A DNA stretch of 64,000 nt, from assembly GCA_035636315.1 (NCBI GenBank), contig DASPZJ010000050.1, positions 34,831 through 98,830 on the forward strand, written 5' to 3'. This document shows positions 1 to 64,000 of this stretch, piece after piece (the stretch's first letter is position 1; each line of letters opens with the position of its first letter). The notes under the pieces were generated by a model, which was not told the origin of the DNA, ran no database searches, and saw only the letters and a list, made by a program, of their open reading frames with translations. The position numbers were made by a program, and so were the translations under genes. The DNA is from Thermoplasmata archaeon. Lineage in GTDB: Archaea > Thermoplasmatota > Thermoplasmata > RBG-16-68-12.

Positions 1-516
1 GCTGAGCACGACGCGGACGGCGCGGCGCGAGCGGCCGAGGGCGTCGAACAAGAGCCGCAAGATTTCGGGAGCGACCGGAAAGGGACTCACACAGAGGATC
101 TGGCGGCCGCTCGAGAGGACGACCTCCCGCAGCTTGCGCCCGATCGACTCCGCGCCCTTATAGATCCAGAGATCCGTGTCCGCCTCACGGCCCTTGGCGA
201 CCGGCGTCTCTCGGAGGCTGCCAACGACCTCGGCGGCGGACTCGAGATTGTCCCCTCGCGCCTGACGGGCCTCCTCCGCAACGATTCGCGGTGCGCGTGC
301 CCGATAGCGGTTCGGCCGGTCCTGGGAGACCTCGACCCATCCTTTCGACTGGAGCGACTGCAAGATGCGGTAGACGGCGGGATACTGAACCCCGAGGCGC
401 ACGCTCACCTGTTGCGCCGTCGTCACGCCACTCCGTAGGAGGCCGAGATACGCCCGCGCCTCCTTGCCCGTCAGCCCGAGCGTCTCCAAGGCCCGGGACG
501 CGTCCTCCTCCGGCAT
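1..516 (-). CDS. TrmB-family HTH transcriptional regulator (C-terminally truncated by window edge)
   Basis: Minus-strand frame from ATG at 516 reads MPEEDASRALETLGLTGKEARAYLGLLRSGVTTAQQVSVRLGVQYPAVYRILQSLQSKGWVEV... (winged HTH of TrmB N-domain) and continues without stop to position 1. Absent from the ORF track because it has no in-window stop. Confidence 0.55.
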   Translation of the reverse strand, partial: MPEEDASRALETLGLTGKEARAYLGLLRSGVTTAQQVSVRLGVQYPAVYRILQSLQSKGWVEVSQDRPNRYRARAPRIVAEEARQARGDNLESAAEVVGSLRETPVAKGREADTDLWIYKGAESIGRKLREVVLSSGRQILCVSPFPVAPEILRLLFDALGRSRRAVRVVLS

Positions 517-648
517 CGAGTCGGCAAGTGCCCGCCGCTACTAAAGGCTGTGCGCGTTATCAGCGCCGCGCTGATAACCCGAACCGGACCGTCGCCGTTC
601 ACGCGAACCGCTTATCTATCGAGAGACGGTTCCTCATCGGGGAGAACC

Positions 649-1545
649 GTGAAGCGAGTCTCGTTCGAGGATGGCGTCATCTACTCGTTCCGGCCGGACC
701 TTGAGCCGATTGCGACCGCGCGATCCGGCGAAACGATCGAGTTCGTGTGCCAAGACGCCTGCGGCGGCCTCATCCGTTCGGAGAGGGACACCCTGGAATC
801 GCTCGACCTGGACCGCGTGAACGGAGCGACGGGACCCGTGCGAGTGATGGGCTCTCGCCCAGGGGACGCGCTCCGCGTGCTCATCCGCGGCATTCGGGTC
901 GCCGCAGCAGGGTTCCAGTCGATCGCGCCGAAGGTCGGCGTCCTCGGAGACGAAGTCTCGAGGCCGTCGACGAAGATCATCCCTATTCGCGACGGCAAGG
1001 CGGTGTTCTCGAAGTCCATTCGCCTCCCAATCCATCCCCACGTGGGCACAATCGGCGTCGCGCCGAACGAGGGGAGCTGGACGACCTTCTACCCCGGAGA
1101 CCACGGCGGCAACCTCGACACGAAGGAAATCGCGAAAGGCAACGCGGTCTACTTGCCCGTCTTCCAGCCCGGGGTACAGCTGGCGATGGGCGACATCCAC
1201 GCTCTCATGGCGGATGGAGAGGTGTGCGTGACGGGGCTCGAGATCGCCGGGACGATCCGCGCCCAAGTCGACGTCGTACGCGGCGTGCGCATCGAGCGCC
1301 CGGTCGTCGAGACGACGGATGCCTGGATCGCAGTCGCGAGCGCGCCGACGCTCGACGAGGCCGCAAGGCTCGCGACCCATGACGGTGTGGCCCTTCTCGC
1401 TCGGGGCGCGAGGCTCCCCTGGGACGAAGCGTACATGCTCGCGAGCATCGCCTGCGATCTGCGCATTAGCCAAGACGTGGACCCTTGGCGGACCGCGAAG
1501 CTCGTGATCCCGAAGTCCTTGATGCGACGCCTTCCGCCCCGGTGA
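649..1545 (+). CDS. acetamidase/formamidase (FmdA/AmdA family)
   Basis: ORF 550..1545. Likely GTG start at 649 (VKRVSFEDGVIYSF...), ~298 aa, typical family length. Contains metal-binding His/Asp-rich core motifs of the formamidase family. Confidence 0.65.
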   Translation: MKRVSFEDGVIYSFRPDLEPIATARSGETIEFVCQDACGGLIRSERDTLESLDLDRVNGATGPVRVMGSRPGDALRVLIRGIRVAAAGFQSIAPKVGVLGDEVSRPSTKIIPIRDGKAVFSKSIRLPIHPHVGTIGVAPNEGSWTTFYPGDHGGNLDTKEIAKGNAVYLPVFQPGVQLAMGDIHALMADGEVCVTGLEIAGTIRAQVDVVRGVRIERPVVETTDAWIAVASAPTLDEAARLATHDGVALLARGARLPWDEAYMLASIACDLRISQDVDPWRTAKLVIPKSLMRRLPPR

Positions 1546-1655
1546 AGCAGCGAACCGGAAGGAGCCCGCAAAGCCTTATTAAGGGCACGCTCTTTCGCCG
1601 GCTTCTCCGTGCAGGAGGCTCTCGCGGCCGCGCGCACTGCAGGAGGCGATTCCCC

Positions 1656-2294
1656 TTGGCGGACAAGCATTCGGTCGAGACGATCAAGAAGCTCCTCGAG
1701 GCCGCGAAGCCCCGGGAGTTCAAGGAGTCCGTCGAGGTCGCGGTGAACCTGCGCGAAGTCGACCTTTCCGTCCCCAAGAACCGCCTCGATGAGGAGGTCG
1801 TGTTGCCGAGGGGCCGAGGCAAGCCCATCCGCGTGTGCGTCTTTGCCTCGGGGGACCTCGCCTTGAAGGCGCGTGCCGTCGCCGATCTCGTCATCCAGCC
1901 GCAGGAGATCGAAGAGTACGCGAGCGACAAGCGCAAGGCGCGGGAGCTCGCGATGTCGTACGATTTCTTCGTCGCGGAGGCCCCCCTGATGCCGGTCATC
2001 GGGAAGCGACTCGGCGTCGTCCTGGGACCTCGGGGTCGGATGCCTCGGCCCGTGCCACCGACGGCGGATCCGACGAACCTGATCACGTCGATGCGCAACA
2101 CGATCCGCGTACGCAGTCGGGACAAGCGGACGTTCCACGCAGCGATCGGCACACGCGACATGCCCCCGGAGGACCTCGCGGAAAACCTTGATGCGCTCAT
2201 GCGTCGCGTCGTCGGCAAGCTCGAGCGCGGGCGATTCAACATCCAGTCGGCCTACGTCAAGACGACGATGGGCCCGGCTGTGAGGTACCTGTGA
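1656..2294 (+). CDS. rpl1: 50S ribosomal protein L1
   Basis: Translation ...KHSVETIKKLLEAAKPREFKESVEVAVNLREVDLSVPKNRLDEEVVLPRGRGK... is canonical archaeal L1. Probable TTG start at 1656 preceded by AGGAGG (1641-1646). ORF-track start 1485 adds a non-conserved extension. Lies in the L1-P0-L12 order. Confidence 0.85.
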   Translation: MADKHSVETIKKLLEAAKPREFKESVEVAVNLREVDLSVPKNRLDEEVVLPRGRGKPIRVCVFASGDLALKARAVADLVIQPQEIEEYASDKRKARELAMSYDFFVAEAPLMPVIGKRLGVVLGPRGRMPRPVPPTADPTNLITSMRNTIRVRSRDKRTFHAAIGTRDMPPEDLAENLDALMRRVVGKLERGRFNIQSAYVKTTMGPAVRYL

Positions 2295-2297
2295 GGT

Positions 2298-3188
2298 GTG
2301 ACGATGCCCCACGTCGCTCCGTACAAGAAGCAGGTCGTCGAGGACCTCGCCTCTCGCTTCGCCCAGGCGCGCGTCGTCGGGATCGCGAACATCCATGGGA
2401 TCCCCGCGCCGCAGTTCCAAGCGATTCGGAGGAAACTTTCGGGCCGCGCCTCGATCACGGTCGCGAAGAACAATCTGCTCCGCCTCGCTCTCCAAGAGGC
2501 GAGCGCGAAGAAACCGGACCTCGCGAAGCTCGGCGAGACGATTGAGGGGCAGACCGCCGTCGTGACGGCGGACATCAACCCGTTCAAACTGTTCAAGGAA
2601 CTCGAAGCGACGAAGACGAAGGCGCCCGCCCGCGGCGGCGAGATCGCGCCGGAGGACCTGTGGGTCCGCGCCGGCGAGACCCCGTTCAAGCCGGGGCCGG
2701 TCGTCGGCGAGCTGCAGAAGGCGGGCATCCCGGCGGCGATCGAGCGAGGGAAGGTCGTCCTCCGACAGGACAAGCTGATGGTCAAGGCCGGAGACCGGAT
2801 CCCGCGAGAGGTCGCGCAGCAGCTCGCCCGTCTCGAGATCTTCCCGCTCGTCGTCGGGCTCGATCTCCGCGGCGCTTACGAGAACGGTGTCGTGTTCCGA
2901 CGCGACGCGCTCGCGATCGACGACGCGGTGGTCCGGGCCCAGATCGCCCAGGCGGGTCGGGCGGCGCTGGCCCTCGCCCTCGAGATCGCGTACCCCGCGA
3001 AGGACACGATCGGCCCGCTCCTGGCGAAGGCCCATGAGGAGGCGCTCCGCCTCGCGATCGCGTCGGAGTTCCCGACGAAAGAATCGATCAAGTTCCTCTT
3101 GACGAAAGCCCACGCGCAAATGCTCGCCCTCGCGGCTCGCGCACCCGGCGCGGCCGATGACGAGCTTCGTGCGATGGTTGGAGGATGA
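2298..3188 (+). CDS. rplP0: 50S ribosomal protein P0 (L10e)
   Basis: [47 protein letters not shown]... matches archaeal acidic ribosomal stalk protein P0. Sits between L1 and L12. Ends [12 protein letters not shown] without the usual long acidic tail. Confidence 0.85.
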
Positions 3189-3210
3189 AACCGGACAGGA
3201 GGTGACACGA

Positions 3211-3519
3211 ATGGAATATGTCTACGGGGCGTTGGTCCTGCACGCGGCCGGCAAGCCGGTGAGCGAGGAGAACCTGAAGAAGGTCCTCACGGCCGCCGGT
3301 GTGAAGGTCGATGAGACGCGTGTGAAGGCCCTGACCGCCGCGCTGGAGGGCGTCAACATCGACGAGGCTCTGAAGGCCGCCGTCGCGATGCCTGCCGCCG
3401 CTCCGGTTGCCGCGCCCGCCGCGGAGAAGAAGGACGAGAAGAAGAAAGAAGAGAAGAAGGAAGAGGAGAAAGTCTCCGAGGAAGAAGCGGCCGCGGGACT
3501 CGGTGCGCTCTTCGGCTAG
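3211..3519 (+). CDS. rpl12: 50S ribosomal protein L12 (P1 stalk protein)
   Basis: [54 protein letters not shown]...[23 protein letters not shown]. Canonical archaeal L12 with Ala/Pro hinge and acidic tail. GGAGGTGA RBS 7 nt upstream of the ATG at 3211. Confidence 0.9.
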
Positions 3520-3572
3520 GCCGAAGGCCACCGTCGGTCCCAATCGGCGAGCGTGAGCGCGGGTGCTCGATC

Positions 3573-3893
3573 TCAGGCCGCGCCTTTCTTCGCGGCCGCC
3601 TGCGCGCGCTTGCCTCGTTCCTTCGCGGTGTAGCCCGTCGCCTTCTCGAGGAACCCGTTGAAGGCCTTGATCGTGTCCGTCGCGACGTGGTCCGGTACGC
3701 CGGGTTTCATCGTCGTATCGACGAAGAGCCGCTTGCCGTCGGTCCAGGCCACGAGTTTCTCGAGGGCGCCGTACGAGACGATCACCTTGCCGCCGTCCGT
3801 CCCCGCGTCCCCGAACTCGCCGATGGCGATCCGGTGCAGGCCGTCGCCTTCGAGCTCCTTCGCAACGCCTCGACGCAGCTCGTAGTCGCGCAT
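3573..3893 (-). CDS. hypothetical protein (106 aa)
   Basis: Clean ORF with non-repetitive composition (RIAIGEFGDAGTDGGKVIVSYGALEKLVAWTDGKRLFVDTTMKPG...). I recognise no family. Confidence 0.35.
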   Translation of the reverse strand: MRDYELRRGVAKELEGDGLHRIAIGEFGDAGTDGGKVIVSYGALEKLVAWTDGKRLFVDTTMKPGVPDHVATDTIKAFNGFLEKATGYTAKERGKRAQAAAKKGAA

Positions 3894-3926
3894 CGGGGTG
3901 ATGGAGCTTCGCGGGTCGTATGAACG

Positions 3927-4943
3927 TTACGCCTCGAGAATCGCAAGCGGATCGGCCGGCGTGAGCATGAACGCCTGCGCGTCCCGATACGCGCGCCAGA
4001 CGTCCTGGCAGGAGCACGAAAGGTCCCGGAAGTCGCGTCGCAGGCCGAGGGAGAACTCCTCGATCGCCTTCACGACGGCGCGGTCGCAGGAACGGCAGTT
4101 GTGGGCTCCGCGGGCCATCCCGCCCGCTGTCGGATGGCTCTTCACGTGCGCCTTCAGATCCTGCGTACGCTCCAGGACCTCGACGACGGACCACAGCCAT
4201 GGGGGCCGGTACTCGCCCCGCCGGAACAAACGGTCGACGATCGTTCGGCTCTGCACGTTGACCGGGTTGAAGGAGATCGTGTCGCTCTGCGCGTCCGCGT
4301 CGTGGCCGGATCGGACCGCGTCGTCGATCGCCTCCGATTCCGTGAGGAAGGGGGGCTTGATGAGCAGGTACGTCTTGATCGTCGCGCCGGCATCGCGCGC
4401 GAGCGCGGCCGCCCGCGCGTGTTCCTTGAGACCCCACACCTTGTTGACGGCATGCTTTAGCACGCGCTCGTCCGTCGACTCGAGGCCGAGGGCGATCTCC
4501 AGCTCATCGACGAAGCCCAGGGCGTGCTCCAACTGGTCCTTGCGCAGCAGGTGGGAGAGCGTCTCGACGATCACCTTGTCGCAGCGATCCCCGAGCTCCC
4601 TCAAGATCCGCGCGCGGACATCTGGCGGCACTTCGTGATCGTCGAAGAAGTTCCCCGAGGTGTACACCTTCACCATCGGCTGGCTCTCGTGCTTCCGAAG
4701 GACGACGTCGAGCTGGTGCAGCATATCCGCCGGCGCGACCTCCTGTGCGACGTCGTTCACATAGCCGCACATCGAGCATCCACTCGCCCGCGCCCAGTAG
4801 CAGCCCCGGGTGCGGAAGATGATGACCCAGGCGTCGACGACCTTCCCATGAAGGAGGTCTTTCTCCGTCCACGTCGAGATGTACTCCCTCGGGTCGAACT
4901 CCCGCGGACGTCGCTCGTCCTTCACGGCTTCTTGGAGGCGCAT
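3927..4943 (-). CDS. radical SAM superfamily protein, archaeal TIGR01210-like (possible archaeosine-pathway RaSEA-type enzyme)
   Basis: ORF 3927..5075. First 44 aa are low-complexity, so the start is probably M at 4943 (MRLQEAVKDE...). Contains RTRGCYWARASGCSMCGY (Cys triad with CX7CX2C spacing). Family assignment is from recollection of archaeal radical SAM families and is tentative. Confidence 0.5.
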   Translation of the reverse strand: MRLQEAVKDERRPREFDPREYISTWTEKDLLHGKVVDAWVIIFRTRGCYWARASGCSMCGYVNDVAQEVAPADMLHQLDVVLRKHESQPMVKVYTSGNFFDDHEVPPDVRARILRELGDRCDKVIVETLSHLLRKDQLEHALGFVDELEIALGLESTDERVLKHAVNKVWGLKEHARAAALARDAGATIKTYLLIKPPFLTESEAIDDAVRSGHDADAQSDTISFNPVNVQSRTIVDRLFRRGEYRPPWLWSVVEVLERTQDLKAHVKSHPTAGGMARGAHNCRSCDRAVVKAIEEFSLGLRRDFRDLSCSCQDVWRAYRDAQAFMLTPADPLAILEA

Positions 4944-4986
4944 GGAAGGCGGTTCGAACGTCGGGGGATGGGAAAACCTTTGCGGC

Positions 4987-6420
4987 TCACCGACGGTCCC
5001 GGACGGACGAGAGGCCAAGGATCGCTCCCCCGGCCACGAAGACGAACGCGAAGAAACGCAAGCCCCATGCGACATCGGGGGTGAGGACGACGCCCGTCTT
5101 GAACGTCAAGACCGCCGGGAGGTCAACCAGGGCCTCGTAGAGGACGAACAGCACGAGGCCGAGCGCGGCCAGTCCGATTCCGCTCCCCGGGCTTCGATGC
5201 CGATGCACCACCACGGCGGCGGGCTGGTAGACGGCGGGCCGGACCGCTCGTTCCGCCGTCACGGTCGCGGCGACCGGCATCGCCGCCCGTGCCGGCCGCG
5301 GGAGGTCCGCGGGTGCGTATCGACGGCACGAGTCGCACCACCATCGTTCGTATCGATCGATCCAGCGAAGGGTCGCGCCGCAGTTGGGGCAGGCGTTCTT
5401 CGCGCGCGCGACGGGCGAGTACGCACGGCAGGAGTAGCAATACCAGCGGTTGTACTGGGGGATGTAGGTGAGCTCGCGGCTGCATGTGGGGCACGGGTGC
5501 TCGACCTTCGGAATCTCGCGGACGGTGGGCGTCTCTTGGACGATGACCACGGGCTCCGCCGGACGGGCCGTCTCGGAGACCGGGGTTTCGACGATGACTT
5601 CCGGAGCGGCGGTCGTCACGGGAGCAACGGGCTCGGGGCTCTCTTCCGCGGCCGTCTCGATCGGTTCCTCCTGGGACGGTTCCTCCGACACCGGCGATTC
5701 GAAGACCAGATCGGACTCCTCGGCGACTTGGGGGATTTGCTCCGGGGCTTCGATCTCGGATTCCACGGTCGGCTCGTCCTCGGGATGGACTTCTTCCTCC
5801 ACTTCCTTTGACTCCGGCTCGAGTTCGTCGAGATAGCTCAGGAGTCTTCCACGGAGCTGCTCCTTCGTCCCGGTCGGGTCGAGTCCGTACGCCTTGCACA
5901 GCTCGATGAGCACGGGCTTCTTCGCTTGCCAGATCGACCTTCGCACCAGGGGTGGTTTTGATGAGGCCTCTCCGTCTGTCGGGACCTCCTCCGCTGTCGG
6001 CTCCGCAGGTGCCGAGGAAGGCTCCGTCGCGGGCTCGGTCGCAGGCTCCGGAGCGGGCTCGGTCGGTCCTTCGCTGGTCGTTTCGAGGACCGCACGCGGG
6101 ACTTCCTCAGGCTTCGAAGGCTCCTGGACAACGGCCTGATCGGACGGGTCGGCTTCAACCGCGGGCGCGATAACGGCTGGGTCGGGTTCCTGCTTCTCGG
6201 CCACCACTTCTTCGGGAGGGTAGGCGTTGCATCGGTAGCAGTAGTATCGTTCGTACGCCACGATGTACGACAGGACGCCGCCGCACGTGGGGCACGCCTT
6301 CGCACCGCGATCCCCGTACCCCTCGGGCGCGTACCGACCGCACGAGTAGCAATAGTACCGGTTGTACTGCTCGAGGAACGAGGTCTCGCTACCGCAGTTT
6401 GGACAAGGAAGGCCCGTCAA
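4987..6420 (-). CDS. membrane-anchored protein with four tandem zinc-ribbon modules, a SAP-like motif, Pro/Glu-rich linkers and C-terminal TM helices
   Basis: Four repeats of the form CP(N/T)CG...Y(I/L)xxY(N/E)R(Y/W)YCYxCxxY(A/S/P)P at residues ~5, ~42, ~303 and ~340. Contains KPVLIELCKAYGLDPTGTKEQLRGRLLSYL (SAP-like). Long Pro/Glu/Thr-rich acidic segments. C-terminal hydrophobic helices (GIGLAALGLVLFVLY..., FFAFVFVAGGAILGL). Confidence 0.6.
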   Translation of the reverse strand: MTGLPCPNCGSETSFLEQYNRYYCYSCGRYAPEGYGDRGAKACPTCGGVLSYIVAYERYYCYRCNAYPPEEVVAEKQEPDPAVIAPAVEADPSDQAVVQEPSKPEEVPRAVLETTSEGPTEPAPEPATEPATEPSSAPAEPTAEEVPTDGEASSKPPLVRRSIWQAKKPVLIELCKAYGLDPTGTKEQLRGRLLSYLDELEPESKEVEEEVHPEDEPTVESEIEAPEQIPQVAEESDLVFESPVSEEPSQEEPIETAAEESPEPVAPVTTAAPEVIVETPVSETARPAEPVVIVQETPTVREIPKVEHPCPTCSRELTYIPQYNRWYCYSCRAYSPVARAKNACPNCGATLRWIDRYERWWCDSCRRYAPADLPRPARAAMPVAATVTAERAVRPAVYQPAAVVVHRHRSPGSGIGLAALGLVLFVLYEALVDLPAVLTFKTGVVLTPDVAWGLRFFAFVFVAGGAILGLSSVRDRR

Positions 6421-6520
6421 GCAACCGTGCGGAGGCCGGGTGGCGCGAATAAAGGCTCTTCCGTGATTTTAGGAAATGATACTCTTCGCACCGCGCTCGG
6501 CCGAATCGCGCGCGAAAACG

Positions 6521-6528
6521 CTTTTACA
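6521..6528 (+). promoter_or_regulatory. TATA-like box (CTTTTACA) ~25 nt upstream of tRNA-Thr
   Basis: A/T-rich octamer in otherwise GC-rich DNA at the expected archaeal TATA position relative to the tRNA 5' end. Confidence 0.3.
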
Positions 6529-6552
6529 CGAAAGCGCCGATGGGCTCGCCGC

Positions 6553-6625
6553 GCCACCATAGCTCAGTCGGTAGAGCAGCCGCCTTGTAAGCGGCAGGTC
6601 GGGAGTTCAATTCTCCCTGGTGGCT
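6553..6625 (+). tRNA. tRNA-Thr (anticodon UGU)
   Basis: Manual fold: acceptor GCCACCA/TGGTGGC; D-arm GCTC-AGTCGGTAG-AGC; anticodon stem GCCGC/GCGGC with loop CTTGTAA (anticodon TGT); variable loop AGGTC; T-arm GGGAG-TTCAATT-CTCCC; discriminator T. No encoded CCA. Falls inside the spurious ORF 6427..7080. Confidence 0.85.
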
Positions 6626-7089
6626 TCCGACTTCCGTTCATCATGGAAGCCTCTTGCGCCCTCCCGTTCGAGCAGGAATCCCGCCTTGTTGCGGCTCCGG
6701 GGGATCTCCTCGAAGGTGACGTCGAGTTGCGCGGCCAGCGATTTGGACTCCGAGTTCAGGGCCCGAAGGTGGTCCGCCTTGACGCGGTAGCGCCCCTTCA
6801 TCTGTCGGATGACCAGCTGCGAGTCCCCATGGATCGCGTAGGCTCCTCTCCGGCCGGTCTCCGATTCGATCTCGCGAAGCCTTCGCAAAAGGGAGATCAG
6901 GCCGGCGTACTCCGCGATGTTGTTGCTCCTCAGGGGCCCCCTAGCGGTATCGAGATCCGGCACATCCCTCACATGTTCGTGCCCGCCGATGACGTAGGCA
7001 GCCCGCATCGGTCCTTTCTTCTCGAGCTGATTCCCGGGACACGCTCCGTCGAAGAAACATTCGGTGCGGACGGAGTGTGACAGCGCCAT
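6607..7089 (-). CDS. rnhA: ribonuclease HI (RNase H type 1)
   Basis: MALSHSVRTECFFDGACPGNQ...AYVIGG...NNIAEYAGLISLLRRLREIE...IHGDSQLVIRQMKGRYRVKADHLRAL...VTFEEIPRSRNKAGF. Carries the DGA...E...D...N catalytic pattern of RNase H1. Stop overlaps the 3' end of tRNA-Thr on the opposite strand by ~18 nt. Confidence 0.7.
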   Translation of the reverse strand: MALSHSVRTECFFDGACPGNQLEKKGPMRAAYVIGGHEHVRDVPDLDTARGPLRSNNIAEYAGLISLLRRLREIESETGRRGAYAIHGDSQLVIRQMKGRYRVKADHLRALNSESKSLAAQLDVTFEEIPRSRNKAGFLLEREGARGFHDERKSEATREN

Positions 7090-7498
7090 TCGGCATTGGC
7101 GGTACACTGCCTCGCACTTTGAGACTTCCTTTGCCGTGCGCCGGATTCCTGTGTCTGACTCCGCCGTCCGATAATCGCGCGAAAAGTGTTACGTACCTCG
7201 TCTTGTCGTATACCGTCTCGGCCGGTTGCGATGCGCCTGTTCCGCTCTCGTCGGTCAAAGATTGCCTCCGAAGGCGAGCCGGATCCTCATCGGATCCTCA
7301 CCGAGTACGTCCTGCACATGTCGATCACGTGCCTCGGCGACGAGGACGTGACGCCCCTCTATGAGGAGTACATCAAAGACTCGCGGCTCGGTCGATCGGA
7401 GCGTGAGGAGCTGACCCAGGTCTACCGCAGCCTCCTGCCGAGGTCGTCGTCCGGGCTCTCGGCGCGGTAGAGCGTTTCGTCCACCTGCGGTCCGCGTC

Positions 7499-7621
7499 TC
7501 AGCAGCACGCTTGGCTGACGTCGCGCGTCTCAGCAGAGCCCGCGCAGCATCCGCAGCCGCAGCAGCAGGGCCCGCAGCAGCAACAGGTGGTCGCATCAGA
7601 GGTCTTCGGTTGTGCGTTCAT
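7499..7621 (-). CDS. 40-aa cysteine-rich peptide (12 Cys) encoded by a GCA/TGC trinucleotide repeat
   Basis: Minus-strand ATG at 7621 preceded by GGGGGAG 8 nt upstream. Translation MNAQPKTSDATTCCCCGPCCCGCGCCAGSAETRDVSQACC, stop TGA. Coding status uncertain because the DNA is a (GCAGCA)n-type repeat. Not in the ORF track as a discrete ORF. Confidence 0.35.
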   Translation of the reverse strand: MNAQPKTSDATTCCCCGPCCCGCGCCAGSAETRDVSQACC

Positions 7622-7653
7622 GTTAGCTACTCCCCCAGAGTAGTAGTCAAGTT

Positions 7654-7662
7654 CATATACTC
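7654..7662. promoter_or_regulatory. TATA-like element (TTCATATAC) in the 60-bp divergent intergenic region between the Cys-rich peptide and the TrmB regulator
   Basis: Only AT-rich stretch between ATG(-) 7621 and ATG(+) 7683. Lies ~25 nt upstream of the + strand start, consistent with a leaderless archaeal promoter. Confidence 0.35.
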
Positions 7663-7682
7663 TCCCTACCTCCGCCTCCCAG

Positions 7683-8468
7683 ATGGCAGAAGCCCGCCTG
7701 CGCGCGAATGCGCTACTGCAGGAAGCGCTGGGTCCCGCGCTGGAGCGGGTCGGAGGCACGCTGCGTGACCTCGGCCTCAGCGGGAACGCGGCGAAGGTGT
7801 TCTGCGCCCTCGTGCGGACGAGCCGCGGGACCGCGAGCGAGTTGGTCTTGAAGACGGGCATCCCGGATTCGAAGATCTACTACGCGCTCGACGAACTCGC
7901 GGAAAAAGGCCTGGTCGAAGTTCAGGACGGGAAGCCGAAAGTGTATCGAGTCGTCACTCCAAAAGAAGTCGAAATCCGCCTCGCCCGGATCGCCGAGGAG
8001 GACTATGAGCGCCGCCGCGCGTCGACGGCCCGCTTGCGGTCGATCCTCGAGCCTCTCGGTGTCGCGACCGCGTCGCCCGCCACGGATATCGCCTATATCG
8101 TCAAGGGGCTGCCCAACGTCGTCTCCCGCGCGCGAGGACTGATTTCCTCCGCGCGGAAGGAGATCGTCTTGCTGGCCTCGGACGAGTCGCTCTTCCGGAA
8201 ACTGGAGGGCGATTTGGTCAAGGCGACGAAGCGTCGCGTGCGTCTCAAGCTCGCGCTTCCGGCCATCCCCGTCGAGAAAGAACTGGAAAAGGTCGCCGAT
8301 GTCCGCTCGATCGTCTGCGACTGCATGCTACTCGTGGTCGACGGCCAGCAGGTCCTGACGGTGACCCGCACATCCGACGCCGAAGCGTACGCGATCACGT
8401 CGACGGACCGGACCCTCGTCCGCATGGGTCTTGAGTACTGGGAGAGCCCCCGTTGCTGCGCGGTGTGA
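7683..8468 (+). CDS. TrmB-family transcriptional regulator
   Basis: N-terminal wHTH (AKVFCALVRTSRGTASELVLKTGIPDSKIYYALDELAEKGLVEVQDGKPKVYRVV) followed by a TrmB-type C-terminal domain. 261 aa. Confidence 0.7.
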   Translation: MAEARLRANALLQEALGPALERVGGTLRDLGLSGNAAKVFCALVRTSRGTASELVLKTGIPDSKIYYALDELAEKGLVEVQDGKPKVYRVVTPKEVEIRLARIAEEDYERRRASTARLRSILEPLGVATASPATDIAYIVKGLPNVVSRARGLISSARKEIVLLASDESLFRKLEGDLVKATKRRVRLKLALPAIPVEKELEKVADVRSIVCDCMLLVVDGQQVLTVTRTSDAEAYAITSTDRTLVRMGLEYWESPRCCAV

Positions 8469-8655
8469 GGCGGGCGACCTCTTCGTTGGGTCCGCTGAAT
8501 TTCGGCGCGGAACGATGGTCGAGTGGAGCCGCGATTTTCTTCAGTCGAAGCGGTCCTCGATTGAGATGATATCCTGGTCAATTCCGAAAAGAGTCACGGT
8601 TAAATACCGTGTTATACTGTATTGCACTCCGGCCGGAGAAGGCCAGGCGTAACGG

Positions 8656-9042
8656 ATGCTTCAGCCCCAGGAATTGGTCGTCGCCAAGCTCCTGCCGACG
8701 ATCCGTGCGCGTCTCGCCCTCGAGCTCCTTCAAACCTATAAGATGAAGCAGGTCGACGTCGCTCGCTCGATGGCGATCACCCAGGCGGCCGTCAGCCACT
8801 ACAATACGCAGAGCCGCGGAGTTGACCAAGAGATGCTCCGACTGTTCCCGGAAATCAAGCCGTTCGTCCACGGGCTCGCCGAGCGGATTGCGCACGGCAT
8901 GACCCTGTCCGACCAGATCGCGAGCGTCAACGGGTTTTGTTCCGGCCTCATGCTGACCGCTCGTTTCTGCGAGTACCACAAGAGCCTCGGGGACATCGAC
9001 CCGCACTGCACGGCGTGCTTTCCGTCCCCGCCGAGACCCTAG
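8656..9042 (+). CDS. HTH (XRE/Cro-like) transcriptional regulator with C-terminal Cys cluster
   Basis: QVDVARSMAITQAAVSHYNTQSRG is a helix-turn-helix signature. C-terminus has CSGLMLTARFCEYH...DPHCTAC. A palindrome ACGGTTAAATACCGT (8597-8611) lies upstream. Confidence 0.5.
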   Translation: MLQPQELVVAKLLPTIRARLALELLQTYKMKQVDVARSMAITQAAVSHYNTQSRGVDQEMLRLFPEIKPFVHGLAERIAHGMTLSDQIASVNGFCSGLMLTARFCEYHKSLGDIDPHCTACFPSPPRP

Positions 9043-9056
9043 GCTGTCCGCCTCCC

Positions 9057-10124
9057 CTAGGTATAGAGCGCCCGCATCTTGCGGATGAAAATCTCCTCAT
9101 CGAACTCGCGGGCCCTGGCCAGGCAGGGATCCTTCATCGCCTGCAAGGTTGACTCGTCGAGTTCGCGTATTTTCGAAGCGAATGCGTCCGGGCTCGGGGG
9201 AAGCAAGTACCCGGTCCTTCCACTCACGACCGTCTCCCTGTAACCGCCTTCGTCCGTCGCGAGGACGCACTTGCCGGAGGCCATCGCCTCGACCGGCGTG
9301 ATGCCGAAATCCTCGTCGACCGCGGTTGTCAAGAAGCCGCGACATCGCGCATAAAGATCCGTCAGACGCGCCTCCGGAATCTCGCCGACCAGCGTGACGT
9401 TGGGCGGGGGCTTGAGACGCGAGAGGTAGCGTTCCGCGAAGTCGCCGGGGGAATACCCGCCGACGAGGACGAGACGTTCCTGAGGCAGCCGTCGAAACAC
9501 ATCGAGCTGGAGTTCGATCCGCTTCTCCGGGTAGATGCGGCCGACCGAGAGCCAGAAGTCGCCGATCTCCTCGAAGCGGAATCGCGAGGTCGCGACCGGC
9601 GGGTAGATGACGCGCGCCTCCCGATCGTAGTACCGCCGGATGCGCCGTTGGACATTCTCACTGATTGCGACGATGTCGTCGCACGACCGCGCGGATTCCC
9701 GATCGAACTTCGCGTGGGAGGCCGACCAAGCGCGAGCAATCCAGCGGTTCGGGGCCGGGAGCCGGGCGAGCATGGCCGCCCGCTGGTCGTAGAAAGTCCG
9801 CATCGGTGTGAGGCAGTAGTATACGTTCGGATGATGGTGTCGGGATGCGTAGTGAGCGGAGTTTCCAATCAGAAAATGGAAGTCGTAGCCGTCGACGGCG
9901 GCACGCGCGAACTTCCAGGATGATTGTATCTGCTTCAGGGGTGGCCGGAGCAAGACGCGGCCGAGAGAAATCACGCGGATCCCGGCAAAGCCCGCGCGCT
10001 CCGGCAGCTGAGGATCGAACTCGGTCGTGATGAGGTCCGCGTCGAGGCGCTTTGCGAGCGTCAAGGCGACGCGCTCCCCGCCGCCGACCGTCTGTAGGTA
10101 GTCGTAGAAGACCGCGACGCGCAT
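9057..10124 (-). CDS. glycosyltransferase family 4 (GT4, group 1), paralog 1 of 3
   Basis: MRVAVFYDYLQTVGGGERVALTLAKRL... N-terminal Rossmann domain. C-terminal ...GFLTTAVDEDFGITPVEAMASGKCVLATDEGGYRETVV is the GT4 EX7E-type donor-binding region. Confidence 0.8.
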   Translation of the reverse strand: MRVAVFYDYLQTVGGGERVALTLAKRLDADLITTEFDPQLPERAGFAGIRVISLGRVLLRPPLKQIQSSWKFARAAVDGYDFHFLIGNSAHYASRHHHPNVYYCLTPMRTFYDQRAAMLARLPAPNRWIARAWSASHAKFDRESARSCDDIVAISENVQRRIRRYYDREARVIYPPVATSRFRFEEIGDFWLSVGRIYPEKRIELQLDVFRRLPQERLVLVGGYSPGDFAERYLSRLKPPPNVTLVGEIPEARLTDLYARCRGFLTTAVDEDFGITPVEAMASGKCVLATDEGGYRETVVSGRTGYLLPPSPDAFASKIRELDESTLQAMKDPCLARAREFDEEIFIRKMRALYT

Positions 10125-10297
10125 CGATCATCCTCGGGATGCGGAGTCCGGGGGCTTCGGCAACCGTCCTGTCGCTATTATAGCTTGGCTTGCGGCCGGC
10201 GGCCCAAATACGCCTTGCATCCGTGAGATGAACGTAGTTGATGCGCGTCCTTTCCGAGAGACATCGGGTCCCGATGTACCGGTTTCCTCCGAGGTTG

Positions 10298-11380
10298 CTA
10301 CGCCGCCCCTCCCTGATCCAAAGCGGTTTCCACTTTCCTCAGGAATACCGCGACATCGAACTGTCGGGCGCGGTCGATGCACGCACTTCGCATGGACTGC
10401 AAGGTTGCGTCGTCGAGCGAGGCGAGGCGGGATGCGAAGGCGTCGGCTGTCGGCGGAAGGAGGAAACCGGTCTTGCCATCGACGATCGTCTCGCGGTGAC
10501 CGCCCTCATCGGTCGCGAGGACACACTTTCCCGAAGCCATCCCCTCAAGGGGCGTCATTCCGAGGTCCTCGTCCGCGCCGGTCGATATCAGGCCGCGGCA
10601 GCGGGCGTACAAGTCCCGCAAGGTCGTGTCCGCCACCTCGCCAACCATCGTCACGTTTGGCGGAGGATTCAGCGACGCGACGTATCGTTCGGCTCGATCC
10701 CCCTTCGAAAACCCTCCGGCGATGGTCAGCCTCTCCCGCGGAAGCCGTCGGAAGATCTCGAGCTGGAGATCGATGCGCTTGTGGGGATACAGCCGGTTCA
10801 CGGAGAGCCACGAATCGCCGATGCCCTCGAACCGAAAGAGGGAGGTGTCCACAGGGGGATAGATCACCTCCGCGTCGCGACCGTAATATCGGCGAACCCG
10901 CGCCTTGACGTTCTCGCTATTCACGACGATCCGGTCGCAGGATCGCACGGCCCGCCGGTCCCACCGTCCGTGCAACGCGGTCCACGCGTCCGCGACGGCC
11001 CGCTGTCCGATCGGAAGTCGCGCCCGCGTGGTTTCGCGCTGGTCGTAGAAGATCCGGGTCGGCGTGTGACAGTAGTATAGGTTCGGGCGGTGCCGCCGTG
11101 CCGCGAAGTGGGCCCAGTTCCCGGACAAGAAATAGTGTGTGTAACCGGGAAACCGCGCGCGGGCGAACTTCCAGCTCGCGTCGATCTGTTTGAATGGCGG
11201 GCCCCGAGGCAGATCGCCGAGCGAAATCACGTGGACGGGGCCGAACCCCGCGCGAGCTGGCAGATCGGGGTCGAACGAGGTCGTGATGAGGTCCGCCTGG
11301 AAACGTCGTGCCACGGTCAGCACGAGCCGCTCCGCCCCGCCGATTGTGTCCAGGTAGTCGTAGAAGATTGCGAGGCGCAT
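10298..11380 (-). CDS. glycosyltransferase family 4, paralog 2 of 3
   Basis: ORF 10298..11602, but the first 74 aa are junk. True start MRLAIFYDYLDTIGGAERLVLTVARRF at 11380 aligns residue-by-residue with paralog 1. Confidence 0.75.
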   Translation of the reverse strand: MRLAIFYDYLDTIGGAERLVLTVARRFQADLITTSFDPDLPARAGFGPVHVISLGDLPRGPPFKQIDASWKFARARFPGYTHYFLSGNWAHFAARRHRPNLYYCHTPTRIFYDQRETTRARLPIGQRAVADAWTALHGRWDRRAVRSCDRIVVNSENVKARVRRYYGRDAEVIYPPVDTSLFRFEGIGDSWLSVNRLYPHKRIDLQLEIFRRLPRERLTIAGGFSKGDRAERYVASLNPPPNVTMVGEVADTTLRDLYARCRGLISTGADEDLGMTPLEGMASGKCVLATDEGGHRETIVDGKTGFLLPPTADAFASRLASLDDATLQSMRSACIDRARQFDVAVFLRKVETALDQGGAA

Positions 11381-11471
11381 CGAGGTACCCGGGGGCCCGA
11401 ATTGCGGCCAACCGCAACGTCGCATCGGTTTATATATCGCCTCGCGGCCTGACGGCGGGACGGGTGGTCGT

Positions 11472-11984
11472 GTGTCGGCGGCCTGGAAGCTGAACCTGGG
11501 CTGCGGGCGTGACGTCCGTGCGGGTTTCGTGAACGTCGACCGCGTCCATCTCCCGGGCGTCGACCTCGTTGCCGATTTTTCCCGGTTCCCATGGCCCTTC
11601 AAGGATGACGTAATCGACGAGGTCCTCGCGATTCACGTCGTCGAACATCTGCCGGACACGATCCGCGTGATGGAAGAGATGTTCCGCATCACGCGGTCCG
11701 GGGCCACCGTGACGATCGAGGTCCCACACTACAAGCACTCGAACGCGTACAAGGATCCGACGCACGTTCGATTCTTCACCGAAGAATCGTTCGACTATTT
11801 CGGCAAGGGCGAGCGGTCTTACTACACCCATGCACGGTTCCGCGTCGCGAACGTCGAGAAGGTCTACGAATACCATGTGGACCGCTACGTGCGGCGCCGC
11901 TTCCCGCGGATCCTTCCGTGGATCGAGCGGTATCTCGACAACACGGTCGAGAAGCTCATCTTCACCCTCGTGACCGAGAAATGA
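11472..11984 (+). CDS. class I SAM-dependent methyltransferase
   Basis: LNLGCGRDVRAGFVNVD (motif I GxGxG). Acidic motif II (DDVIDEVLAIHVVEHL) and motif III. 170 aa. Divergent from GT4 paralog 2, followed 3 nt later by GT4 paralog 3. Confidence 0.7.
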   Translation: MSAAWKLNLGCGRDVRAGFVNVDRVHLPGVDLVADFSRFPWPFKDDVIDEVLAIHVVEHLPDTIRVMEEMFRITRSGATVTIEVPHYKHSNAYKDPTHVRFFTEESFDYFGKGERSYYTHARFRVANVEKVYEYHVDRYVRRRFPRILPWIERYLDNTVEKLIFTLVTEK

Positions 11985-11986
11985 GT

Positions 11987-13072
11987 TCAGGCCGACCCGC
12001 GCATCGTCTCGATGAGTGCCCGGATCCCGGCGACGAACACGGATCGGTCGAAGGCCCGCGCCCTCGATCGGCACGCCCCCCGCATTGAATCGAGTCGGGT
12101 CGGATCCGCATCGCCGATCGCTCGGGCGAGAGACGCCGCATCCGGAGGGACGAGCCATCCCGTGGTACCGTGGACGACCGTCTCGCGGTAACCGCCCTCG
12201 TCCACCGCGACGACCGCCTTCTCGGAGGCCATCGCCTCGACGGGTGCGAGGCCGAAGTCCTCGTCCAATGCGGTCGCGACGAGCCCGCGGCAGGTGGCAT
12301 AGAGTTCTCGCAACCTCTCATCATCGATTTCTCCGAGGAACTGGACGTTCGGCGGGGCATGGAGAGCCCGGATGACTCGATCCAGCCTCGCGCCGGGTTG
12401 GGTGCCGCCCGCGATGAGTAACCGCTCTCTCGGGAGACGTCGGAAGACCTCGACTTGGAGGTCGATCCGCTTCTCGTGCGAGAGCCGGTTCACGGACAGC
12501 CAGAAATCCCCGATCCGTTCGAATCGATACCGTTCGACGTCGACCGGTGGATGGACGACCGTGGATTCCCGAGACAGGTAGCGCGAGACCCGCCCCGCCA
12601 CGTTCTGGCTGTTCGCCACGATCCGGTCGACACCCGCGACCGCGACCTCGTACCGTTGTCGGCGCGATTCGATCCAACGGCGGGCGGCCCATCGACTCGT
12701 CCACGGGAGGGCATCGAGGAACCGCTCCCGGAGATCGTAGAACACCCGGACCGGGGTGTGGCAGTACCAAAGGTTCGGCCGATGCCGGGGAGCCGCGAAG
12801 ACGGCCCAGTTCCCCGAAGCGACGTAGAGGTCGTAGTCCGGGATCGACGCCCCCTCGAAGGCGCGCATCTGCCGGTCTTGGCGCGAGGGCGGTCGACGCG
12901 GCACCTTCGCGATCTCGAATGCCCTCACGTCCGGCATGCCTGCGCGGGCCGGCAGCGTGGGGTCGAGGTCCGTGACGTATAGGTCCGCATCGAGTCCTCC
13001 CGCCAAGGCGAGGGCGACGCGCTCGCCGCCTCCGATGAAGTCCAAGTGGTCATGGAGGACCGCGATCCGCAT
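11987..13072 (-). CDS. glycosyltransferase family 4, paralog 3 of 3
   Basis: ORF 11987..13195. True start MRIAVLHDHLDFIGGGERVALALAGGL at 13072. Same architecture and conserved C-terminal EDFGLAPVEAMASEKAVVAVDEGGYRETVV. Confidence 0.75.
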   Translation of the reverse strand: MRIAVLHDHLDFIGGGERVALALAGGLDADLYVTDLDPTLPARAGMPDVRAFEIAKVPRRPPSRQDRQMRAFEGASIPDYDLYVASGNWAVFAAPRHRPNLWYCHTPVRVFYDLRERFLDALPWTSRWAARRWIESRRQRYEVAVAGVDRIVANSQNVAGRVSRYLSRESTVVHPPVDVERYRFERIGDFWLSVNRLSHEKRIDLQVEVFRRLPRERLLIAGGTQPGARLDRVIRALHAPPNVQFLGEIDDERLRELYATCRGLVATALDEDFGLAPVEAMASEKAVVAVDEGGYRETVVHGTTGWLVPPDAASLARAIGDADPTRLDSMRGACRSRARAFDRSVFVAGIRALIETMRGSA

Positions 13073-13130
13073 GGACTGCGCGAGATGCGGCCCTCGACCA
13101 TAAAAGGGTGAGGCTCCGGCCGGCTTGGCG

Positions 13131-14804
13131 TCAGCCCCAGCCGATCCAGTAGAGCCGCGCGTAGCCGTTGTCGAACACCTTGATGAACGGCGCATTGTCG
13201 AACTTCGCGATCACGGCGGGATCCATCGGCACCGCGGCCTCCCAGGGAGTGAGCCGCACCCCCGCCTCCATGTCCCGGTCGATCCAGACGTACGTTCCGT
13301 TCTTCGTCCCGGAGGGGGATTCGATCCCGGAGAAGTCCGCCGGGTCCCATACGGGGTGCGTGAACGGCGTCCGCGTCCGGTCCCACGTTGCGTTGATTCC
13401 ACCGAACCCGAAGACGGTCGAGGAGCCGTGGTGGTCCGAGACGAGCAGACCGCTCACGTGGTCCCTCGCCCAGTAGGCCGGGTCGAGCGCCGCGGGGATT
13501 GTGCCTTCCCGCCATCCCGCCAGGGTCGACGGCGGCGGGATCCCGGTCAAGCCGTTCGCCAGCAGGAGGCCTCCGCACACGGCGAGCACGGCGTATCGTT
13601 TCCGGGCCCGGAGGCCGCCGAGGTCCAGGAGGCGGAAGAACCCGACGCCCGCGAAGACCGCGAACGGGATCATGAGGTACTCTGCGTGGCGGTAGGGGAT
13701 GAGGACCCGCGGGGCGGCGACGATCCCGACGACCGCGGACAGCAAGAGGGCCACGAGCCACGCGTTCGGATGGATGCCCTCCCGTTCGAGGTCCAGGAAC
13801 TTCCTCCCCGACGCGGAGAAGGACATGAGTATCGCGAGGGGCACGAAGTACAGGAGGCCGGCGACCGGCACCCGGAACGAGGTTCCCGGGACCACGGAGA
13901 CGACGGTCACGACGCCGATGACGAAGAGTGTCCCCGAGGCCGCCGCACACGCCGAGGCCGAAGGGGCCAGCCGCGGGAACGTGGGTCGGTACCGCCACGC
14001 GAGCCGGGTCCTCGCGGCGATCAGCCCGGCGAGCGCGGCGACGCCCGCCCCGAAGCCGACGAAGAGGAGCCACCACGGCCGGATGTCCACGTCCGGGAGG
14101 ATCCATTCGCGGAACGCGGTGGCGTAGCCGAACCAGTACGCGAACGTCCCGCCGATCAGGACGACGGCGAAGGTGACCTGCCGGCTCGATTCCGCGTCCG
14201 CGCGCCACGGTCGCGCGAACCCTCGGATGACGAGCGCGCCCAGGACCATCAGGATGAAGAAGTACAGCGAGAGGTGGTGGGTTGGGATGAGCGCCCCCGA
14301 GACGAGCAGGAGCGGCGCCATGGCCCGTCGGTCCGTGCGGAGCCGGAGGAACAGGATCAGCCCGGTCAGGGCGAGGACGTCCCCGAGGGTCGCTGGCGCC
14401 GAGTGCGCGGTCGTGTACGCGTGCGGGATCGCCCCGGCCAGGAACGCCGCGGCGAACAACCCGATGCGGTCGTCCCTCGCGATCCGGACCGCCAGGAGGA
14501 ACATCGGCAACACGGCCAACGCGCCGATCACGGGCACCAGGAGGTTGAGGACCGTCGGAAGGTCGAGGCCGCCGAGCTCCACGAGGCCCGCCTGCGGGAA
14601 GAATACGCCCGGGAAGTAAGGATACGTGACCCCCCAGCCGTAATAGGTCGTCGAGACGTGCCCGGTCCGGACGACGTTTCGCAGGATCGAGAAGTACTCG
14701 GCGGTGTCGGAGCCCCAATAGAGGAACGACCACAGAGGCGCCAGTCGGACCGCGATCGCTCCGAGGACGATTGCGCCCAAGGCGATCGCGGTGGACTTCC
14801 GCAT
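13131..14804 (-). CDS. polytopic membrane glycosyltransferase-like protein (GT-C fold, ArnT/PMT/AglB-like) with C-terminal soluble domain
   Basis: 557 aa with >=10 predicted TM helices in the first ~400 aa and a C-terminal ~150-aa hydrophilic domain (DPAYWARDHVSGLLVSDHHGSST...). Adjacent to the GT4 cluster. The overlapping 651-aa and 704-aa ORFs on other frames are Arg/Gly-rich artefacts. Confidence 0.55.
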   Translation of the reverse strand: MRKSTAIALGAIVLGAIAVRLAPLWSFLYWGSDTAEYFSILRNVVRTGHVSTTYYGWGVTYPYFPGVFFPQAGLVELGGLDLPTVLNLLVPVIGALAVLPMFLLAVRIARDDRIGLFAAAFLAGAIPHAYTTAHSAPATLGDVLALTGLILFLRLRTDRRAMAPLLLVSGALIPTHHLSLYFFILMVLGALVIRGFARPWRADAESSRQVTFAVVLIGGTFAYWFGYATAFREWILPDVDIRPWWLLFVGFGAGVAALAGLIAARTRLAWRYRPTFPRLAPSASACAAASGTLFVIGVVTVVSVVPGTSFRVPVAGLLYFVPLAILMSFSASGRKFLDLEREGIHPNAWLVALLLSAVVGIVAAPRVLIPYRHAEYLMIPFAVFAGVGFFRLLDLGGLRARKRYAVLAVCGGLLLANGLTGIPPPSTLAGWREGTIPAALDPAYWARDHVSGLLVSDHHGSSTVFGFGGINATWDRTRTPFTHPVWDPADFSGIESPSGTKNGTYVWIDRDMEAGVRLTPWEAAVPMDPAVIAKFDNAPFIKVFDNGYARLYWIGWG

Positions 14805-14912
14805 CGGCCGCGAACCCGGCCCCGGCTACTAAAGGGTTGTCTCGTCCCGCCGACGCGCATTCCACGAAACCGGGTCGCAAACTATTTCTTTCGAGGGCTT
14901 TCTGTCCGTTCG

Positions 14913-15239
14913 ATGTCCTTCCGGTGCCCGGAGTGCTACGCCGAACTCCCGGAGGACACGATGTGGGTGTGCCCCGTTTGCCGGTACACGCTGCGGACGC
15001 CGGGCGCCGCGAAGGTGGGGGTGGTGCTCATGGTCCTCGGACTCGTCCTCCTCGGCGCCTTCGTGTATGGACCGGACCAGCTCGGGCTCACCAACGGATT
15101 CGTCCCGACGGATTTGGCTCGGATGACGATCGCGAACTTCCCGTTGCTCGTGTTCGGCGCCTTCGCACTCGGTGCATTCCTCGTCGCGGCCGCGGCGCTG
15201 AAGATTCGGAGCGAGCAGGCCCGGGTCGCGTCGGCCTAG
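14913..15239 (+). CDS. small zinc-ribbon membrane protein (109 aa)
   Basis: MSFRCPECYAELPEDTMWVCPVCRYTL (CxxC...CxxC) followed by two hydrophobic helices. It is the only non-junk part of track ORF 13125..15239. Confidence 0.45.
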   Translation: MSFRCPECYAELPEDTMWVCPVCRYTLRTPGAAKVGVVLMVLGLVLLGAFVYGPDQLGLTNGFVPTDLARMTIANFPLLVFGAFALGAFLVAAAALKIRSEQARVASA

Positions 15240-18200
15240 AAGAAGTCGTCGAGCTTGAGGTCCTGCGTCTTGTCGTTCGTGAAGAGCGACGTGATCGCGT
15301 CCTCGATGAGTTCGATCCGTTGCCGGAGGTAGTTCGACACCTCGAACTGGGCGCTGATTCGCTTTGAGATCTCGAGGTACTTCTTGACGGAACTCTCGTG
15401 GACCGTGAGCGTGAGGTTGCCCCCGCAGGCGAGGCACCGACCTCGGAGCGGGATCCGGCGGTACTTCTCTCCGCACCGGGTGCATCGGACCTGCTGACTC
15501 GAGAACGCCTTCAGGTTCCCGATCAGGTCCGGGAGGAAGTGGTGGACGACGATCCTCGCGACGACGTCGTTCGGGTCCACCGCGCGGATCCGGAGGGCGA
15601 GCTCGAGCTGCTTCTCGATCTTCTCGGCCATCGATCCTTCCCCGTAGGCCGACGCGAGGGGGCCCTGCGCGACGCTCGACGTCGCATGGGTGTACGAGAA
15701 CCCCTCGTATTGGAGGACGCTCCCGATCCGCTTGCTCACCGTGTCGATCTGCGGCTCGATCTCGCGCGGGTGGGCGAAGCGCTCGGCCGCGTCGTACAGG
15801 CTCGGCGGGTACGCCGCGAGGACGTCGAGGTTGTGGGCCTCCTTGTCGATTTCGTTCGGGTCGATGCGGGTCGTGATGACGAGCGGCGCATCCATCAGGC
15901 CGCCCCGCTTGTCCGGGAGGAACGCCCGGGAGAAGTTGATCAGGCTGTCCAGGAGCAAGATGACCGAATCCTCGTCGCCGTCGCAGTTCCGGCGGCGGGC
16001 GGCGATGAGGAAGGGATGGGCGAAGCACGCCAATGCGTCCGTGAATCCGACGATCCGGGCGACGACGCCTGCGCTCGTGTGCGGGGCGAGCGTGACGACG
16101 AGTTGGCCGAGTAGATCCTCCGGCCGCGTCGCGCCATAGAATCGGGACAGGCCATAGAGGCGTTCGAGGAGATCGTCGACGAACGACGCGACGCGCACGA
16201 GGTATTCGCCGCACGACCGGGCGACGAGGATGTCTTGCGTCCTCAGCTCGAGCACCTGATCGTCGCGCTCGAGAAGCTGGCCCCGCAGATCCCTCGAGTA
16301 GCCAAGCCGGCGCGCCGCTTCGACCGAGATGCCGGCCTCGTTCGGGGTGAAGTGGGTGAGCGGGAGGTTCGTCATGTCGTACCGGGTCGTTCCGTCCTTG
16401 AACACGTAGATCTCGTGTTTCGCGCGTAGCACGCCCTTCTCAAGCGGCTCCGGCGTCTTCGTCTTCGAGATCATGCCCTGGACCGCCTTGATTGCCGGAG
16501 CCTTCGATTCGCCGACCCGATCGAGCGCCGCCCGGAGGACGTCGGCGAGGGGGACGCGTTGCCTCGTCGGTCCGCCTCGCGGCGTCGTGTGTCCTCCGCA
16601 CGAGCACTTCGGGAGGAACCACCGCTTCCCGCACGCCCCGCAGATGCGGAGCCCGACTTCGATCTCGATCGTGTCCTTCGAAGCGGCGTCGACCAGGAGG
16701 CGCTGGGCGCCGCCGTCGTGGCCGATCGGGAAGAGGGCGTGGGGTGCGGGCTGCATCTTCCGCGGGGCCGCCTTCTCCGGCCGGGCCATCCGCGCGCCGA
16801 TGCGGGTCGGGCCGCGCGCCTTCACGGGGAAGCCCGCCAGGGACGACACGAATGCGAGCGGGTCTTCCGTCTCCGGCGAGGGCCCGATCCGGAGCATCCC
16901 GCCGTCTCGTTCGATGCCGAGGGTCGCGAGCAACGATTCGGTGTGCCGCTCGACGATCAGCTCGTCCCCTCGCGCTTGGTACGGCGCGCCGAGCCGCACG
17001 AGCCATTCCCTCGGCTCCTCGTCGTTCGGGAGCCGGAGCCGGCCGTCTTCGATGCGGCCGTGGACCGTGACGAGCTCGCGGAACCGGGTGAGCTCCTCGA
17101 CGGTTAGGTCGTGGTAGAAGAGATTGTACCGGGGATGGAGCGGCACTCCGAGCTCGCGGGACCACGCGAGCGCCTGTTCCGCCGTCGCCGTCTCCCACCC
17201 GTCGGGCAAGGAGCCGAGCTTCCCTTGGAGCAGCGCCCCGTACCATTCGAGGCAGAAGGCGCCGGGCATCAGCAGGTGATTGTTCTCGAGGAACTCCCCG
17301 AACGGGACGAGGATTTCGCCGAGGTCCGCGATGACGCGGACGCGGGGCGTGAGCCGCTTCGCCGTGGCGGCATCGGAGATTTCGATGAAGTCGCCGTCGT
17401 CGAGGACGACGAGCGGCCCTTCGATCGTATCGCACGGCGTCACCGCGCCGGCCTTCCCCGGACGCTCCGTCTTGATTTGCGTGCCGACCGCGATGAAATC
17501 GTCGAGGATGTGCATCGTCGCGGGATGGAGTGCAAGCGCCGCGAGGCCCGTCGCGCGCGTCCGCCCGTACCGGAGGCGCAGGCCGCCGGCGCGGCTCGGA
17601 TGACAGAGGACCGGCCGGCCCGCGACGATGTTCTGGATGAAGACCTCGCTCGGTTCGACCCCCGCCTCGTCCTTCAGTTCCTCCGGCCGCGCCGATTTCT
17701 CCGCGAGATACGCGTCGATGAACTCCCATCCGTCGATCCGGAGCTTCTTCACGTGCTTCTGGATCTTCGGCGCCTTCAGGCACATGCCGTCCGCGATGAC
17801 GAGGCAAGCGCCGCCGCGGATCCGGTTCGTCTCGATCCGCGGGAGGTCGCGGAATCCGCTGATCTCGGCGTCCTCGGTGCCCTCGCCGTTGATCCCCACG
17901 GGGCAGTGGGCGACGATCAGCGCGATCTCCTCCTCGGACGGTGTGTATTGGAGGTGCTGGGCCTGCTTGTACAGCGGGATTTCCTCTTTGAACCGCTCGA
18001 CCTCCTCCCGCACCGGCTCGTATCGCCCGATGCCGAGTTCCCGCCGGACGACGTCCGCGATGAGGACGCTCAGGGCCTGGCCGGTCCCGCCCGCGGACCG
18101 GATCGGGCCGGCATAGTACAGGTCGACGTACGAGGAGCCGTCGCGGTTCCTCTTGAGCTTCACACCGGCCAGGCCTTCGAGGGGCGCGACCAGGATGCCC

Positions 18201-18544
18201 TCCGTCAGGATCGCCAGGCCCACCCGGACGGCGCGCTCGACCGCCCTCTCCTTGCTCGCCGCAGGCCGCTGGGCGATCTCTTTCGCCACGAGGATCGCGA
18301 GCTCCTCGCGGTCGTGGTGTTTCGCGAGCTCGCGGATTCGGCGGGCGACCCCTTCGACGTCGTAGTTCTCGAGCAGCTTCTCGACACGGGATGCGAGGTC
18401 GTCCGTCAGAGGGATCTCCACATCGAGCTCCGGATCGTAGCCGCGCGCCCGCGCGGCACGGCCGACCGCATACGCGGCCTCGACTTGTTTCTGCAGGGTC
18501 GCGAAGTAGGACCGGACCCCTTCGGACGCGATCGGAGAACCCAT
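15236..18544 (-). CDS. polC: DNA polymerase II (PolD) large subunit DP2
   Basis: 1102 aa. N-terminus MGSPIASEGVRSYFATLQKQVEAAYAVGRAARARGYDPELDVEIPL and C-terminus ...QDLKLDDFF are characteristic of euryarchaeal DP2. Internal Cys clusters (CGACGKRWFLPKCSCGGHT; CTRCGEKYRRIPLRGRCLACGG). No intein. Confidence 0.9.
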   Translation of the reverse strand: MGSPIASEGVRSYFATLQKQVEAAYAVGRAARARGYDPELDVEIPLTDDLASRVEKLLENYDVEGVARRIRELAKHHDREELAILVAKEIAQRPAASKERAVERAVRVGLAILTEGILVAPLEGLAGVKLKRNRDGSSYVDLYYAGPIRSAGGTGQALSVLIADVVRRELGIGRYEPVREEVERFKEEIPLYKQAQHLQYTPSEEEIALIVAHCPVGINGEGTEDAEISGFRDLPRIETNRIRGGACLVIADGMCLKAPKIQKHVKKLRIDGWEFIDAYLAEKSARPEELKDEAGVEPSEVFIQNIVAGRPVLCHPSRAGGLRLRYGRTRATGLAALALHPATMHILDDFIAVGTQIKTERPGKAGAVTPCDTIEGPLVVLDDGDFIEISDAATAKRLTPRVRVIADLGEILVPFGEFLENNHLLMPGAFCLEWYGALLQGKLGSLPDGWETATAEQALAWSRELGVPLHPRYNLFYHDLTVEELTRFRELVTVHGRIEDGRLRLPNDEEPREWLVRLGAPYQARGDELIVERHTESLLATLGIERDGGMLRIGPSPETEDPLAFVSSLAGFPVKARGPTRIGARMARPEKAAPRKMQPAPHALFPIGHDGGAQRLLVDAASKDTIEIEVGLRICGACGKRWFLPKCSCGGHTTPRGGPTRQRVPLADVLRAALDRVGESKAPAIKAVQGMISKTKTPEPLEKGVLRAKHEIYVFKDGTTRYDMTNLPLTHFTPNEAGISVEAARRLGYSRDLRGQLLERDDQVLELRTQDILVARSCGEYLVRVASFVDDLLERLYGLSRFYGATRPEDLLGQLVVTLAPHTSAGVVARIVGFTDALACFAHPFLIAARRRNCDGDEDSVILLLDSLINFSRAFLPDKRGGLMDAPLVITTRIDPNEIDKEAHNLDVLAAYPPSLYDAAERFAHPREIEPQIDTVSKRIGSVLQYEGFSYTHATSSVAQGPLASAYGEGSMAEKIEKQLELALRIRAVDPNDVVARIVVHHFLPDLIGNLKAFSSQQVRCTRCGEKYRRIPLRGRCLACGGNLTLTVHESSVKKYLEISKRISAQFEVSNYLRQRIELIEDAITSLFTNDKTQDLKLDDFF

Positions 18545-18679
18545 TCCATCCCTTCCGGCGAAGGAGAGCGGCGGGCCCTATCCGGAGGACCGGGTATATG
18601 CCTTTCCGTGCGCTGGGTTGCGGACGCGTGAAAGTTCGCGGGTCAACCTTTATCCGCGCGCGACGACTCGGTTACTTCG

Positions 18680-19018
18680 ATGCTCAAGGTCCGAGACCCG
18701 GAGGCGTTCCAGCGGGAGATCCTCGGGTCGAAGGAGCCCACCGTCGTGATGTTCTCGGCGACGTGGTGTCCGTTCTGCCGTCGGTTCCAAGCGGATTTTG
18801 AACGCCTCGCGTCTTCCCGTCCCTGGCGGTTCGCCGCGGTCTACCTCGACGACGAGGACAACCCGCTGTGGGACGACTACGCGGTCGAGGTCGTGCCGAC
18901 CCTCGCGCTCTTCCGCGACGGGACGATCGCCGCGCGTCAAGACGGCGTCCTCGGCTACGGGATCGACAAGAAGATGATCGCGGAGTTCCTCCGAGGCGTG
19001 GAACCCGTCCTGGCATGA
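18680..19018 (+). CDS. thioredoxin-fold protein (WCPFC active site)
   Basis: VVMFSATWCPFCRRFQADFERLA... 112 aa, thioredoxin-like CxxC. Confidence 0.7.
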   Translation: MLKVRDPEAFQREILGSKEPTVVMFSATWCPFCRRFQADFERLASSRPWRFAAVYLDDEDNPLWDDYAVEVVPTLALFRDGTIAARQDGVLGYGIDKKMIAEFLRGVEPVLA

Positions 19019-19082
19019 ATTCGCTCTCGCACCTGATTCTCAGGTCGGCACGTTTTTAGCGTCCCCGCCGGGATGAAATCGC

Positions 19083-19949
19083 GTGCGCAAAATCCGGAGC
19101 GGAATCTATGGACTCAACCCGCTCCTCGACGGCGGCCTGAATGAGAACAGCACGACTGTCGTGATCGGCCGGTCGGGCGCGGGCAAGACGACCTTGGCCA
19201 CGCAGTTCATCCGCCGAGGCCTGCAGGAAGGCCAAGAGGGCGTCTTCGTCTCTCTCGACGAAAACAAGGAACAGATCATCCGTGAGGCCGTCGAGATGGG
19301 CTGGTCGGACATCCTCGAGTACCTCGACGACGAGCTTCTCGTGTTCATCGACGCGTCGGGTCGGGAGTTCTCGAACTTCATCCGCAAGGAGCTCCCCGCG
19401 TTCGTCGCGGACTGGAAGGGGAGCAACGCGCGCATCGCGATCGACCCGCTCACGCCGGTCCTCTGGTCGACGAAGGACCTGTACGAGCAACGCGACCTGA
19501 TTGGCTACATGTTCAAGCAGACGCGGAAAGTCGGGACGGTCCTCTGCACGCTCGAGGAACACGGACAGGCGGACCTCGCCGGCCCGGAGACCGTCATCCC
19601 GATGTACCTCGCGGACTGCGTGATCCACTTGAAGTTCAACAGCGACGGCGCGGACCCGTCGCGCCTACTGAAGATCGTGAAGTGCCGGAACAGCCGCCAC
19701 AGCCAAGGGGCCCATGCCTACGAGATCGTCCGCGGCCTCGGGATCGTCCTCGAGGATGTCGACGGCCGCAAGCCCACGACCTCCAAGGCCCCGTCGCAGC
19801 TGCGGCAGATGCTCCTTACCCGCTCGATGCCGAAGAACGTGAGGGACCATCTCGAGAAGTCTCTCGACGGGCTCACGGACGAGGACTTCCGCTCCTTGAA
19901 GCCCGAGCGTGTGCTCGAGATGATCCTCCAGGAGTACCAGGGGGCGTGA
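19083..19949 (+). CDS. KaiC-like / RecA-superfamily ATPase (single-domain, archaeal KaiC/RadB family)
   Basis: IRSGIYGLNPLLDGGL (KaiC N-motif), Walker A GRSGAGKTT, Walker B LVFIDASG. Confidence 0.75.
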   Translation: MRKIRSGIYGLNPLLDGGLNENSTTVVIGRSGAGKTTLATQFIRRGLQEGQEGVFVSLDENKEQIIREAVEMGWSDILEYLDDELLVFIDASGREFSNFIRKELPAFVADWKGSNARIAIDPLTPVLWSTKDLYEQRDLIGYMFKQTRKVGTVLCTLEEHGQADLAGPETVIPMYLADCVIHLKFNSDGADPSRLLKIVKCRNSRHSQGAHAYEIVRGLGIVLEDVDGRKPTTSKAPSQLRQMLLTRSMPKNVRDHLEKSLDGLTDEDFRSLKPERVLEMILQEYQGA

Positions 19950-19950
19950 G

Positions 19951-20643
19951 ATGGCGCGCGGTCTCGGTCGCGCGCTCGAGCAGGCGGTCGCCCGGGACGG
20001 GCCGGACGAGGACCTCGAGATCGAGGGACGCAGCCTCGCGAACGCGCGCCGCCGCCAGATGTTCCGCTATCTCTGCCGCAAGCCGTGCGCTCGGGTCGGC
20101 GAGATCGGGCGGGAGCTCGCGATGTCCCAGGCCACAGTGCGGTGGCATGCGTGGGATCTCGTGGAGAACGGATACGTGCAAATCGAGGGCACCCGGGCGT
20201 TCCCGAAAGGCCTGATCGATCCGGAGGATGCGGCGATGTTCGCGTCCCTCGCGTCGTCGGGCCGAGCCGCCATTCTTGAGGCCGTATTCCGGCAACCGGG
20301 GCTCTCGTTTCAGGAGCTCGCCGCTGCGCTCAGTTTGACGCGGCAGTCCGTGAGCAAGATTGCCTCGGAGCTCGCGGACTTCGGGCTGCTCACCCTCGTC
20401 GACGACGGTCGGTACCGCCGCGTGTATCCGACGGACCTGATCCCGCGGAAACGCGAATCGAACCGGGCCCGGTCGAACGCCTTTGCGGACGGCCTGCTGC
20501 GCCGGCTCACCGAAGAAGGCCTCTCGCCCGAGCTCCTGCGGCGGGACGAGACGACGGTCCTCGTGCGGTTCGGCAGCGGTTCCAAGAAGGTCGTCCTCGA
20601 CGTCACGCTCGACCCGTACGCCACGGCGTGGAAAGGTCCCTGA
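19951..20643 (+). CDS. transcriptional regulator with two ArsR/MarR-like winged-helix domains
   Basis: RRRQMFRYLCRKPCARVGEIGRELAMSQATVRWHAWDLVENGYV and a second wHTH AAILEAVFRQPGLSFQELAAALSLTRQSVSKIASELADFGLLT. Start is 2 nt after the KaiC-like gene. Confidence 0.6.
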   Translation: MARGLGRALEQAVARDGPDEDLEIEGRSLANARRRQMFRYLCRKPCARVGEIGRELAMSQATVRWHAWDLVENGYVQIEGTRAFPKGLIDPEDAAMFASLASSGRAAILEAVFRQPGLSFQELAAALSLTRQSVSKIASELADFGLLTLVDDGRYRRVYPTDLIPRKRESNRARSNAFADGLLRRLTEEGLSPELLRRDETTVLVRFGSGSKKVVLDVTLDPYATAWKGP

Positions 20644-20727
20644 GCGACACGTGTTAACGGATCGTATAGACCCTGTGATAGGGACGATATAAGGCCCTTT
20701 AAGCCCCCGTCCCACCCGCTCTTGTAG

Positions 20728-23700
20728 ATGGACGAGAGCTATCGCGAGTGGCTATCCTCGATCCCCGGATGGACCGCGGACAAGGCGCAGAAGGTCGGGG
20801 AACGCTTCCCCACGTACGAGCTGCTGCGCGCGGCGAGCCGCGACGAGCTCTCGGCGATCGAAGGCCTCACGTCGGGCGAGGCGGACGCCCTATTCGGCCT
20901 GGTGCATGGCACCTCCGAGGGCGATGCGTCCGGCCATCTGTTCCTGTGCCCGGAATGCGGCTCCTTCGCTGGCGCGGGCGCGACGAAGTGCCCGTCGTGC
21001 GGCGTCGAATTCGGCGGCTCCGAAGATATCGCCGTCGGGAAGGAGCTCGACGCCTTCCTCGAGGACGAGGACGCGCCCGCTCGTATCTGTCTCTCGTGCG
21101 GCGCCGCGATGGCGAAAGGGGACGCGACCTGCGGCGTGTGCGGCCGCGAATATCGTAGGGAGGAACTCGCCCTCCTGCCCGGGCTCGATGGGAGCCTCGA
21201 CGAGGAAGCTCCGTTCTGCCCCCGCTGCGGGGCGTATCTCTTCGCGGACGAATCGGAGTGCGCGATCTGCGGCACGGCCCTGAACGCTCCAACGCCCCCG
21301 GTCACGAACGGGAAGGAGAAGGGCGTCGTGAAGGACTTCCTCAGCCGGTGGCAGCGGGTCGCGGACGCCACGGAGACCACGGAGGCGGAGCGGCTCCAGG
21401 AAGAGCTCGATCATTACGATCGGTTGCTGGAGGCGGACCCGACACTCGAGCGGGCGTGGGCGAAGCGCGCGAAGGTCCTCGAGAAACTCGGACGCCCCGC
21501 GGAGGCGGCGGAGTCCCTCGCGAAGGCCGGAGAGCTGAACCCGGCGCGCGAGGACCAGTACCGCGTCGAGGTCCAGGACGTGACGCGGACGAAGGAGGAC
21601 GTGCCCGTCCTGTCGCCGAAATGGCAGCAGCCCGTCGCGACGGCCGCGCCGAAAGCGCTCGATCCCCGACTCATCGAAGCGCTCGATCACTACGAATCCC
21701 TGTTGCGGGCGGACCCATCCCTCGCGGTCGCATGGCGCACGAAGGGCGAGATCCTGGAGCGACTCGGCCGCTCGGACGAATCGCGCGTCGCCCGCGAGCG
21801 AGCGGACCGGCTCGAACGCGACGAGGGTCGCGCCCTCCAGGCCGCCGCGGAAGGACTCCGGGCGCCGGGCCTCGCGTCCTCGGACCTCGCGGGCGGCGGC
21901 CGCATGAACGGCCGCGTCAGCGGCACGAAAGGGGGTCACACGAACGGCCGCACCAACGGCCACACGAACGGCCGCACGAACGGACGCGTGAACGGCCTGT
22001 CGGAGGGCCGCGTCAACGGCCTGACGACCGGCGCGGTGAACGGCCTAACGTTCGGGCACGGGGCGACGAACGGCCTCGTGAACGGGAACGGCTTCACGAA
22101 CGGCCGGCGGGGCCGCTACGGCACCCCGCGGATTCCGGCGCAGCCGCACTGGTCCCACTCCGTCGTGGGAATCGCCGCGGTCGTCGCCCTCATGGTGATC
22201 GTCCCGATCCTCGTGAGCTTCCTTTCTCCGTCCCCCGCCGGGCCGACCTCGATCATCCGGATCGACGGGGATTTCAGCGACTGGTCCAGGTTCCCGGCGT
22301 ACGCGGACTCGCCGACGGACGCGGTCCAGACGCCCGATGTCAACCTCGTCGCCATGAAGGTCGCGACGCAGGACCGGAACCTGTTCGTCGAGGCGCAGGT
22401 TCAGGGCCTCTTGTTCCAGGGCCCCGCCGCAAACCAGACGGGCAGCGTGTTCGTCTTCGTCGACGAAGACAACGACCGCACGACCGGGTACCCGATCGGC
22501 GACCTCGGCGCGGATTCCATGGTCGAGGTGTACGGATGGCGAGATGTGTCCGCGATCCAGCACGGCGTCTCGGCGTTCGCATTCAACGAGACGGGGGTGA
22601 CGCGCTCGAACGACTTCCGGCGGTTCCTGCCTAGCGGCTCCGCGGACGCCGCGTTCCTCGGCTCGCAGATCGAAATCCGAACGACCGTCCGGGATGCGAC
22701 GAGGGCGCGGGTCCTCGTCTACGCGGCGGACAACCTTGGCGGCCGGGACGCGGCGGATGGCTCCGTGCGTCCTTCCCTCCCGACGGTCGTCCTGGGCCAG
22801 CAGACGGTCGCGCCCGACATCGTCACGACGCCCCGGGCGGTCGTCCTGCGAGTGACGCTCGCGCCGCTCGGAGGCGCGCCCCATGTCACCGGGTTGAACC
22901 TCACGCGGGTGGGCGATTCGGCGGACCCGGTTGATGTGGCCCTGTATCGCGATGACGGGAGCGGCGCGCTCGATCCGGCGGATGCGTTCCTCTCGAACGC
23001 GTCGATGACCGCGAACGCCGTCAGCCTCGCGATGAACGAGAATCTCGCTGGGCCGGCGGTGTACTGGGTCGAAGCACGGTGGACGAACGTCACGCCGACG
23101 ACGACGTTCGGATTGACGGTGAGCGGAGTTGGCTCGAACGGCACCGCGAGCTTCCGAGCCCCCGAGACCGGGCTGGTCTACCTTGCTGCGGCACCGTCGA
23201 CGCTGAGAGTCGACGGCGCGTTCGGCGATTGGCGCGGTCAGATGTACGGTCAGGATCTCCTCGGCGACGTCACGAACCGAAGCGGCGCGACGGAATACGA
23301 CGCGAACGTGGACTTGCTCGCGACCGCAGTGAACGTGGCGGCGAACTTCACCGGATACGTTCGGGTGGACGGCCGCATGCTCGGAGGCCAAGACATCCCG
23401 ACCTCCCGCGAGCGGACGTACAATGCGCCCGTCGACACGGACCTCGACGGCGTGCCGGATTCGATCGAGACCCTCCTCGGCGCGGGCCTGTCCCAAGACT
23501 TCAACAACGACAACCGCACCGACGCGATGTCCGCGGGCGACGTGGACGGGGACGGCGTCATCGATTATCCCGCGGGCACCGACTGCTGGTTGAACACGAC
23601 GATCCCGGCATGGTATCCCGCGCCCTATGCGGGCCGAAGCGTGACGCGATTCATCTGCCCGATCGGACAGCCTCCCCAGGAGGGCGTGGACGTCGTGTAC

Positions 23701-25278
23701 GCGTACGTCGACGCCGACAACGCGACGAGCACCGGGCTCCTGTCCGACGTCGAAGGCCGGACGTACGGCTTCGACTACGCGATGGCGGTCATCGGTAGGA
23801 ACGGAGCGGTCAACTCGAGCGGCCTCTATGCCTTCGTGCCGGCTCGAGCGAACCCCTGGGCCCTCGTGCAGCCGATCGCCGTCGCGCTCGACGCGCATCG
23901 GATGGAATTCGCGGTGGACGCGAGCGCGCTGAACCTGGTCGCCGGGTACCGGGTCGTCTACTTCGCGTCGGACTGGCGGCTCGGATACGATGTCGCCCTG
24001 CCGGACGCCGCCGTCGCCCGCTTCCCGATCGCCGCGCAGGCCGCGACGAATCTCGTCATCAACGAGGTCTCGCCCCAGCCGAACGTGGAATGGGCGGAGA
24101 TCGCGAACCCGACGGCGAGCGCGGTCCCCCTGAACGGTTGGACCCTCGCAATCAACCACGGAAACAAGGCCGTCGTCGTCTACACGTTCTCCGGGACGAT
24201 CGGTGCCTGGGGATCCGGGCAGGAGTACCTCGCGGCCTTCTTGCCCGCGAACTCGCTCCCGAACGGCCAGACTCAATTGCTCCTCATGCAAGGGACCACG
24301 GTGATCGATGCGACAACGTACTCGTCGAACTCGGGCAGCGGCCGCACGTGGGCGCGGTTCAAGGACCCTGTGTCAGGCGTCCCTGCAGATACGAACAACG
24401 ATGCGGTGGACTTCTACCTCTCCTTGGCGCCCTCGTCCGGTCGCGCGAACGACCGCCACCGGCCGACGATCGCCCTCGCGAAGACCGCGAGCCGGGTCGT
24501 TGCGGCGCCGGGGGATCTCATCGTCTACACGTTGTATTACAACAACACGGACACGGGCATGGCGAAGTTCGTGTGGGTGAACGACACGCTCCCGGCGGGC
24601 GTTAGTTTTTCCTCGTCGAGCGTGCCGTACAATTCCGTCTCCGGTTCGACGTACGGGTGGGCCTTCACGAACGTGATGCCCGGCGCCCACGCCTTCACGG
24701 TCTCGGTACAGGTCACTGCCGCCACGGCGGATGGACAGGTGCTCCGCAACACGGCGACGTTGGATTACACGGATCAGCTGCGCCGGCCCCTTCCCCGGAG
24801 TCTCGGATGGGGGAACACGACCGTCGTACGACCGATGATCACGGTCGTCAAGATCGCCACGCCGTCGAACGCGAAACCGGGCGACCTGGTCACCTTCACG
24901 ATTTTCTACAACAACACGGGCTCCGTGGCGGCGGGAACGGTCACGATCAAGGACAGTTTCCCGAGCGGACTCGACTACGTCAGCGCGAGCCCGGCGGCAA
25001 CGTGGACGGACGGCCGGACGTTCTACTGGAACTTCACGAGCGTCGCACCGGGCGCCCATTCCCTCACGTTGATCGCGCGGGTGAACGCCAGCTTCTCGGG
25101 ATCGCAACTCGTCAACTGGGCGTTCCTGAATTACACGACGCCCGGAGGATTCCCGCTGATCGGGAGCAGTTCCTCGACGGTGGTGGCGATCCCGGAGCTC
25201 TCGGATATGATCTTCGTCGCGGCGGTCCCGTTGCTCATCATCGGGCTGAAAATCCGCGCGAAGCGGCGCGTCGAATAG
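20728..25278 (+). CDS. giant single-pass membrane protein: cytoplasmic HhH + 3 double-Zn-ribbons + TPR + (x-T/V-N-G)n repeat, TM, ~1000-aa extracellular domain with DUF11-like repeats, C-terminal PEF-CTERM-like anchor
   Basis: 1516 aa. N-terminal LSSIPGWTADKAQKVGERFPTYELLRAASRDELSAIEGLTSGEADAL (HhH-like). CPECGSF...CPSCGVEF, CLSCGAAM...CGVCGREY and CPRCGAYL...CAICGTAL are zinc ribbons. TPR-like helical repeats (ERAWAKRAKVLEKLGRPAEAAESLAKAGELNP...). NGRVSGTKGGHTNGRTNGHTNGRTNGRVNGL... repeat. TM helix SVVGIAAVVALMVIVPILVSFL. Many N-x-S/T sequons. C-terminal domains of the form ...YTLYYNNTDTG... and ...FTIFYNNTGSVAAGTVTIKD... (DUF11 / conserved-repeat-domain-like). Ends AIPELSDMIFVAAVPLLIIGLKIRAKRRVE (tripeptide + TM + basic tail). 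Confidence 0.8.
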   Translation: MDESYREWLSSIPGWTADKAQKVGERFPTYELLRAASRDELSAIEGLTSGEADALFGLVHGTSEGDASGHLFLCPECGSFAGAGATKCPSCGVEFGGSEDIAVGKELDAFLEDEDAPARICLSCGAAMAKGDATCGVCGREYRREELALLPGLDGSLDEEAPFCPRCGAYLFADESECAICGTALNAPTPPVTNGKEKGVVKDFLSRWQRVADATETTEAERLQEELDHYDRLLEADPTLERAWAKRAKVLEKLGRPAEAAESLAKAGELNPAREDQYRVEVQDVTRTKEDVPVLSPKWQQPVATAAPKALDPRLIEALDHYESLLRADPSLAVAWRTKGEILERLGRSDESRVARERADRLERDEGRALQAAAEGLRAPGLASSDLAGGGRMNGRVSGTKGGHTNGRTNGHTNGRTNGRVNGLSEGRVNGLTTGAVNGLTFGHGATNGLVNGNGFTNGRRGRYGTPRIPAQPHWSHSVVGIAAVVALMVIVPILVSFLSPSPAGPTSIIRIDGDFSDWSRFPAYADSPTDAVQTPDVNLVAMKVATQDRNLFVEAQVQGLLFQGPAANQTGSVFVFVDEDNDRTTGYPIGDLGADSMVEVYGWRDVSAIQHGVSAFAFNETGVTRSNDFRRFLPSGSADAAFLGSQIEIRTTVRDATRARVLVYAADNLGGRDAADGSVRPSLPTVVLGQQTVAPDIVTTPRAVVLRVTLAPLGGAPHVTGLNLTRVGDSADPVDVALYRDDGSGALDPADAFLSNASMTANAVSLAMNENLAGPAVYWVEARWTNVTPTTTFGLTVSGVGSNGTASFRAPETGLVYLAAAPSTLRVDGAFGDWRGQMYGQDLLGDVTNRSGATEYDANVDLLATAVNVAANFTGYVRVDGRMLGGQDIPTSRERTYNAPVDTDLDGVPDSIETLLGAGLSQDFNNDNRTDAMSAGDVDGDGVIDYPAGTDCWLNTTIPAWYPAPYAGRSVTRFICPIGQPPQEGVDVVYAYVDADNATSTGLLSDVEGRTYGFDYAMAVIGRNGAVNSSGLYAFVPARANPWALVQPIAVALDAHRMEFAVDASALNLVAGYRVVYFASDWRLGYDVALPDAAVARFPIAAQAATNLVINEVSPQPNVEWAEIANPTASAVPLNGWTLAINHGNKAVVVYTFSGTIGAWGSGQEYLAAFLPANSLPNGQTQLLLMQGTTVIDATTYSSNSGSGRTWARFKDPVSGVPADTNNDAVDFYLSLAPSSGRANDRHRPTIALAKTASRVVAAPGDLIVYTLYYNNTDTGMAKFVWVNDTLPAGVSFSSSSVPYNSVSGSTYGWAFTNVMPGAHAFTVSVQVTAATADGQVLRNTATLDYTDQLRRPLPRSLGWGNTTVVRPMITVVKIATPSNAKPGDLVTFTIFYNNTGSVAAGTVTIKDSFPSGLDYVSASPAATWTDGRTFYWNFTSVAPGAHSLTLIARVNASFSGSQLVNWAFLNYTTPGGFPLIGSSSSTVVAIPELSDMIFVAAVPLLIIGLKIRAKRRVE
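21904..22105 (+). repeat. tandem 12-nt repeat (consensus ACGAACGGCCGC) encoding the x-T/V-N-G peptide repeat
   Basis: ~16 imperfect units visible in sequence 21904-22105, inside the 20728..25278 CDS. Confidence 0.7.
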
Positions 25279-25367
25279 CGAGTGGCTGACGGCGTTCCAT
25301 GGATCGGCGGCCGTTAGAACGGCACGTTTCGTCGTCCACCACAAGGATGGACGGCTAGCGTACCTAG

Positions 25368-25508
25368 GTCGCCGGCCCAAGCCCTCCTCAAAGGAGGGCA
25401 GGCTTCCCACGGGCTCGCGCACCGTAGTACCGCAGGGAACGTGGGCGGGCTTAACTTCCGGGTTCGGGATGGGACCGGGTGTATCCCCGCCGCTTTGGCC
25501 GTCAAACC
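25368..25508 (-). rRNA. 5S ribosomal RNA (with an apparent ~20-nt 3'-proximal hairpin insertion; ends approximate)
   Basis: Minus strand reads TTTGACGGCCAAAGCGGCGGGGATACACCCGGTCCCATCCCGAACCCGGAAGTTAAGCCCGCCCACGTTCCCTGCGGTACTACGGTGCGCGAGCCCGTGGGAAGCC. This matches the archaeal 5S consensus (CCCATCCCGAAC, GGAAGTTAAGCCC, GTGCGCGAGCC, TGGGAA). It is followed by a perfect hairpin GCCCTCCTttgAGGAGGGC and GGGCCGGCGACC. A TATA-like GATATATC lies ~30 nt upstream on the minus strand (25536-25543). Confidence 0.75.
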
Positions 25509-25700
25509 ACTGCTGTCTCCGCCGAGAGAGCGCGAGATATATCAGCATTTCGATGCGGGCGGTTCGAGGGCCATGATGTATCGTTCTGGCCCCTCTCGTG
25601 CCTGCACCTTTGTCGTCACTTTGGCGGCTGGCAATCACCGATGATTATTGCGCCACAAGGGAGTTAGTCACAGGAGGCCACCGTGAGTTGAGGTGACGAG

Positions 25701-25949
25701 GTGTCAACGGTTTCGTACGCCCTCCGCCTAGTGGCGGTCCTCGGCGTATTGGCCCTTTCGGTCAGCACGACGGCGTTCGCAGCCTCGGTGAACCTCGAGG
25801 CCGCGGGCTCCCGCTCTCCGAGCGGCGATCACGGCTCGTGCGTCGCTTCGGCGGTCCACCAAGCACTCGCGGAGCGGCAACCTGACGTAGGGATCGGCTC
25901 CGTGATTTCCGGCATCGCCGGATGTGCGCGACCCCGACTGACCCGGTAA
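25701..25949 (+). CDS. small putative secreted protein (82 aa, GTG start)
   Basis: GAGGTGA RBS-like sequence then GTG. Signal-peptide-like VAVLGVLALSVSTTAFAASV. No recognisable family, weak support. Confidence 0.25.
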   Translation: MSTVSYALRLVAVLGVLALSVSTTAFAASVNLEAAGSRSPSGDHGSCVASAVHQALAERQPDVGIGSVISGIAGCARPRLTR

Positions 25950-26129
25950 TCGGCACGCGCGTCGTACGCTCGTGTCACCTGCACGTCCCCCCGGACGTGC
26001 ACCTTCTTCCTTTCGTTTTTCGTGATCCAGACGGAGTCCCGGCGGTCGTCCGGAGGCGTATCTGATAATCACCCCCGCGAACCGACTGCCCATGTTTATC
26101 CGGCCCGGGAGGGAACCCTTCAAGATTCG

Positions 26130-27095
26130 ATGGACGACGAACCGGCGCCGCGTGCGCCACCGGACGGGGGCTCCGAGCTGCCCCCGGACCGTTGCCCGAA
26201 TTGCGGGGGACCTCTGAAGTCCTTCTGGGACCAGCCCGAGGCCCTTTGCCCGGAGTGCCGGATCTTTGTCGAGATCCTGCGGGCCGGGAGCGTGAGGGGC
26301 TCTCCATCCGAGCCGGTGGCCGAAAGCCTCCATCACCGCTTGGGGCTTGCGAAATACCATCTGATGTCCGAAGAGCTCGACGAGGAAGATCTCGAGGACG
26401 AGCCGCAGAAGGTCGAGCTCGAGGCCGGGCCGCCGGAGCGATACCCGCCGGCGCCTCCCGCCGAGAGACTGCCGCCGGAGCCCGCCGCCGTCGAGGCTTC
26501 GGGGGCCACAGCCATCGCAGTCGACGACCGATCGACGGAGGGCGATCTAGAACCGCCCGAGCCGCCCGCGCCCGAGTCCGACGCATCGATCCCGACCGAG
26601 GATGACGAGACCCCGCCCGAACCGTTGCCGCAGCCCGAGATCACGGTCGAGGAGATTCCCCCGCCCACGGACGCGGAGGCTGCTCCGGAGGTCGAGGTCT
26701 ATGGCGAGCAAGGCTCGCAGCTCGTGATCGAAGAGCCCGTCGAACGAGTGCCGCGGTACCGAGAAGTCCCGCCGCTTCCGATGGCTCAGGCGGAATCGGT
26801 CCAGGCGGCCGGGCGGGTCTCGTCCACGCGCCCGTTGAGGCCCCGTCGGAGTCACAGGGTGATCTTCTACGCCGGCGGAGTCAACGTGGCCTTCGGCGGC
26901 GCGGTCCTCGTCTTCGGTTCGTTTCTCCACGACTTCTTCCGCGTCCCATTCATCGGTGAGTCGTACGGCGTGTTCGGGCCGCTGAACCTGTTCGCCGCCC
27001 AACTCGGCGCCATCTTCGTGGTCCTGGGAGTCGTCGCCATGACGGCCGCGGCGCGCCGAGGCCGCCGTCCGACCCGTCAGACCGCGGGAGGCTGA
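26130..27095 (+). CDS. zinc-ribbon / Pro-Glu-rich / C-terminal two-TM membrane protein
   Basis: MDDEPAPRAPP...RCPNCGGPLKSFWDQPEALCPECRIF (Zn ribbon), ~200 aa acidic P/E-rich linker, C-terminal helices VIFYAGGVNVAFGGAVLVFGSFL and LFAAQLGAIFVVLGVVAMTAA. Same architecture class as 4987..6420. Track ORF starts at 26022, but M at 26130 is the more plausible start. Confidence 0.55.
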   Translation: MDDEPAPRAPPDGGSELPPDRCPNCGGPLKSFWDQPEALCPECRIFVEILRAGSVRGSPSEPVAESLHHRLGLAKYHLMSEELDEEDLEDEPQKVELEAGPPERYPPAPPAERLPPEPAAVEASGATAIAVDDRSTEGDLEPPEPPAPESDASIPTEDDETPPEPLPQPEITVEEIPPPTDAEAAPEVEVYGEQGSQLVIEEPVERVPRYREVPPLPMAQAESVQAAGRVSSTRPLRPRRSHRVIFYAGGVNVAFGGAVLVFGSFLHDFFRVPFIGESYGVFGPLNLFAAQLGAIFVVLGVVAMTAAARRGRRPTRQTAGG

Positions 27096-27099
27096 GAGA

Positions 27100-29523
27100 G
27101 TGGACCCCGACCGTGGATCTCGAGGCCTCGTGAGCCATTCCGCGGCGGCTCCCCGCAATCCGAGTTCGTCCCGCGGATGGACGAACGGCGCCCGTGGCCG
27201 CACGAACGGATTGGTGGAGAGCCGCGGCCGGACGAACGGGCTCGTCCACGGGATCGGCTTCACGAACGGGGTCCGGCTTCGGCAGAGCAAGTACGGCATC
27301 GTGGCGCCGGCTGACTACCGTCGGGTCGTAGCCTTCATCGCTGCGTGCGTCCTCGTGATGGTCGTCCTCGGCTATTTCTTCGGCACCCCGGAGCCGTACC
27401 GGTCGCCCTTCGCGGTGGACGGCAACTTCTCCGAATGGGCGTCGGTGCCGACGTACACCGATCCGGTCGAGGCGCTCCCTGCGAGCGCGGACCTCATCGC
27501 CTTCAAGGTCCATGCGGAGCCGGGCCGGCTCTTCGTGTACGCGGAGACGGCAGGGCCGATCTTCCCCGGCACCGGGGTATCGAGCCTCTATCTCCTCATC
27601 GACGATCCGTCGAGGCGAGGATACACCGTCCAGGATCGCGACGTCGACTTCCTCGCCGAGGTGTGGGGATGGGGCGGGCAGGTCCGGGGAACGGTCGTCC
27701 GTCAGTGGACCGGAGATCCGGACCGGGACAACGCGACGGCGTTCCGCAGCAGCGGCGCGTTTGATGCGGCGTCTGCCGGATCGGAGGTCGAGTTGATGTT
27801 GACGGACACCCAGGTCGGTCTCGATTCCGTGCCGGGCTGGCGCTTTGCCCCTGCGGTGCGACTCGGAGACGACTTGGACATTGGAGCCACGGTCGGGCGG
27901 CCCCTTGGCGCGCTCGTCGTGGAACAAATTCCCCTGACGAGTTCGATCGCGTCGCCGACGCCCGTTCTCGAACTGCACCTCCAAGCCCTCGGAGGGAGCG
28001 TTGAGGTCCGCAGCTTCCTGTTCAACCACACCGGGGGAGGGACGATTCTCACGCCGGCGCTCCCGTTCATCGTCGCCGTGGGCCAGCCGCCGCGAGTCGT
28101 GCAAATCACCCTCGATCCGTCGGGCCTGCCCGCCGGTTCCTTCGTGTCGCTACGCCTCGTAGGCGCAGACGCCGTCGCGGCGGGAAGTTCGGACCCGGTT
28201 CCGGCCACCATCACCGAAGAAGGCGTTCGATTCTATGTGGGCCCGACGCCATCCGCCTATGTGGTCGACGGCCTGTTCGCCGAATGGACGACCCCGGTCT
28301 TGGATCCCGCCGATCCCCTCCCCGCCTCGATCGACCTGCGTGGGACGGCGTTCGCGGTCCCGGCCGACGCGTTCTTCTACGTTCACACGGCGGGGAGCAT
28401 CCTCGCAGGGGCGATCCTCCCCGAGCAGAGGACGATCCCCGTGGCAGCCGGAAACGGCACCCCGCCGGCGCCGCAACCACCTCGACGGAACGCCGCGGAG
28501 GACGTGCTGGACATCTATGTGGACACGGACAACCGCGACGCCGTCGGGATGGCGATCGGTGGCATCGTCGCGAACCGGTTCCTCGAGGTCCGCGGTCGGA
28601 ACGGGCGCGTCGCCTCCGCGACGCTGTATGCGTGGAACAATGTCACCTGGCGGTGGGACCCGAGCGTCGGGCGGTTCGATGTCGCCCTCGTCGGATCGGA
28701 GCTCGAGGCATCCGCCGACGCCGCTTTCTTCGGTCCGATGAACGGGTCGCGAGCCGTGTACGCGACGACGGACTGGACCCACCGGACCGACCTGACGGAC
28801 ATCCCGGCGCCGGCTTCGGCGCCAACTCTGAAGACCCAGGTTTCTCCGCTCCATTCGCCGGTGCCGGACGAGATCACGGCAACTTCCCTCGTCAACACTC
28901 CGGTCATCGACGGAATCTGTGGCACGTCCCCGGACGAGTACCTCGGGGCGAGCGTCGCGAGCAATCCTTCCATGAGTTTCGCCATCGGCCGGCGCGACGA
29001 CACTCAGTTCCTGTACGTATGCATCCATGTGACCCTCGATACGACAAAGAGCCCGAACGACTGGGACGAGGTGATCTTCGACACGAAGCACGACGGCGGA
29101 GGCGCCCCGCAGACCGACGACCGCCTCCTCTATGTGTTCGGAAATGGCGATACGACCGTCACGACATGGCAGGGGAACGGGGTGGGATGGGACGCCACTT
29201 GCGGCAGCTGCGATTCCGGGGATGCCGGCGCGAGCCGGTACGCCGGTGGCATTGAGAGCTACGAATTCAAGGTCCGCTACACGGACGTCTGGTCGACCCT
29301 CACCCCCTCTCCCGGCCAGACCGCGGGGTTCGCGATCATCGACTACGACTTCAACCTCGGCGTGCTGCACACCTGGGGCGGGCCCACGGTCGACGAGAAC
29401 ATCCCGGACACCTGGGGGCATGTGTTCTACCCGATTCCCGAGTTCCCGATGGTGGCCCTTGGCGTGCTTCCCGCGGTGCTTATCCCCCTCCTCCGGCGGC
29501 GCGGCCGACGCGCTGCGCGGTGA
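27100..29523 (+). CDS. surface protein paralogous to the extracellular part of 20728..25278; N-terminal TNG repeats, TM, C-terminal PEF-CTERM sorting signal
   Basis: 807 aa. TNGARGRTNGLVESRGRTNGLVHGIGFTNG repeats, TM AFIAACVLVMVVLGYFF. VDGNFSEWASVPTYTDP...LIAFKVHAEPGRLFVYAETAGPIF aligns with IDGDFSDWSRFPAYADSP...LVAMKVATQDRNLFVEAQVQGLLF of the 1516-aa protein. C-terminus IPEFPMVALGVLPAVLIPLLRRRGRRAAR. Confidence 0.75.
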   Translation: MDPDRGSRGLVSHSAAAPRNPSSSRGWTNGARGRTNGLVESRGRTNGLVHGIGFTNGVRLRQSKYGIVAPADYRRVVAFIAACVLVMVVLGYFFGTPEPYRSPFAVDGNFSEWASVPTYTDPVEALPASADLIAFKVHAEPGRLFVYAETAGPIFPGTGVSSLYLLIDDPSRRGYTVQDRDVDFLAEVWGWGGQVRGTVVRQWTGDPDRDNATAFRSSGAFDAASAGSEVELMLTDTQVGLDSVPGWRFAPAVRLGDDLDIGATVGRPLGALVVEQIPLTSSIASPTPVLELHLQALGGSVEVRSFLFNHTGGGTILTPALPFIVAVGQPPRVVQITLDPSGLPAGSFVSLRLVGADAVAAGSSDPVPATITEEGVRFYVGPTPSAYVVDGLFAEWTTPVLDPADPLPASIDLRGTAFAVPADAFFYVHTAGSILAGAILPEQRTIPVAAGNGTPPAPQPPRRNAAEDVLDIYVDTDNRDAVGMAIGGIVANRFLEVRGRNGRVASATLYAWNNVTWRWDPSVGRFDVALVGSELEASADAAFFGPMNGSRAVYATTDWTHRTDLTDIPAPASAPTLKTQVSPLHSPVPDEITATSLVNTPVIDGICGTSPDEYLGASVASNPSMSFAIGRRDDTQFLYVCIHVTLDTTKSPNDWDEVIFDTKHDGGGAPQTDDRLLYVFGNGDTTVTTWQGNGVGWDATCGSCDSGDAGASRYAGGIESYEFKVRYTDVWSTLTPSPGQTAGFAIIDYDFNLGVLHTWGGPTVDENIPDTWGHVFYPIPEFPMVALGVLPAVLIPLLRRRGRRAAR
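27178..27270 (+). repeat. degenerate ACGAACGG-type repeat encoding TNG units
   Basis: acgaacggcgcccgtggccgcacgaacggattg...cggacgaacgggctcgtccacgggatcggcttcacgaacgggg. Same nucleotide unit as 21904-22105. Confidence 0.5.
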
Positions 29524-29593
29524 CCCCGCCGGCAAGTCGATCGAACGGACCGAGACTCCGCTCCGAAGGCCCGCGAGCCGGATTTCTCCCGTT

Positions 29594-30562
29594 TCACCCG
29601 GGGAGGTCTAAGATGCCGACCAGCAGATTCCCCATCACGAAGGCGAGGACGAATCCGACGAAGAGCGGGACCATGAACGGGATTTGCGGCGTGACCCAGG
29701 CCCGCTTGATGCCTCGCGCCTGAAGCTGGGCGACCTGAGCGGCGGAATCCGCACCTCGCTTCGGGAAGAGGACGAGGACGTGCTCCCCGCCGTCCGTGAT
29801 TCGTTCCATCAGCCAGGCATGGCGGGGTTGCGGATCGAGCGGCGCGCGGTATCCCAGGAACGCCTGCGGGAATGCGAGGTCCCTGCGGACCGCGTTGTAC
29901 AGGACCAACCCGATCGGGACGGCGAGAGAAACGATCGCGGCGTCGACCCATACGACGAGGGAGAAGGGGAACGCGACCCGGATCACCGACTCCACCCGTG
30001 GGTCCGCCGTCAGAAGCGGGAACGGGCGAGCGTCGGGGTACGACGGGATGAGCAGGGTGAGCGCGATGAGCCCTTTGGTGTCGGCCCCGCCGTGGAGGAG
30101 CCGGACCCGATAGAAGAGCTGGTACACGATGAGCATCACGGGCATCGATGCGAGCTCCGCCAAGGGCGGTCCGGTGGAGGCGCTCAACCCGGTCCGGAGA
30201 GGTGCGAAGAACAGGACCGCGGCGGCGAGGAGCAGTAGGATTCGACCCGGCCGTGGATGGAATCCGGTGTCGTCGAAGAGCGGTTTGCCTAGGAACACGG
30301 CGTAGAACAGGATGGCGGCGGAGCCGACGAGCGACCACGCGGTCCACGGCGATCCCGCGCCAACGAGCTGGGCCCCGAGGAGGACGATGCCGAACGTTCC
30401 GAGCCCCATCCAAAGGGGATCCCGCACGCGGCGCGTCCGGACATCGGACATGGCCGCGACGAGGAGGCAGCCCGCGCCGACTGCGAGTCGCGTCGCCGCG
30501 AACGCGTCCACGCCGGCGCATTCCTGAGTCGTTATTTCAAGGGTTGCGTCTCTCGATCGCAA
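29594..30562 (-). CDS. archaeal type IV prepilin/preflagellin signal peptidase (A24 family, FlaK/PibD-like) with extended C-terminal membrane domain
   Basis: First catalytic Asp in AAMSDVRTRRVRDPLW (D-x-R-T-R-x-V/P motif) and second in LHGGADTKGLIALTLL (GxGDxK-type motif). Polytopic. 322 aa. Confidence 0.7.
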   Translation of the reverse strand: MRSRDATLEITTQECAGVDAFAATRLAVGAGCLLVAAMSDVRTRRVRDPLWMGLGTFGIVLLGAQLVGAGSPWTAWSLVGSAAILFYAVFLGKPLFDDTGFHPRPGRILLLLAAAVLFFAPLRTGLSASTGPPLAELASMPVMLIVYQLFYRVRLLHGGADTKGLIALTLLIPSYPDARPFPLLTADPRVESVIRVAFPFSLVVWVDAAIVSLAVPIGLVLYNAVRRDLAFPQAFLGYRAPLDPQPRHAWLMERITDGGEHVLVLFPKRGADSAAQVAQLQARGIKRAWVTPQIPFMVPLFVGFVLAFVMGNLLVGILDLPG

Positions 30563-30656
30563 TGGGTCGCTGCGAATCTCGCGGCAATGACTAAATAGAG
30601 CCTAGCAAATAGCCGCAAACATCGGAGGGTTTTCCGCCGTCTCCCGAGGGTCCGCG

Positions 30657-31208
30657 ATGATGGAACCGCGTCGGATGAAAGTAAAAGTCTGCCTCGTCGG
30701 GGAGCACGCGGTCGGCAAGACGTCCCTCATCAAACGCTACGTACTCAACGAGTACGACGACCGCTACATCGTGACGCTCGGCGCGAAGGTTTCCAAGAAG
30801 GAACTCGCCCTCACCCCGAAAGGCGCCGATCCGGTCCAGATGGACATGACGATCTGGGACATCATGGGGTCGAAGGGATTCCGAGAGCTGCTGCGGGAGG
30901 CATACTTCCACGGAGCCCAAGGCATCCTTGCTGTGGCGGACATCACGCGATACGACACGCTGGAGGACCTCGACTCCTGGGTCGAGTCCGTGTTCCGGAC
31001 CGTCGGCGAGATCCCTGTCACGTTCGCGATCAACAAGACGGACCTCAAAGAGCAGGCCGCGTTCGGCGAGGAGCAGGTGAAGCAGGCCACGGAGGCGTTC
31101 GACGCGCCCTACTTCTTCAGTTCGGCGAAATCCGGCGAGAACGTCGAACTCGTCTTCCGCACGCTCGGCGAGACGATTGCTCAGACCGCTTCGAAGTCCG
31201 CCGCCTAG
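30657..31208 (+). CDS. Ras-superfamily small GTPase (Rab/Ras-like)
   Basis: G1 KVCLVGEHAVGKTSL, switch II-like WDIMGSKGF (DxxG), G4 FAINKTD (NKxD), G5 FFSSAKSG (SAK). 183 aa. Confidence 0.7.
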   Translation: MMEPRRMKVKVCLVGEHAVGKTSLIKRYVLNEYDDRYIVTLGAKVSKKELALTPKGADPVQMDMTIWDIMGSKGFRELLREAYFHGAQGILAVADITRYDTLEDLDSWVESVFRTVGEIPVTFAINKTDLKEQAAFGEEQVKQATEAFDAPYFFSSAKSGENVELVFRTLGETIAQTASKSAA

Positions 31209-31294
31209 CGCGATTCGAGAGATCGGAAATCACGACCCACTCGTCGCCAGGTCGTCCGCCATAGCCTCAAGTATCCCAGGCTTTCTCCGCCCTC

Positions 31295-33589
31295 GTGGCC
31301 TCCCGGGGACCCGGCGCCGGTTCCGTCCGCGTGCGCGTCACGCGGGACCTCGGGCTCTTCGACGTCACGATGGCCGCCGTCGGGGCCATGGTCGGCGCCG
31401 CCATCTTCCTGCTAGTCGGCGCGACGTACACCGTCGCGGGGCCGTTCGTCCTCCTGAGCCTCGCGATCGCCGCGCTCGTCGCGATGCTCGCCGGGATGTC
31501 GTACGCGGAACTCGCGTCCGGCCGGCCGGATGCCTCCGGTGGGGCGTACGTCTGGGTGCGGAGCGCGCTGCCGTCGCCCGCGGGATTCCTGAGCGGCTGG
31601 CTCTCGTGGGGAGCGCACATGGCCGCCTCCGGACTCAGCGCCCTCGGCCTCGGGATCTTCCTAGTCGAGCTCGTCCGCCCCTCGAATCTGTCCTCGTTCT
31701 TCGGCCCGAATCCGCTCGACGTGAGCCTGGTCGCACTCGCGGTCTTGGCCCTCTCGGCGGTCGCGCATTTCGCGCGCGTCCACCTGCCGCTCCGCGCGCT
31801 CGGCCGATTGACGCTCGGGAAAATCCTGCTGATTGTCCTCGTCGCGGTCGTCGGGGCGATCTCCGTCTTCCAGCCTGGGATTCCTCGGGGCTTCGCCGTC
31901 GGCGCGCCGGTCTCGTCCCTCGACTTGATGCTCGGTGCCGGGGTCCTGTTCATCGCGTTCCAAGGCTTCGAAGTCGTCGCCCAGCTTTCCGACCAGGTGA
32001 AACATCCCGAGAGCAGCGTGCCGCGGGGCGTGTTCCTCGCGCTCGTGCTCGCGTTCCTCGTGTACGCGGGGTTTTTCCTCGCGGTGTTGGGCAACGTCCC
32101 GAGCGACCAGTTGTCCGGCTGGCCGGTGTGTTCGGCCTGTTTCGGCGGATCCGAAGACATGGTCCTCCTGGGCGTCCGGTATTTCCTCGGACAGCCGTAC
32201 GTGCGGGAGGCCGTGCTGATCATCGGGATCGTCTCGATGTACGGCGCCTTGAACTCAAACCTGACCGCGGCGATCAGGACGTCGTTCAGCATGGCGCGAG
32301 ATCGGCTCCTTCCGGCGCGGCTCGCCCGGATCGGCGGCCGGGAGGTCCCTCCGGCCGCGGTCGCCCTCACGTTCGTCGGCGCCGGCTTGCTCGTCTTCCT
32401 CACGATCGAGACGATCGCTATCATCGCGAGCCTCGCTTTCCTCGGTCTGTTCTCGTTCGTGCACGCCTCCGTCGTTGCGCTTCGGCGTGGGGAGCGCCGG
32501 AGCGCACCCGGATTCCGCGTGCCGCTGGTGCCGGCCGTCCCGATGGGCGCGATCGCGTTGAACCTGGCCCTCGGGGCCCTGCTGTGGAACTACCCGTCAA
32601 GGAGCGACGCGCCCATCCCGCCGGGGATGCTCGCCACGATTCTCGGCGCCCTCTGGCTCGCGATCGGCCTCGCGTACCACGGGTTCGTCGGCCGCCGCCG
32701 TCCGCGGCCCTCTCCGACGCCGGCGACGGTGACGGAGGTCCACGATATCCTCACGACGGGAGAGGAGCGGGTCGAACTTGAGCGATACAGGGTCTTCCTG
32801 CCGCTCCGGGAGTTTGAGGACCGCACGCTCGTGGACCTGGGGGCGCGGGTGGCGCGAGAACGAAACGGGGAGCTGAGCCTCTTGCACGTCGTCGAGATCC
32901 CGCGGAACCTGCCACCGAAAGCGATCCGCTTCGGATTCGTCGACGAGCGAATCCGCGGACTTCAAGCACTCGCGCGGATCGGCGAGGACCGCGGCGTCGA
33001 CACCCGTCCGGTCGTGAAGATCGGACACAAGGTGTACGAGATCATCCTGGACACGATCCGAGAGGAGGCGGTGAACCTCCTCATCATGGGGTGGCGCGGC
33101 GCGCGGATCGAAGGCGACCGGCGGGTGCTCGGGAGCAACATCGACTACCTGATCGAGAACGCCCCCTGCGACGTGATCGTGTTCAAGACCCAGGGATGGC
33201 GGCGACCGCTCCGGCGAATCGTCATCCTCACGAGCGCCATCTGGAGCCTCGAGGGGGTCGACGACCTCGCGCTCCTCCTCGCGGAGGACGATTCTCCGAT
33301 CCTCGAGGTCGTTTGCCTCGCGAGCGACCCGGCCGAGGCGGAGCGGCTGAAGCTCGACAGTGCGCACTTCGAAGGTCGTGCGCGGGAGCGCGGCGTGTCC
33401 GTCGAACCGAAGGTCGTCTATTCCACCCATTGGGAGTCCGAGGCGTTGCGGGAGAGCGGGGAGGCGTCGCTGTTGATGATTCGCGCCACGTCCCCGGGCG
33501 GACTCCGCAAATTCGCGTTGGGTCCGGTCGAGGATCGGATCGTCAAGCTCGCCAAGTGCCCGGTCCTCATCCTACGGAAGGGGGCTTAG
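31295..33589 (+). CDS. APC-family amino acid permease fused to two C-terminal universal stress protein (UspA) domains
   Basis: N-terminal ~470 aa with 12 TM helices (GLFDVTMAAVGAMVGAAIFLL...). C-terminal EERVELERYRVFLPLREFEDRTLVDLGARVARERNGELSLLHVVEI... and a second USP-like domain ...RIVILTSAIWSLEGVDDLALL.... Confidence 0.7.
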   Translation: MASRGPGAGSVRVRVTRDLGLFDVTMAAVGAMVGAAIFLLVGATYTVAGPFVLLSLAIAALVAMLAGMSYAELASGRPDASGGAYVWVRSALPSPAGFLSGWLSWGAHMAASGLSALGLGIFLVELVRPSNLSSFFGPNPLDVSLVALAVLALSAVAHFARVHLPLRALGRLTLGKILLIVLVAVVGAISVFQPGIPRGFAVGAPVSSLDLMLGAGVLFIAFQGFEVVAQLSDQVKHPESSVPRGVFLALVLAFLVYAGFFLAVLGNVPSDQLSGWPVCSACFGGSEDMVLLGVRYFLGQPYVREAVLIIGIVSMYGALNSNLTAAIRTSFSMARDRLLPARLARIGGREVPPAAVALTFVGAGLLVFLTIETIAIIASLAFLGLFSFVHASVVALRRGERRSAPGFRVPLVPAVPMGAIALNLALGALLWNYPSRSDAPIPPGMLATILGALWLAIGLAYHGFVGRRRPRPSPTPATVTEVHDILTTGEERVELERYRVFLPLREFEDRTLVDLGARVARERNGELSLLHVVEIPRNLPPKAIRFGFVDERIRGLQALARIGEDRGVDTRPVVKIGHKVYEIILDTIREEAVNLLIMGWRGARIEGDRRVLGSNIDYLIENAPCDVIVFKTQGWRRPLRRIVILTSAIWSLEGVDDLALLLAEDDSPILEVVCLASDPAEAERLKLDSAHFEGRARERGVSVEPKVVYSTHWESEALRESGEASLLMIRATSPGGLRKFALGPVEDRIVKLAKCPVLILRKGA

Positions 33590-34414
33590 CCCCTCGGGGG
33601 CGGGCGACTCCTCCCGGTCGGGCCTCCGCGACTCCCACGCGATCTGGGCGGCGGCGAGGAGCATGACGACGGCGAGGATCCCCGTCACGAACACGTCGCT
33701 CGTCCGGTGCAAGAGCGCGACGCCGACCGCGACGCCTCCGACCCCGACCCCTCCCATGATCGCCCCCAGGCGGACGGCACGGGGGGTCGCCTGCCCGAGC
33801 TGCCGATGCTTCCAGAGGCCCGCGAATTGCTGCGGCACGGAGACGAGGGAGCTGATCGTCCCCGCGACGATCGCCGGCAGTCCGAAGATCAGGATCAGGG
33901 CGGGAATGCGGTATTCCCCGCCCGCGACTCCTAGGAGCCCGGAGACCACGCCGATTCCGAAACCGGTGAGCAAGGCGAGTGCGGCCTGCTCCGCTCCGAA
34001 TGAGAACAGCCCCGGGTTATTCGACTGTAACAGCACGAGTCGGAGCGCCGTCGCCGCAAGAATCCCCGCAAGGAAGATCTTGAGCCACCTCGTGGGCGTC
34101 CGGCGGGCGAGGAGCGCCCCGGCATACGCGCCCGGGACCGACGTGACGATCATGGTCGCCGCCAGGAGCAGCGCATCGCTGCCCTGGAACAGCGCTCCTC
34201 GAAGGACCACGACGGCGACCGAGACGATCACGCCCGCCAGGAGATTCCCCGCGATCGTCCACCGGACGTTTCGGAGCAGGATGAGGAGGACCGGCGCGCG
34301 GTACTCCCCTCCTCCCACCCCCGCCACTCCGGCCACGACGCCGATCGGGAACGCGGCGATCGCCGCGACGACGTCGGCGCGCGAAAGACCGCGCGCGCTC
34401 GTTTCGGGAGTCAC
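33572..34414 (-). CDS. TauE/SafE-family (DUF81) anion exporter-like membrane protein
   Basis: Two internal repeats each beginning with a G-rich helix (GVVAGVAGVGGGEYRAPVL; GVVSGLLGVAGGEYRIPAL). 8 predicted TM. Confidence 0.6.
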   Translation of the reverse strand: MTPETSARGLSRADVVAAIAAFPIGVVAGVAGVGGGEYRAPVLLILLRNVRWTIAGNLLAGVIVSVAVVVLRGALFQGSDALLLAATMIVTSVPGAYAGALLARRTPTRWLKIFLAGILAATALRLVLLQSNNPGLFSFGAEQAALALLTGFGIGVVSGLLGVAGGEYRIPALILIFGLPAIVAGTISSLVSVPQQFAGLWKHRQLGQATPRAVRLGAIMGGVGVGGVAVGVALLHRTSDVFVTGILAVVMLLAAAQIAWESRRPDREESPAPEGLSPLP

Positions 34415-34502
34415 CCGGATTTCCTCCCTGACAGATGGATAGCCGGACGGAAAACCTGGATCGCGGACAAGGACGACACCTTCGAGCGGATCGCCGGACG
34501 GC

Positions 34503-34763
34503 TCAGACGAGGGTCACGTCGACGGTCTCCACGCTGCCGACTCCTGGAATCGCCGCGAGGGCCTGTTCGAGCGGCTCCGTCCCGCCGGAATCACTGACGA
34601 CGGCGATCGCGAGGATCGCGTTAAGACCGAACGCCACCGGCTGCTCCCGGAGGTCGCGCAGCGATCCGGCGAGGCTCGTCCGGACACGTGACTTGACCTC
34701 TTCGAGGTCCGTCTCGGCATCATCGGGCATGATCCGAAAGGTGATTGCGACGGAGCCCATCAT
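34503..34763 (-). CDS. ef1b: translation elongation factor aEF-1 beta
   Basis: MMGSVAITFRIMPDDAETDLEEVKSRVRTSLAGSLRDLREQPVAFGLNAILAIAVVSDSGGTEPLEQALAAIPGVGSVETVDVTLV. Canonical ~88-aa archaeal EF-1beta. Track ORF 34503..34919 carries a spurious N-extension. Confidence 0.85.
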   Translation of the reverse strand: MMGSVAITFRIMPDDAETDLEEVKSRVRTSLAGSLRDLREQPVAFGLNAILAIAVVSDSGGTEPLEQALAAIPGVGSVETVDVTLV

Positions 34764-34768
34764 GCACC

Positions 34769-34939
34769 TCAGGGGCCTTGGAACGAACAGACCGGGCAGC
34801 GATAGGAGACGGACTGGTCGCGACAGCGCGCGCAACGGCCGATCTGTCCTCGGCCGCAGCTCGGGCACACGAACACGGTCGTCCCTTTCCCGGTAAGGAC
34901 CGCCCCGCACGAGGTGCATCGGCTCTCGGCCCGGATCAC
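34769..34939 (-). CDS. Zn-ribbon RNA-binding protein (COG2888/DUF1610 type) conserved upstream of EF-1beta
   Basis: GTG start at 34939. Translation (M)IRAESRCTSCGAVLTGKGTTVFVCPSCGRGQIGRCARCRDQSVSYRCPVCSFQGP. Stop is 5 nt before the EF-1beta ATG. TTTTATAC (minus; plus 34961-34968) lies ~25 nt upstream. Absent from the ORF track. Confidence 0.7.
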   Translation of the reverse strand: MIRAESRCTSCGAVLTGKGTTVFVCPSCGRGQIGRCARCRDQSVSYRCPVCSFQGP

Positions 34940-35116
34940 GATCGTTGGGATGGAGTTGCCGTATAAAACATTGTGCTCGGGCCGACTTCTATTCTCTACA
35001 GAAGATAATTATGGACGACTCCTGCCGTGGGCCGGGGCTCGCTCGGTTCATCACCGCAAACTTTAATACGATGGCTCGATTAGGCGAACGGTCGCATGTC
35101 GCCGCCGCTAGCCGGA

Positions 35117-35242
35117 GGGCCCGTAGCTCAGCTAGGTAGGATGGCGATGGAACCGTCCCTAGAAAGAGCATCCGGCTTTTAGCCGCCTTCCCTCACCGGA
35201 GGGCGGGAAGAGACCGGGTGGTCCGGGGTTCGAACGGGCCCT
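35117..35242 (+). ncRNA. tRNA-like structured element (possible multi-intron or disrupted tRNA; unresolved)
   Basis: 5' GGGCCCGTAGCTCAGCTAGGTAG is a perfect tRNA acceptor+D-arm 5' half. 3' ...GGGGTTCGAA-CGGGCCC-T has a T-loop consensus immediately followed by the exact complement of the 5' acceptor strand. In between, TCCGG-CTTTTA...A-CCGGA forms a 5-bp anticodon-like stem with a UUU-containing loop. No complete cloverleaf can be drawn without invoking 2-3 introns. Confidence 0.25.
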
Positions 35243-35340
35243 GCGGACCGCGCGGAGGCCCCGAAAGTCCCCGCGGGCCCGTACGGCTCGCGCGCGCGTG
35301 ACATGCCAGGTGCAAAACGGTCGCCCAGGGAGGACCTCCC

Positions 35341-35592
35341 TTGAGGTTTAACGTGTTGGAGCATCAGCTCGTTCCAGAACATCGCCTCGTCGCGGAGGAA
35401 GAGGCGGATCGCGTTTTGAAGGCGTTGAAGATCACGCGGGACCAGCTCCCGAAGATCCGGAAGAGCGATCCGGTGATTCAGGTGCTGGAGAAGATCGAGG
35501 GGCCCATCGAAGAGGGCCGGATCATCCGCGTGACGAGGGTGAGCGGCACGGCGGGCGTTTCGGAAGCATATCGACTGGTGATCGGGAGGTAA
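35341..35592 (+). CDS. rpoH: DNA-directed RNA polymerase subunit H (Rpb5 homolog)
   Basis: (M)RFNVLEHQLVPEHRLVAEEEADRVLKALKITRDQLPKIRKSDPVIQVLE...RVSGTAGVSEAYRLV. TTG start. First gene of the rpoH-B-A'-A'' operon. Confidence 0.85.
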   Translation: MRFNVLEHQLVPEHRLVAEEEADRVLKALKITRDQLPKIRKSDPVIQVLEKIEGPIEEGRIIRVTRVSGTAGVSEAYRLVIGR

Positions 35593-35595
35593 GGC

Positions 35596-38500
35596 ATGCG
35601 AGATTTGATTGACGCGTTCTTCCGAGAACGCTCGATTGTGAACCATCACATCGCGTCGTTCAACGATTTCCTGCCGACGATCGACAACCCGAACTCCCGG
35701 ATGCAGCGGATTGTCGACAACCTTCGTTCCGCGCCGGAAGACGAGCGACGTGGGATCATCAAGCTCGATGAGGACCGGACGGAAGGCGACGTCATCGAGA
35801 TTCGGATCGGACGCAAGCGGGATGACCGCGGCCGGATCGACCTCGAGGCGAAGCCGACGATTACGCTCGGCCTGCCCGTCGTCAAGGAGGCGAACGGCGC
35901 GACGCATCCGCTGACCCCGATGGAGGCCCGCCAGCGGAACCTGAACTACACCGCGCCGATCTACCTGGACTTCACGGTCATCGAGAACGGGATCGAGCGG
36001 GAGCCGGAGCGCGTCCACATCGGGAACTTCCCGATCATGGCGAAGTCGAAGCGCTGCTTGCTCTACAAGGAGAACATGGAGACGGAGGGTGAGCTCAACC
36101 AGGATGAGTACCGCCGAAAGCTCATCGAGCTGGGCGAGGACCCGTTCGATCCGGGCGGCTACTTCATCATCGGCGGGACGGAGCGCGCGTTGATCTCGCT
36201 CGAGGACCTCGCGCCGAACCGCGTGCTCGTCGAGTTCAACGAGCGGTACGGCCGGAAGGTCGAGGTCGCCAAGGTGTTCTCCCAGAAAGAGGGGTACCGC
36301 GCCCTGACCCTGATGGAGAAGAAGAAAGACGGGCAGCTCATCGTGAGCGTTCCGACCGCCTCGGGCCAGATCCCGCTGATCATCCTGATGAAGGCGCTCG
36401 GCATGGAGAAGGACGAGGACATCTACAACGCAATCGTCTCCGCGCCCGAGATGGCGAACATCGTCTACGCGAACATCGAGGAGTGCCAGAACAAGAAGAA
36501 CTACCCGCCGAACGGCATCTTCACGCGGGACGACGCGATCAACTACCTCGAGAAGAAGTTCGCCACGGGCCAGGCGAAAGAATACCGCATCAAGAAGGTC
36601 GAGTCGATCCTCGACCGCAGCCTTCTCCCGCACCTGGGAGACACCCGCGAGGATCGGATCAAGAAAGCGATTTTCCTCGGCCGCGTCGCCCGCACCGTCC
36701 TCGAGTTGTCCCTCGGCGGACGTCGGGAGGACGACAAGGACCACTACGCGAACAAGCGCCTCAAGCTCGCGGGCGACCTCATGGAGGACCTATTCCGCGT
36801 CGCGTTCGCGAACCTCGTGAAGGACCTGAAGTACCAGCTCGAGCGCTCGTACGCCCGGCGCCGGGAACTCAAGATTTCCTCGGCGATCCGTCCGGATCTG
36901 CTCACCCAGCGACTCTTGCACGCCCTGGCGACGGGCAACTGGGTCGGCGGCCGGGCGGGAGTGAGCCAGCTCTTGGACCGCACCTCAAACATGAGCGCCT
37001 TGAGTCACCTCCGCCGTGTGACATCGCCACTCACTCGGTCGCAGCCGCACTTCGAAGCGCGCGACCTCCATCCGACGCAATGGGGACGTCTGTGTCCGAA
37101 CGAGACGCCGGAAGGCCAAAATTGCGGGTTAGTAAAAAATCTGGCTTTGGTGATCGACGTCTCCGAAGGCTTCCCGGAGGAGGAGGTCAAACTGCTCCTC
37201 GCGGACCTCGGCACGAAGCAGGTGAAAGGGCAGCAGACGCAGCTCACTCGCGTCTACGTGAACGGGGACCTCGTCGGGCTCCACGAAGACCCGAAGATGC
37301 TCGTCGCGGAGATCCGGGAGCGACGGCGCAGCGGCCTGCTGAGCCACGAAGTCAACGTCCGGTTCGACGAGAACATGGGGGAGATCATCATCAACTGCGA
37401 CGAGGGCCGCATCCGCCGCCCGCTCTTGGTCGTCAAGGACGGCCACCTCGCCTTCTCGAGGAAGCACGTCGACGAGCTGAAGATGGGCCGACTCCGGTTC
37501 TCCGACCTCGTCCGGAACGGCATCGTCGAGTGGATCGATGCGGAGGAGGAAGAGGACACGTTCATCGCCATCTACCCATACGACGTGCCGAGCCGCTGCA
37601 AGGAGTGCAAGCACCCCCTGAGCCGCAACGACGTCACGTGGGTGAACATGGGCAGCCGCGACGACGAGTCCGATCTTGAGTGCAAGTACTGCCACAAGAC
37701 GTTCCGCGTGCGGTCCGCGATCACGAAGGAGACGACCCACCTCGAGGTCGACCCGGAGGTCATCCTCGGCGTCGCGTCCGGCGTGGTCCCGTACCCGGAG
37801 CACAACTCGTCGCCCCGGGTCACGATGGGGGCGGGGATGGCGAAGCAATCGCTCGGCCTGGGTTCGAGCAACTACCGGTCCCGTCCCGACACTCGGAGCC
37901 ATCTCCTGCACTATCCGGAGCAGCCGCTCGTCCAGACGGACTCGATGAAGCATGTGTCGTTCAACGAGCGCCCGGCGGGCCAGAACTTCGTCGTGGCAGT
38001 CATGTCGTACTACGGATACAACATGGAAGACGCGATCGTCATGAACAAGGCCTCGATCGACCGAGGTCTCGGCCGGTCATCGTTCATGCGGACATACCGC
38101 GCGGAAGAACGCCGCTATCCAGGGGGCCAGGAAGATCACTTCGAGATCCCCTCTCCCGATGTCCGCGGCGCGCGCGCCGACCTGTCGTACGCGAACCTGA
38201 CGCCGGATGACGGCCTCATCTCGCCCGAGGTCCTCGTCCAGGGAGGGGAGGTCTTGATCGGGAAGACGAGCCCACCGCGGTTCCTCGAAGAGGAGACAGA
38301 CTTCCTGACGCCGCAGAAGCGCCGCGAGACATCCGTCACCGTGCGGCACGGGGAGAGCGGCTGGGTCGACTCCGTCATGCTCACGGAGAGCGAGAACGGC
38401 TCGAAGCTCGCGAAGGTCAAAGTCCGCGACCTGCGAGTGCCCGAGCTCGGCGACAAGTTCGCCTCCCGGCACGGACAGAAAGGCGTCATCGGGCTGATCG

Positions 38501-39185
38501 CGCCGCACGAAGACATGCCCTTCACCTCCCAAGGGATCATCCCGGACCTGATCATCAACCCGCACGCGATCCCCTCGCGGATGACTGTGGCCCACGTCCT
38601 CGAGCAGATCGGCGGCAAGGTCGGCTCCCTCGAAGGCCGGCCGATCGACGGCACCCCGTTCAGTGGAGAGCGCGAGGAGGCGCTCCGCAAGGCCTTGGAG
38701 GAAAACGGATTCCGATCGAACGGGAAGGAGATCCTCTACGACGGGCGGACGGGCCGCATGATCCCCGCGGAGATTTTCGTCGGCGTGATCTACTACCAGA
38801 AACTGCACCACATGGTCTCCGGCAAGCTGCACGTGCGTAGCCGCGGACCGGTGCAGATCCTCACCCGCCAGCCGACGGAAGGCCGGTCCCGCCAGGGCGG
38901 CCTGCGGTTCGGAGAGATGGAACGCGATTGCCTGATCGGCCACGGAGCCGCGATGGTGATCAAGGACCGCTTGCTCGACGAATCCGACGGCACGATTCAG
39001 TACGTCTGCGGCAACCCGGATTGCGGCCACTTCGCGATCAAGGACCGGAAGGGGAACCTGCGCTGCCCCGTCGACGACAACACGTCGAAGATCTATCCCG
39101 TGCAGACCTCGTACGCATTCAAGCTGCTCCTCGACGAGCTCTTGTCCCTGGGCGTCGTCATGCGGCTCCAACTGGAGGACATGCG

Positions 39186-39189
<4 letters not shown>
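35596..39189 (+). CDS. rpoB: DNA-directed RNA polymerase subunit B (unsplit B'+B'')
   Basis: 1197 aa. GGAGGTAAGG RBS. Conserved Rpb2 blocks ([18 protein letters not shown]-terminal Zn ribbon [10 protein letters not shown]...LRCPVD). Confidence 0.95.
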
Positions 39190-43833
<4,644 letters not shown>

Positions 43834-43840
43834 GATTCGC

Positions 43841-44266
43841 ATGGCCGAGATCGTTTTCGACGAGCAGACGATCAAGTACGTCGCCCTCTTCCAGGACCTC
43901 AGCCGCTCGACGGTCGTCGACTGCGTCGACGCGGGTGACAAGCTCATCTTCGTCGTCAAGGAAGGCGACATCGGGAAAGCGATCGGGAAGAAGGGCGAGA
44001 ATATCGCGAAACTGAAGCGGCTCATCAACAAGGAGATCCACGTGGTGGAGTACTCCGACCAGCCCGACAAGTTCGTCGCGAACGTCTTCCGGAACTACGA
44101 CGTCAAGTCCGTCCAGCTCGAGCAGCGCGGGGACATCACCCACGCGACCGTGACCGTCGAGGCGACGAAGAAGGGCCGGGCGATCGGGAAGGAGGGCCGC
44201 AACCTGCGCGTTTCGCGGGATCTGATCGCCCGCCACCATCCCATCCAGAGCGTCAGCGTCGCCTGA
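43841..44266 (+). CDS. nusA: archaeal transcription termination/antitermination factor NusA (KH-domain protein)
   Basis: 141 aa, two KH motifs (IGKAIGKKGENIAKLKRL; GRAIGKEGRNLRVSRDLI). Standard position after L30e. Confidence 0.85.
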   Translation: MAEIVFDEQTIKYVALFQDLSRSTVVDCVDAGDKLIFVVKEGDIGKAIGKKGENIAKLKRLINKEIHVVEYSDQPDKFVANVFRNYDVKSVQLEQRGDITHATVTVEATKKGRAIGKEGRNLRVSRDLIARHHPIQSVSVA

Positions 44267-44284
44267 GATGTCCACCCGTCCGCA

Positions 44285-45814
44285 TTGTCACCTCGGCGGG
44301 TGACGAAAATTCAAAGTGCGCCGGGCCATCGCCGCCCGCGAAGTCGCGTTTCCGAGGCGGTTCGAATCGAGTACAAGTGGACGGTCCTCACCGTGACGAC
44401 CGTGGGGGTCCTCATGGCGGGGCTCGACTCGCGCATTGTGATCGTCGGCCTCCCGAGTGTCGCGGCCAGCCTGGGAGCTGACCTCGAACAGGCGATCTGG
44501 ATCACCCAAGCGTACGTCCTCGGGAGCACGGTCGCCCTCCTGCTGGTCGGCCGGATCTCCGACATCGTCGGTCGCGTGAAGCTGTACACGAGCGGCTTCG
44601 CGGTCTTCACGCTCGGCTCGCTCCTGACGAGTCTCGCCACGGATCCGGCGCAGGTGATCGGGTTCCGAGCGCTCCAAGGCCTTGGCTCCGCGATCCTCTT
44701 CACGAACAGCGCCGCGATGATCGTGGACGCGACGCCTTCCCATGAGCTCGGTTTGTCTCTGGGCATCAATCAGGTCGCGTTCCGGATGGGCTCTATGGCC
44801 GGCCTCACCGTGAGCGGCGTCATCCTGTCGATCCTTGACTGGCGGGCGCTCTTCTACATCAACGTCCCGATCGGGATCTTCGGAACGGCGTGGGCGCACT
44901 TCCGACTCCGGGAGATCGCGAAGCTAGACCGCGGCGCACCGATCGACTGGGCCGGGTTCGTGAGCTTCACCGGGTTCATCATGGCCCTCCTGCTCGGCCT
45001 CACTCTCGCCGCGTACGGCGTCGGCGAGGCCCGGACCGTCGAGGCGCTCCTCGCGTTCTCGTTCGGCAGCCTCGCCGTGTTCGCGTACGTCGAGCACCGG
45101 ATCCCCCATCCCCTGCTGGACCTCCGTCTGCTCCGCATCCGCGAGTTCACGGGCGGCGTCGTCGCCCAACTCCTGAACGCGATTGCGTTCGGCGCGGTCC
45201 TGCTTCTCCTCAGCCTGTACTTCCAGCTCGTCCTTGGGCTGAGCCCGCTCGCCTCGGGCGTCCTCATCCTCCCGATGGACATCGCGACCCTCGCGTGCGG
45301 CCCCCTGAGCGGTCGCCTCTCGGACAAGTACGGCCAGGTCCCCTTCACGACGACGGGATTGGCGGTCATCAGCCTCTCCTTGTTCCTCTTCTCGACGACG
45401 GACGCCTTGACGCCGTACTCGCACCTCATCGTGTACATCATCCTCTTCGGGGCCGGACTCGGACTCTTCGCGTCGCCGAACATCAGCTCGATCATGGGCT
45501 CCGTGCCGGCGGAACGGCGCGGCATCGCTTCCGGGTTCCGCGCGACGTTCTTCAACGTCGGATATACGGTGAGCCTGAACCTCGCGATCCTGATCACGAC
45601 CTTCACCGTGCCGTACGCCCTCGTGACGCGGATCCTGTCATCCGGAGACCCGAGCACTATTTCCGCCGCCGACCGCCTGCTGTTCGCGCAAGGCATCCGA
45701 ACGACGTACCTCTGGCTGGCGGGCCTCAACACCCTCGCGATCCTGCCGTCGCTGCTCCGAGGTCGGCGCGTGAGCCCGCCGAAACCCGCGGTCCCTGCGG
45801 CCCCCGACCTGTGA
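44285..45814 (+). CDS. MFS transporter (14-TM DHA2/EmrB-like)
   Basis: GLDSRIVIVGLPSVAASLG, RISDIVGRVKLY (MFS motif A-like), 14 hydrophobic segments. 509 aa. Confidence 0.75.
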   Translation: MSPRRVTKIQSAPGHRRPRSRVSEAVRIEYKWTVLTVTTVGVLMAGLDSRIVIVGLPSVAASLGADLEQAIWITQAYVLGSTVALLLVGRISDIVGRVKLYTSGFAVFTLGSLLTSLATDPAQVIGFRALQGLGSAILFTNSAAMIVDATPSHELGLSLGINQVAFRMGSMAGLTVSGVILSILDWRALFYINVPIGIFGTAWAHFRLREIAKLDRGAPIDWAGFVSFTGFIMALLLGLTLAAYGVGEARTVEALLAFSFGSLAVFAYVEHRIPHPLLDLRLLRIREFTGGVVAQLLNAIAFGAVLLLLSLYFQLVLGLSPLASGVLILPMDIATLACGPLSGRLSDKYGQVPFTTTGLAVISLSLFLFSTTDALTPYSHLIVYIILFGAGLGLFASPNISSIMGSVPAERRGIASGFRATFFNVGYTVSLNLAILITTFTVPYALVTRILSSGDPSTISAADRLLFAQGIRTTYLWLAGLNTLAILPSLLRGRRVSPPKPAVPAAPDL

Positions 45815-45836
45815 TGCGGCGAGCAAACGGTTATTA

Positions 45837-47654
45837 TTGCTCTCGGTAATTCCGCGCCGCCTGCGATGGCAGGTGAAGGGATCCCCCTCTATGCCCTCCC
45901 CGGGCCGGGAGGCCTCCTGGGCAGAGCCCGCTCTCTCCCTGGAGTTCAGCCCGTCCGATCCGGAACTCCTCGCGATCGCGTTCGCGTCGCCGGGAGACGG
46001 CCCGCGCGCGTGGCGGCTGAACGGCGAGGCGCACCGGCTGTCCCTCGTGGACGGATTCGATCGACTCCTCGCCTGGCCCTCCCTCCGCGGCGTTCGCCGG
46101 TACGAGCATCAGGAGCGCACCGCGATGCGCGTCCTGCGGGACCTGCACGGCCGCGCCGTCCTCGCGGACGAGGTCGGCCTCGGAAAGACGATCGAGGCGG
46201 GCCTCATCCTGAAGGAGTACGCGATCCGCGGCCTGGTCCGCCGGGCGCTCATCCTCACGCCGCCCTCCCTGACGTCGCAGTGGCGGGAGGAGATGGAGAC
46301 GAAGTTCTCCCTCCCGTTCGAGGTCCTCCGTTCGGCGGGTGACTGGGAGCGTCGGCCGCTCCTCATCGCGTCGATGGACACGGCGAAGCGGGAGGCACAC
46401 CGGCGGGCGGCGCAGGCCCGGTCCTGGGACCTCGTCGTGGTCGACGAGGCGCATCGCCTCAAGAACCGCACGAGCCTCAATTGGCGGTTCGTCTCCGGCC
46501 TCTCGAAGAAGTACATGCTCCTGCTGACCGCGACGCCGGTCCAGAACGACATGGAGGAACTGTTCAACCTGATCAGCCTCCTCAAGCCCGGCGCGCTGCA
46601 CACGCACGACGGCTTCCTGGAGCGCTACGTCGCGAGCGCCGACCGCCGCGTGCCCGCGCGGGTGCCGGAACTGCGCGATCGGCTCCGGGACGTGATGATC
46701 CGGAACCGGCGTGGGATCGCCTTCACCCTGCCGCCCCGACGGGTGCACAGCCTCGCGGTGCGCCTCGGACCGGCCGAGCGGCGCCTGTACGACGACGTCA
46801 CGGAGTTCGTGCGCGACGCGTACTGGGCCGCCTCCGGGCGACTCCCGTGGACCGCGCGGCTCACGCTCATCGTGTTGCAGCGGGAGATCGGCAGCAGCAC
46901 GTTCGCGGTCGCGGAGACGCTCGGTCGGCTCGCCCGCGGTCCGACGTTCGACGCGGAGGATTGCGAGCGGCTCGAAGCGCTCCGGGACGATGCGCGCGCG
47001 ATCGCGACGAACGTCAAGGCGGACCGACTGCGGACGTTCCTGCGGACGTTCGACGAAAAGGCCCTCGTCTTCACGCAATACGTGCGCACCCTCCGATATT
47101 TGGAGGGGGTCCTGCGAAGCGAGGGGTACCGCATCGCGACGTACCACGGGGGCTTGGGGGCTGCCGCCAAGGATGCTGCCGTGCGTGCGTTCCGAGCGGA
47201 CGCCCAGGTCTTCCTGAGCACGGAAGCGGGCGGGGAGGGCCGGAACCTTCAGTTCGCGCGCACGGTCGTGAACTACGACCTCCCCTGGAACCCGCTTCGG
47301 ATCGAGCAGAGGATCGGCCGCGTGCACCGCCTCGGCCAGGAGCGAGAGGTGCACGTCGTGAACCTCTGGGCGGAGGACACGATCGAGGCGTACCTGATGG
47401 AGCTGCTCGACCGCAAGATCCACATGTTCGAGCTCGTCGTCGGCGAGCTGGACCTCATCCTCGGCCACCTCGACGAGCGACGGTCCTTCGAGGAGCTCCT
47501 GCTCGACGTCTGGGCGCTCCGGGAAGCGGAGGCGCGACGCGCCGCGATGCGGAAGCTCGGGGATGCCCTCGTCCGCGCGCGGGGCCAATACGACCGGGTG
47601 AGGGAGCGAAACGAGGAGTTCCTCCGCGGGGTCGGCGGGGAGGCGGCCGCATGA
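45837..47654 (+). CDS. SNF2/Rad54-family helicase-like ATPase
   Basis: YEHQERTAMRVLRDLHGRAVLADEVGLGKTIEAG (motif I), VVDEAHRLKN (DEAH box), LLLTATPVQN (motif III), helicase-C motifs ...LSTEAGGEGRNLQ..., QRIGRVHRLGQ. Confidence 0.85.
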   Translation: MLSVIPRRLRWQVKGSPSMPSPGREASWAEPALSLEFSPSDPELLAIAFASPGDGPRAWRLNGEAHRLSLVDGFDRLLAWPSLRGVRRYEHQERTAMRVLRDLHGRAVLADEVGLGKTIEAGLILKEYAIRGLVRRALILTPPSLTSQWREEMETKFSLPFEVLRSAGDWERRPLLIASMDTAKREAHRRAAQARSWDLVVVDEAHRLKNRTSLNWRFVSGLSKKYMLLLTATPVQNDMEELFNLISLLKPGALHTHDGFLERYVASADRRVPARVPELRDRLRDVMIRNRRGIAFTLPPRRVHSLAVRLGPAERRLYDDVTEFVRDAYWAASGRLPWTARLTLIVLQREIGSSTFAVAETLGRLARGPTFDAEDCERLEALRDDARAIATNVKADRLRTFLRTFDEKALVFTQYVRTLRYLEGVLRSEGYRIATYHGGLGAAAKDAAVRAFRADAQVFLSTEAGGEGRNLQFARTVVNYDLPWNPLRIEQRIGRVHRLGQEREVHVVNLWAEDTIEAYLMELLDRKIHMFELVVGELDLILGHLDERRSFEELLLDVWALREAEARRAAMRKLGDALVRARGQYDRVRERNEEFLRGVGGEAAA

Positions 47655-48685
47655 GCGAGGCGGCGCCCCTCAAGGCGTTCGTCCGGGAGGCCCTCGCCGA
47701 CCTGGGCGCGGAGATCTCGGAAGCGGAGTCGCTCTTGTGGGTGCGCGCTCCGGAGTCGGTCCGGCGGCAGCTCGAGGTCGGGTCGGAGTTCGCCCTGGCG
47801 TTCGATCCCGCGCACGTCGGCGAATTCGGGGCAGAGCTCGTGGCACCGGGCAGCTACTTCCTCGAGCGATTGTTCGCGTGTGCGACGCGACGCGGGCGTT
47901 GGGACGCCGTCCGCGTTGAGGCCGACGACGGCGCGTGGGTCGCGCCCGCGATCGCGGCATCGGGGCTCGCCGTCGCGGCGACTCCGGAGGTCGTCGAGGT
48001 CACGGAGGACGTCCTCCTGGTGTTCGCGTTCCGGACGACCCTCGCTTCCGATGAGAAGCGGGAAGCGTTCCACAGCTTCGCGGTCTCGACCGCGGACGAC
48101 TCGGTCTGGGCCGTCGATGGGGCCGACGCATCCGCGGTCGTCCCGGTCCCTCTCCCGGATCTCCGGACGAAGCTCGAGCCCGCGTACCGACGCGCGTCGG
48201 AGGCGTTGCGGAACCGGATGCGAGACGAGGTCGAGCGATTCCGAGCGAAGAGCCTCGGCCTCCTCGAGGAAGAGGTCCGGCGGATCTTCGGCTACTTCGA
48301 CCGGACGGTTTCGGAGATTCGCGAAGCCGACCCCGACGGCTCGGCGGACCTGGTCCGCGCGGTGATGGCGGAGCGGGATCGCCGGCTCGCGGAGGCCCTC
48401 GAACGGTTCGAGCCGCGAGCGGCCGCCACGCTGTGTTCGATCCGGGCGGTCCTCACGCCCTCCGTCCGCATGCGCGTCCCCCTCGACGATGGCGAGGCCG
48501 AGGTGCGCCTCGACGCCTGGTCCCGCCAGGCCCGCGTCACGCGAGCCGAGTCCGCTCGACTTCCAGGCCGTCCGCCGTCGGGTACTCCTCGACCAGGAAC
48601 GCCGGCCGGTGCAGGCGGGGAGCGAGCTCCTCGAGGACCCAGGGCGCGATCTCGAGCCGCTTCCGCGGGCCGTCGACGGCCATGA
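47651..48685 (+). CDS. hypothetical protein translationally coupled to the SNF2 helicase (ATGA overlap)
   Basis: MSEAAPLKAFVREALADLGAEISEAESLLWVRAPESVRRQLEVGSEFALAFDP... Non-repetitive for ~290 aa, then low-complexity tail. Stop not reached until 48685, overlapping the convergent radical-SAM gene by ~148 nt. C-terminal extent uncertain. Confidence 0.45.
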   Translation: MSEAAPLKAFVREALADLGAEISEAESLLWVRAPESVRRQLEVGSEFALAFDPAHVGEFGAELVAPGSYFLERLFACATRRGRWDAVRVEADDGAWVAPAIAASGLAVAATPEVVEVTEDVLLVFAFRTTLASDEKREAFHSFAVSTADDSVWAVDGADASAVVPVPLPDLRTKLEPAYRRASEALRNRMRDEVERFRAKSLGLLEEEVRRIFGYFDRTVSEIREADPDGSADLVRAVMAERDRRLAEALERFEPRAAATLCSIRAVLTPSVRMRVPLDDGEAEVRLDAWSRQARVTRAESARLPGRPPSGTPRPGTPAGAGGERAPRGPRARSRAASAGRRRP

Positions 48686-49523
48686 GCTCCCTCGGCACGC
48701 GGTACTTCCGCGCGAGGTCCTCCCTCAGGACGTCGAGGTCGGATCCCTCGACGACCCCCTTGATCAGCGTGCCGTCCTCCGTGATGACGTCCCAAGGCCG
48801 CGCGACGTTCTCCGCACGTCGCTTGATGCGCGACCGGAGCTGCCATCCGTCCTTGTACCCGCTCGTGCAGTAGTGGACCGTCGTCTTCCAGCGCCGTTCG
48901 AGGATTCGAAGGGCGACCGGGTCGGCGCCTTTCACGCCGTACGAGAGTTCGTGTTTCATCTCGTATCCGTGGACCTTCATCCGCGGGAAGTTCGCCTCGG
49001 AGAACTCCATCTCGTTCAGGTTGACGAAGGCGAGGCCTTCCTCCCCCGCCCACTCGATCAGCCGGAGGAGGTCCGCCTCCCGCTCCGGGATGAGCGGCAC
49101 CTCCAGGCCTGCCGTCACGCCGAGAGACCGCGCGACCCGCGACGCCGCGACGTAGGCGCTCGACGCGGCGCGCGCCCACAGCCCGGGCGGCACATGGAAC
49201 CGGATCTCGTCGAGGCCGGCGTCCGCGAGGGCGCGGATCTTCTCCGCATCCGTGGACATGGTGTACAGGTGGGTGTGGAAGCTCGGACCGAACTCCCGTT
49301 TCAGGATCCGGATGTAGTGGCACGTTCGCTCCACCGCATCGAGCGGGTCGCCGCCCGTGATCCCCGCGCCCGTCGCCCGGATCGCGCGGGCCTCCTCGAG
49401 GACGTCCTCGTCCCGCGTCACCCGCTTCTCGTCCGCGAAGACGACGTCCTTGTACATCTTCTCGTCCGACACCGGGCAGTAGAAGCAGTGGAACGAGCAC
49501 ACGCCGGTGACGAAGAGGACCAT
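48537..49523 (-). CDS. radical SAM domain protein (PflA-like, CxxxCxxC)
   Basis: MVLFVTGVCSFHCFYCPVS (CX3CX2C) and glycine-rich SAM-binding ATGAGITGGDP. ~328 aa from M at 49523. An upstream in-frame segment ...RPVRLEERPFGGFARGTLSAGCRQC resembles the N-terminal Cys region of PflA-like archaeal enzymes, so the true start may be a non-ATG codon near 49610-49650. Track ORF 48537..51200 is over-extended. Confidence 0.6.
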   Translation of the reverse strand: MVLFVTGVCSFHCFYCPVSDEKMYKDVVFADEKRVTRDEDVLEEARAIRATGAGITGGDPLDAVERTCHYIRILKREFGPSFHTHLYTMSTDAEKIRALADAGLDEIRFHVPPGLWARAASSAYVAASRVARSLGVTAGLEVPLIPEREADLLRLIEWAGEEGLAFVNLNEMEFSEANFPRMKVHGYEMKHELSYGVKGADPVALRILERRWKTTVHYCTSGYKDGWQLRSRIKRRAENVARPWDVITEDGTLIKGVVEGSDLDVLREDLARKYRVPRELMAVDGPRKRLEIAPWVLEELAPRLHRPAFLVEEYPTADGLEVERTRLA

Positions 49524-49682
49524 CTTTGCGCCGTCCGTGCACTGGCGGCATCCGGCGGACAGGGTGCCACGGGCGAACCCGCCGAAGGGACGCTCCTCGA
49601 GTCGCACGGGCCGTCGAACGGACCTCGGGGGATAAAGGTTCGCGGTCCGGCCGTGGGCCCTCGGATGGCCTCTCCTCCGACG

Positions 49683-49699
49683 TACCTCTAAGTAGAGGC
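49683..49699. promoter_or_regulatory. palindrome copy 1: TACCTCTAAGTAGAGGC
   Basis: Inverted repeat ACCTCTA-AG-TAGAGG. Near-identical to copy 2. Lies upstream of the radical-SAM gene and overlaps the stop of the small gene. Confidence 0.5.
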
Positions 49700-49933
49700 A
49701 TGCGAGGCGACGAGCTGCTCGATCCGCGCTCGCCTCCGCGCGAGTTCCTGCTCCGCCCTGCGGTGGTATGCGGCCATACGGCGCAGGACCTCCGACCTGG
49801 CCCGCTCGGCGCCCAGCCGGCCGATGTAGTCCTCGCGTCGGAGGGAGCGTCCGTTCTCTCGCTCGTAGTGCCAGAAGTACAGGTATCTGCGCCCGCCGAA
49901 GTCGCGGACCCGCGCCCCGCATCCGATCTCCAT
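49688..49933 (-). CDS. small Arg-rich protein (81 aa), bracketed by two copies of a 17-bp palindrome
   Basis: MEIGCGARVRDFGGRRYLYFWHYERENGRSLRREDYIGRLGAERARSEVLRRMAAYHRRAEQELARRRARIEQLV. The palindrome lies 8-25 nt upstream of its ATG and again across its TAG stop. Confidence 0.4.
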   Translation of the reverse strand: MEIGCGARVRDFGGRRYLYFWHYERENGRSLRREDYIGRLGAERARSEVLRRMAAYHRRAEQELARRRARIEQLVASHAST

Positions 49934-49939
49934 ATTTCA

Positions 49940-49957
49940 TACCTCTAAGTAGAGGTA
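49940..49957. promoter_or_regulatory. palindrome copy 2: TACCTCTAAGTAGAGGTA (perfect 8+2+8)
   Basis: Located between the small minus-strand gene (start 49933) and the divergent thiolase gene (start 50058). Confidence 0.5.
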
Positions 49958-50057
49958 TGTCCCAGGAACCCAAAGGCCTTCCGGTGGGGTGGGTGAAACA
50001 ACCCCCACGATCGATCGCGCGGCGCTCCGAATCCCGAAGTCCAAATGCCCCGACGCG

Positions 50058-51311
50058 ATGGAGGGGACCATCCCACGGAGGTCGAGACCCGTGCCCGAAG
50101 CCGTGATCGTCGAGGCCGTGCGGACGCCGATGGGCCGCCACCGCGGCGCGTTGAAGGACGTCCGTCCGGACGATCTGGCAGCGCTCGTGGTCCGTGAGGT
50201 CGTTCGGCGGGCGGGCGTGGATCCCTCGCTCGTCGAGGAGGTCTACCTGGGCTGCGCGAACCAGGCCGGGGAGGACAATCGCAACGTCGCGCGGATGGCC
50301 GCGCTGCTCGCCGGCCTCCCGGTCTCCGTGGCCGGGGTGACGTTCAACCGTCTCTGTTCGTCGGGTCTCGCGGCGGTCAACGCGGCCGCGCGGGCGATCA
50401 GGGCGGGCGAGGGCGATGTCTTCGTGGCGGGCGGCGTCGAGAGCATGACGCGCGCGCCGTACGCGATCCCGAAGAATCCCGACGGCGCGATGGGCAACGT
50501 CACGGCGTGGGACACGACGCTCGGATGGCGGTTCCCGAACCCGCGGCTCAAGGCCGAGTACGGGAACGATTCGATGGGGGAGACCGCGGAGAACCTCCGG
50601 CCTCTCCATCCGCAGATCTCGCGCGAGGATCAGGACCGGTTCGCGCTGGAAAGCCATCGACGGGCGGTCGCGGCGATCGAGAGCGGGAAGTTCGCGGAGG
50701 AGATCGTGGCCGTCCCGGTCCCGCAGAGGACCGGAGAGCCAGTCCTCGTCTCGCGAGACGAACCGCCGCGACGAGACACGTCGCTCGGAGCGCTCTCGAA
50801 GCTTCCCCCCGCCTTCCGGGACGGGGGCACCGTGACGGCGGGCAACTCGAGCGGCATCGCCGACGGCGCCGCCGCCGTGCTCGTGATGAGCGACCGCACG
50901 GCGCGCGACCTCGGGCTGCGCGCGCTCGTCCGTATCGTCGCCTCGGCCGCGGCCGGGGTGGAACCGCGCACGATGGGCCTGGGCCCCGTCCCGGCGACGC
51001 GGAAGGCGCTCGCACGCGCCGGCGTGACGATCGACGCGATCCGGCTGATCGAGTTGAATGAGGCGTTCGCGGTCCAAGCGCTCGCCGTGATGCGGGAACT
51101 GGGGCTCCGCCCGGAGATTACGAACGTGAACGGCGGTGCCATCGCCCTCGGCCATCCGCTGGGCTGCAGCGGCGCCCGGATCCTCTGCACGCTCGTCCAC
51201 GAAATGCGGAGGCGCGCTCCGAACGAGCCGCGGCCGTACTACGGCCTCGCGACCTTGTGCGTCGGCGTGGGACAGGGGGAGTCGACCGTCGTCGAGTGGG
51301 CCGCCGGCTGA
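50058..51311 (+). CDS. acetyl-CoA C-acetyltransferase (thiolase)
   Basis: [34 protein letters not shown]...[11 protein letters not shown] (active Cys)...[21 protein letters not shown] (thiolase signature). Start M at 50058. Track start 49989 adds 23 aa. Confidence 0.85.
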
Positions 51312-51320
51312 CGGCGTCGA

Positions 51321-51782
51321 TCAGGCGGGGCCCGGCGCGTCCTGTTCGAGGAACGCCTTCAACGATTGCACGGATCGCTGCCACACGCCGTCCCACCCGC
51401 CGGGTACCGGCATCGGCGAGCGGTGGGCGACGTGGACCGCGGTCTCCGGGCCTTTCGGGCTGAGCTCGAAGACCACGCTCGTCTCGACGGACCCGCCCTC
51501 GTGGGGGACCGGCCAGGTGTACGAGAGCTTGCCGGGACCGTCGATCGCCGTGATCGTCCCTTCGACCCGGCCTTCGGGGAGCGTCCCCTCGTACCGGCCG
51601 CCCAACTCCGCCTCGATTCGGGCGTCCTCCGCCCACCACATGGCGAGCTGCTCGCCGTTGGTGAGCGCCTCGAACACGCGAGGGATCGGCGCCCGGACCG
51701 TGATCTTCGCGGCGCCCAGGAGGACGCTCCGCGGTGCGGGCGGTGGCTTCGGCGCCGCCGGGGCCTCGGGGGAACCGGACAT
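51321..51782 (-). CDS. SRPBCC/AHSA1-like (activator of Hsp90 ATPase homolog) domain protein
   Basis: MSGSPEAPAAPKPPPAPRSVLLGAAKITVRAPIPRVFEALTNGEQLAMWW...GTITAIDGPGKLSYTW...VVFELSPKGPETAVHVAH. 153 aa. Track ORF 51321..53162 is over-extended. Confidence 0.6.
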   Translation of the reverse strand: MSGSPEAPAAPKPPPAPRSVLLGAAKITVRAPIPRVFEALTNGEQLAMWWAEDARIEAELGGRYEGTLPEGRVEGTITAIDGPGKLSYTWPVPHEGGSVETSVVFELSPKGPETAVHVAHRSPMPVPGGWDGVWQRSVQSLKAFLEQDAPGPA

Positions 51783-51835
51783 GGCCTCGGCTCGGGCAAG
51801 GGGGTCCGGCGCATAATCATTGCTGCCCGATTCGC

Positions 51836-52072
51836 TCAGAGGGGGTTCTTGCATCGCGCGCACACGAGGCGGCAGTCCTTCTTGCATTCGAGGCAGGTCC
51901 CGTGCAGGAACCGCTCTCGCACGGGCGCGTGGTGGCAATCGCTCACGGCGGTGACCATGTGCCCGCAGTAGTCGCAGAGGTGCTGGACCGGCTTCTTGCC
52001 GGCGACGTACCGCTGGTACGCCATCAGGATCGCGAGGACGAGCACGAGCGCCCCGATGATCAGGCCGACCAT
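51836..52072 (-). CDS. small membrane-anchored Cys-rich (zinc-finger-like) protein, 78 aa
   Basis: MVGLIIGALVLVLAILMAYQRY (TM) then CDYCGHMVTAVSDCHH...CLECKKDCRLVCARC. Confidence 0.35.
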   Translation of the reverse strand: MVGLIIGALVLVLAILMAYQRYVAGKKPVQHLCDYCGHMVTAVSDCHHAPVRERFLHGTCLECKKDCRLVCARCKNPL

Positions 52073-52248
52073 CCAGCACTGAAGGCTCCCCTCGACCTGG
52101 AAGGGCAGCGCGCCCCCGGGTACGGGCACGCGACCCCATCCGAACTTCCCATTCAAATACTGATGGGTGAGAATATCCGCCGTTAGAGGATTCCCGAACG
52201 AGAAACGCGGTCCTATATTCCGGCGCGGGCCTACGTTCGGCGGTGCGA

Positions 52249-53615
52249 TCATGATGTGGACCGCTCGCACGGTCGTGTTGCTCGTCGCCCTTGGCATCGG
52301 CTCCGCCGGCGCGGCCTGGGGCCTGCACGCGCTCGTGACCGCGAACGGCGCCGGGACGGACTACGGGCTCGACACGAACGGGAACGGCGCCTTCGAATGG
52401 CTCGTCGTCGAGGCGGGCGTCTCCCTTCCGCAGGCGGGCACATGGACGATCTACGCGGACCTCTCGGCCTCGAGCCCTCCCGCGGGCGGGCCCTGCGGCG
52501 TCGGATACGGCGTGCCGCTTCCCATGCCGCCGATCGTCGCGACGGCCGACGCGGTGTATCCGATCGCCTGGACGAACGAGCGGTACTTCTTCCCCGCCGG
52601 CGAGCAGACGATCCGCATGGCGTTCGCGGGAACGGACATCGCACGCGCCGGCGTGGACGGCCCCTACCGGGTGCATGCCACGCTGTTCCTCGGGGACCCG
52701 ATCATGTACGACCGGGCGGGGCCGCTCCCGCAGCCCGCCGGGGACCCCCTCGAGTGGAACTACACGACGAAGGCGTACGCCGCCTCCGCGTTCGAGGCGC
52801 CCGTCCGGCCCGCGTACTTCACGGGCGGGCACACGGACCAGGCGGTCGACCTGGACCTCGACGGGCTCGCGGACTTCCTCGAGCTGCGTGCGGACGTCCA
52901 CGTGAACGTCGAGGGGAACTACAGCCTGAACGGCGTCCTCATGTCGCCATCCGGGGACGTCGTGAGGATGGTCGCGTACGCCTACCGGACCGTCGCCCTC
53001 AAAGCGTCGGACACGAGCGTGTCCTTGCGGTTCCGCGGGGACCAGATCCGTTCCGCGGGCGTCGACGGACCGTGGAACTTCTCCCTGACCATGTACGGGC
53101 CGGTCGACTACCGACTGTCCCCCGCGGCCCCCGATCCGGTCGGTTCCGTCCTGCGGCCGCAACCCCTCTCCTATCCGGAAACGCTGTGCGGCTCGACGTC
53201 CGCGTACCGAGCGAGCGACTTCGATGACACCGTGGAGCTCCTGTCGTTCACCGGTCGGTTCGAGGAGCTCACCCCGGACCGCGACGCCGACGGGACGTAC
53301 GACGCCCTCGTGATCCGCGCGGAGGTCGAGGTGTTCGTCTCCGCGGCGTTCGACGTGTCGGGCCTCCTTCAGCCCGTCGGATCCTCGCGGGACGTCGCCA
53401 AGGTGTCCGCTCAGGCGTGGGTCCTCGAAGGCGTGCAGTGGGTCGAATTCGCCTTCGCAGGCCCGGACATCCGCGCGGGCGGGCTTGACGGGCCCTACCT
53501 CGCGACGTTATCGCTCATGCCGACCGCCGGTCGCATCGATCCCACGACAACGTACACGACGCAAGCGTACCACGCGACAGACTTTGACGCGGACCCGTCC
53601 GGCACGCAACCCTAA
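52249..53615 (+). CDS. secreted protein with three internal ~120-aa repeats
   Basis: Signal peptide MMWTARTVVLLVALGIGSAGAAWG. Repeats marked by ...Y(T/R)(T/A)...A(S/T)(A/D)F(E/D)... and ...AGVDGPYR/WN.... Ends YHATDFDADPSGTQP. Start at M 52249 rather than track 52167. Confidence 0.6.
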
Positions 53616-53640
53616 ATCGTCGGGCGGCCGTGCCGCTGCC

Positions 53641-54522
53641 GTGGACGAGGACCCCCGACGCACGCTGCGTCGTCTCGGGATCCGGCCCCGGAAAGGGATG
53701 GGCCAGCACTTCCTCGTCGATGGGCGAGTCGCGACCCGCCACGTTGGCCATGCGAATGTCGGCGCGGCGGACGTGGTACTGGAGATCGGCCCGGGACTCG
53801 GCGTGCTCACGCGACGGCTGGTAGAGCGGGCGCGGCGCGTCATCGCGATTGAGACCGACCGTCGCTTCGCCGCCTACCTTCGGGAATCGCTGCCGGAGGT
53901 CGAGATCATCGAGGGCGACGCGCTCAAGGTCGAGTGGCCGCCCTTCGACGTGCTCGCGTCGAACCTGCCCTACAAGATCTCCTCGCCCATCACATTCCGG
54001 CTGCTCGATGAGCGGTTCGACCGGGCGGTCCTGATGTATCAGTGGGAGTTCGCCCGGCGGATGATCGCGAAGCCGGCGACTGCGGACTATTCCCGGTTGA
54101 GCGTCGGCGTGTACCGTCGGGCCGCGGCCGAGATCCTCGAGCGGGTGCCGCGGAACGCCTTCCACCCGCAGCCGCGCGTCGACTCGGCCCTCGTGCGGCT
54201 CATCCCGCGTCCGAGCCCGTTCCCGATCGCGGACCCGGCCCGGTTCGACGCCGTCGTGGACGCGCTGTTCGCGCATCGCCGGAAGACGGTCGAGAACGGC
54301 CTCCGGCTTTCCTGGCGCTCGTTCGCCGAGACGCCGAACGGCCTCGAGTCGATCCTCCCTGCCATCCCGTTCCGGACGCGCCGCGTCGAGGAACTCTCCC
54401 CGGAGGAGATCGCCCGGATCGCCGATGCGATCGCAGTGCGAAAGGTTAATGGGGCATCCGTCAATCGCCGCACTCCGATCGGCCCCGGGGGACCCGATGG
54501 TCCGGAAGAAGACCCTTTCTGA
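53641..54522 (+). CDS. rsmA: 16S rRNA (adenine-N6,N6)-dimethyltransferase KsgA/Dim1
   Basis: LGIRPRKGMGQHFLVD, VLEIGPGLGVLT (SAM motif), NLPYKISSPITFRLL (KsgA NLPY motif). Start GTG 53641 or ATG 53698. Confidence 0.8.
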   Translation: MDEDPRRTLRRLGIRPRKGMGQHFLVDGRVATRHVGHANVGAADVVLEIGPGLGVLTRRLVERARRVIAIETDRRFAAYLRESLPEVEIIEGDALKVEWPPFDVLASNLPYKISSPITFRLLDERFDRAVLMYQWEFARRMIAKPATADYSRLSVGVYRRAAAEILERVPRNAFHPQPRVDSALVRLIPRPSPFPIADPARFDAVVDALFAHRRKTVENGLRLSWRSFAETPNGLESILPAIPFRTRRVEELSPEEIARIADAIAVRKVNGASVNRRTPIGPGGPDGPEEDPF

Positions 54523-55366
54523 GCTGGAACAGGCGGAGATCAAGCTCGAGAGCCTCCTCGAGCGGCGGGCCGCCCTGAACCAGGAGGCCGCGCTCCTCCG
54601 TCAGGAGCGAGACCTCGTGCACGAGAAGAAGCGGGAGCTCGCGCCGAAGCTGCGGGACCTGAAAGACCGGCGGGCCGACCTCGCGGGGAAGGCGCGGGCG
54701 CACCGAGCGGAGCGCGACGAACTCCAGGGGAAGGCGAAGGCGCTCATCGAGCTGAAGCGGAAGATGCGCGGTTCCGCATCCGGGGATGTCGGCGCAGAGC
54801 TTCGGGCGGCGAAGCGGCGGGTCTCGCAGATGGAAATGCGGCAGCAGACCGCGTCCCTGACGCTCAGCGAAGAGAACGAGTTGCTCGTCGAGATCAAACG
54901 CTCCATGAAGCGCCAGGTCGATCTCGAGGCGCTGAAGGCCGATCAAGACAAGATCGCGAAGGAAGTCCGGGACATCGACGCCGGGATCACGGAGCTGTTC
55001 CAGGCCGCGGAGAAGGCGCACGAAGCGGCGGTCGTCCTGAGCGCGGAGGCGCGCGCCGTCCACGACGATTCGCTCGGGCTCGTGCGGGAGGTCTCGGCCC
55101 TGGTGTTCGAGGGTGACGAGAAGCACGAAGCGTACCTCGCGGCGCGGGACAAGGCCGATGAGATCCACGCGAAGGTCGTCGAGATGCGGGACAAGGTGCT
55201 CTCGATCCGGGGCGCGAAGCGCGCGGAGGCACGGGAGTCCCGCGATCTCCTCCGGACGCAGAACCGCCAAGCTCGGGCCCTCTCCGATCCGAAGAAGCTC
55301 GAGGACTCCGCGGACCGGGCGTTGAGGGCCCTCCTGGAGAAAGGCCGCGTGGAGATCGGCCGATGA
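54497..55366 (+). CDS. coiled-coil protein (289 aa)
   Basis: Heptad-rich, Glu/Lys/Arg-rich throughout (LEQAEIKLESLLERRAALNQEAALLRQERDLVHEKKREL...). Start 4 nt overlaps the next gene. Confidence 0.5.
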   Translation: MVRKKTLSELEQAEIKLESLLERRAALNQEAALLRQERDLVHEKKRELAPKLRDLKDRRADLAGKARAHRAERDELQGKAKALIELKRKMRGSASGDVGAELRAAKRRVSQMEMRQQTASLTLSEENELLVEIKRSMKRQVDLEALKADQDKIAKEVRDIDAGITELFQAAEKAHEAAVVLSAEARAVHDDSLGLVREVSALVFEGDEKHEAYLAARDKADEIHAKVVEMRDKVLSIRGAKRAEARESRDLLRTQNRQARALSDPKKLEDSADRALRALLEKGRVEIGR

Positions 55367-56442
55367 AGGCCGTCGTCCTCGCCGGCGGAGAGGGGACTCG
55401 GCTCAAGCCGCTCACCTACAAACGGCCGAAGCCGCTGATGCCCGTCGCCGGCCGGCCGTGCATCGATTACGTCTTGCGGTCCCTCGCGACGTCCGGATTC
55501 CACGAGATCATCGTGACGACGTCTTATCTCTCGGACGCGCTGATCAAGTCGATCGGCGACGGCGCCGACTACAACGCGTCGATCCTGTACAGCTTCGAGG
55601 AGAACCCCGCGGGCACCGCGGGCGCGGTCCGTCGGGTGGGGAACTTCATCGACGAGACGTTCGTCGTCGCGATGGGGGACATCCTCTGCGACGTGGACTT
55701 CAAGGCGCTCTACGACTTCCACAAGCGACGGGGCGGCGTCGGGACGATCGCCCTCACGGAGGTGGACGACCCGACGCAGTACGGGATCGTCGGCCTCGAT
55801 GCGAAGGGCCGGATCGCGAAGTTCCGCGAGAAGCCGAAGCGGGAGGAGGCGTTCTCGAACCTCGCGAACGCGGGCATCTACGTGCTCGAGCCGGAGGTCC
55901 TCGACTTCATCCCGTCGGACCAAAAGTTCGACTTCGCGAAAGACCTGTTCCCGAAGCTCCTCGCGAAAGGCGTCCCGCTCCATGGCTCCAAGCTCGACGG
56001 AGTCTGGATGGACATCGGGCGACCGCACGACCTCTGGAAGGCGAGCATGGAGATCGTGCGACGGGAGGGCAAGCCGCTCCGGCGCGCCGGCATCGCGAGC
56101 GAGGGACCCGTGATCCTCGACGCCGCCGCCCTGATCGAGGACGGCGTCACGATCCGGGGGCCGTGCTACGTCGGGTCCGGGGCCGTCTTGCGGCGCGGCA
56201 GCATCGCGGACAACGCCTGCCTGTACGACGGCGCGCGGGTCGAAGGCAAAGCAATCGTCCGGAACAGCATCGTGCTGGAGGGCAGCGTCGTTGGGGCGAC
56301 TGCAGAAATCGTCGACAGCGTGGTGTCCCGGAACTGTATCATCGAGGAAGGCGCGCGGATCGCCTCGAGCATCATCGGCGACTCGATGACGATTCGTGCA
56401 GGATCCCGGCTGGAGAACGCGACGGTATCCCAGCCGCCGTAA
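55363..56442 (+). CDS. sugar-1-phosphate nucleotidyltransferase (GlmU/RmlA-like N-terminal domain with C-terminal left-handed beta-helix)
   Basis: MKAVVLAGGEGTRLKPLTYKRPKPLMPV (nucleotidyltransferase G-rich loop). C-terminal hexapeptide repeats (...GSGAVLRRGSIADNACLYDGARVEGKAIVRNSIVLEGSVVG...). Confidence 0.8.
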   Translation: MKAVVLAGGEGTRLKPLTYKRPKPLMPVAGRPCIDYVLRSLATSGFHEIIVTTSYLSDALIKSIGDGADYNASILYSFEENPAGTAGAVRRVGNFIDETFVVAMGDILCDVDFKALYDFHKRRGGVGTIALTEVDDPTQYGIVGLDAKGRIAKFREKPKREEAFSNLANAGIYVLEPEVLDFIPSDQKFDFAKDLFPKLLAKGVPLHGSKLDGVWMDIGRPHDLWKASMEIVRREGKPLRRAGIASEGPVILDAAALIEDGVTIRGPCYVGSGAVLRRGSIADNACLYDGARVEGKAIVRNSIVLEGSVVGATAEIVDSVVSRNCIIEEGARIASSIIGDSMTIRAGSRLENATVSQPP

Positions 56443-56475
56443 GATCGTCGCAATGCGGATCGCGTCGCACGACTT

Positions 56476-56793
56476 TCAGCGAAAATCGTCCGGGGAGGCG
56501 AGGACTTCATAGTGCAAGACCTTCGGTTCGAACTCGAGGAGGAACTCCTTGTCCTTCGGAAAATAGACGGCCTTTTCCACGTCACGACCCGCAAACCGTC
56601 GGATTGCCTCGAACGAGTCCCATAGGGAGACGAGCAGGAAATGCGTCCGGTCGCCCTCGTCCCGGCGCAAGACGTACACGCCCCGGTTGCCTTTCGTCTC
56701 GTGGTACTCCTTGACTCCGCTCTCTTCGAGGTATTTCCGGTAGTCGTCGGCCTTCGACTTGTCCGTCACGCCGTGCCAGGTTCGGGCGATCAT
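56476..56793 (-). CDS. small alpha+beta-barrel protein (ABM/Dabb-like), 105 aa
   Basis: MIARTWHGVTDKSKADDYRKYLEESGVKEYHETKGNRGVYVLRRDEGDRTHFLLVSLWDSFEAIRRFAG... Family call from recollection. Track ORF 56476..57126 over-extended. Confidence 0.4.
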   Translation of the reverse strand: MIARTWHGVTDKSKADDYRKYLEESGVKEYHETKGNRGVYVLRRDEGDRTHFLLVSLWDSFEAIRRFAGRDVEKAVYFPKDKEFLLEFEPKVLHYEVLASPDDFR

Positions 56794-56861
56794 CGAAATC
56801 CGCTTCGGTCGGATGACATCCGCCGCCAAGAAGGTGCGCCCGGCACAGGACGGCGCCCGGG

Positions 56862-58172
56862 CTATCGGTGCGCTGCGTCGACCCGAACGCGACCGCTCTT
56901 CACGACCGTCCGCACGGCATTTCCTCCGATCCGATAACCCAAGTGACGATGGGACGGGATCTCCAAGACCAGGAGGTCGGCCCGCTTCCCGGGTTCGAGA
57001 CTTCCGACGTCGACCGCGCGGCCGACCGCGTGTGCTGCATTGATCGTGGAAGCGACGATTGCCTCCGCGGGTAGCAAGCCGTTGTGATGGCACGCGAGCG
57101 CCGCGGCGAGTTGCAAGGACTCGCACCAGCAGTTCGGGTTGAAGTCCGTCCCCAACGCGACCGGCACCCCGGCGGCGACGAGCCGCCGTCCGTCCGCGAA
57201 CGGGAGCCGAGACGCGAGCGACGTCGCCGGGAGCAGAACCCCGATGACGCCCGCGCGGGCCATCGCCTCGATTCCCTCCGTCGATGCGTGCAGGAGGTGG
57301 TCCGCGGAGACCGCCGCGATCTCTGCGGCGAGCGAGGCGCCGCCGGTCTCGGTGAGCTCGTCGGCGTGGATCTTCGGTTGCAGACCCGCGGCCTTCGCCT
57401 TCCCGAGGATTCGTCGAGCCTGATCCGGCGTGAAGTACCCTTGGTCCACGAAGACGTCACAGAAGAGCGCCAGCCCGGTCGCCCGGACGGCGTCCAGCAT
57501 CGGGCCCGATACCAGGTCCGCGTAGGCATCCGGGCGGCCCTCGTATTCCGGGGGGATCGCGTGCGCACCAAGGAACGTTGGCACGACGTCGACGCCCGCG
57601 AGGGACGCGGCGCGGGCGGCGGCCCGTATCATCCGCACCTCGTCGTCGGTCCGCAGTCCATATCCCGTCTTGACTTCGAGCGTCGTCGTTCCTGCGGACA
57701 ACATCGATTGCATTCGTTTGGATCCGCCCCGGACGAGCTCGTCCTCCGACGCATCGCGTGTCGCCCGGACCGTGGAGAGGATCCCTCCCCCGCGCGCCGC
57801 GATCTCTGCGTAGCCTAGTCCTTGCGCCTTCCACTCGACCTCGTGTTCGCGAGATCCCGCGAAGATGGCGTGGGTGTGCGCATCGACGAAGCCCGGCATC
57901 ACGACGCACCCGGCCCCGTCGATCCGGACGTCGGCGCGGGGGTGCCTCGAGAGGACGTCGGAGGCCGTCCCGACATCGACGATTCGGTCCCCCTCGACGT
58001 AGACGGCCCCGTCCTCCACGATCCCGAGATCCGCCGCCGTCTCCCGGACGCGCGGCCCGGGTGGGCCGCGAAGCGTGAGGAGTTCCGCAGCGTGTTCGAC
58101 CAGGAGCGTCCGAGCGACCGCGGCCTTCTCTCCTTTCGTCGGGCGGACCTTGTGCGCCTTCGGGGGCATCAT
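56862..58172 (-). CDS. hutI: imidazolonepropionase (HutI) / amidohydrolase family
   Basis: GFVDAHTHAIFAGSR (metal-binding HxH), KIHADELTETGGASLAA (HAD(E)). Start MMPPKAHK at 58172. Track ORF start 58643 adds 157 junk aa. No hutH/hutU nearby. Confidence 0.7.
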   Translation of the reverse strand: MMPPKAHKVRPTKGEKAAVARTLLVEHAAELLTLRGPPGPRVRETAADLGIVEDGAVYVEGDRIVDVGTASDVLSRHPRADVRIDGAGCVVMPGFVDAHTHAIFAGSREHEVEWKAQGLGYAEIAARGGGILSTVRATRDASEDELVRGGSKRMQSMLSAGTTTLEVKTGYGLRTDDEVRMIRAAARAASLAGVDVVPTFLGAHAIPPEYEGRPDAYADLVSGPMLDAVRATGLALFCDVFVDQGYFTPDQARRILGKAKAAGLQPKIHADELTETGGASLAAEIAAVSADHLLHASTEGIEAMARAGVIGVLLPATSLASRLPFADGRRLVAAGVPVALGTDFNPNCWCESLQLAAALACHHNGLLPAEAIVASTINAAHAVGRAVDVGSLEPGKRADLLVLEIPSHRHLGYRIGGNAVRTVVKSGRVRVDAAHR

Positions 58173-59092
58173 GGCTGCTTCGTCACTCCAACGGAGTCGG
58201 GCCGTACGACGAACGCCTTGCCGCCCGCGGCCCGGATCGTCTCGGCGGTCTCCTCGGGCCGGTCCGTGAGAGCAACGATGCTTCCGCCCCCGCCGGCGCC
58301 GGTGAGCTTCGCGCCATAGCTCGAAGGGCGAGCGGCCGCAACGAGCCGGTCGAGCATCGGATGGCCCACACCGAGGTCCGTCAGAAGGGCGTGGTCGCGG
58401 TCCATCAGCCGTCCCGCTTCGACGAGGTCCCGTCGCCGCAACGCAGCCAGGCCGTCGAGCGTGATCCGGCCGATCTCTCGCACCTTCTCTGCCGCATGAG
58501 GGTCGCGCTCGACGCGGTCCTTGACCTTCGCGACGAGGGGTCCGGTCGCCGCGCTGATGCCCGTGTTGCCGATCACGAACTCGAGATCCGGAAGGCGCGC
58601 GCGGTGGAGGCACCAGCGGCGCGTGTCGCGTTCGATCGTCCACAGGAGGTCCTCCCGCGGCTCACGGAGGACCAGGAGCGCTCCGCCCGCCGTGGCGGTG
58701 CTCGTGTCGAGGGGGCTCGCGCGGCCCTGAACCTCGTGCTCGACCTCGAACGCCTCGCGGGCGATTGTCGGCGCGTCGAGGGCGCCCGCGATACCATGCA
58801 GGGCACCGAGGGTCGCCACGGTAACAGCGGCGGACGATCCAAGGCCCGCGCCGCTCGGCACCATGGACCGGACCTCGATCCACATCGGCTCTCGGGCCTT
58901 CGCCTTCTCGACCGCGCGTTTCACGTACCGGTAGCGGGGCTCGTCGATCGACCCTCCGTCCGCCCGCCACTCCTTGTACGGCCGCACGAAGACCTCCGCG
59001 CGGAGGTTGATCGCGGTACATAGGGCCGGCTCGCCGAAGACAACGGCGTGCTCTCCGAAGAGGATGAGCTTCCCGGGAGCGGAGGCCGCCAC
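58169..59092 (-). CDS. mvk: mevalonate kinase (GHMP kinase family)
   Basis: MAASAPGKLILFGEHAVVFGEPAL, PSGAGLGSSAAVTVATLGAL (GHMP motif 2), KLTGAGGGGSIVAL (motif 3). Confidence 0.75.
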   Translation of the reverse strand: MAASAPGKLILFGEHAVVFGEPALCTAINLRAEVFVRPYKEWRADGGSIDEPRYRYVKRAVEKAKAREPMWIEVRSMVPSGAGLGSSAAVTVATLGALHGIAGALDAPTIAREAFEVEHEVQGRASPLDTSTATAGGALLVLREPREDLLWTIERDTRRWCLHRARLPDLEFVIGNTGISAATGPLVAKVKDRVERDPHAAEKVREIGRITLDGLAALRRRDLVEAGRLMDRDHALLTDLGVGHPMLDRLVAAARPSSYGAKLTGAGGGGSIVALTDRPEETAETIRAAGGKAFVVRPDSVGVTKQP

Positions 59093-59131
59093 GTGCGGCG
59101 ATTCCTCGCTCCGCGTCTTAAGCGTTCCTCC

Positions 59132-61345
59132 TCAGGAGACTTCGGGCCCGCGCGGGAATGGGGACGGCATTCGGCTGTAGAGCGACGGGTCCCCCGTCTG
59201 CGGCTGCACTCTCTTCAGCGCGGCCTCGAAATGTCGTTTCTCGATCGCGACCTTCTTCAGGCCGGCCTCGTCGAGCTTCGGGAGCTTCAACGCGACGTCG
59301 CGGATGGCCAGCATGGACGCCTCGTTGCAGACCGCCGCGAGCTCCGCCCCGGTGTACTTGTCGGTGCGACGAGCGACGTCGTCGAGGTCGACATCCTTCG
59401 CGAGGGGCTTGTTGTGCGTGTGGATCTCGAGGATCGCCTTGCGGGTGGCGAGGTCCGGTGGCGGCGTGTAGATGTGGCGGTCGAATCGGCCGGGCCGCAA
59501 CAACGCCGGGTCCACGAGGTCCATCCGGTTCGTCGCCGCGATGACGGTCACGTTGTGCAACTCCTCGAGCCCGTCCATCTCCGTGAGGATCTGCGAGATC
59601 ACCCGCTCCGTGACCTGGGAGTCCGCGGACATCCCGCGGACGGGCGTGATCGCGTCGATTTCGTCGAAGAAGATGATGCACGGGGCCGCGGTCTTCGCTT
59701 TGCGGAACGTCTCGCGCACCATGCGCTCGCTCTCCCCGACCCACTTGCTGAGGAATTCGGGCCCGCGGACCGAGATGAAGTTCGCCTCCGACTCGGTGGC
59801 GACGGCCTTCGCGAGGAGCGTCTTTCCCGTGCCGGGCGGACCATAGAGCAGGATGCCGCGCGGCGGCCGGGCGTCGAAGTGGGCGAACAGCTTGTTCATC
59901 GTCAGGGGCCATTCAATCGATTCTCGGAGTTCTTGCTTCGCCTCGTCGAGGCCGCCGATGTCCCCCCATCGGACGTTCGGCTTCTCGATGAGGACCTCGC
60001 GCATCGTCGAGGGCTCCATCTCCCGGTACGCCTGCAGGAAGTCGTCCCGCGTGACAACGAGCCGGTTCAGCACCTCGGGCGGGATGTTGTCCACCTGCAG
60101 GTCGATCTCGGGCAGGATCCGCCGCAGCGATCGCATCGCCGCCTCCTTGCAGAGGGCCGCCAGGTCCGCGCCGACGTAGCCGTGCGTGATCCCGGCGAGT
60201 TCCTTCAGGTCGACGTCTTTGGACAGGGGCATGCCGCGCGTGTGGATTTGGAGGATCTCCAGGCGTCCGTCGCGGTCCGGCACCCCGATCTCGATCTCGC
60301 GGTCGAACCGGCCCGGCCGTCGGAGCGCGGGATCGAGTGCGTTCGGACGGTTCGTCGCGCCGATCACCACGACCTTGCCGCGGGCCTGCAAGCCGTCCAT
60401 CAGCGCGAGCAACTGGGCGACGACCCGTCGCTCGACCTCGCCCGTCACCTCGTCCCGTTTCGGGGCGATCGAGTCGAGCTCGTCGATGAAGATGATGCTC
60501 GGCGCGTTCTCCTCGGCCTGCTTGAACATGTCGCGCAGGTTCTCCTCGCTCTGACCGTAGAACTTCGACATGATCTCGGGCCCGGAGATGGAGTAGAAGT
60601 TCGCGTTCGTCTCCGAGGCGACCGCCTTCGCGAGGAGCGTCTTGCCGGTGCCCGGCGGACCGTGGAGGAGCACCCCCTTCGGGGCCTCGACGCCGAGCCG
60701 CTCGAACAGCTCCGGATGGCGGAGGGGCAGCTCGATCATCTCGCGGACCTTCCGGACCTCGCCGCCGAGCCCGCCGATGTCTTCGTAGTCCACCTTCGGG
60801 ACCTTCGCTTCCTCCTCTTTGATCGGCTTCTCCGCGATCTTGATGTCCGTCCCGTCCTCGACGAGGACGGCGTCCGCCCCCGGCGAGAACGACGTGACGA
60901 CGAAGTCGAACTTGCGGCCCATGATGCTCACGCTGATCACGTCGCCGCGGGTGATCGCGCGCCCCCGCAGGACCTGCGCCATGTACTGCTCTCCGCCCAT
61001 GATCCGGATCGGTTCCGTCGGCGCGAGGCTCAGCTTGTCCGCGGGCCGGGCGAACGCCTTCCGGAGGCCGACTTTGTCGTCCAGGCCGACGCCCGCGTTG
61101 CGACGTTGCATGCCGTCCATGCGGATCACGCCGCGGTTCGCGTCCTCCGGGTAGCCGCGGCGTACGCTCGCCGCGGTCGACTTCGTGCCCTCGATGAGCA
61201 CGATGTCCTCTTCCTTCAGTTCCAAGATCCGCATGACTTCCGGATCGATCCGGACGATCCCGCGACCGGCATCCGCGGCCTTCGCCTCGGCGACCCGAAG
61301 GAACTTCTCACGGCCGCTCGCCATGGTGGGCACCTTTCCTGTCAC
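59132..61345 (-). CDS. cdc48: Cdc48/VCP-like AAA+ ATPase (two AAA domains)
   Basis: N-domain then two GPPGTGKT Walker A motifs ([18 protein letters not shown]; [18 protein letters not shown]), DELD Walker B, second region homology. Alternative start M at 61324. Confidence 0.9.
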
Positions 61346-61493
61346 GCGACGCCGTGGGATGGGGCGCCGGCGCGGTTTCGCAACGAATCGGGGTTACTTG
61401 AACTCATGGAACGGCCGTCCATCGAGTACTCAAGAAGAAAGGAAAAGGCGGGCGGGTTCATATCGGTCGAGACGGTCAATTATGTGTATACGG

Positions 61494-61505
61494 TTCTATA
61501 TAAAC
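61494..61505. promoter_or_regulatory. strong TATA box (TCTATATAAACA) in an AT-rich island between cdc48 and rpoK
   Basis: Best TATA match in the window. ~150 nt upstream of the cdc48 ATG on the minus strand, ~55 nt downstream of the rpoK stop. Confidence 0.3.
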
Positions 61506-61560
61506 ACATCGGGACTGGCCCGGTTGCGGACTTCGAACGGCCCGATGGGGACGACTGAGC

Positions 61561-61734
61561 TTACATCTCGCGCTTCACGGTAATCGGGATCGCGCCGCTA
61601 TTGAATTCGACCCATGCGATTTCGATCGGGTCCACGACGCCGGTCGGCACATCCACGAGGATCGGCGACCCCATGCTGATTTGCAGCGCCCGCGCTCCGA
61701 TGATCCGGGCCTTCTCAAATCGCGTGTATCGCAT
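61561..61734 (-). CDS. rpoK: DNA-directed RNA polymerase subunit K (Rpb6 homolog)
   Basis: [57 protein letters not shown]. 57 aa. Track ORF extends to 61893 with junk. Confidence 0.8.
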
Positions 61735-62048
61735 CGCGGATCCCTGGGCAGGCCGCGGTCGAAGGTATTCACTGTCGGACGGGGACGGCCGTAGGACGCC
61801 GGAATTGGGTGCCTCTACTTCAACCTTGCTTCGGGCCGTCGGGAAGGGCCGATTCTCTTGGGCCGACAGGAACGCGTGGGACGCCGTTGCCAATCGTCAC
61901 CGCCCCGCCGGATTCCAGAGCCTTCGAGATGTTCGTTCCACCCGATTGTAATCGGAGATGAGAATCCCGGGGATTCCCTTATCAACCCCTAGCTCCACGA
62001 CGAATAGAGTTCGGGCTCGCGGCCGCGTTCTCCAGAGGCTTCCCCGTC

Positions 62049-62669
62049 ATGGACCAGCAGGCGTTCCGACAGACGATCGTCCTCCTCTCGGGAGAGCACA
62101 GCCTGTCGATTCTCCGCGGGCTGCGCGACGGCGGCTGGCATCTCTCGAGCGAGGTTGCACGGAGCCTGCACATCCACATCACGACCGCGTCGAAGTTCCT
62201 TCAGCGGTTCGCGGAGCTCGGCCTCGTCGAGCGGCGGCAGCACGATTCCCGGACGTTCGAATATCGCCTCCGGAACGCCCGCCTCCGCCTCGAGCTCGAC
62301 CTCGAGGACGACGCCGGGCCGCTTCGCGAGGTGGTCGACTTCTACGTCGCGTACTTCCACTCCCTGTTCGAACGGATCCGGTTCGTTGGCACGCCGTCGA
62401 TCGAGTCGGAGATGGAGCACCGCCTGACGACGGATCATCAGGAACTGCGCAAGGCCGTCTTCGATCAGATGGTCGTCGGCAGCGATGGGGGCATCGACCG
62501 TCTGCGCGAGCTCGTCGCAGCGGTGCATCGGGATCTCTGGACCGTCTGCGCGCAAGGCCTTGGCGCGAGCGCTGCGAAAGGCGTGTTCCAGGGCGCCCTC
62601 CGAGACGCGATCGGCGCCTACCCCGACCTCGCGGTGCGGTGCGGATTGAGCCGCCCCCTCGAGGGGTGA
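62049..62669 (+). CDS. winged-helix (ArsR-like) transcriptional regulator with C-terminal helical domain
   Basis: IVLLSGEHSLSILRGLRDGGWHLSSEVARSLHIHITTASKFLQRFAELGLVERRQ... Confidence 0.55.
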   Translation: MDQQAFRQTIVLLSGEHSLSILRGLRDGGWHLSSEVARSLHIHITTASKFLQRFAELGLVERRQHDSRTFEYRLRNARLRLELDLEDDAGPLREVVDFYVAYFHSLFERIRFVGTPSIESEMEHRLTTDHQELRKAVFDQMVVGSDGGIDRLRELVAAVHRDLWTVCAQGLGASAAKGVFQGALRDAIGAYPDLAVRCGLSRPLEG

Positions 62670-62712
62670 TCCTACGACGCGGATCGAGACCGGCATTGAG
62701 GGATTCGACGCA

Positions 62713-64000
62713 ATGGTTCAAGGCGGACTGCCCGAAGGCTCGAGCGTCCTGCTGCAGGGCCCTCCGGGCCAGGAGAAGTTGCGGTTCGCGCTCACGTTCC
62801 TCGCGGAAGGCCTGAAGGCAGGCGGCAGCGGGCTCGTCCTGATTTCGTCGCAATCGCCCGAAGCGGTCCTCGCGGAACTGCGGGAGTTCGGTGTGAATCT
62901 CGACGCGGTCACGAAGGAGAATCGCATCCGGGTCGTCGACTGGTACTCCTGGAGCGAGGAGCCGGTCGAGGACGTCGAGGAACGCGGGGCGGTCGTGCGC
63001 TCCTCGATCGACCTGACGAACCTCGGCGTGGCGCTGAGCCGCGCGATCGCGGGCCTCGTCGGCGAGTTGCCGCGACGCGCCGTGATCGAGATCCTATCGC
63101 CCGCGACGAACGTCTACGAGGTCACCCAGGTCTACGCGTTCGCGCAGAGCGCGAAGAGGAAGTTCGACCGTTCGCGGTTCACGAGCCTCGTCCTCCTCGA
63201 GAAAGACATGCACTCCGCGTCCGAGCTGACGACGCTCCATCAGCCCTTCGACGGCGTGATCGAGATCGAGCGATCGCGGAGCGGAGATCGGATCGTCCGG
63301 AAGATCGGCGTGCTCCACATGAAAGACACGGCCCCGGACGCCTCGTTCCGGATCCTCGATGTGACGGAGACCGGCATGAGGGTCGTGCGGGATACGTCGA
63401 AGCCCCCGGTCCCGCTGCCGGCCCATGGCGGCGGAGTCCTCGAGTCACAGGACGAACGGGCCCGCCGGCTCCATCTCATCATGCAGATCGCGAGCGAGCG
63501 CCTGAAGCTCAACCCGCGCGATCCGGACGCCCTCTTCGCCCTCGCCGCCGCCCAGGCGACCCTGGACGATGCCGCGGGGGGCGTGCAAACCCTCGACCGC
63601 CTCGCGGGCCTCGATCCAAACTACCCGGGGCTCTGGGTCCTCAAGACGAAGCTCCATGCTCGCCTCGGTCAGACGGATCTCGCAAAGGAGAGTCGGGTGC
63701 GGGCCGCGAAGGAAGAAACGGAAACGGACCTCCCCGCCGGTCCGACGGTCCCATGTCCGATGTGCGAGGCGCCCGTGGCGCCTGGCGCGACGACGTGCGG
63801 GAACTGCGGCATCCGATTCGCCCCCGCCCGGACCCTCGAGGACGAGCTCGACGACCTCGGCCACGCCGCGATCCAGGAGATGGTCCAAGAGGAACTTGCC
63901 ACCCCGCCGAAGGCCCCCGCCAAACCGGGACCGAAGGCGGAGCCGCGGCCTTCCGAAACCCCCTCGACGAAGAAGGGGATGACGAACGGGCTCGCCCTCG
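62713..64000 (+). CDS. KaiC-like (degenerate Walker A) domain fused to TPR + double Zn-ribbon + TNG repeat; runs off window end (partial)
   Basis: Frame open from 62650 to 64000. Conserved KaiC N-motif IETGIEGFDAMVQGGLPEGSSVLLQGPPGQEKLRF begins before the first ATG (62713). Later come TPR-like LNPRDPDALFALAAAQATLDDAAGGVQTLDRLAGLDPNYPGLWVLKTKLHARLG, CPMCEAPVAPGATTCGNCGIRF and terminal ...KKGMTNGLAL. Not in the ORF track (no in-window stop). Confidence 0.6.
   Translation, partial: MVQGGLPEGSSVLLQGPPGQEKLRFALTFLAEGLKAGGSGLVLISSQSPEAVLAELREFGVNLDAVTKENRIRVVDWYSWSEEPVEDVEERGAVVRSSIDLTNLGVALSRAIAGLVGELPRRAVIEILSPATNVYEVTQVYAFAQSAKRKFDRSRFTSLVLLEKDMHSASELTTLHQPFDGVIEIERSRSGDRIVRKIGVLHMKDTAPDASFRILDVTETGMRVVRDTSKPPVPLPAHGGGVLESQDERARRLHLIMQIASERLKLNPRDPDALFALAAAQATLDDAAGGVQTLDRLAGLDPNYPGLWVLKTKLHARLGQTDLAKESRVRAAKEETETDLPAGPTVPCPMCEAPVAPGATTCGNCGIRFAPARTLEDELDDLGHAAIQEMVQEELATPPKAPAKPGPKAEPRPSETPSTKKGMTNGLAL

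Follow-up and report, generated by a model that had tools for sequence, protein, structure and literature searches.

Genes A and B of a soil Thermoplasmata archaeon as a probable split form of a Thermoplasmatota surface-protein family

Two adjacent genes, A and B, in a 64 kb stretch of the genome of a soil Thermoplasmata archaeon (the window) probably form a translationally coupled operon that encodes a split, two-polypeptide version of a receptor-like family of Thermoplasmatota surface glycoproteins. Members of this family, which seems to occur almost only in Thermoplasmatota, would each possess one N-terminal signal-anchor helix. In the canonical chain, a cytoplasmic module of zinc ribbons, to which HhH/SAP, TPR or KaiC-like ATPase domains may be added, would be followed by basic Asn-Gly (NG) repeats next to the membrane, by one signal-anchor transmembrane (TM) helix, and outside the cell by a β-sandwich ectodomain, N-glycosylated and of CBM9-like fold, and a terminal IPEF motif, TM helix and Arg/Lys tail. 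We propose that in one clade, comprising soil and sediment Thermoplasmata, a break arose in the gene immediately ahead of the NG repeats, and that the freed module A acquired a 2-TM hairpin of its own, by which it would stay at the membrane beside B. Coordinates are given in Table 1.

Table 1. Features of the A-B pair and of related genes in the window.
Feature	Position	Strand	Basis or remark
KaiC-like ATPase, opening the KaiC / wHTH / C cassette	19083..19949	+	PF06745, E=7e-37
Double winged-helix (ArsR/MarR-like) regulator, second gene of that cassette	19951..20643	+	Pfam, NCBIfam
Gene C, 1516 aa, fused paralog	20728..25278	+	Pfam; BLASTP against B
Gene A, 321 aa, membrane-tethered zinc-ribbon protein, candidate split-off cytoplasmic module	26130..27095	+	ORF; P0021
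A, 4-Cys zinc ribbon (C22, C25, C40, C43)	26193..26258	+	CPNCGG...CPEC
A, linker, acidic, Pro-rich, poorly conserved	26259..26858	+	Composition; ortholog comparison
A, 2-TM hairpin, strongly conserved outer loop, basic residues on both flanks	26859..27053	+	Hydropathy; invariant columns
GGAGG, Shine-Dalgarno-like motif	27087..27091	+	8 nt upstream of the GTG of B, within the end of A
Gene B, 807 aa, surface protein: NG repeats, TM, ectodomain, PEF-type tail	27100..29523	+	ORF
B, cytoplasmic juxtamembrane Asn-Gly (G-R-T-N-G-L-V-x-G) repeats	27178..27273	+	Sequence
B, predicted N-terminal signal-anchor TM helix, N-in	27325..27384	+	Hydropathy 2.83; AlphaFold helix 70-93
B, predicted β-rich ectodomain, several blocks, at least one CBM9-like	27385..29433	+	AlphaFold2; Foldseek
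B, IPEF + hydrophobic helix + RRRGRR tail, PEF-CTERM-type	29434..29520	+	Ortholog and family conservation
wHTH regulator preceding the third family member	62049..62669	+	MarR/IclR-type HTH
Third family member, truncated where the window ends	62713..64000	+	Translation; PF06745 (E=2.8e-20), DUF7504, Zn_ribbon_3

Genes A and B and the junction between them

The coordinates and reading frames that the first-pass annotation had assigned to the pair agree with the ORF listing, and hydropathy and composition bear out its description of A as a zinc ribbon, an acidic Pro-rich linker and two TM helices. A protein in public data (P0021) is 100% identical to A, with the same start and the same length. 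The four cysteines of the ribbon are invariant in an alignment of 12 orthologs, and with Pfam DZR_2 the ribbon scored 15.1 bits, below the cut-off of 27. Residues 50-235 (26277..26834) contain 43 Asp/Glu and 33 Pro. In deeper A orthologs, SAP and HhH modules occupy the position of this linker (SAP was detected in those of the loci L012, L016 and L011), and these modules are lost in A of the window. Hydropathy places the helices of the hairpin at residues 244-262 and 287-305, and H267, D268, R271, P273, G276, G283 and N286 in the outer loop are invariant; between A of the window and its ortholog in L003 the hairpin region aligned with E=2e-18. The A family is tiny, with 23 clusters at 90% identity obtained from candidates in a database of 5.8 billion clusters.

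Searches of Pfam and NCBIfam with B gave no family matches. Its orthologs share 43-91% identity, and the full-length ones are 771-864 aa long. The order proposed earlier for B, NG repeats followed by one TM helix and an ectodomain, was recovered by hydropathy and in a β-rich AlphaFold2 model. Four TNG/NG units lie at residues 29-56, and 16 orthologs all retain N36, G37, N56 and G57; throughout the family the NG segment stands directly N-terminal of the TM helix. This helix (residues 76-94 by hydropathy) has basic residues on its N-terminal side, no sequon precedes it and six follow it, and the flanking charges agree with the predicted topology. The model has a mean pLDDT of 71.8, and most of residues 100-440, 466-560 and 590-779 lie above 70 when averaged in 10-residue blocks. 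The top Foldseek matches in the PDB were CBM9 structures (1i82_A, 7nwn and 7nwo; probability 1.00), which matched a β-sandwich block of approximately 200 residues with E-values from 2.6e-06 (1i82_A) to 1.6e-05 and target TM-scores of 0.62-0.68. From this model, at least one block of the ectodomain of B is predicted to have the CBM9 β-sandwich fold. Unlike CBM9 proper, the block shows only 18-20% identity, matched neither Pfam CBM9 (E<=0.1) nor any relative in a sequence search of the PDB, and is not attached to a glycoside hydrolase.

The TGA of A ends at 27095 and B starts with GTG at 27100, so that the 4-nt spacer reported previously holds; the distance between stop and start is 1-4 nt in the window, L001 and L002. 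In an HMM search an A homolog was found directly upstream of the B ortholog in 13 of 13 checkable loci, across B identities of 42-94%. An immediately upstream A homolog on the same strand was recorded in the window, L001-L006, L008-L014 and L016; L007 and L015, sequences without upstream DNA, lie outside the adjacency count. The same HMM detected no A homolog elsewhere than upstream of B in the loci searched, and none was found adjoining distant family members. These observations support A and B as a conserved, tightly coupled pair. That they are instead unrelated neighbours, a small zinc-ribbon membrane protein that happens to lie beside a surface protein, would fit the lack of sequence similarity between A and B, but is very unlikely given the adjacency at every checkable locus, the short spacers with the internal Shine-Dalgarno-like motif and the confinement of A homologs in the searched loci to the position upstream of B.

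Gene C and the origin of the split

The family to which B belongs is large and previously undescribed, and hundreds of related archaeal genes encode a single membrane-spanning surface protein. A profile search with B returned 1148 representative clusters at E<=1e-3, of which 430 remained at the stricter E<=1e-30, and genome matches were almost all to Thermoplasmata, Methanomassiliicoccales or DHVE2 MAGs, i.e. to Thermoplasmatota. One member, C, lies upstream of A in the window and combines, in this order, HhH, a double zinc ribbon, TPR, 12 NG repeats, a TM helix, the ectodomain, LTD, two DUF11 domains and an IPEL tail. It carries no sequon in its cytoplasmic and 19 in its extracellular part, with consistent flanking charges. 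The likeness of B and C had been put at about 60 residues of the ectodomain, which understates it: pairwise BLASTP aligned B24-444 with C425-894 (E=4e-28, approximately 420 aa) and B456-559 with C978-1083 (E=8e-08), approximately 530 residues in all, and C matched the B HMM with E=1.9e-51. These alignments support B and C being paralogs.

The suggestion that A and B together simply recapitulate C did not hold for A. Its likeness to the N-terminus of C is a generic CxxC...CxxC pattern (best E=0.15), in a ribbon too short to prove common origin, and its 2-TM hairpin has no counterpart in C or in any fused relative examined. A hypothetical A-B fusion would, because of this hairpin, have three N-terminal TM helices and not one. 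Of the gene fission or fusion within a paralogous family that the first-pass annotation envisaged, the paralogy of B and C and the split form of A-B are supported, while homology of A and C was not confirmed. Both proteins resemble the bacterial and archaeal membrane proteins in which cytoplasmic N-terminal Cys4 ribbons of the zinc ribbon or DZR type (PF12773, Zn_ribbon_3) precede a TM helix and an extracytoplasmic domain; the double ribbon of C passes the Pfam DZR threshold (29.3 against 27.3 bits), whereas that of A stays below its cut-off. The family differs from them in its NG-repeat segment, ectodomain and PEF tail and, in the A/B form, in having ribbon and ectodomain on separate polypeptides.

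In the full-length B-type relatives P0045-P0066, zinc ribbons, HhH and TPR share one chain, and a single TM helix precedes the ectodomain; distant loci are mostly fused, with 4-20 CxxC motifs ahead of the NG repeats. In L003, the A ortholog contains an HhH block that matched a block just N-terminal of the NG repeats of P0050 (E=6e-06). In a crude neighbour-joining tree, which carries no support values, all genes linked to an A homolog group in a single clade, which is nested within the fused forms. Together, these comparisons support the view that A and B divide between them an architecture which most relatives encode as one continuous chain. The opposite polarity, in which the two-gene form came first and was later fused into single chains that lost the hairpin, seems unlikely. 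It draws on L017 and several representatives that carry NG repeats without any N-terminal module, although some representatives lacking the N-extension may have mis-called starts; since such NG-only members exist, a modular origin by successive fusions is plausible, as for the additions of KaiC, TPR and HhH. Against it stand the occurrence of fused forms throughout the family and in several orders, the small size of the A family and its restriction to one nested clade of that tree, and the HhH-before-NG arrangement that the fused forms share among themselves. We retain fission as the preferred direction.

The C-terminal tail of B

The tail of B (IPEFPMVALGVLPAVLIPLLRRRGRRAAR) is laid out as IPEF-PMVALGVLPAVLIPLL-RRRGRRAAR, and C ends with AIPELSDMIFVAAVPLLIIGLKIRAKRRVE, an IPEL tail that had rightly been described as a PEL variant. 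E781 and P783 of B are invariant among orthologs. Among 128 family representatives with a C-terminal TM helix and basic cluster, PE[x] stands at the tail position in 119 and PEF in 109, and 109 of the 125 PEF tripeptides in 164 kaa occupy this position. Conservation of the motif far exceeds that of the helix that follows it. The same tail was found on non-family proteins: a GH5-like protein with a signal peptide, which has VPEF (L055/L056:5637-8246), and a second, unrelated one (L023:6665-7909).

The PEF-CTERM / archaeosortase C system (TIGR03024; Haft et al. 2012, cited by PMC5244752) shares with these tails the extreme C-terminal Pro-Glu-Phe, the hydrophobic helix and the basic cluster, as well as the occurrence of one signal on unrelated surface proteins of a lineage. 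The consensus of the family is I-P-E-F-(P/E/S)-(D/E), and the taxonomic setting also differs: PEF-CTERM and archaeosortase C domains are tabulated in ANME-2a and ANME-2d and absent from ANME-1 (PMC5244752), whereas the tails described here belong to Thermoplasmatota. The tails of B and C matched neither TIGR03024, even at E<=10, nor TIGR04296; those of their relatives align with TIGR03024 in register at 8-22.5 bits, the best of them just below the cut-off of 23. "Textbook PEF-CTERM", the term applied to the tail of B in the first-pass annotation, is consequently too strong, but a tripartite PEF / TM / basic layout conserved across the family is supported.

No archaeosortase was found among the multi-TM ORFs of the window, nor among ORFs of 180-420 aa with five or more TM helices in approximately 1 Mb that consists mostly of family-gene flanks, and none was seen among the 25 most frequent families listed for 38 multi-TM ORFs of related loci. 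In the literature searched, no paper names Thermoplasmatota together with archaeosortase, although the broader term Thermoplasmat* does co-occur with it. Typical archaeosortase substrates reportedly carry a cleaved N-terminal signal peptide, whereas B has a cytoplasmic N-terminus with a signal anchor, and the family's candidate substrates keep this N-terminal TM anchor together with a large cytoplasmic domain. The lack of model matches, and of an enzyme or literature in these searches, together with the uncleaved N-terminal anchor, on account of which B would need no lipid anchoring, would suit a different function, namely that IPEF, TM helix and basic segment form a second permanent TM anchor with a conserved interfacial motif, which is not cleaved and involves no archaeosortase. 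We regard this as possible but less probable, as it does not account for a motif conserved so far beyond the adjoining helix, for its presence on unrelated secreted proteins with ordinary signal peptides, for the in-register alignment to the PEF-CTERM model or for a tripartite layout like that of known exosortase/archaeosortase signals. In the reading that we prefer, the PEF tail would be a sorting or anchoring signal for an archaeosortase-type enzyme; if it is so handled, B would be attached at both ends.

KaiC-like ATPases, wHTH regulators and the possible role of the pair

In the window, C is preceded by genes for a KaiC-like ATPase and a wHTH regulator. Homologs of this regulator, with 30-33% identity, hold the same position in L044, L046, L052 and L053, and the cassette of KaiC, wHTH and family gene was found in six loci (the window, L005, L044, L046, L052 and L053). 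At its end the window holds a third, truncated family member, which consists of a KaiC-like domain, TPR, a zinc ribbon and the start of the NG repeats (...KKGMTNGLAL); the wHTH regulator before it has a counterpart in L012 (L012:6465-7100), a homolog of which was found in L053. The KaiC-like domain of this third member is 47.5% identical to the KaiC domain that in L012 is joined to the A ortholog, and in L053 a complete family protein carries a fused KaiC domain. An N-terminal KaiC-like domain is present in 15-16 of 149 family representatives, and in the fused domains the Walker A sequence (GPPGQEK / GPPGNEK) appears degenerate. The A-B pair of the window has no immediately adjacent KaiC gene, the nearest KaiC-like gene lying 6 kb upstream, before C. 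Sequence comparison thus indicates that adjacency or fusion to KaiC recurs in the family, and for the A-B pair of the window itself the indication is only indirect.

Signalling neighbourhoods of archaeal KaiC-like ATPases are the subject of Makarova, Galperin & Koonin (2017; mBio 8:e01959-17), a paper cited in PMC6393860; in them, KaiC-like ATPase genes are reportedly linked to wHTH regulators and membrane proteins. The family shares with such neighbourhoods the KaiC-like and wHTH links and MEDS/DUF7504-type KaiC-like domains. It differs in that the partner is a specific, undescribed family of surface proteins, and that the cytoplasmic end of the receptor often bears a fused KaiC-like domain, with the degenerate-looking Walker A.

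A and B would reassemble through the hairpin and conserved outer loop of A and the TM helix and NG segment of B, the ectodomain of B may bind a glycan or another surface ligand, and the cytoplasmic module may communicate with KaiC-like ATPases and wHTH regulators. Pfam and NCBIfam revealed neither an output enzyme nor a known sensor domain in A, B or C, and folds of the CBM9 type are frequent, too, among surface proteins with a purely structural or adhesive role. The family could be purely structural or adhesive, forming a cell coat, an S-layer-like layer or an adhesin that transmits no signal; its zinc-ribbon, NG and HhH parts in the cytoplasm would then only hold it in place or order it, with the nucleoid or cytoskeleton as possible attachment points. 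Several family copies per genome, long and highly variable paralog ectodomains (800-2800 aa) with the LTD, DUF11 and Ig-like modules typical of adhesins, the glycosylation sequons and CBM9-like fold of the ectodomain, the lack of a recognised signalling output domain and a sorting-type tail held in common with a secreted GH5-like enzyme are all compatible with this alternative. We consider it possible but less probable, since a passive coat protein would not predict KaiC-like fusions and conserved wHTH neighbours across deep divergence, and the cytoplasmic module is elaborate and conserved. The link to KaiC and wHTH genes and the third family member are new, having been missed in the first-pass annotation, and it is this recurrent linkage of the family to KaiC-like ATPases and wHTH regulators that favours a receptor-like role.

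Anatomy and conservation of the A-B gene pair

Genes A and B follow each other directly on the forward strand (see table). Their open reading frames had been delimited correctly in the first-pass annotation and A has the layout described there, namely a zinc-ribbon motif (CPNCGG...CPEC), a D/E- and P-rich linker (43 D/E and 33 P within residues 50-235) and two hydrophobic helices (244-262 and 287-305). Arg clusters lie on both outer flanks of the helices. The public protein P0021 (321 aa) is 100% identical to A and has an identical start. The reported gap of 4 nt was likewise found, as the TGA of A ends at 27095 and the GTG of B lies at 27100; a GGAGG is located within the 3' end of A, 8 nt upstream of this GTG. 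The order proposed for B, NG repeats followed by a TM helix, was confirmed: four NG units (29-56) precede a strong TM segment (76-94), beyond which ~680 residues extend to the terminal IPEFPMVALGVLPAVLIPLLRRRGRRAAR.

The HMM of A orthologs was searched against all ORFs of the window and of 66 fetched loci from related genomes and MAGs (L numbers). An A homolog was obtained directly upstream of B, and in the same orientation, in the window, L001-L006, L008-L014 and L016, while L007 and L015, which are without upstream DNA, stand outside this count. No A homolog adjoined the distant family members in this search. In L001 and L002 the genes are separated by 1-4 nt. B orthologs occur in many metagenomes (43-91% identity; full-length ones 771-864 aa), and A-B forms a conserved unit. 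Invariant across A orthologs are, besides the four Cys, a number of hairpin residues that are concentrated in the short inter-helix loop (H267, D268, R271, P273, G276, G283, N286); the linker varies freely. SAP and HhH modules, which were lost from A of the window, lie within the linker of the deeper orthologs (L003, L011, L012, L016). The A family is small: 23 clusters at 90% identity (complete members 286-428 aa) were obtained among candidates taken from 5.8 billion database clusters.

An AlphaFold2 model of B from a 16-sequence alignment (mean pLDDT 71.8) contains a TM helix at 70-93 and confident β-rich blocks at ~100-440, 466-560 and 590-779; confidence is low in the NG region, in the linkers between domains and in the tail. 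In Foldseek searches of this model against the PDB, CBM9 modules ranked top (1i82, E=2.6e-06; also 7nwn and 7nwo; target TM-scores 0.62-0.68), followed at lower rank by glucodextranase and cohesin-like sandwiches. At the sequence level, the B profile retrieved nothing from the PDB. N-x-S/T sequons are absent from the predicted cytoplasmic parts and number 6 in the ectodomain of B and 19 in that of C, counts that agree with a predicted topology with the N-terminus inside, the ectodomain outside and the C-terminus inside.

The window has a G+C content of ~67%. No other rRNA gene accompanies the isolated 5S rRNA gene between C and A within the 64 kb. The A24-like gene convergent with B was considered as its partner; a matching 322-aa multi-TM ORF directly 3' of B is confined to L005 and L006, the closest relatives, and missing from the annotated loci L001-L004, and the gene is probably not a functional partner of B. 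The 557-aa protein with ~10 TM segments, encoded beside two glycosyltransferase genes, may be a membrane glycosyltransferase of a surface-glycan pathway. The area of the SNF2 helicase and the radical-SAM protein may be a defence-related neighbourhood unrelated to the A-B pair.

Coordinates of the genes discussed (window positions unless a locus is named)
Feature	Location	Strand	Remarks
GT4-type glycosyltransferase	9057..10124	-	
GT4-type glycosyltransferase	10298..11602	-	
557-aa protein, ~10 TM	13131..14804	-	no Pfam or NCBIfam match
KaiC-like ATPase	19083..19949	+	first in KaiC-like/wHTH/C cassette
Double wHTH regulator	19951..20643	+	between KaiC-like gene and C
Gene C	20728..25278	+	1516 aa, single chain
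5S rRNA	25386..25506	-	Rfam, 75.2 bits
Gene A	26130..27095	+	321 aa
Gene B	27100..29523	+	807 aa
A24 prepilin/preflagellin-peptidase-like membrane protein	29594..30562	-	Arc_PepC_II, Peptidase_A24, weak FlaK
Small Ras/Roc-family GTPase	30657..31208	+	PF00071, E=2e-31; adjoins peptidase gene, also in L005 and L006
SNF2-family helicase	45837..47654	+	best on DISARM DrmD models, well below cut-offs
Large radical-SAM protein	48537..51200	-	near SNF2-family helicase
wHTH gene	62049..62669	+	before third family member
Third family member	62713..64000	+	KaiC-like, TPR, Zn ribbon, NG start; runs off window end
B ortholog	L001:528-2993		
Second B paralog (B')	L001:3174-5594	+	806 aa
wHTH gene	L012:6465..7100		
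KaiC-A fusion	L012:7807-9714	+	635 aa, ATG start
PrsW-like protease	L034:3899-4663	-	
PrsW-like protease	L036:13085-13888	-	
7-TM/TPR protein, ~395 aa	L055:8406-9596	+	
7-TM/TPR protein, ~395 aa	L059:538-1725	+	
7-TM/TPR protein, ~395 aa	L061:3667-4854	+	

Fused relatives and the direction of the split

The similarity between B and C is real and much more extensive than the ~60 residues of ectodomain first noticed. BLASTP aligned B24-444 with C425-894 (E=4e-28), covering the NG repeats, the TM helix and most of the ectodomain, and B456-559 with C978-1083 (E=8e-08); judged by these alignments, B and C are paralogs. A and C match solely at the CxxC...CxxC motif (E=0.15), and A has no detectable relationship to C. 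The proposal that A and B together recapitulate C was therefore not borne out: C has one TM helix between cytoplasmic part and ectodomain and A has a two-helix hairpin, so that A plus B do not amount to a C-like chain simply cut in two.

A profile of 16 B orthologs, searched among 1.84 billion representatives, retrieved 1148 clusters with E<=1e-3, of which 430 reached E<=1e-30. Matches in genomes were almost all to Thermoplasmata, Methanomassiliicoccales or DHVE2 MAGs, and the public relatives closest to the window are Thermoplasmata MAGs from soil and sediment. B matches no model of Pfam or NCBIfam, and this, together with more than 1000 related clusters, indicates a large undescribed family.

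Nine relatives of 996-1319 aa match the entire B profile including the C-terminal domain and the tail. Their N-terminal extra 180-540 residues comprise Zn ribbons, an HhH block and TPRs, directly followed by the NG repeats and a single TM helix. The same fused layout is present in most of the distant loci, with 4-20 CxxC motifs N-terminal of the NG repeats, and a few members (L017) carry NG repeats without any further N-terminal module and lack a partner gene. An alignment (E=6e-06) was obtained between the HhH block of the A ortholog from L003 and the pre-NG HhH block of the fused public protein P0050. In a rough neighbour-joining tree, calculated from the shared region without support values, all A-linked genes form one clade nested among fused forms. 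Of the two directions left open by the first-pass annotation, fission or fusion, this topology points to one fission event at the origin of the A-linked clade, after which the detached cytoplasmic module would have gained its hairpin anchor.

Two further arrangements were seen. In L001 the order, on the plus strand, is A-B-B', the second paralog B' standing in tandem without an A gene of its own. In three DHVE2-group loci a ~395-aa protein with 7 TM segments and C-terminal TPRs is encoded directly upstream of the family gene, the tail of which reads VPEL; this protein is possibly a further type of split partner.

The PEF-type tail and its possible processing

E781 and P783 do not vary among the 16 B orthologs, and I-P-E-F-P is almost invariant. 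A hydrophobic helix with a basic cluster at the C-terminus was found in 128 of 149 family representatives, preceded directly by P-E-x in 119 of these 128 (with Ile at position -1 in 85 of them) and by P-E-F in 109. Of all 125 PEF tripeptides among the 164,277 residues of the 149 representatives, 109 occupy this pre-helix position. C ends with AIPELSDMIFVAAVPLLIIGLKIRAKRRVE. PEF-type tails are also carried by two unrelated proteins; one, from DHVE2 MAGs, is GH5-like, has 869 aa and starts with an ordinary signal peptide, and the other, of 414 aa, comes from a closed Thermoplasmatota chromosome.

The tails of several relatives are in register with TIGR03024 (PEF-CTERM) at 8-22.5 bits, below the cut-off of 23, and neither TIGR03024 nor TIGR04296 matched full-length B, full-length C or their isolated tails. 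The description of the tail as textbook PEF-CTERM thus stands for its conserved layout of PEF, helix and basic cluster and fails at the curated model, by which the B tail is not a member. The name that suits it best is a divergent PEF tail of Thermoplasmatota type, and it would work in the manner of a PEF-CTERM signal.

The known partner of PEF-CTERM is archaeosortase C, as stated in PMC5244752 citing Haft 2012. No archaeosortase was detected in the window or among ORFs of 180-420 aa with at least 5 TM segments in ~1 Mb of sequence, mostly flanks of related genes. The multi-TM ORFs of the window matched TauE, MFS, APC permease and A24 peptidase models in NCBIfam and Pfam, with one 10-TM protein unmatched and no archaeosortase. 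A C[ST]G-motif filter over the ~1 Mb of loci returned one irrelevant ORF. A Pfam scan of 28 multi-TM ORFs as one alignment, which is uninformative on single matches, was dominated by TPR families, and 10 further candidates gave DMT, PAP2, PrsW and Opp permease matches in NCBIfam and no archaeosortase. Literature searches brought to light no cognate archaeosortase for the PEF tails of Thermoplasmatota, and a paper on the Angelarchaeales held no surface-protein content. The main alternative to sortase-type processing is that the tail serves as a permanent second anchor. Unusually, B keeps its N-terminal signal anchor, so that sortase-type processing, which may take place, would leave it attached at both ends.

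In one orthologous context, shared by two related deep-sea MAGs (L034, L036), a gene for a PrsW-like glutamic intramembrane protease lies ~1.3 kb 3' of the family gene, and this protease is another candidate for the processing enzyme.

Association with KaiC-like ATPases and wHTH regulators

Gene clustering over all loci placed a KaiC-like ATPase in 25 of them, and in many of these its presence is ordinary synteny. The following cases go beyond it. The order KaiC-like gene, wHTH gene, family gene is kept in the window (with C), L005, L044, L046, L052 and L053, the wHTH proteins of the cassette being only 30-33% identical. The KaiC-like module is also found fused to family proteins. In a Methanomassiliicoccales MAG (L012) a KaiC domain (PF06745, E=5e-17) is followed in one ORF by a complete A ortholog, directly upstream of the B ortholog and with a wHTH gene further upstream. 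A 1654-aa protein of L053 comprises KaiC (11-245), Zn ribbons, NG repeats, TM helix, ectodomain and an IIPEF tail, and 15-16 of the 149 family representatives have an N-terminal KaiC-like domain. In the third family member of the window (KaiC-like domain E=2.8e-20, DUF7504) the ORF reaches the first NG repeat, ...KKGMTNGLAL, at the window end. The Walker A motif of the fused domains looks degenerate (GPPGQEK). The family is associated with KaiC-like ATPases and wHTH regulators, and the fusions tie its cytoplasmic end to these modules.

Makarova and colleagues, cited in PMC6393860, reportedly proposed in 2017 that archaeal KaiC-like ATPases are signalling hubs, a proposal that is largely bioinformatic and that the fusions fit. 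A and B may reassemble physically, with an ectodomain that would bind a ligand and a signal that would pass to the KaiC-like ATPases and wHTH regulators. The main alternative is that the family consists of purely structural or adhesive surface proteins. We put forward as a tentative and rather unlikely reading that the family is a new archaeal receptor class, in which a glycan-binding ectodomain would be connected through the conserved juxtamembrane NG segment to KaiC/wHTH modules, held in the membrane at two ends and handled by a sortase via a Thermoplasmatota-specific PEF-type signal. PEF-type tails, Zn-ribbon membrane proteins, KaiC neighbourhoods and gene fission are ingredients of known kinds. 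The family itself and its architecture of NG repeats coupled to KaiC are not covered by any Pfam or NCBIfam model, and the searches yielded no description of them.

Soils, sediments, oceans and guts harbour abundant Thermoplasmata relatives of the phylum Thermoplasmatota, whose cell surfaces and signalling have, to our knowledge, hardly been studied. The near-universal IPEF tail would extend PEF-CTERM-type sorting to a phylum for which neither the sequence analysed nor the literature searches yielded a cognate archaeosortase. The A/B fission, the KaiC fusions and the KaiC/wHTH cassette lead to testable hypotheses on extracellular input to archaeal KaiC-like ATPases. If the receptor reading is true, A/B would be a natural 'split receptor', in which sensing and cytoplasmic modules are workable as separate membrane-tethered subunits.

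Follow-up and report, generated by a model that had tools for sequence, protein, structure and literature searches.

Inactivated KaiC-like (iKaiC) domains have been proposed to act in archaeal signalling hubs (Makarova et al. 2017, according to the citing text of PMC5847659). The locus described here shares with these hubs, as outlined in that text, a disrupted ATPase site, a linked winged helix-turn-helix (wHTH) gene, KaiC paralogues and sensor-like parts, and differs from the outline in that the inactivated domain forms the N-terminal head of a ~1,560-aa bitopic protein with TPR-like repeats, a zinc ribbon, a TNG repeat and an ectodomain. PH0284, PH0186, SSO2452 and KaiC CI have the same fold and the same N-terminal TGIxGFD motif, but retain an intact GxxGxGK[ST], the Glu pair and the Asp, whereas the present domain carries E, L, SQ and E instead. 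Clock components were not seen in its vicinity. Membrane-tethered transcription control is known from bacterial anti-sigma factors and ToxR-like regulators, which resemble the present pair in having a TM protein with a large outside domain and a co-encoded DNA-binding protein to hold or release; there is no homology, however, and the present locus has a KaiC-fold pseudo-enzyme and neither a protease nor a sigma factor.

The start codon set of translation table 11 does not contain ACG, and the near-cognate starts of eukaryotes include it. Archaeal starts have been described as AUG, GUG and UUG (PMC4705826, PMC7531240); archaea initiate with eukaryotic-type factors, among them aIF1 and aIF2, and aIF1 discriminates against AUU in vitro (PMC4705826). 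Near-cognate candidate sites were seen, and set aside, in Ribo-seq of Haloferax (PMC7261190), and our literature search found no report of an archaeal gene that begins with ACG. E. coli initiates from near-cognate and other non-canonical codons at only 0.01-3% of the AUG level (bioRxiv 10.1101/063800). The AUU starts of E. coli infC and pcnB are like the case below in that a codon one base off AUG stands behind a good ribosome-binding context, and the probable consequence of non-AUG starts elsewhere is low or regulated output; our case differs in being evolutionary rather than biochemical. Termination-reinitiation coupling (Huber et al. 2019, 2023) likewise concerns co-directional genes with a stop 4-5 nt from the start, but is documented mostly for 4-nt/1-nt overlaps and canonical starts, whereas here the gap is +4 and the proposed start near-cognate. 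Where gaps are very short or genes overlap, translational coupling is seen as well, and such arrangements are over-represented among heteromeric complexes (PMC10666635).

The window analyzed here is a stretch of 64,000 nt from a Thermoplasmata archaeon (contig DASPZJ010000050.1). Positions 62049..64000 hold the 5' end of an operon of two genes that is conserved among Thermoplasmata from soil and groundwater; 129 related loci were fetched from soil, sediment and groundwater members of the class. The best explanation of the data as a whole, to which we assign a probability of about 0.6, is that the operon encodes a membrane pseudo-KaiC signalling or tethering module, coupled to its wHTH gene and translated from a near-cognate ACG start. 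The two genes carry the following features:

62049..62669, + strand: wHTH regulator gene, 206 aa, an open reading frame with its TGA stop at 62667..62669
62683..63393, + strand: inactivated KaiC-like (RecA-superfamily) domain, from Pfam, PDB sequence matches and Foldseek
62758..62781, + strand: degenerate Walker A GPPGQEKL, against GxxGxGK[ST], from sequence and alignments
62848..62853, + strand: Ser-Gln replacing the KaiC catalytic Glu-Glu, from alignments to KaiC CI and the active neighbour KaiC
63079..63096, + strand: Walker B-like strand AVIEIL, Glu for the Asp of active KaiC, from the alignment RLVVDSLS against RAVIEILS
63442..63717, + strand: TPR-like helical repeats, from Pfam TPR matches below cut-offs (E 3e-4 to 0.1)
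63754..63810, + strand: single zinc ribbon CPMC-x10-CGNC, Pfam Zn_ribbon_3 E=2e-5, below cut-off
63970..64000, + strand: start of a (GRTNGLTNGL)n repeat, beginning at ~63979 and cut by the window end, from sequence

The product of the first gene, already taken for a wHTH regulator in the first-pass annotation, was modelled by AF2 (pLDDT 82.8) as an ArsR/SmtB-like winged helix (residues ~1-80) followed by an all-helical C-terminal domain. The reading frame gave weak matches to MarR, IclR and HTH_20 (Pfam) and to ArsR/SmtB (NCBIfam), all under the curated cut-offs, and Foldseek of the model returned CadC, HlyU and SmtB, with the winged helix as the only matched segment; reading frame, weak profile matches and modelled fold together bore out the assignment. 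No PDB entry matched the C-terminal domain in Foldseek at E <= 0.001. Members of this family are almost always exactly 206 aa long, with 62-95% identity, and 109 of 118 loci have a wHTH gene upstream of the one for the pseudo-KaiC protein.

The frame open from 62650 to 64000 had been proposed to encode a KaiC-like domain, and both the frame and the domain were confirmed. The Pfam KaiC profile (PF06745) matched from 62683 over positions 1-229 of 231 (E=3.7e-26; 92 bits against a cut-off of 26.6), and DUF7504 (PF24336) matched over positions 1-179 of 179 (37.4 bits against a gathering cut-off of 27). PDB sequence matches of the domain included KaiC (E=2e-20) and PH0284, and Foldseek with the AF2 model of an orthologue, which represents a monomer only, retrieved PH0284, SSO2452, PH0186 and KaiC CI at TM ~0.8. 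NCBI protein names in the family are only 'DUF7504 family protein', 'ATPase domain-containing protein' or 'hypothetical'.

Relative to active KaiC, the Walker A shows the changes Gly->Glu and Ser/Thr->Leu. Among the 98 homologues with a readable motif, 80 have GPPGQEKL itself; Glu replaces the last Gly in all 98, and Ser or Thr follows the Lys in none (0/98). At the catalytic pair, tfEEsp of KaiC CI aligned with ssQSpe and LEEN of the active neighbour KaiC with SSQS, and of the 91 homologues in which this pattern could be located, 73 have SSQS or ASQS at the end of the segment. The Walker B position is Glu in every homologue where its pattern was found (91/91). The first-pass annotation had called the Walker A degenerate and the domain probably catalytically dead, and this view was strengthened by the loss of the Glu-Glu pair and the Asp as well. 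As judged from its motifs, the KaiC-fold domain is catalytically dead, with a family-wide degeneration, and it agrees with the description of iKaiC in combining KaiC homology with disrupted motifs that are conserved as such.

Downstream of this domain, five helices in hairpins (pLDDT ~90) were modelled for the TPR-like region of an orthologue, and the region can be aligned to the TPR region of 20728..25278; the TPR-like repeats noted earlier are thus present as modelled hairpins, with Pfam TPR scores below threshold. The "double" zinc ribbon of the first-pass annotation proved to be a single CxxC...CxxC unit: the cytoplasmic part holds four Cys in all, the ribbon's own, two of which occupy almost invariant columns in the family alignment. 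The TNG repeat was found at the window edge as proposed, at ~63979. Beyond the window, the complete gene is present in five other assemblies (L001-L005; 1549 aa as called), and the contig of a sixth stops within it. The full copies contain ~10 GRTNGLTNGL units in a low-complexity linker of ~100-150 aa, predicted to be disordered (pLDDT 33-45 in the repeat region), followed by a TM segment (568-586), an ectodomain of ~940 aa, and a second TM segment (1529-1547) with a basic tail. Hydropathy analysis of the full protein gave two hydrophobic segments with basic residues on their cytoplasmic sides and no N-terminal signal sequence. The ectodomain is rich in Thr, Ser, Ala and Gly and contains N-glycosylation sequons and DxDxDG-type motifs; no recognisable ligand-binding domain was found in it. 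The complete copies therefore contain the TM helix and extracellular domain that had been predicted just downstream, and in each of them the ATPase-like domain and the receptor-like protein are covalently joined in one gene. These data showed that gene 2 encodes a predicted bitopic membrane protein of ~1,560 aa with a cytoplasmic pseudo-KaiC head and a C-terminal TM anchor.

The operon had been described as the second copy of a module located further upstream in the window, which consists of:

19083..19949, + strand: active KaiC with GRSGAGKT, from sequence
19951..20643, + strand: double-wHTH protein, from sequence
20728..25278, + strand: receptor-like protein with Zn ribbons, TPR, TNG repeat, TM and ectodomain, from sequence

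This description held for the receptor part (TPR, TNG repeat, TM and ectodomain), which in the two modules shares 30% identity over 951 alignment columns (E=5e-71), and for the presence of KaiC-family and wHTH proteins encoded alongside it. It did not hold for the wHTH proteins, between which sequence comparison detected no similarity, nor for the gene order, which is KaiC-wHTH-receptor in the upstream module. That module also differs in having canonical starts in all three genes, two HTH units in its wHTH protein, and a KaiC that is separate and intact, whereas the pseudo-KaiC at 62683..63393 is dead and fused. Between the KaiC domains of the two modules, the relation is one of distant paralogy (31% over 71 aa, E=4e-9). 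Taken together, the alignments indicated that gene 2 is a paralogue of 20728..25278 with a pseudo-KaiC added N-terminally. In more distant relatives, a separate active KaiC gene lies between the wHTH and pseudo-KaiC genes, and an active KaiC is located upstream of the pseudo-KaiC gene in 21 of 118 loci; the present operon lacks one. The arrangement in the distant relatives suggested that the fusion accompanied an ATPase that has since been lost from the operon of this clade, rather than replacing it.

As to function, the dead KaiC domain would probably be a docking or oligomerisation platform and not an enzyme. Its possible partners are the wHTH protein translated with it and an active KaiC paralogue, the latter in relatives or in trans, and through such binding a transcription regulator would be held at, or let go from, the membrane according to what the ectodomain meets. 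Since the linker is predicted to be disordered, clustering, tethering or proteolysis would be likelier than a rigid conformational relay. We infer that the operon specifies a module for signalling or tethering at the membrane, in which the wHTH protein is the partner. A different reading, unlikely in our view though deserving serious weight, is that gene 2 encodes mainly a structural surface protein, such as an adhesin or envelope component, whose pseudo-KaiC/TPR head anchors it to a scaffold inside the cell, the wHTH protein being merely the operon's regulator. The large Thr/Ser/Ala/Gly-rich ectodomain with its sequons and the C-terminal anchor do resemble archaeal surface proteins, the 20728..25278 paralogue carries DUF11 and lamin-tail domains, and a linker modelled as disordered would be a poor signal conduit. 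Such a protein would not account for the near-universal tight coupling to a wHTH gene or for the active KaiC in relatives, and its cytoplasmic part (~560 aa) is conserved beyond the needs of an anchor; moreover, KaiC-family and inactivated KaiC proteins have been proposed as signalling components (PMC5847659, in the text citing Makarova 2017).

The start of gene 2 was examined at the junction between the two genes, where the following features are found:

62647..62649, + strand: stop upstream in the KaiC frame, from sequence
62661..62672, + strand: Shine-Dalgarno (SD)-like GAGGGGTGATCC, overlapping the end of the wHTH gene
62674..62676, + strand: ACG, proposed near-cognate initiation codon, from junction alignments and the ATG of orthologues
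62674..62712, + strand: 13-codon leader T/M-T-R-I-E-T-G-I-E-G-F-D-A, conserved beta-strand and TGIxGFD motif of the KaiC fold
62713..62715, + strand: first canonical ATG (Met14), the gene callers' start

As had been pointed out, no ATG, GTG or TTG occurs between the stop at 62647 and the ATG at 62713, a distance of 21 codons, and the conserved domain begins upstream of that ATG, the leader holding the TGIxGFD motif. The evidence below strongly suggested that translation of gene 2 begins at the 62674 ACG, either instead of or alongside the ATG at 62713, which may be a secondary start. The ACG sits 4 nt past the wHTH stop; the distance from stop to start is 4-5 nt in other wHTH-adjacent loci, and in relatives with an active KaiC gene upstream the two codons overlap or touch (TGAGTG, TGATG). 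In two loci (L007 and L008), an ATG aligns with this ACG. Upstream of it, GGTGATCC matches the extended SD consensus GGAGGTGATCC over 8 nt, with the anti-SD taken from general knowledge of archaeal 16S rRNA because the window contains no 16S gene; the GAGGGG core ends 7 nt, and GGTGA 4 nt, before the ACG. A scan of all junctions found GGAGG or GAGGGG at the same place in every ACG/ATT lineage. Two other codons were considered and rejected as starts, ATC 62683 and ATT 62695, which lie 13-25 nt from the SD and are CTC/CTG and GTC/GTT in relatives. The protein P0002 ('MGDPTTR...'), which starts 4 codons before the ACG and might have offered a compensating start, was left unused, as its DNA is not on record and it has an internal deletion.

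Among 99 related loci, the codon at the start position is ATG in 54, ACG in 34, ATT in 8, TTG in 2 and GTG in 1. In 42 of the 99, comprising 18 distinct leaders, ACG or ATT occurs without any in-frame canonical start before the conserved motif. On the tree, the start codon changed state at least 11 times, including reversions to ATG, the number of independent switches being approximate for a simple neighbour-joining tree on 690 nt. ACG has been kept between lineages up to 20% apart in nucleotide sequence. A second gene in operons of this type shows the same: where ATG would stand, the active KaiC genes of L043 and L046 carry ATT, and neither offers another start that could be used. L138 and L051, with CTG as their start-position codon, and L044, with GCG, are ambiguous, owing to in-frame canonical codons or a frame open further upstream. 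The absence of second-step changes at the ACG is by itself only weakly significant, and the restriction to neighbours of ATG is weak evidence alone because any single mutation of ATG yields such a neighbour. The weight of the start-codon case lies in persistence, reversions and constraint on the leader, all read from the DNA.

With respect to the leader, R, T, G, G, F and D are invariant across the 18 distinct non-canonical leaders, in which synonymous variation is present. Synonymous and nonsynonymous changes numbered 17:20 on non-canonical branches against 52:56 on canonical ones, and changes at codon positions 1/2/3 numbered 13/4/23 against 31/26/66; the ratios and the third-position bias suggested that the leader is constrained alike with or without an ATG. 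Its rate relative to the gene body is somewhat faster, at ~1.4x on non-canonical branches and ~1.1x otherwise. None of the 18 leaders, some of which are ~20% diverged, contains a stop or frameshift, and in the AF2 model of the orthologue P0011 residues 1-13 form part of the structured fold.

These observations bear directly on the possibility that the ACG is the remnant of a lost start and that the protein begins at Met14 only, without the first 13 residues of the KaiC fold. Gene callers pick the ATG at 62713, and about one quarter of the database homologues are called from Met14; a GAGGGA lies ~11 nt before it, and ACG is no accepted prokaryotic start codon. Met14 is also retained in every ACG/ATT lineage, from which it follows that the shorter product may be made also or instead. 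On the other hand, a remnant would not be expected to leave 13 codons as constrained as in the ATG lineages, with changes mostly at third positions and with stops and frameshifts absent, nor to be always ACG or ATT and revert to ATG, and the segment removed would be, in the model, a structured part of the fold. We therefore consider initiation at Met14 only to be improbable.

The first-pass annotation had offered three explanations for the missing start, namely a non-canonical start, a frameshift or a sequencing error, of which the 99-locus comparison supported the first. A prfB-like programmed +1 frameshift near the end of the wHTH gene, fusing the regulator to the pseudo-KaiC receptor, would fit the frames, since the KaiC frame is +1 to that of the wHTH gene and open from 62650, with an 18-nt overlap, and a CCCCC run (62654..62658) and GAGGGG directly before the UGA could be cited in its favour. 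There is, however, no slippery site common to the non-canonical lineages: the last sense codons are GGG, GGA or GAA, and the shifts GGA->GAU and GAA->AAU cannot re-pair. Lineages with ATG show an identical arrangement without requiring any shift, and a fused sense codon could vary freely, yet ACG and ATT are the sole non-canonical codons. The database proteins in which the wHTH and KaiC parts appear naturally fused (P0001, P0049, P0086, P0101 and P0109) are artefacts and not read-throughs of the junction; P0001 passes through the third frame, and the other four have internal deletions joining similar short sequences, so that they represent frame-switched or deletion-collapsed assemblies. A frameshift is accordingly very unlikely.

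Marginally less credible still is C-to-U editing that turns the ACG into AUG in the mRNA, as happens to the ACG start codons of plant organelles. This would be compatible with all the DNA data, and ACG is the commonest non-ATG state (34 of 99 loci), but it leaves ATT (8 loci, and L043/L046) unexplained, whereas near-cognate initiation covers both codons; to our knowledge, no C-to-U editing of mRNA has been described from archaea. Finally, although the window comes from a metagenome-assembled genome, a sequencing or assembly error hiding an ATG or another frame can be dismissed, as the junction is the same, bar 2 SNPs, in 6 further, independent assemblies from different samples, two natural alleles differ at other positions, and the leader recurs in further metagenome contigs.

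Initiation at the ACG would probably be aided by the strong SD and by termination-reinitiation of ribosomes leaving the wHTH gene, and the weak start codon would give a low ratio of receptor to regulator. A bolder proposal, which we advance tentatively and with some doubt, is that in this group of Thermoplasmata ACG and AUU are genuine, selectable starts, akin to the near-cognate ones of eukaryotes but set in an SD-led, translationally coupled operon, and that the lineages toggle between ATG, ACG and ATT to tune the dose of receptor per wHTH molecule in an uncharacterised transmembrane signalling route that has a dead KaiC domain at its base.

The domain architecture of gene 2 is a variant of the known "inactivated KaiC" theme, and the novel part is the start-codon pattern. 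Gene finders apply the AUG/GUG/UUG rule to archaea, and this family shows repeated, long-lived ACG and ATT with constraint behind them. If the near-cognate reading is true, archaeal ribosomes use near-cognate starts in nature, and at least one quarter of the annotations in this family (~1/4 of database homologues; 42 of 99 loci), and probably those of other genes, are truncated at the N-terminus. The operon would also give the proposal of KaiC-family signalling hubs a concrete and widespread case, in which a dead KaiC is joined to a transmembrane, surface-exposed protein and paired with a near-invariant 206-aa DNA-binding protein and, ancestrally, with an active KaiC as well.

Two overlapping reading frames define the junction considered here:

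62049–62669, + strand: wHTH gene, an ORF of 206 aa
62650 to the window end, + strand: pseudo-KaiC ORF, open throughout

As the first-pass annotation had stated, the stretch from the stop at 62647 to the ATG at 62713 (Met14) contains no ATG, GTG or TTG, yet the KaiC homology begins already at 62680. The junction reads TGA-tcct-ACG-ACG-CGG-ATC; in the related loci L007 and L008, the wHTH stop TGA is followed 4–5 nt on by an ATG that opens "MTRLATGIEGFD..." or "MVRLASGIEGFD...", with which ACG 62674–62676 is aligned. This alignment indicates that the ancestral ATG is now ACG at 62674–62676, by one T-to-C change. Initiation at ACG 62674 would yield the N-terminus (M/T)TRIETGIEGFDA. Sequencing error, one of the causes proposed earlier for the missing start, was ruled out, because the junction (62560–62760) is identical in six other assemblies apart from two SNPs, and the 13-codon leader (62674–62712) was found again in further metagenome contigs. 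The SNP at 62687 (GAG/GCG) gives Glu or Ala at leader residue 5, where relatives have Ala, and that at 62712 (GCA/GCG) is synonymous; they mark two natural alleles in the population, one in L001 and L003 and the other in the window, L002 and L004–L006.

Roughly one in four database homologues is called from an internal "MVQGGLP" methionine, and the four of these compared at the DNA level carried ACG (L010, L011 and L012) or ATT (L009) at the same position. A wider set of 129 related loci was then drawn from GTDB genomes and JGI metagenomes; in the 99 with a wHTH stop just upstream, the start-position codon was ATG in 54, ACG in 34, ATT in 8, TTG in 2 and GTG in 1. A neighbour-joining tree was built for 75 unique sequences from 690 nt of the gene body, with the leader left out; on it, parsimony gave at least 11 changes of this codon, among them three from ATG to ACG and two from ACG to ATG, and ATT arose three times. 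The ATT lineages are 92–95% identical to their closest ATG relatives, and the ACG lineages differ from one another by up to 20% inside one clade and up to 23% overall. The "ACG ACG" clade of the window (eight unique sequences; closest ATG relative L014, 84% identical) is a separate origin of ACG. The start-position codons of three further loci, CTG (L138:1577–1579 and L051:1788–1790) or GCG (L044:2492–2497) where relatives have ATG or GTG, are ambiguous, since the frame is open, or canonical codons are present, further upstream. In a sub-family of pseudo-KaiC genes marked by "VPRQSTGVEGFDEMVQ" (L024, L103, L106, L109 and L127), the start is a GTG that directly follows an in-frame TAG or TAC, and an upstream wHTH gene is lacking; this sub-family is probably a further paralogue, because L022 and L024 come from the same MAG.

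Evidence that the leader is translated came from its pattern of substitution. In 18 distinct ACG/ATT leaders, the residues R, T, G, G, F and D were invariant, and their codons varied synonymously (ACC/ACG, GGC/GGG, GGA/GGT, TTC/TTT and GAC/GAT). Reconstructed synonymous/nonsynonymous codon changes numbered 17/20 on branches without a canonical start and 52/56 on canonical branches, with changes at the first, second and third codon positions of 13/4/23 and 31/26/66, respectively. By these substitutions, the leader is constrained as coding sequence in the KaiC frame, whether or not it begins with ATG. Stops, frameshifts in the leader and in-frame canonical starts further upstream were absent from all 42 ACG/ATT loci. 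In an AF2 model, residues 1–13 form a strand and the beginning of a helix (pLDDT about 87), so that their loss would be predicted to truncate the KaiC fold. All non-canonical lineages carry an SD-like GGAGG or GAGGGG that runs on into TGAT(C/T)C and so overlaps the wHTH stop, with the GAGGGG core of the window ending 7 nt ahead of the ACG. The window contains no 16S gene, and the anti-SD is therefore not readable from its DNA.

A frameshift had also been proposed earlier. A +1 shift joining the wHTH to the receptor is geometrically possible, as the two frames overlap by 18 nt in the window, with a CCCCC run and GAGGGG before the UGA; however, it was not backed, because the non-canonical lineages, whose last sense codons are GGG, GGA or GAA, have no slippery site in common, the same layout occurs in ATG lineages, and a plain sense codon would not be limited to ACG and ATT. 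Translation from ATG 62713 alone, which would give the N-terminus MVQGGLPEGSSVLLQGPPGQEK, conflicts with the coding constraint on the leader. C-to-U editing could make AUG from ACG, but it leaves ATT unexplained. Both starts, ACG and ATG 62713, may be used, as Met14 is kept in every ACG/ATT lineage. Initiation at the near-cognate codon itself, a case of the non-canonical start named earlier, is backed by the ATG orthologues, the recurrence of ACG and ATT, and the leader constraint. The restricted codon set is weak evidence by itself, because every single mutation of ATG gives a "near-cognate" codon. No third-position changes were observed at the ACG over the non-canonical branches, against about two expected at an ordinary codon from the substitution rates, an absence that is suggestive only.

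Archaeal starts are described in reviews as AUG, GUG and UUG, and in vitro, Sulfolobus aIF1 discriminates against AUU (PMC4705826, PMC7531240). A ribosome-profiling study of Haloferax placed about 30% of its putative alternative initiation sites at near-cognate codons, but its authors set these sites aside (PMC7261190). In E. coli, non-canonical codons yield 0.01–3% of AUG, and ACG-initiated GFP carries N-terminal Met and some Thr (bioRxiv 10.1101/063800). The literature searched, whose coverage is incomplete and so gives no proof of absence, contained no description of an archaeal ACG start.

The pseudo-KaiC frame matched Pfam KaiC (PF06745) with E = 3.7e-26 over profile positions 1–229 of 231, from 62683 onward, and DUF7504 with 37.4 bits (cut-off 27). 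Its motifs align as follows:

Walker A: GTPGTGKT in KaiC CI and GPAGSGKS in the active neighbour of L030; GPPGQEKL in the window protein
Catalytic pair: tfEEsp in KaiC CI and LEEN in the L030 neighbour; ssQSpe and SSQS, respectively, in the window protein
Walker B: VVDSLS in active KaiC; VIEILS in the window protein

The degenerate, probably catalytically dead Walker A described earlier was confirmed by these alignments and is common to the family: of the 120 homologues listed, 98 have a readable motif, and every one of these carries Glu at the last Gly position and no Ser/Thr after the Lys; 80 of the 98 read exactly GPPGQEKL. These motifs indicate an ATPase site that was inactivated long ago. 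The KaiC fold is kept in the AF2 model of the orthologue P0011 (pLDDT 80–94, residues 1–240), which superposed on PH0284, SSO2452, PH0186 and KaiC CI with TM of about 0.8 (Foldseek). The domain fits the "iKaiC" class of inactivated KaiC-like proteins of Makarova et al., as cited in PMC5847659.

The remainder of the receptor within the window comprises:

63442–63717, + strand: TPR-like helices, C-terminal of the KaiC domain
63754–63810, + strand: single zinc ribbon, after the TPR-like helices
from about 63979, + strand: first units of the TNG repeat, running into the window end

A double zinc ribbon had been claimed; there is one only, and the cytoplasmic part has just four cysteines. The exact wHTH protein is also encoded in contigs of six other samples, and five of these hold the downstream gene complete, with a called length of 1549 aa that counts from the ATG matching 62713. 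Translation of the full gene bore out the prediction of a TM helix and an extracellular domain past 64000. About ten GRTNGLTNGL units are followed by a first hydrophobic helix (residues 568–586, numbered from the ACG), an ectodomain of about 940 residues that is Thr/Ser/Ala/Gly-rich with N-glycosylation sequons and DxDxDG-type motifs, and a second hydrophobic segment (1529–1547), after which comes RRPRARRSRR. Because the full-length receptor lacks a signal sequence at its N-terminus, and basic residues adjoin both helices on their N- and C-terminal sides, we infer a topology with both termini inside and the large domain outside. The TNG repeat is cytoplasmic, juxtamembrane and Arg/Thr/Asn/Gly-rich, lacks a Pfam match and is predicted to be disordered (AF2, pLDDT 33–45); close relatives differ in its unit count, which ranges from about 5 to more than 15 (L001:11900–12250; P0002, P0011, P0022, P0060 and P0111).

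The 206-aa wHTH protein gave weak matches to MarR, IclR and HTH_20 (Pfam) and to ArsR/SmtB (NCBIfam), all under curated cut-offs. Its AlphaFold model, with 60 homologues as input (pLDDT 82.8), consists of an ArsR/SmtB-like winged helix (residues 1–80) and four to five long helices; Foldseek returned no match at E ≤ 0.001, and the matches cover the wHTH part only. The family is uniform, nearly all of the 120 homologues listed being exactly 206 aa, at 62–95% identity. Apparent wHTH-KaiC fusion proteins (P0001, P0049, P0086, P0101 and P0109) were rejected as frame-switched or deletion-collapsed assemblies; in several of them, the joint lies at short sequences that resemble each other (LRELV... 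/ LRE.GVNLD). Two conserved neighbours, with the same synteny in L001, L002, L007, L008, L009 and L011, are oriented divergently from the operon:

59132–61345, − strand: CDC48/VCP-type AAA ATPase
61561–61893, − strand: RNA polymerase subunit Rpo6/K (Rpb6)

The locus had been regarded as a second copy of the module at 19083–25278, a description that holds only in part. From its TPR region to residue ~1190, the receptor aligned with the 20728–25278 protein over 951 columns (30% identity, E = 5e-71), and on this alignment the two receptor-like genes are paralogues; the theme is also the same. However, the two wHTH proteins have no detectable similarity, and the KaiC domains share only a distant relationship (31% over 71 aa). 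The 20728–25278 receptor has an N-terminal helix-hairpin-helix-like segment, three zinc ribbons, a lamin-tail domain and two DUF11 repeats, whereas the second receptor lacks these and has a C-terminal region of about 350 aa with no counterpart in the first. RNA genes in the window include:

25386–25506, − strand: 5S rRNA gene, just downstream of the first receptor gene
6553–6625, + strand: the one tRNA gene

Relatives of the window DNA, which is archaeal and high-GC, are all Thermoplasmata or "Methanobacteriota" MAGs from soil, sediment and groundwater. Of 118 loci with sufficient flank, 89 have the wHTH gene directly followed by pseudo-KaiC, 20 have the order wHTH, active KaiC (GPAGSGKS/T), pseudo-KaiC, with stops and starts that abut or overlap, and only 9 are arranged otherwise. 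The three-gene operon occurs in the distant relatives L030, L033–L035, L042–L046, L048, L049, L051, L058 and L131–L139, with an active KaiC of about 235 aa and junctions such as GGTGGTCTGAGTG and GGTCTGATG. In L043 (1783–1785) and, at the same position, L046, the active KaiC gene has ATT where L030:1790–1792 has ATG; this ATT overlaps the end of the wHTH gene, and no canonical start precedes the conserved N-terminal motif, the next being a GTG a few codons before Walker A. Since the active neighbour and pseudo-KaiC align over their full lengths (27%, E = 5e-18), these arrangements suggest that the ancestral operon was probably regulator, ATPase and dead-ATPase receptor. The ATPase gene was probably lost from the operon in the clade of the window, where an intact KaiC is encoded in the other module (19083–19949).

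The pseudo-KaiC head may serve as a platform for docking or oligomerisation and keep the wHTH protein, perhaps together with an active KaiC, at the membrane. Because the TNG repeat region is predicted to be disordered, a rigid relay would be less likely than control through tethering, clustering or cleavage; a role of the repeat's many threonines as phospho-acceptors is speculation. As the main functional rival, the receptor may be a structural protein of the cell surface with its anchor in the cytoplasm. Termination-reinitiation coupling requires overlaps or very short gaps, and subunits of heteromeric complexes are over-represented among such gene pairs (PMC10666635). With a weak start codon and a coupled gene ahead of it, the large receptor would be made in small amounts compared with the regulator. 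As a domain architecture, the receptor is a new variation on the known inactivated-KaiC theme, unannotated in databases. More unusual are the recurrent, long-lived ACG and ATT codons at the start position with kept coding constraint; they argue for near-cognate initiation in archaea, a reading that is directly testable.
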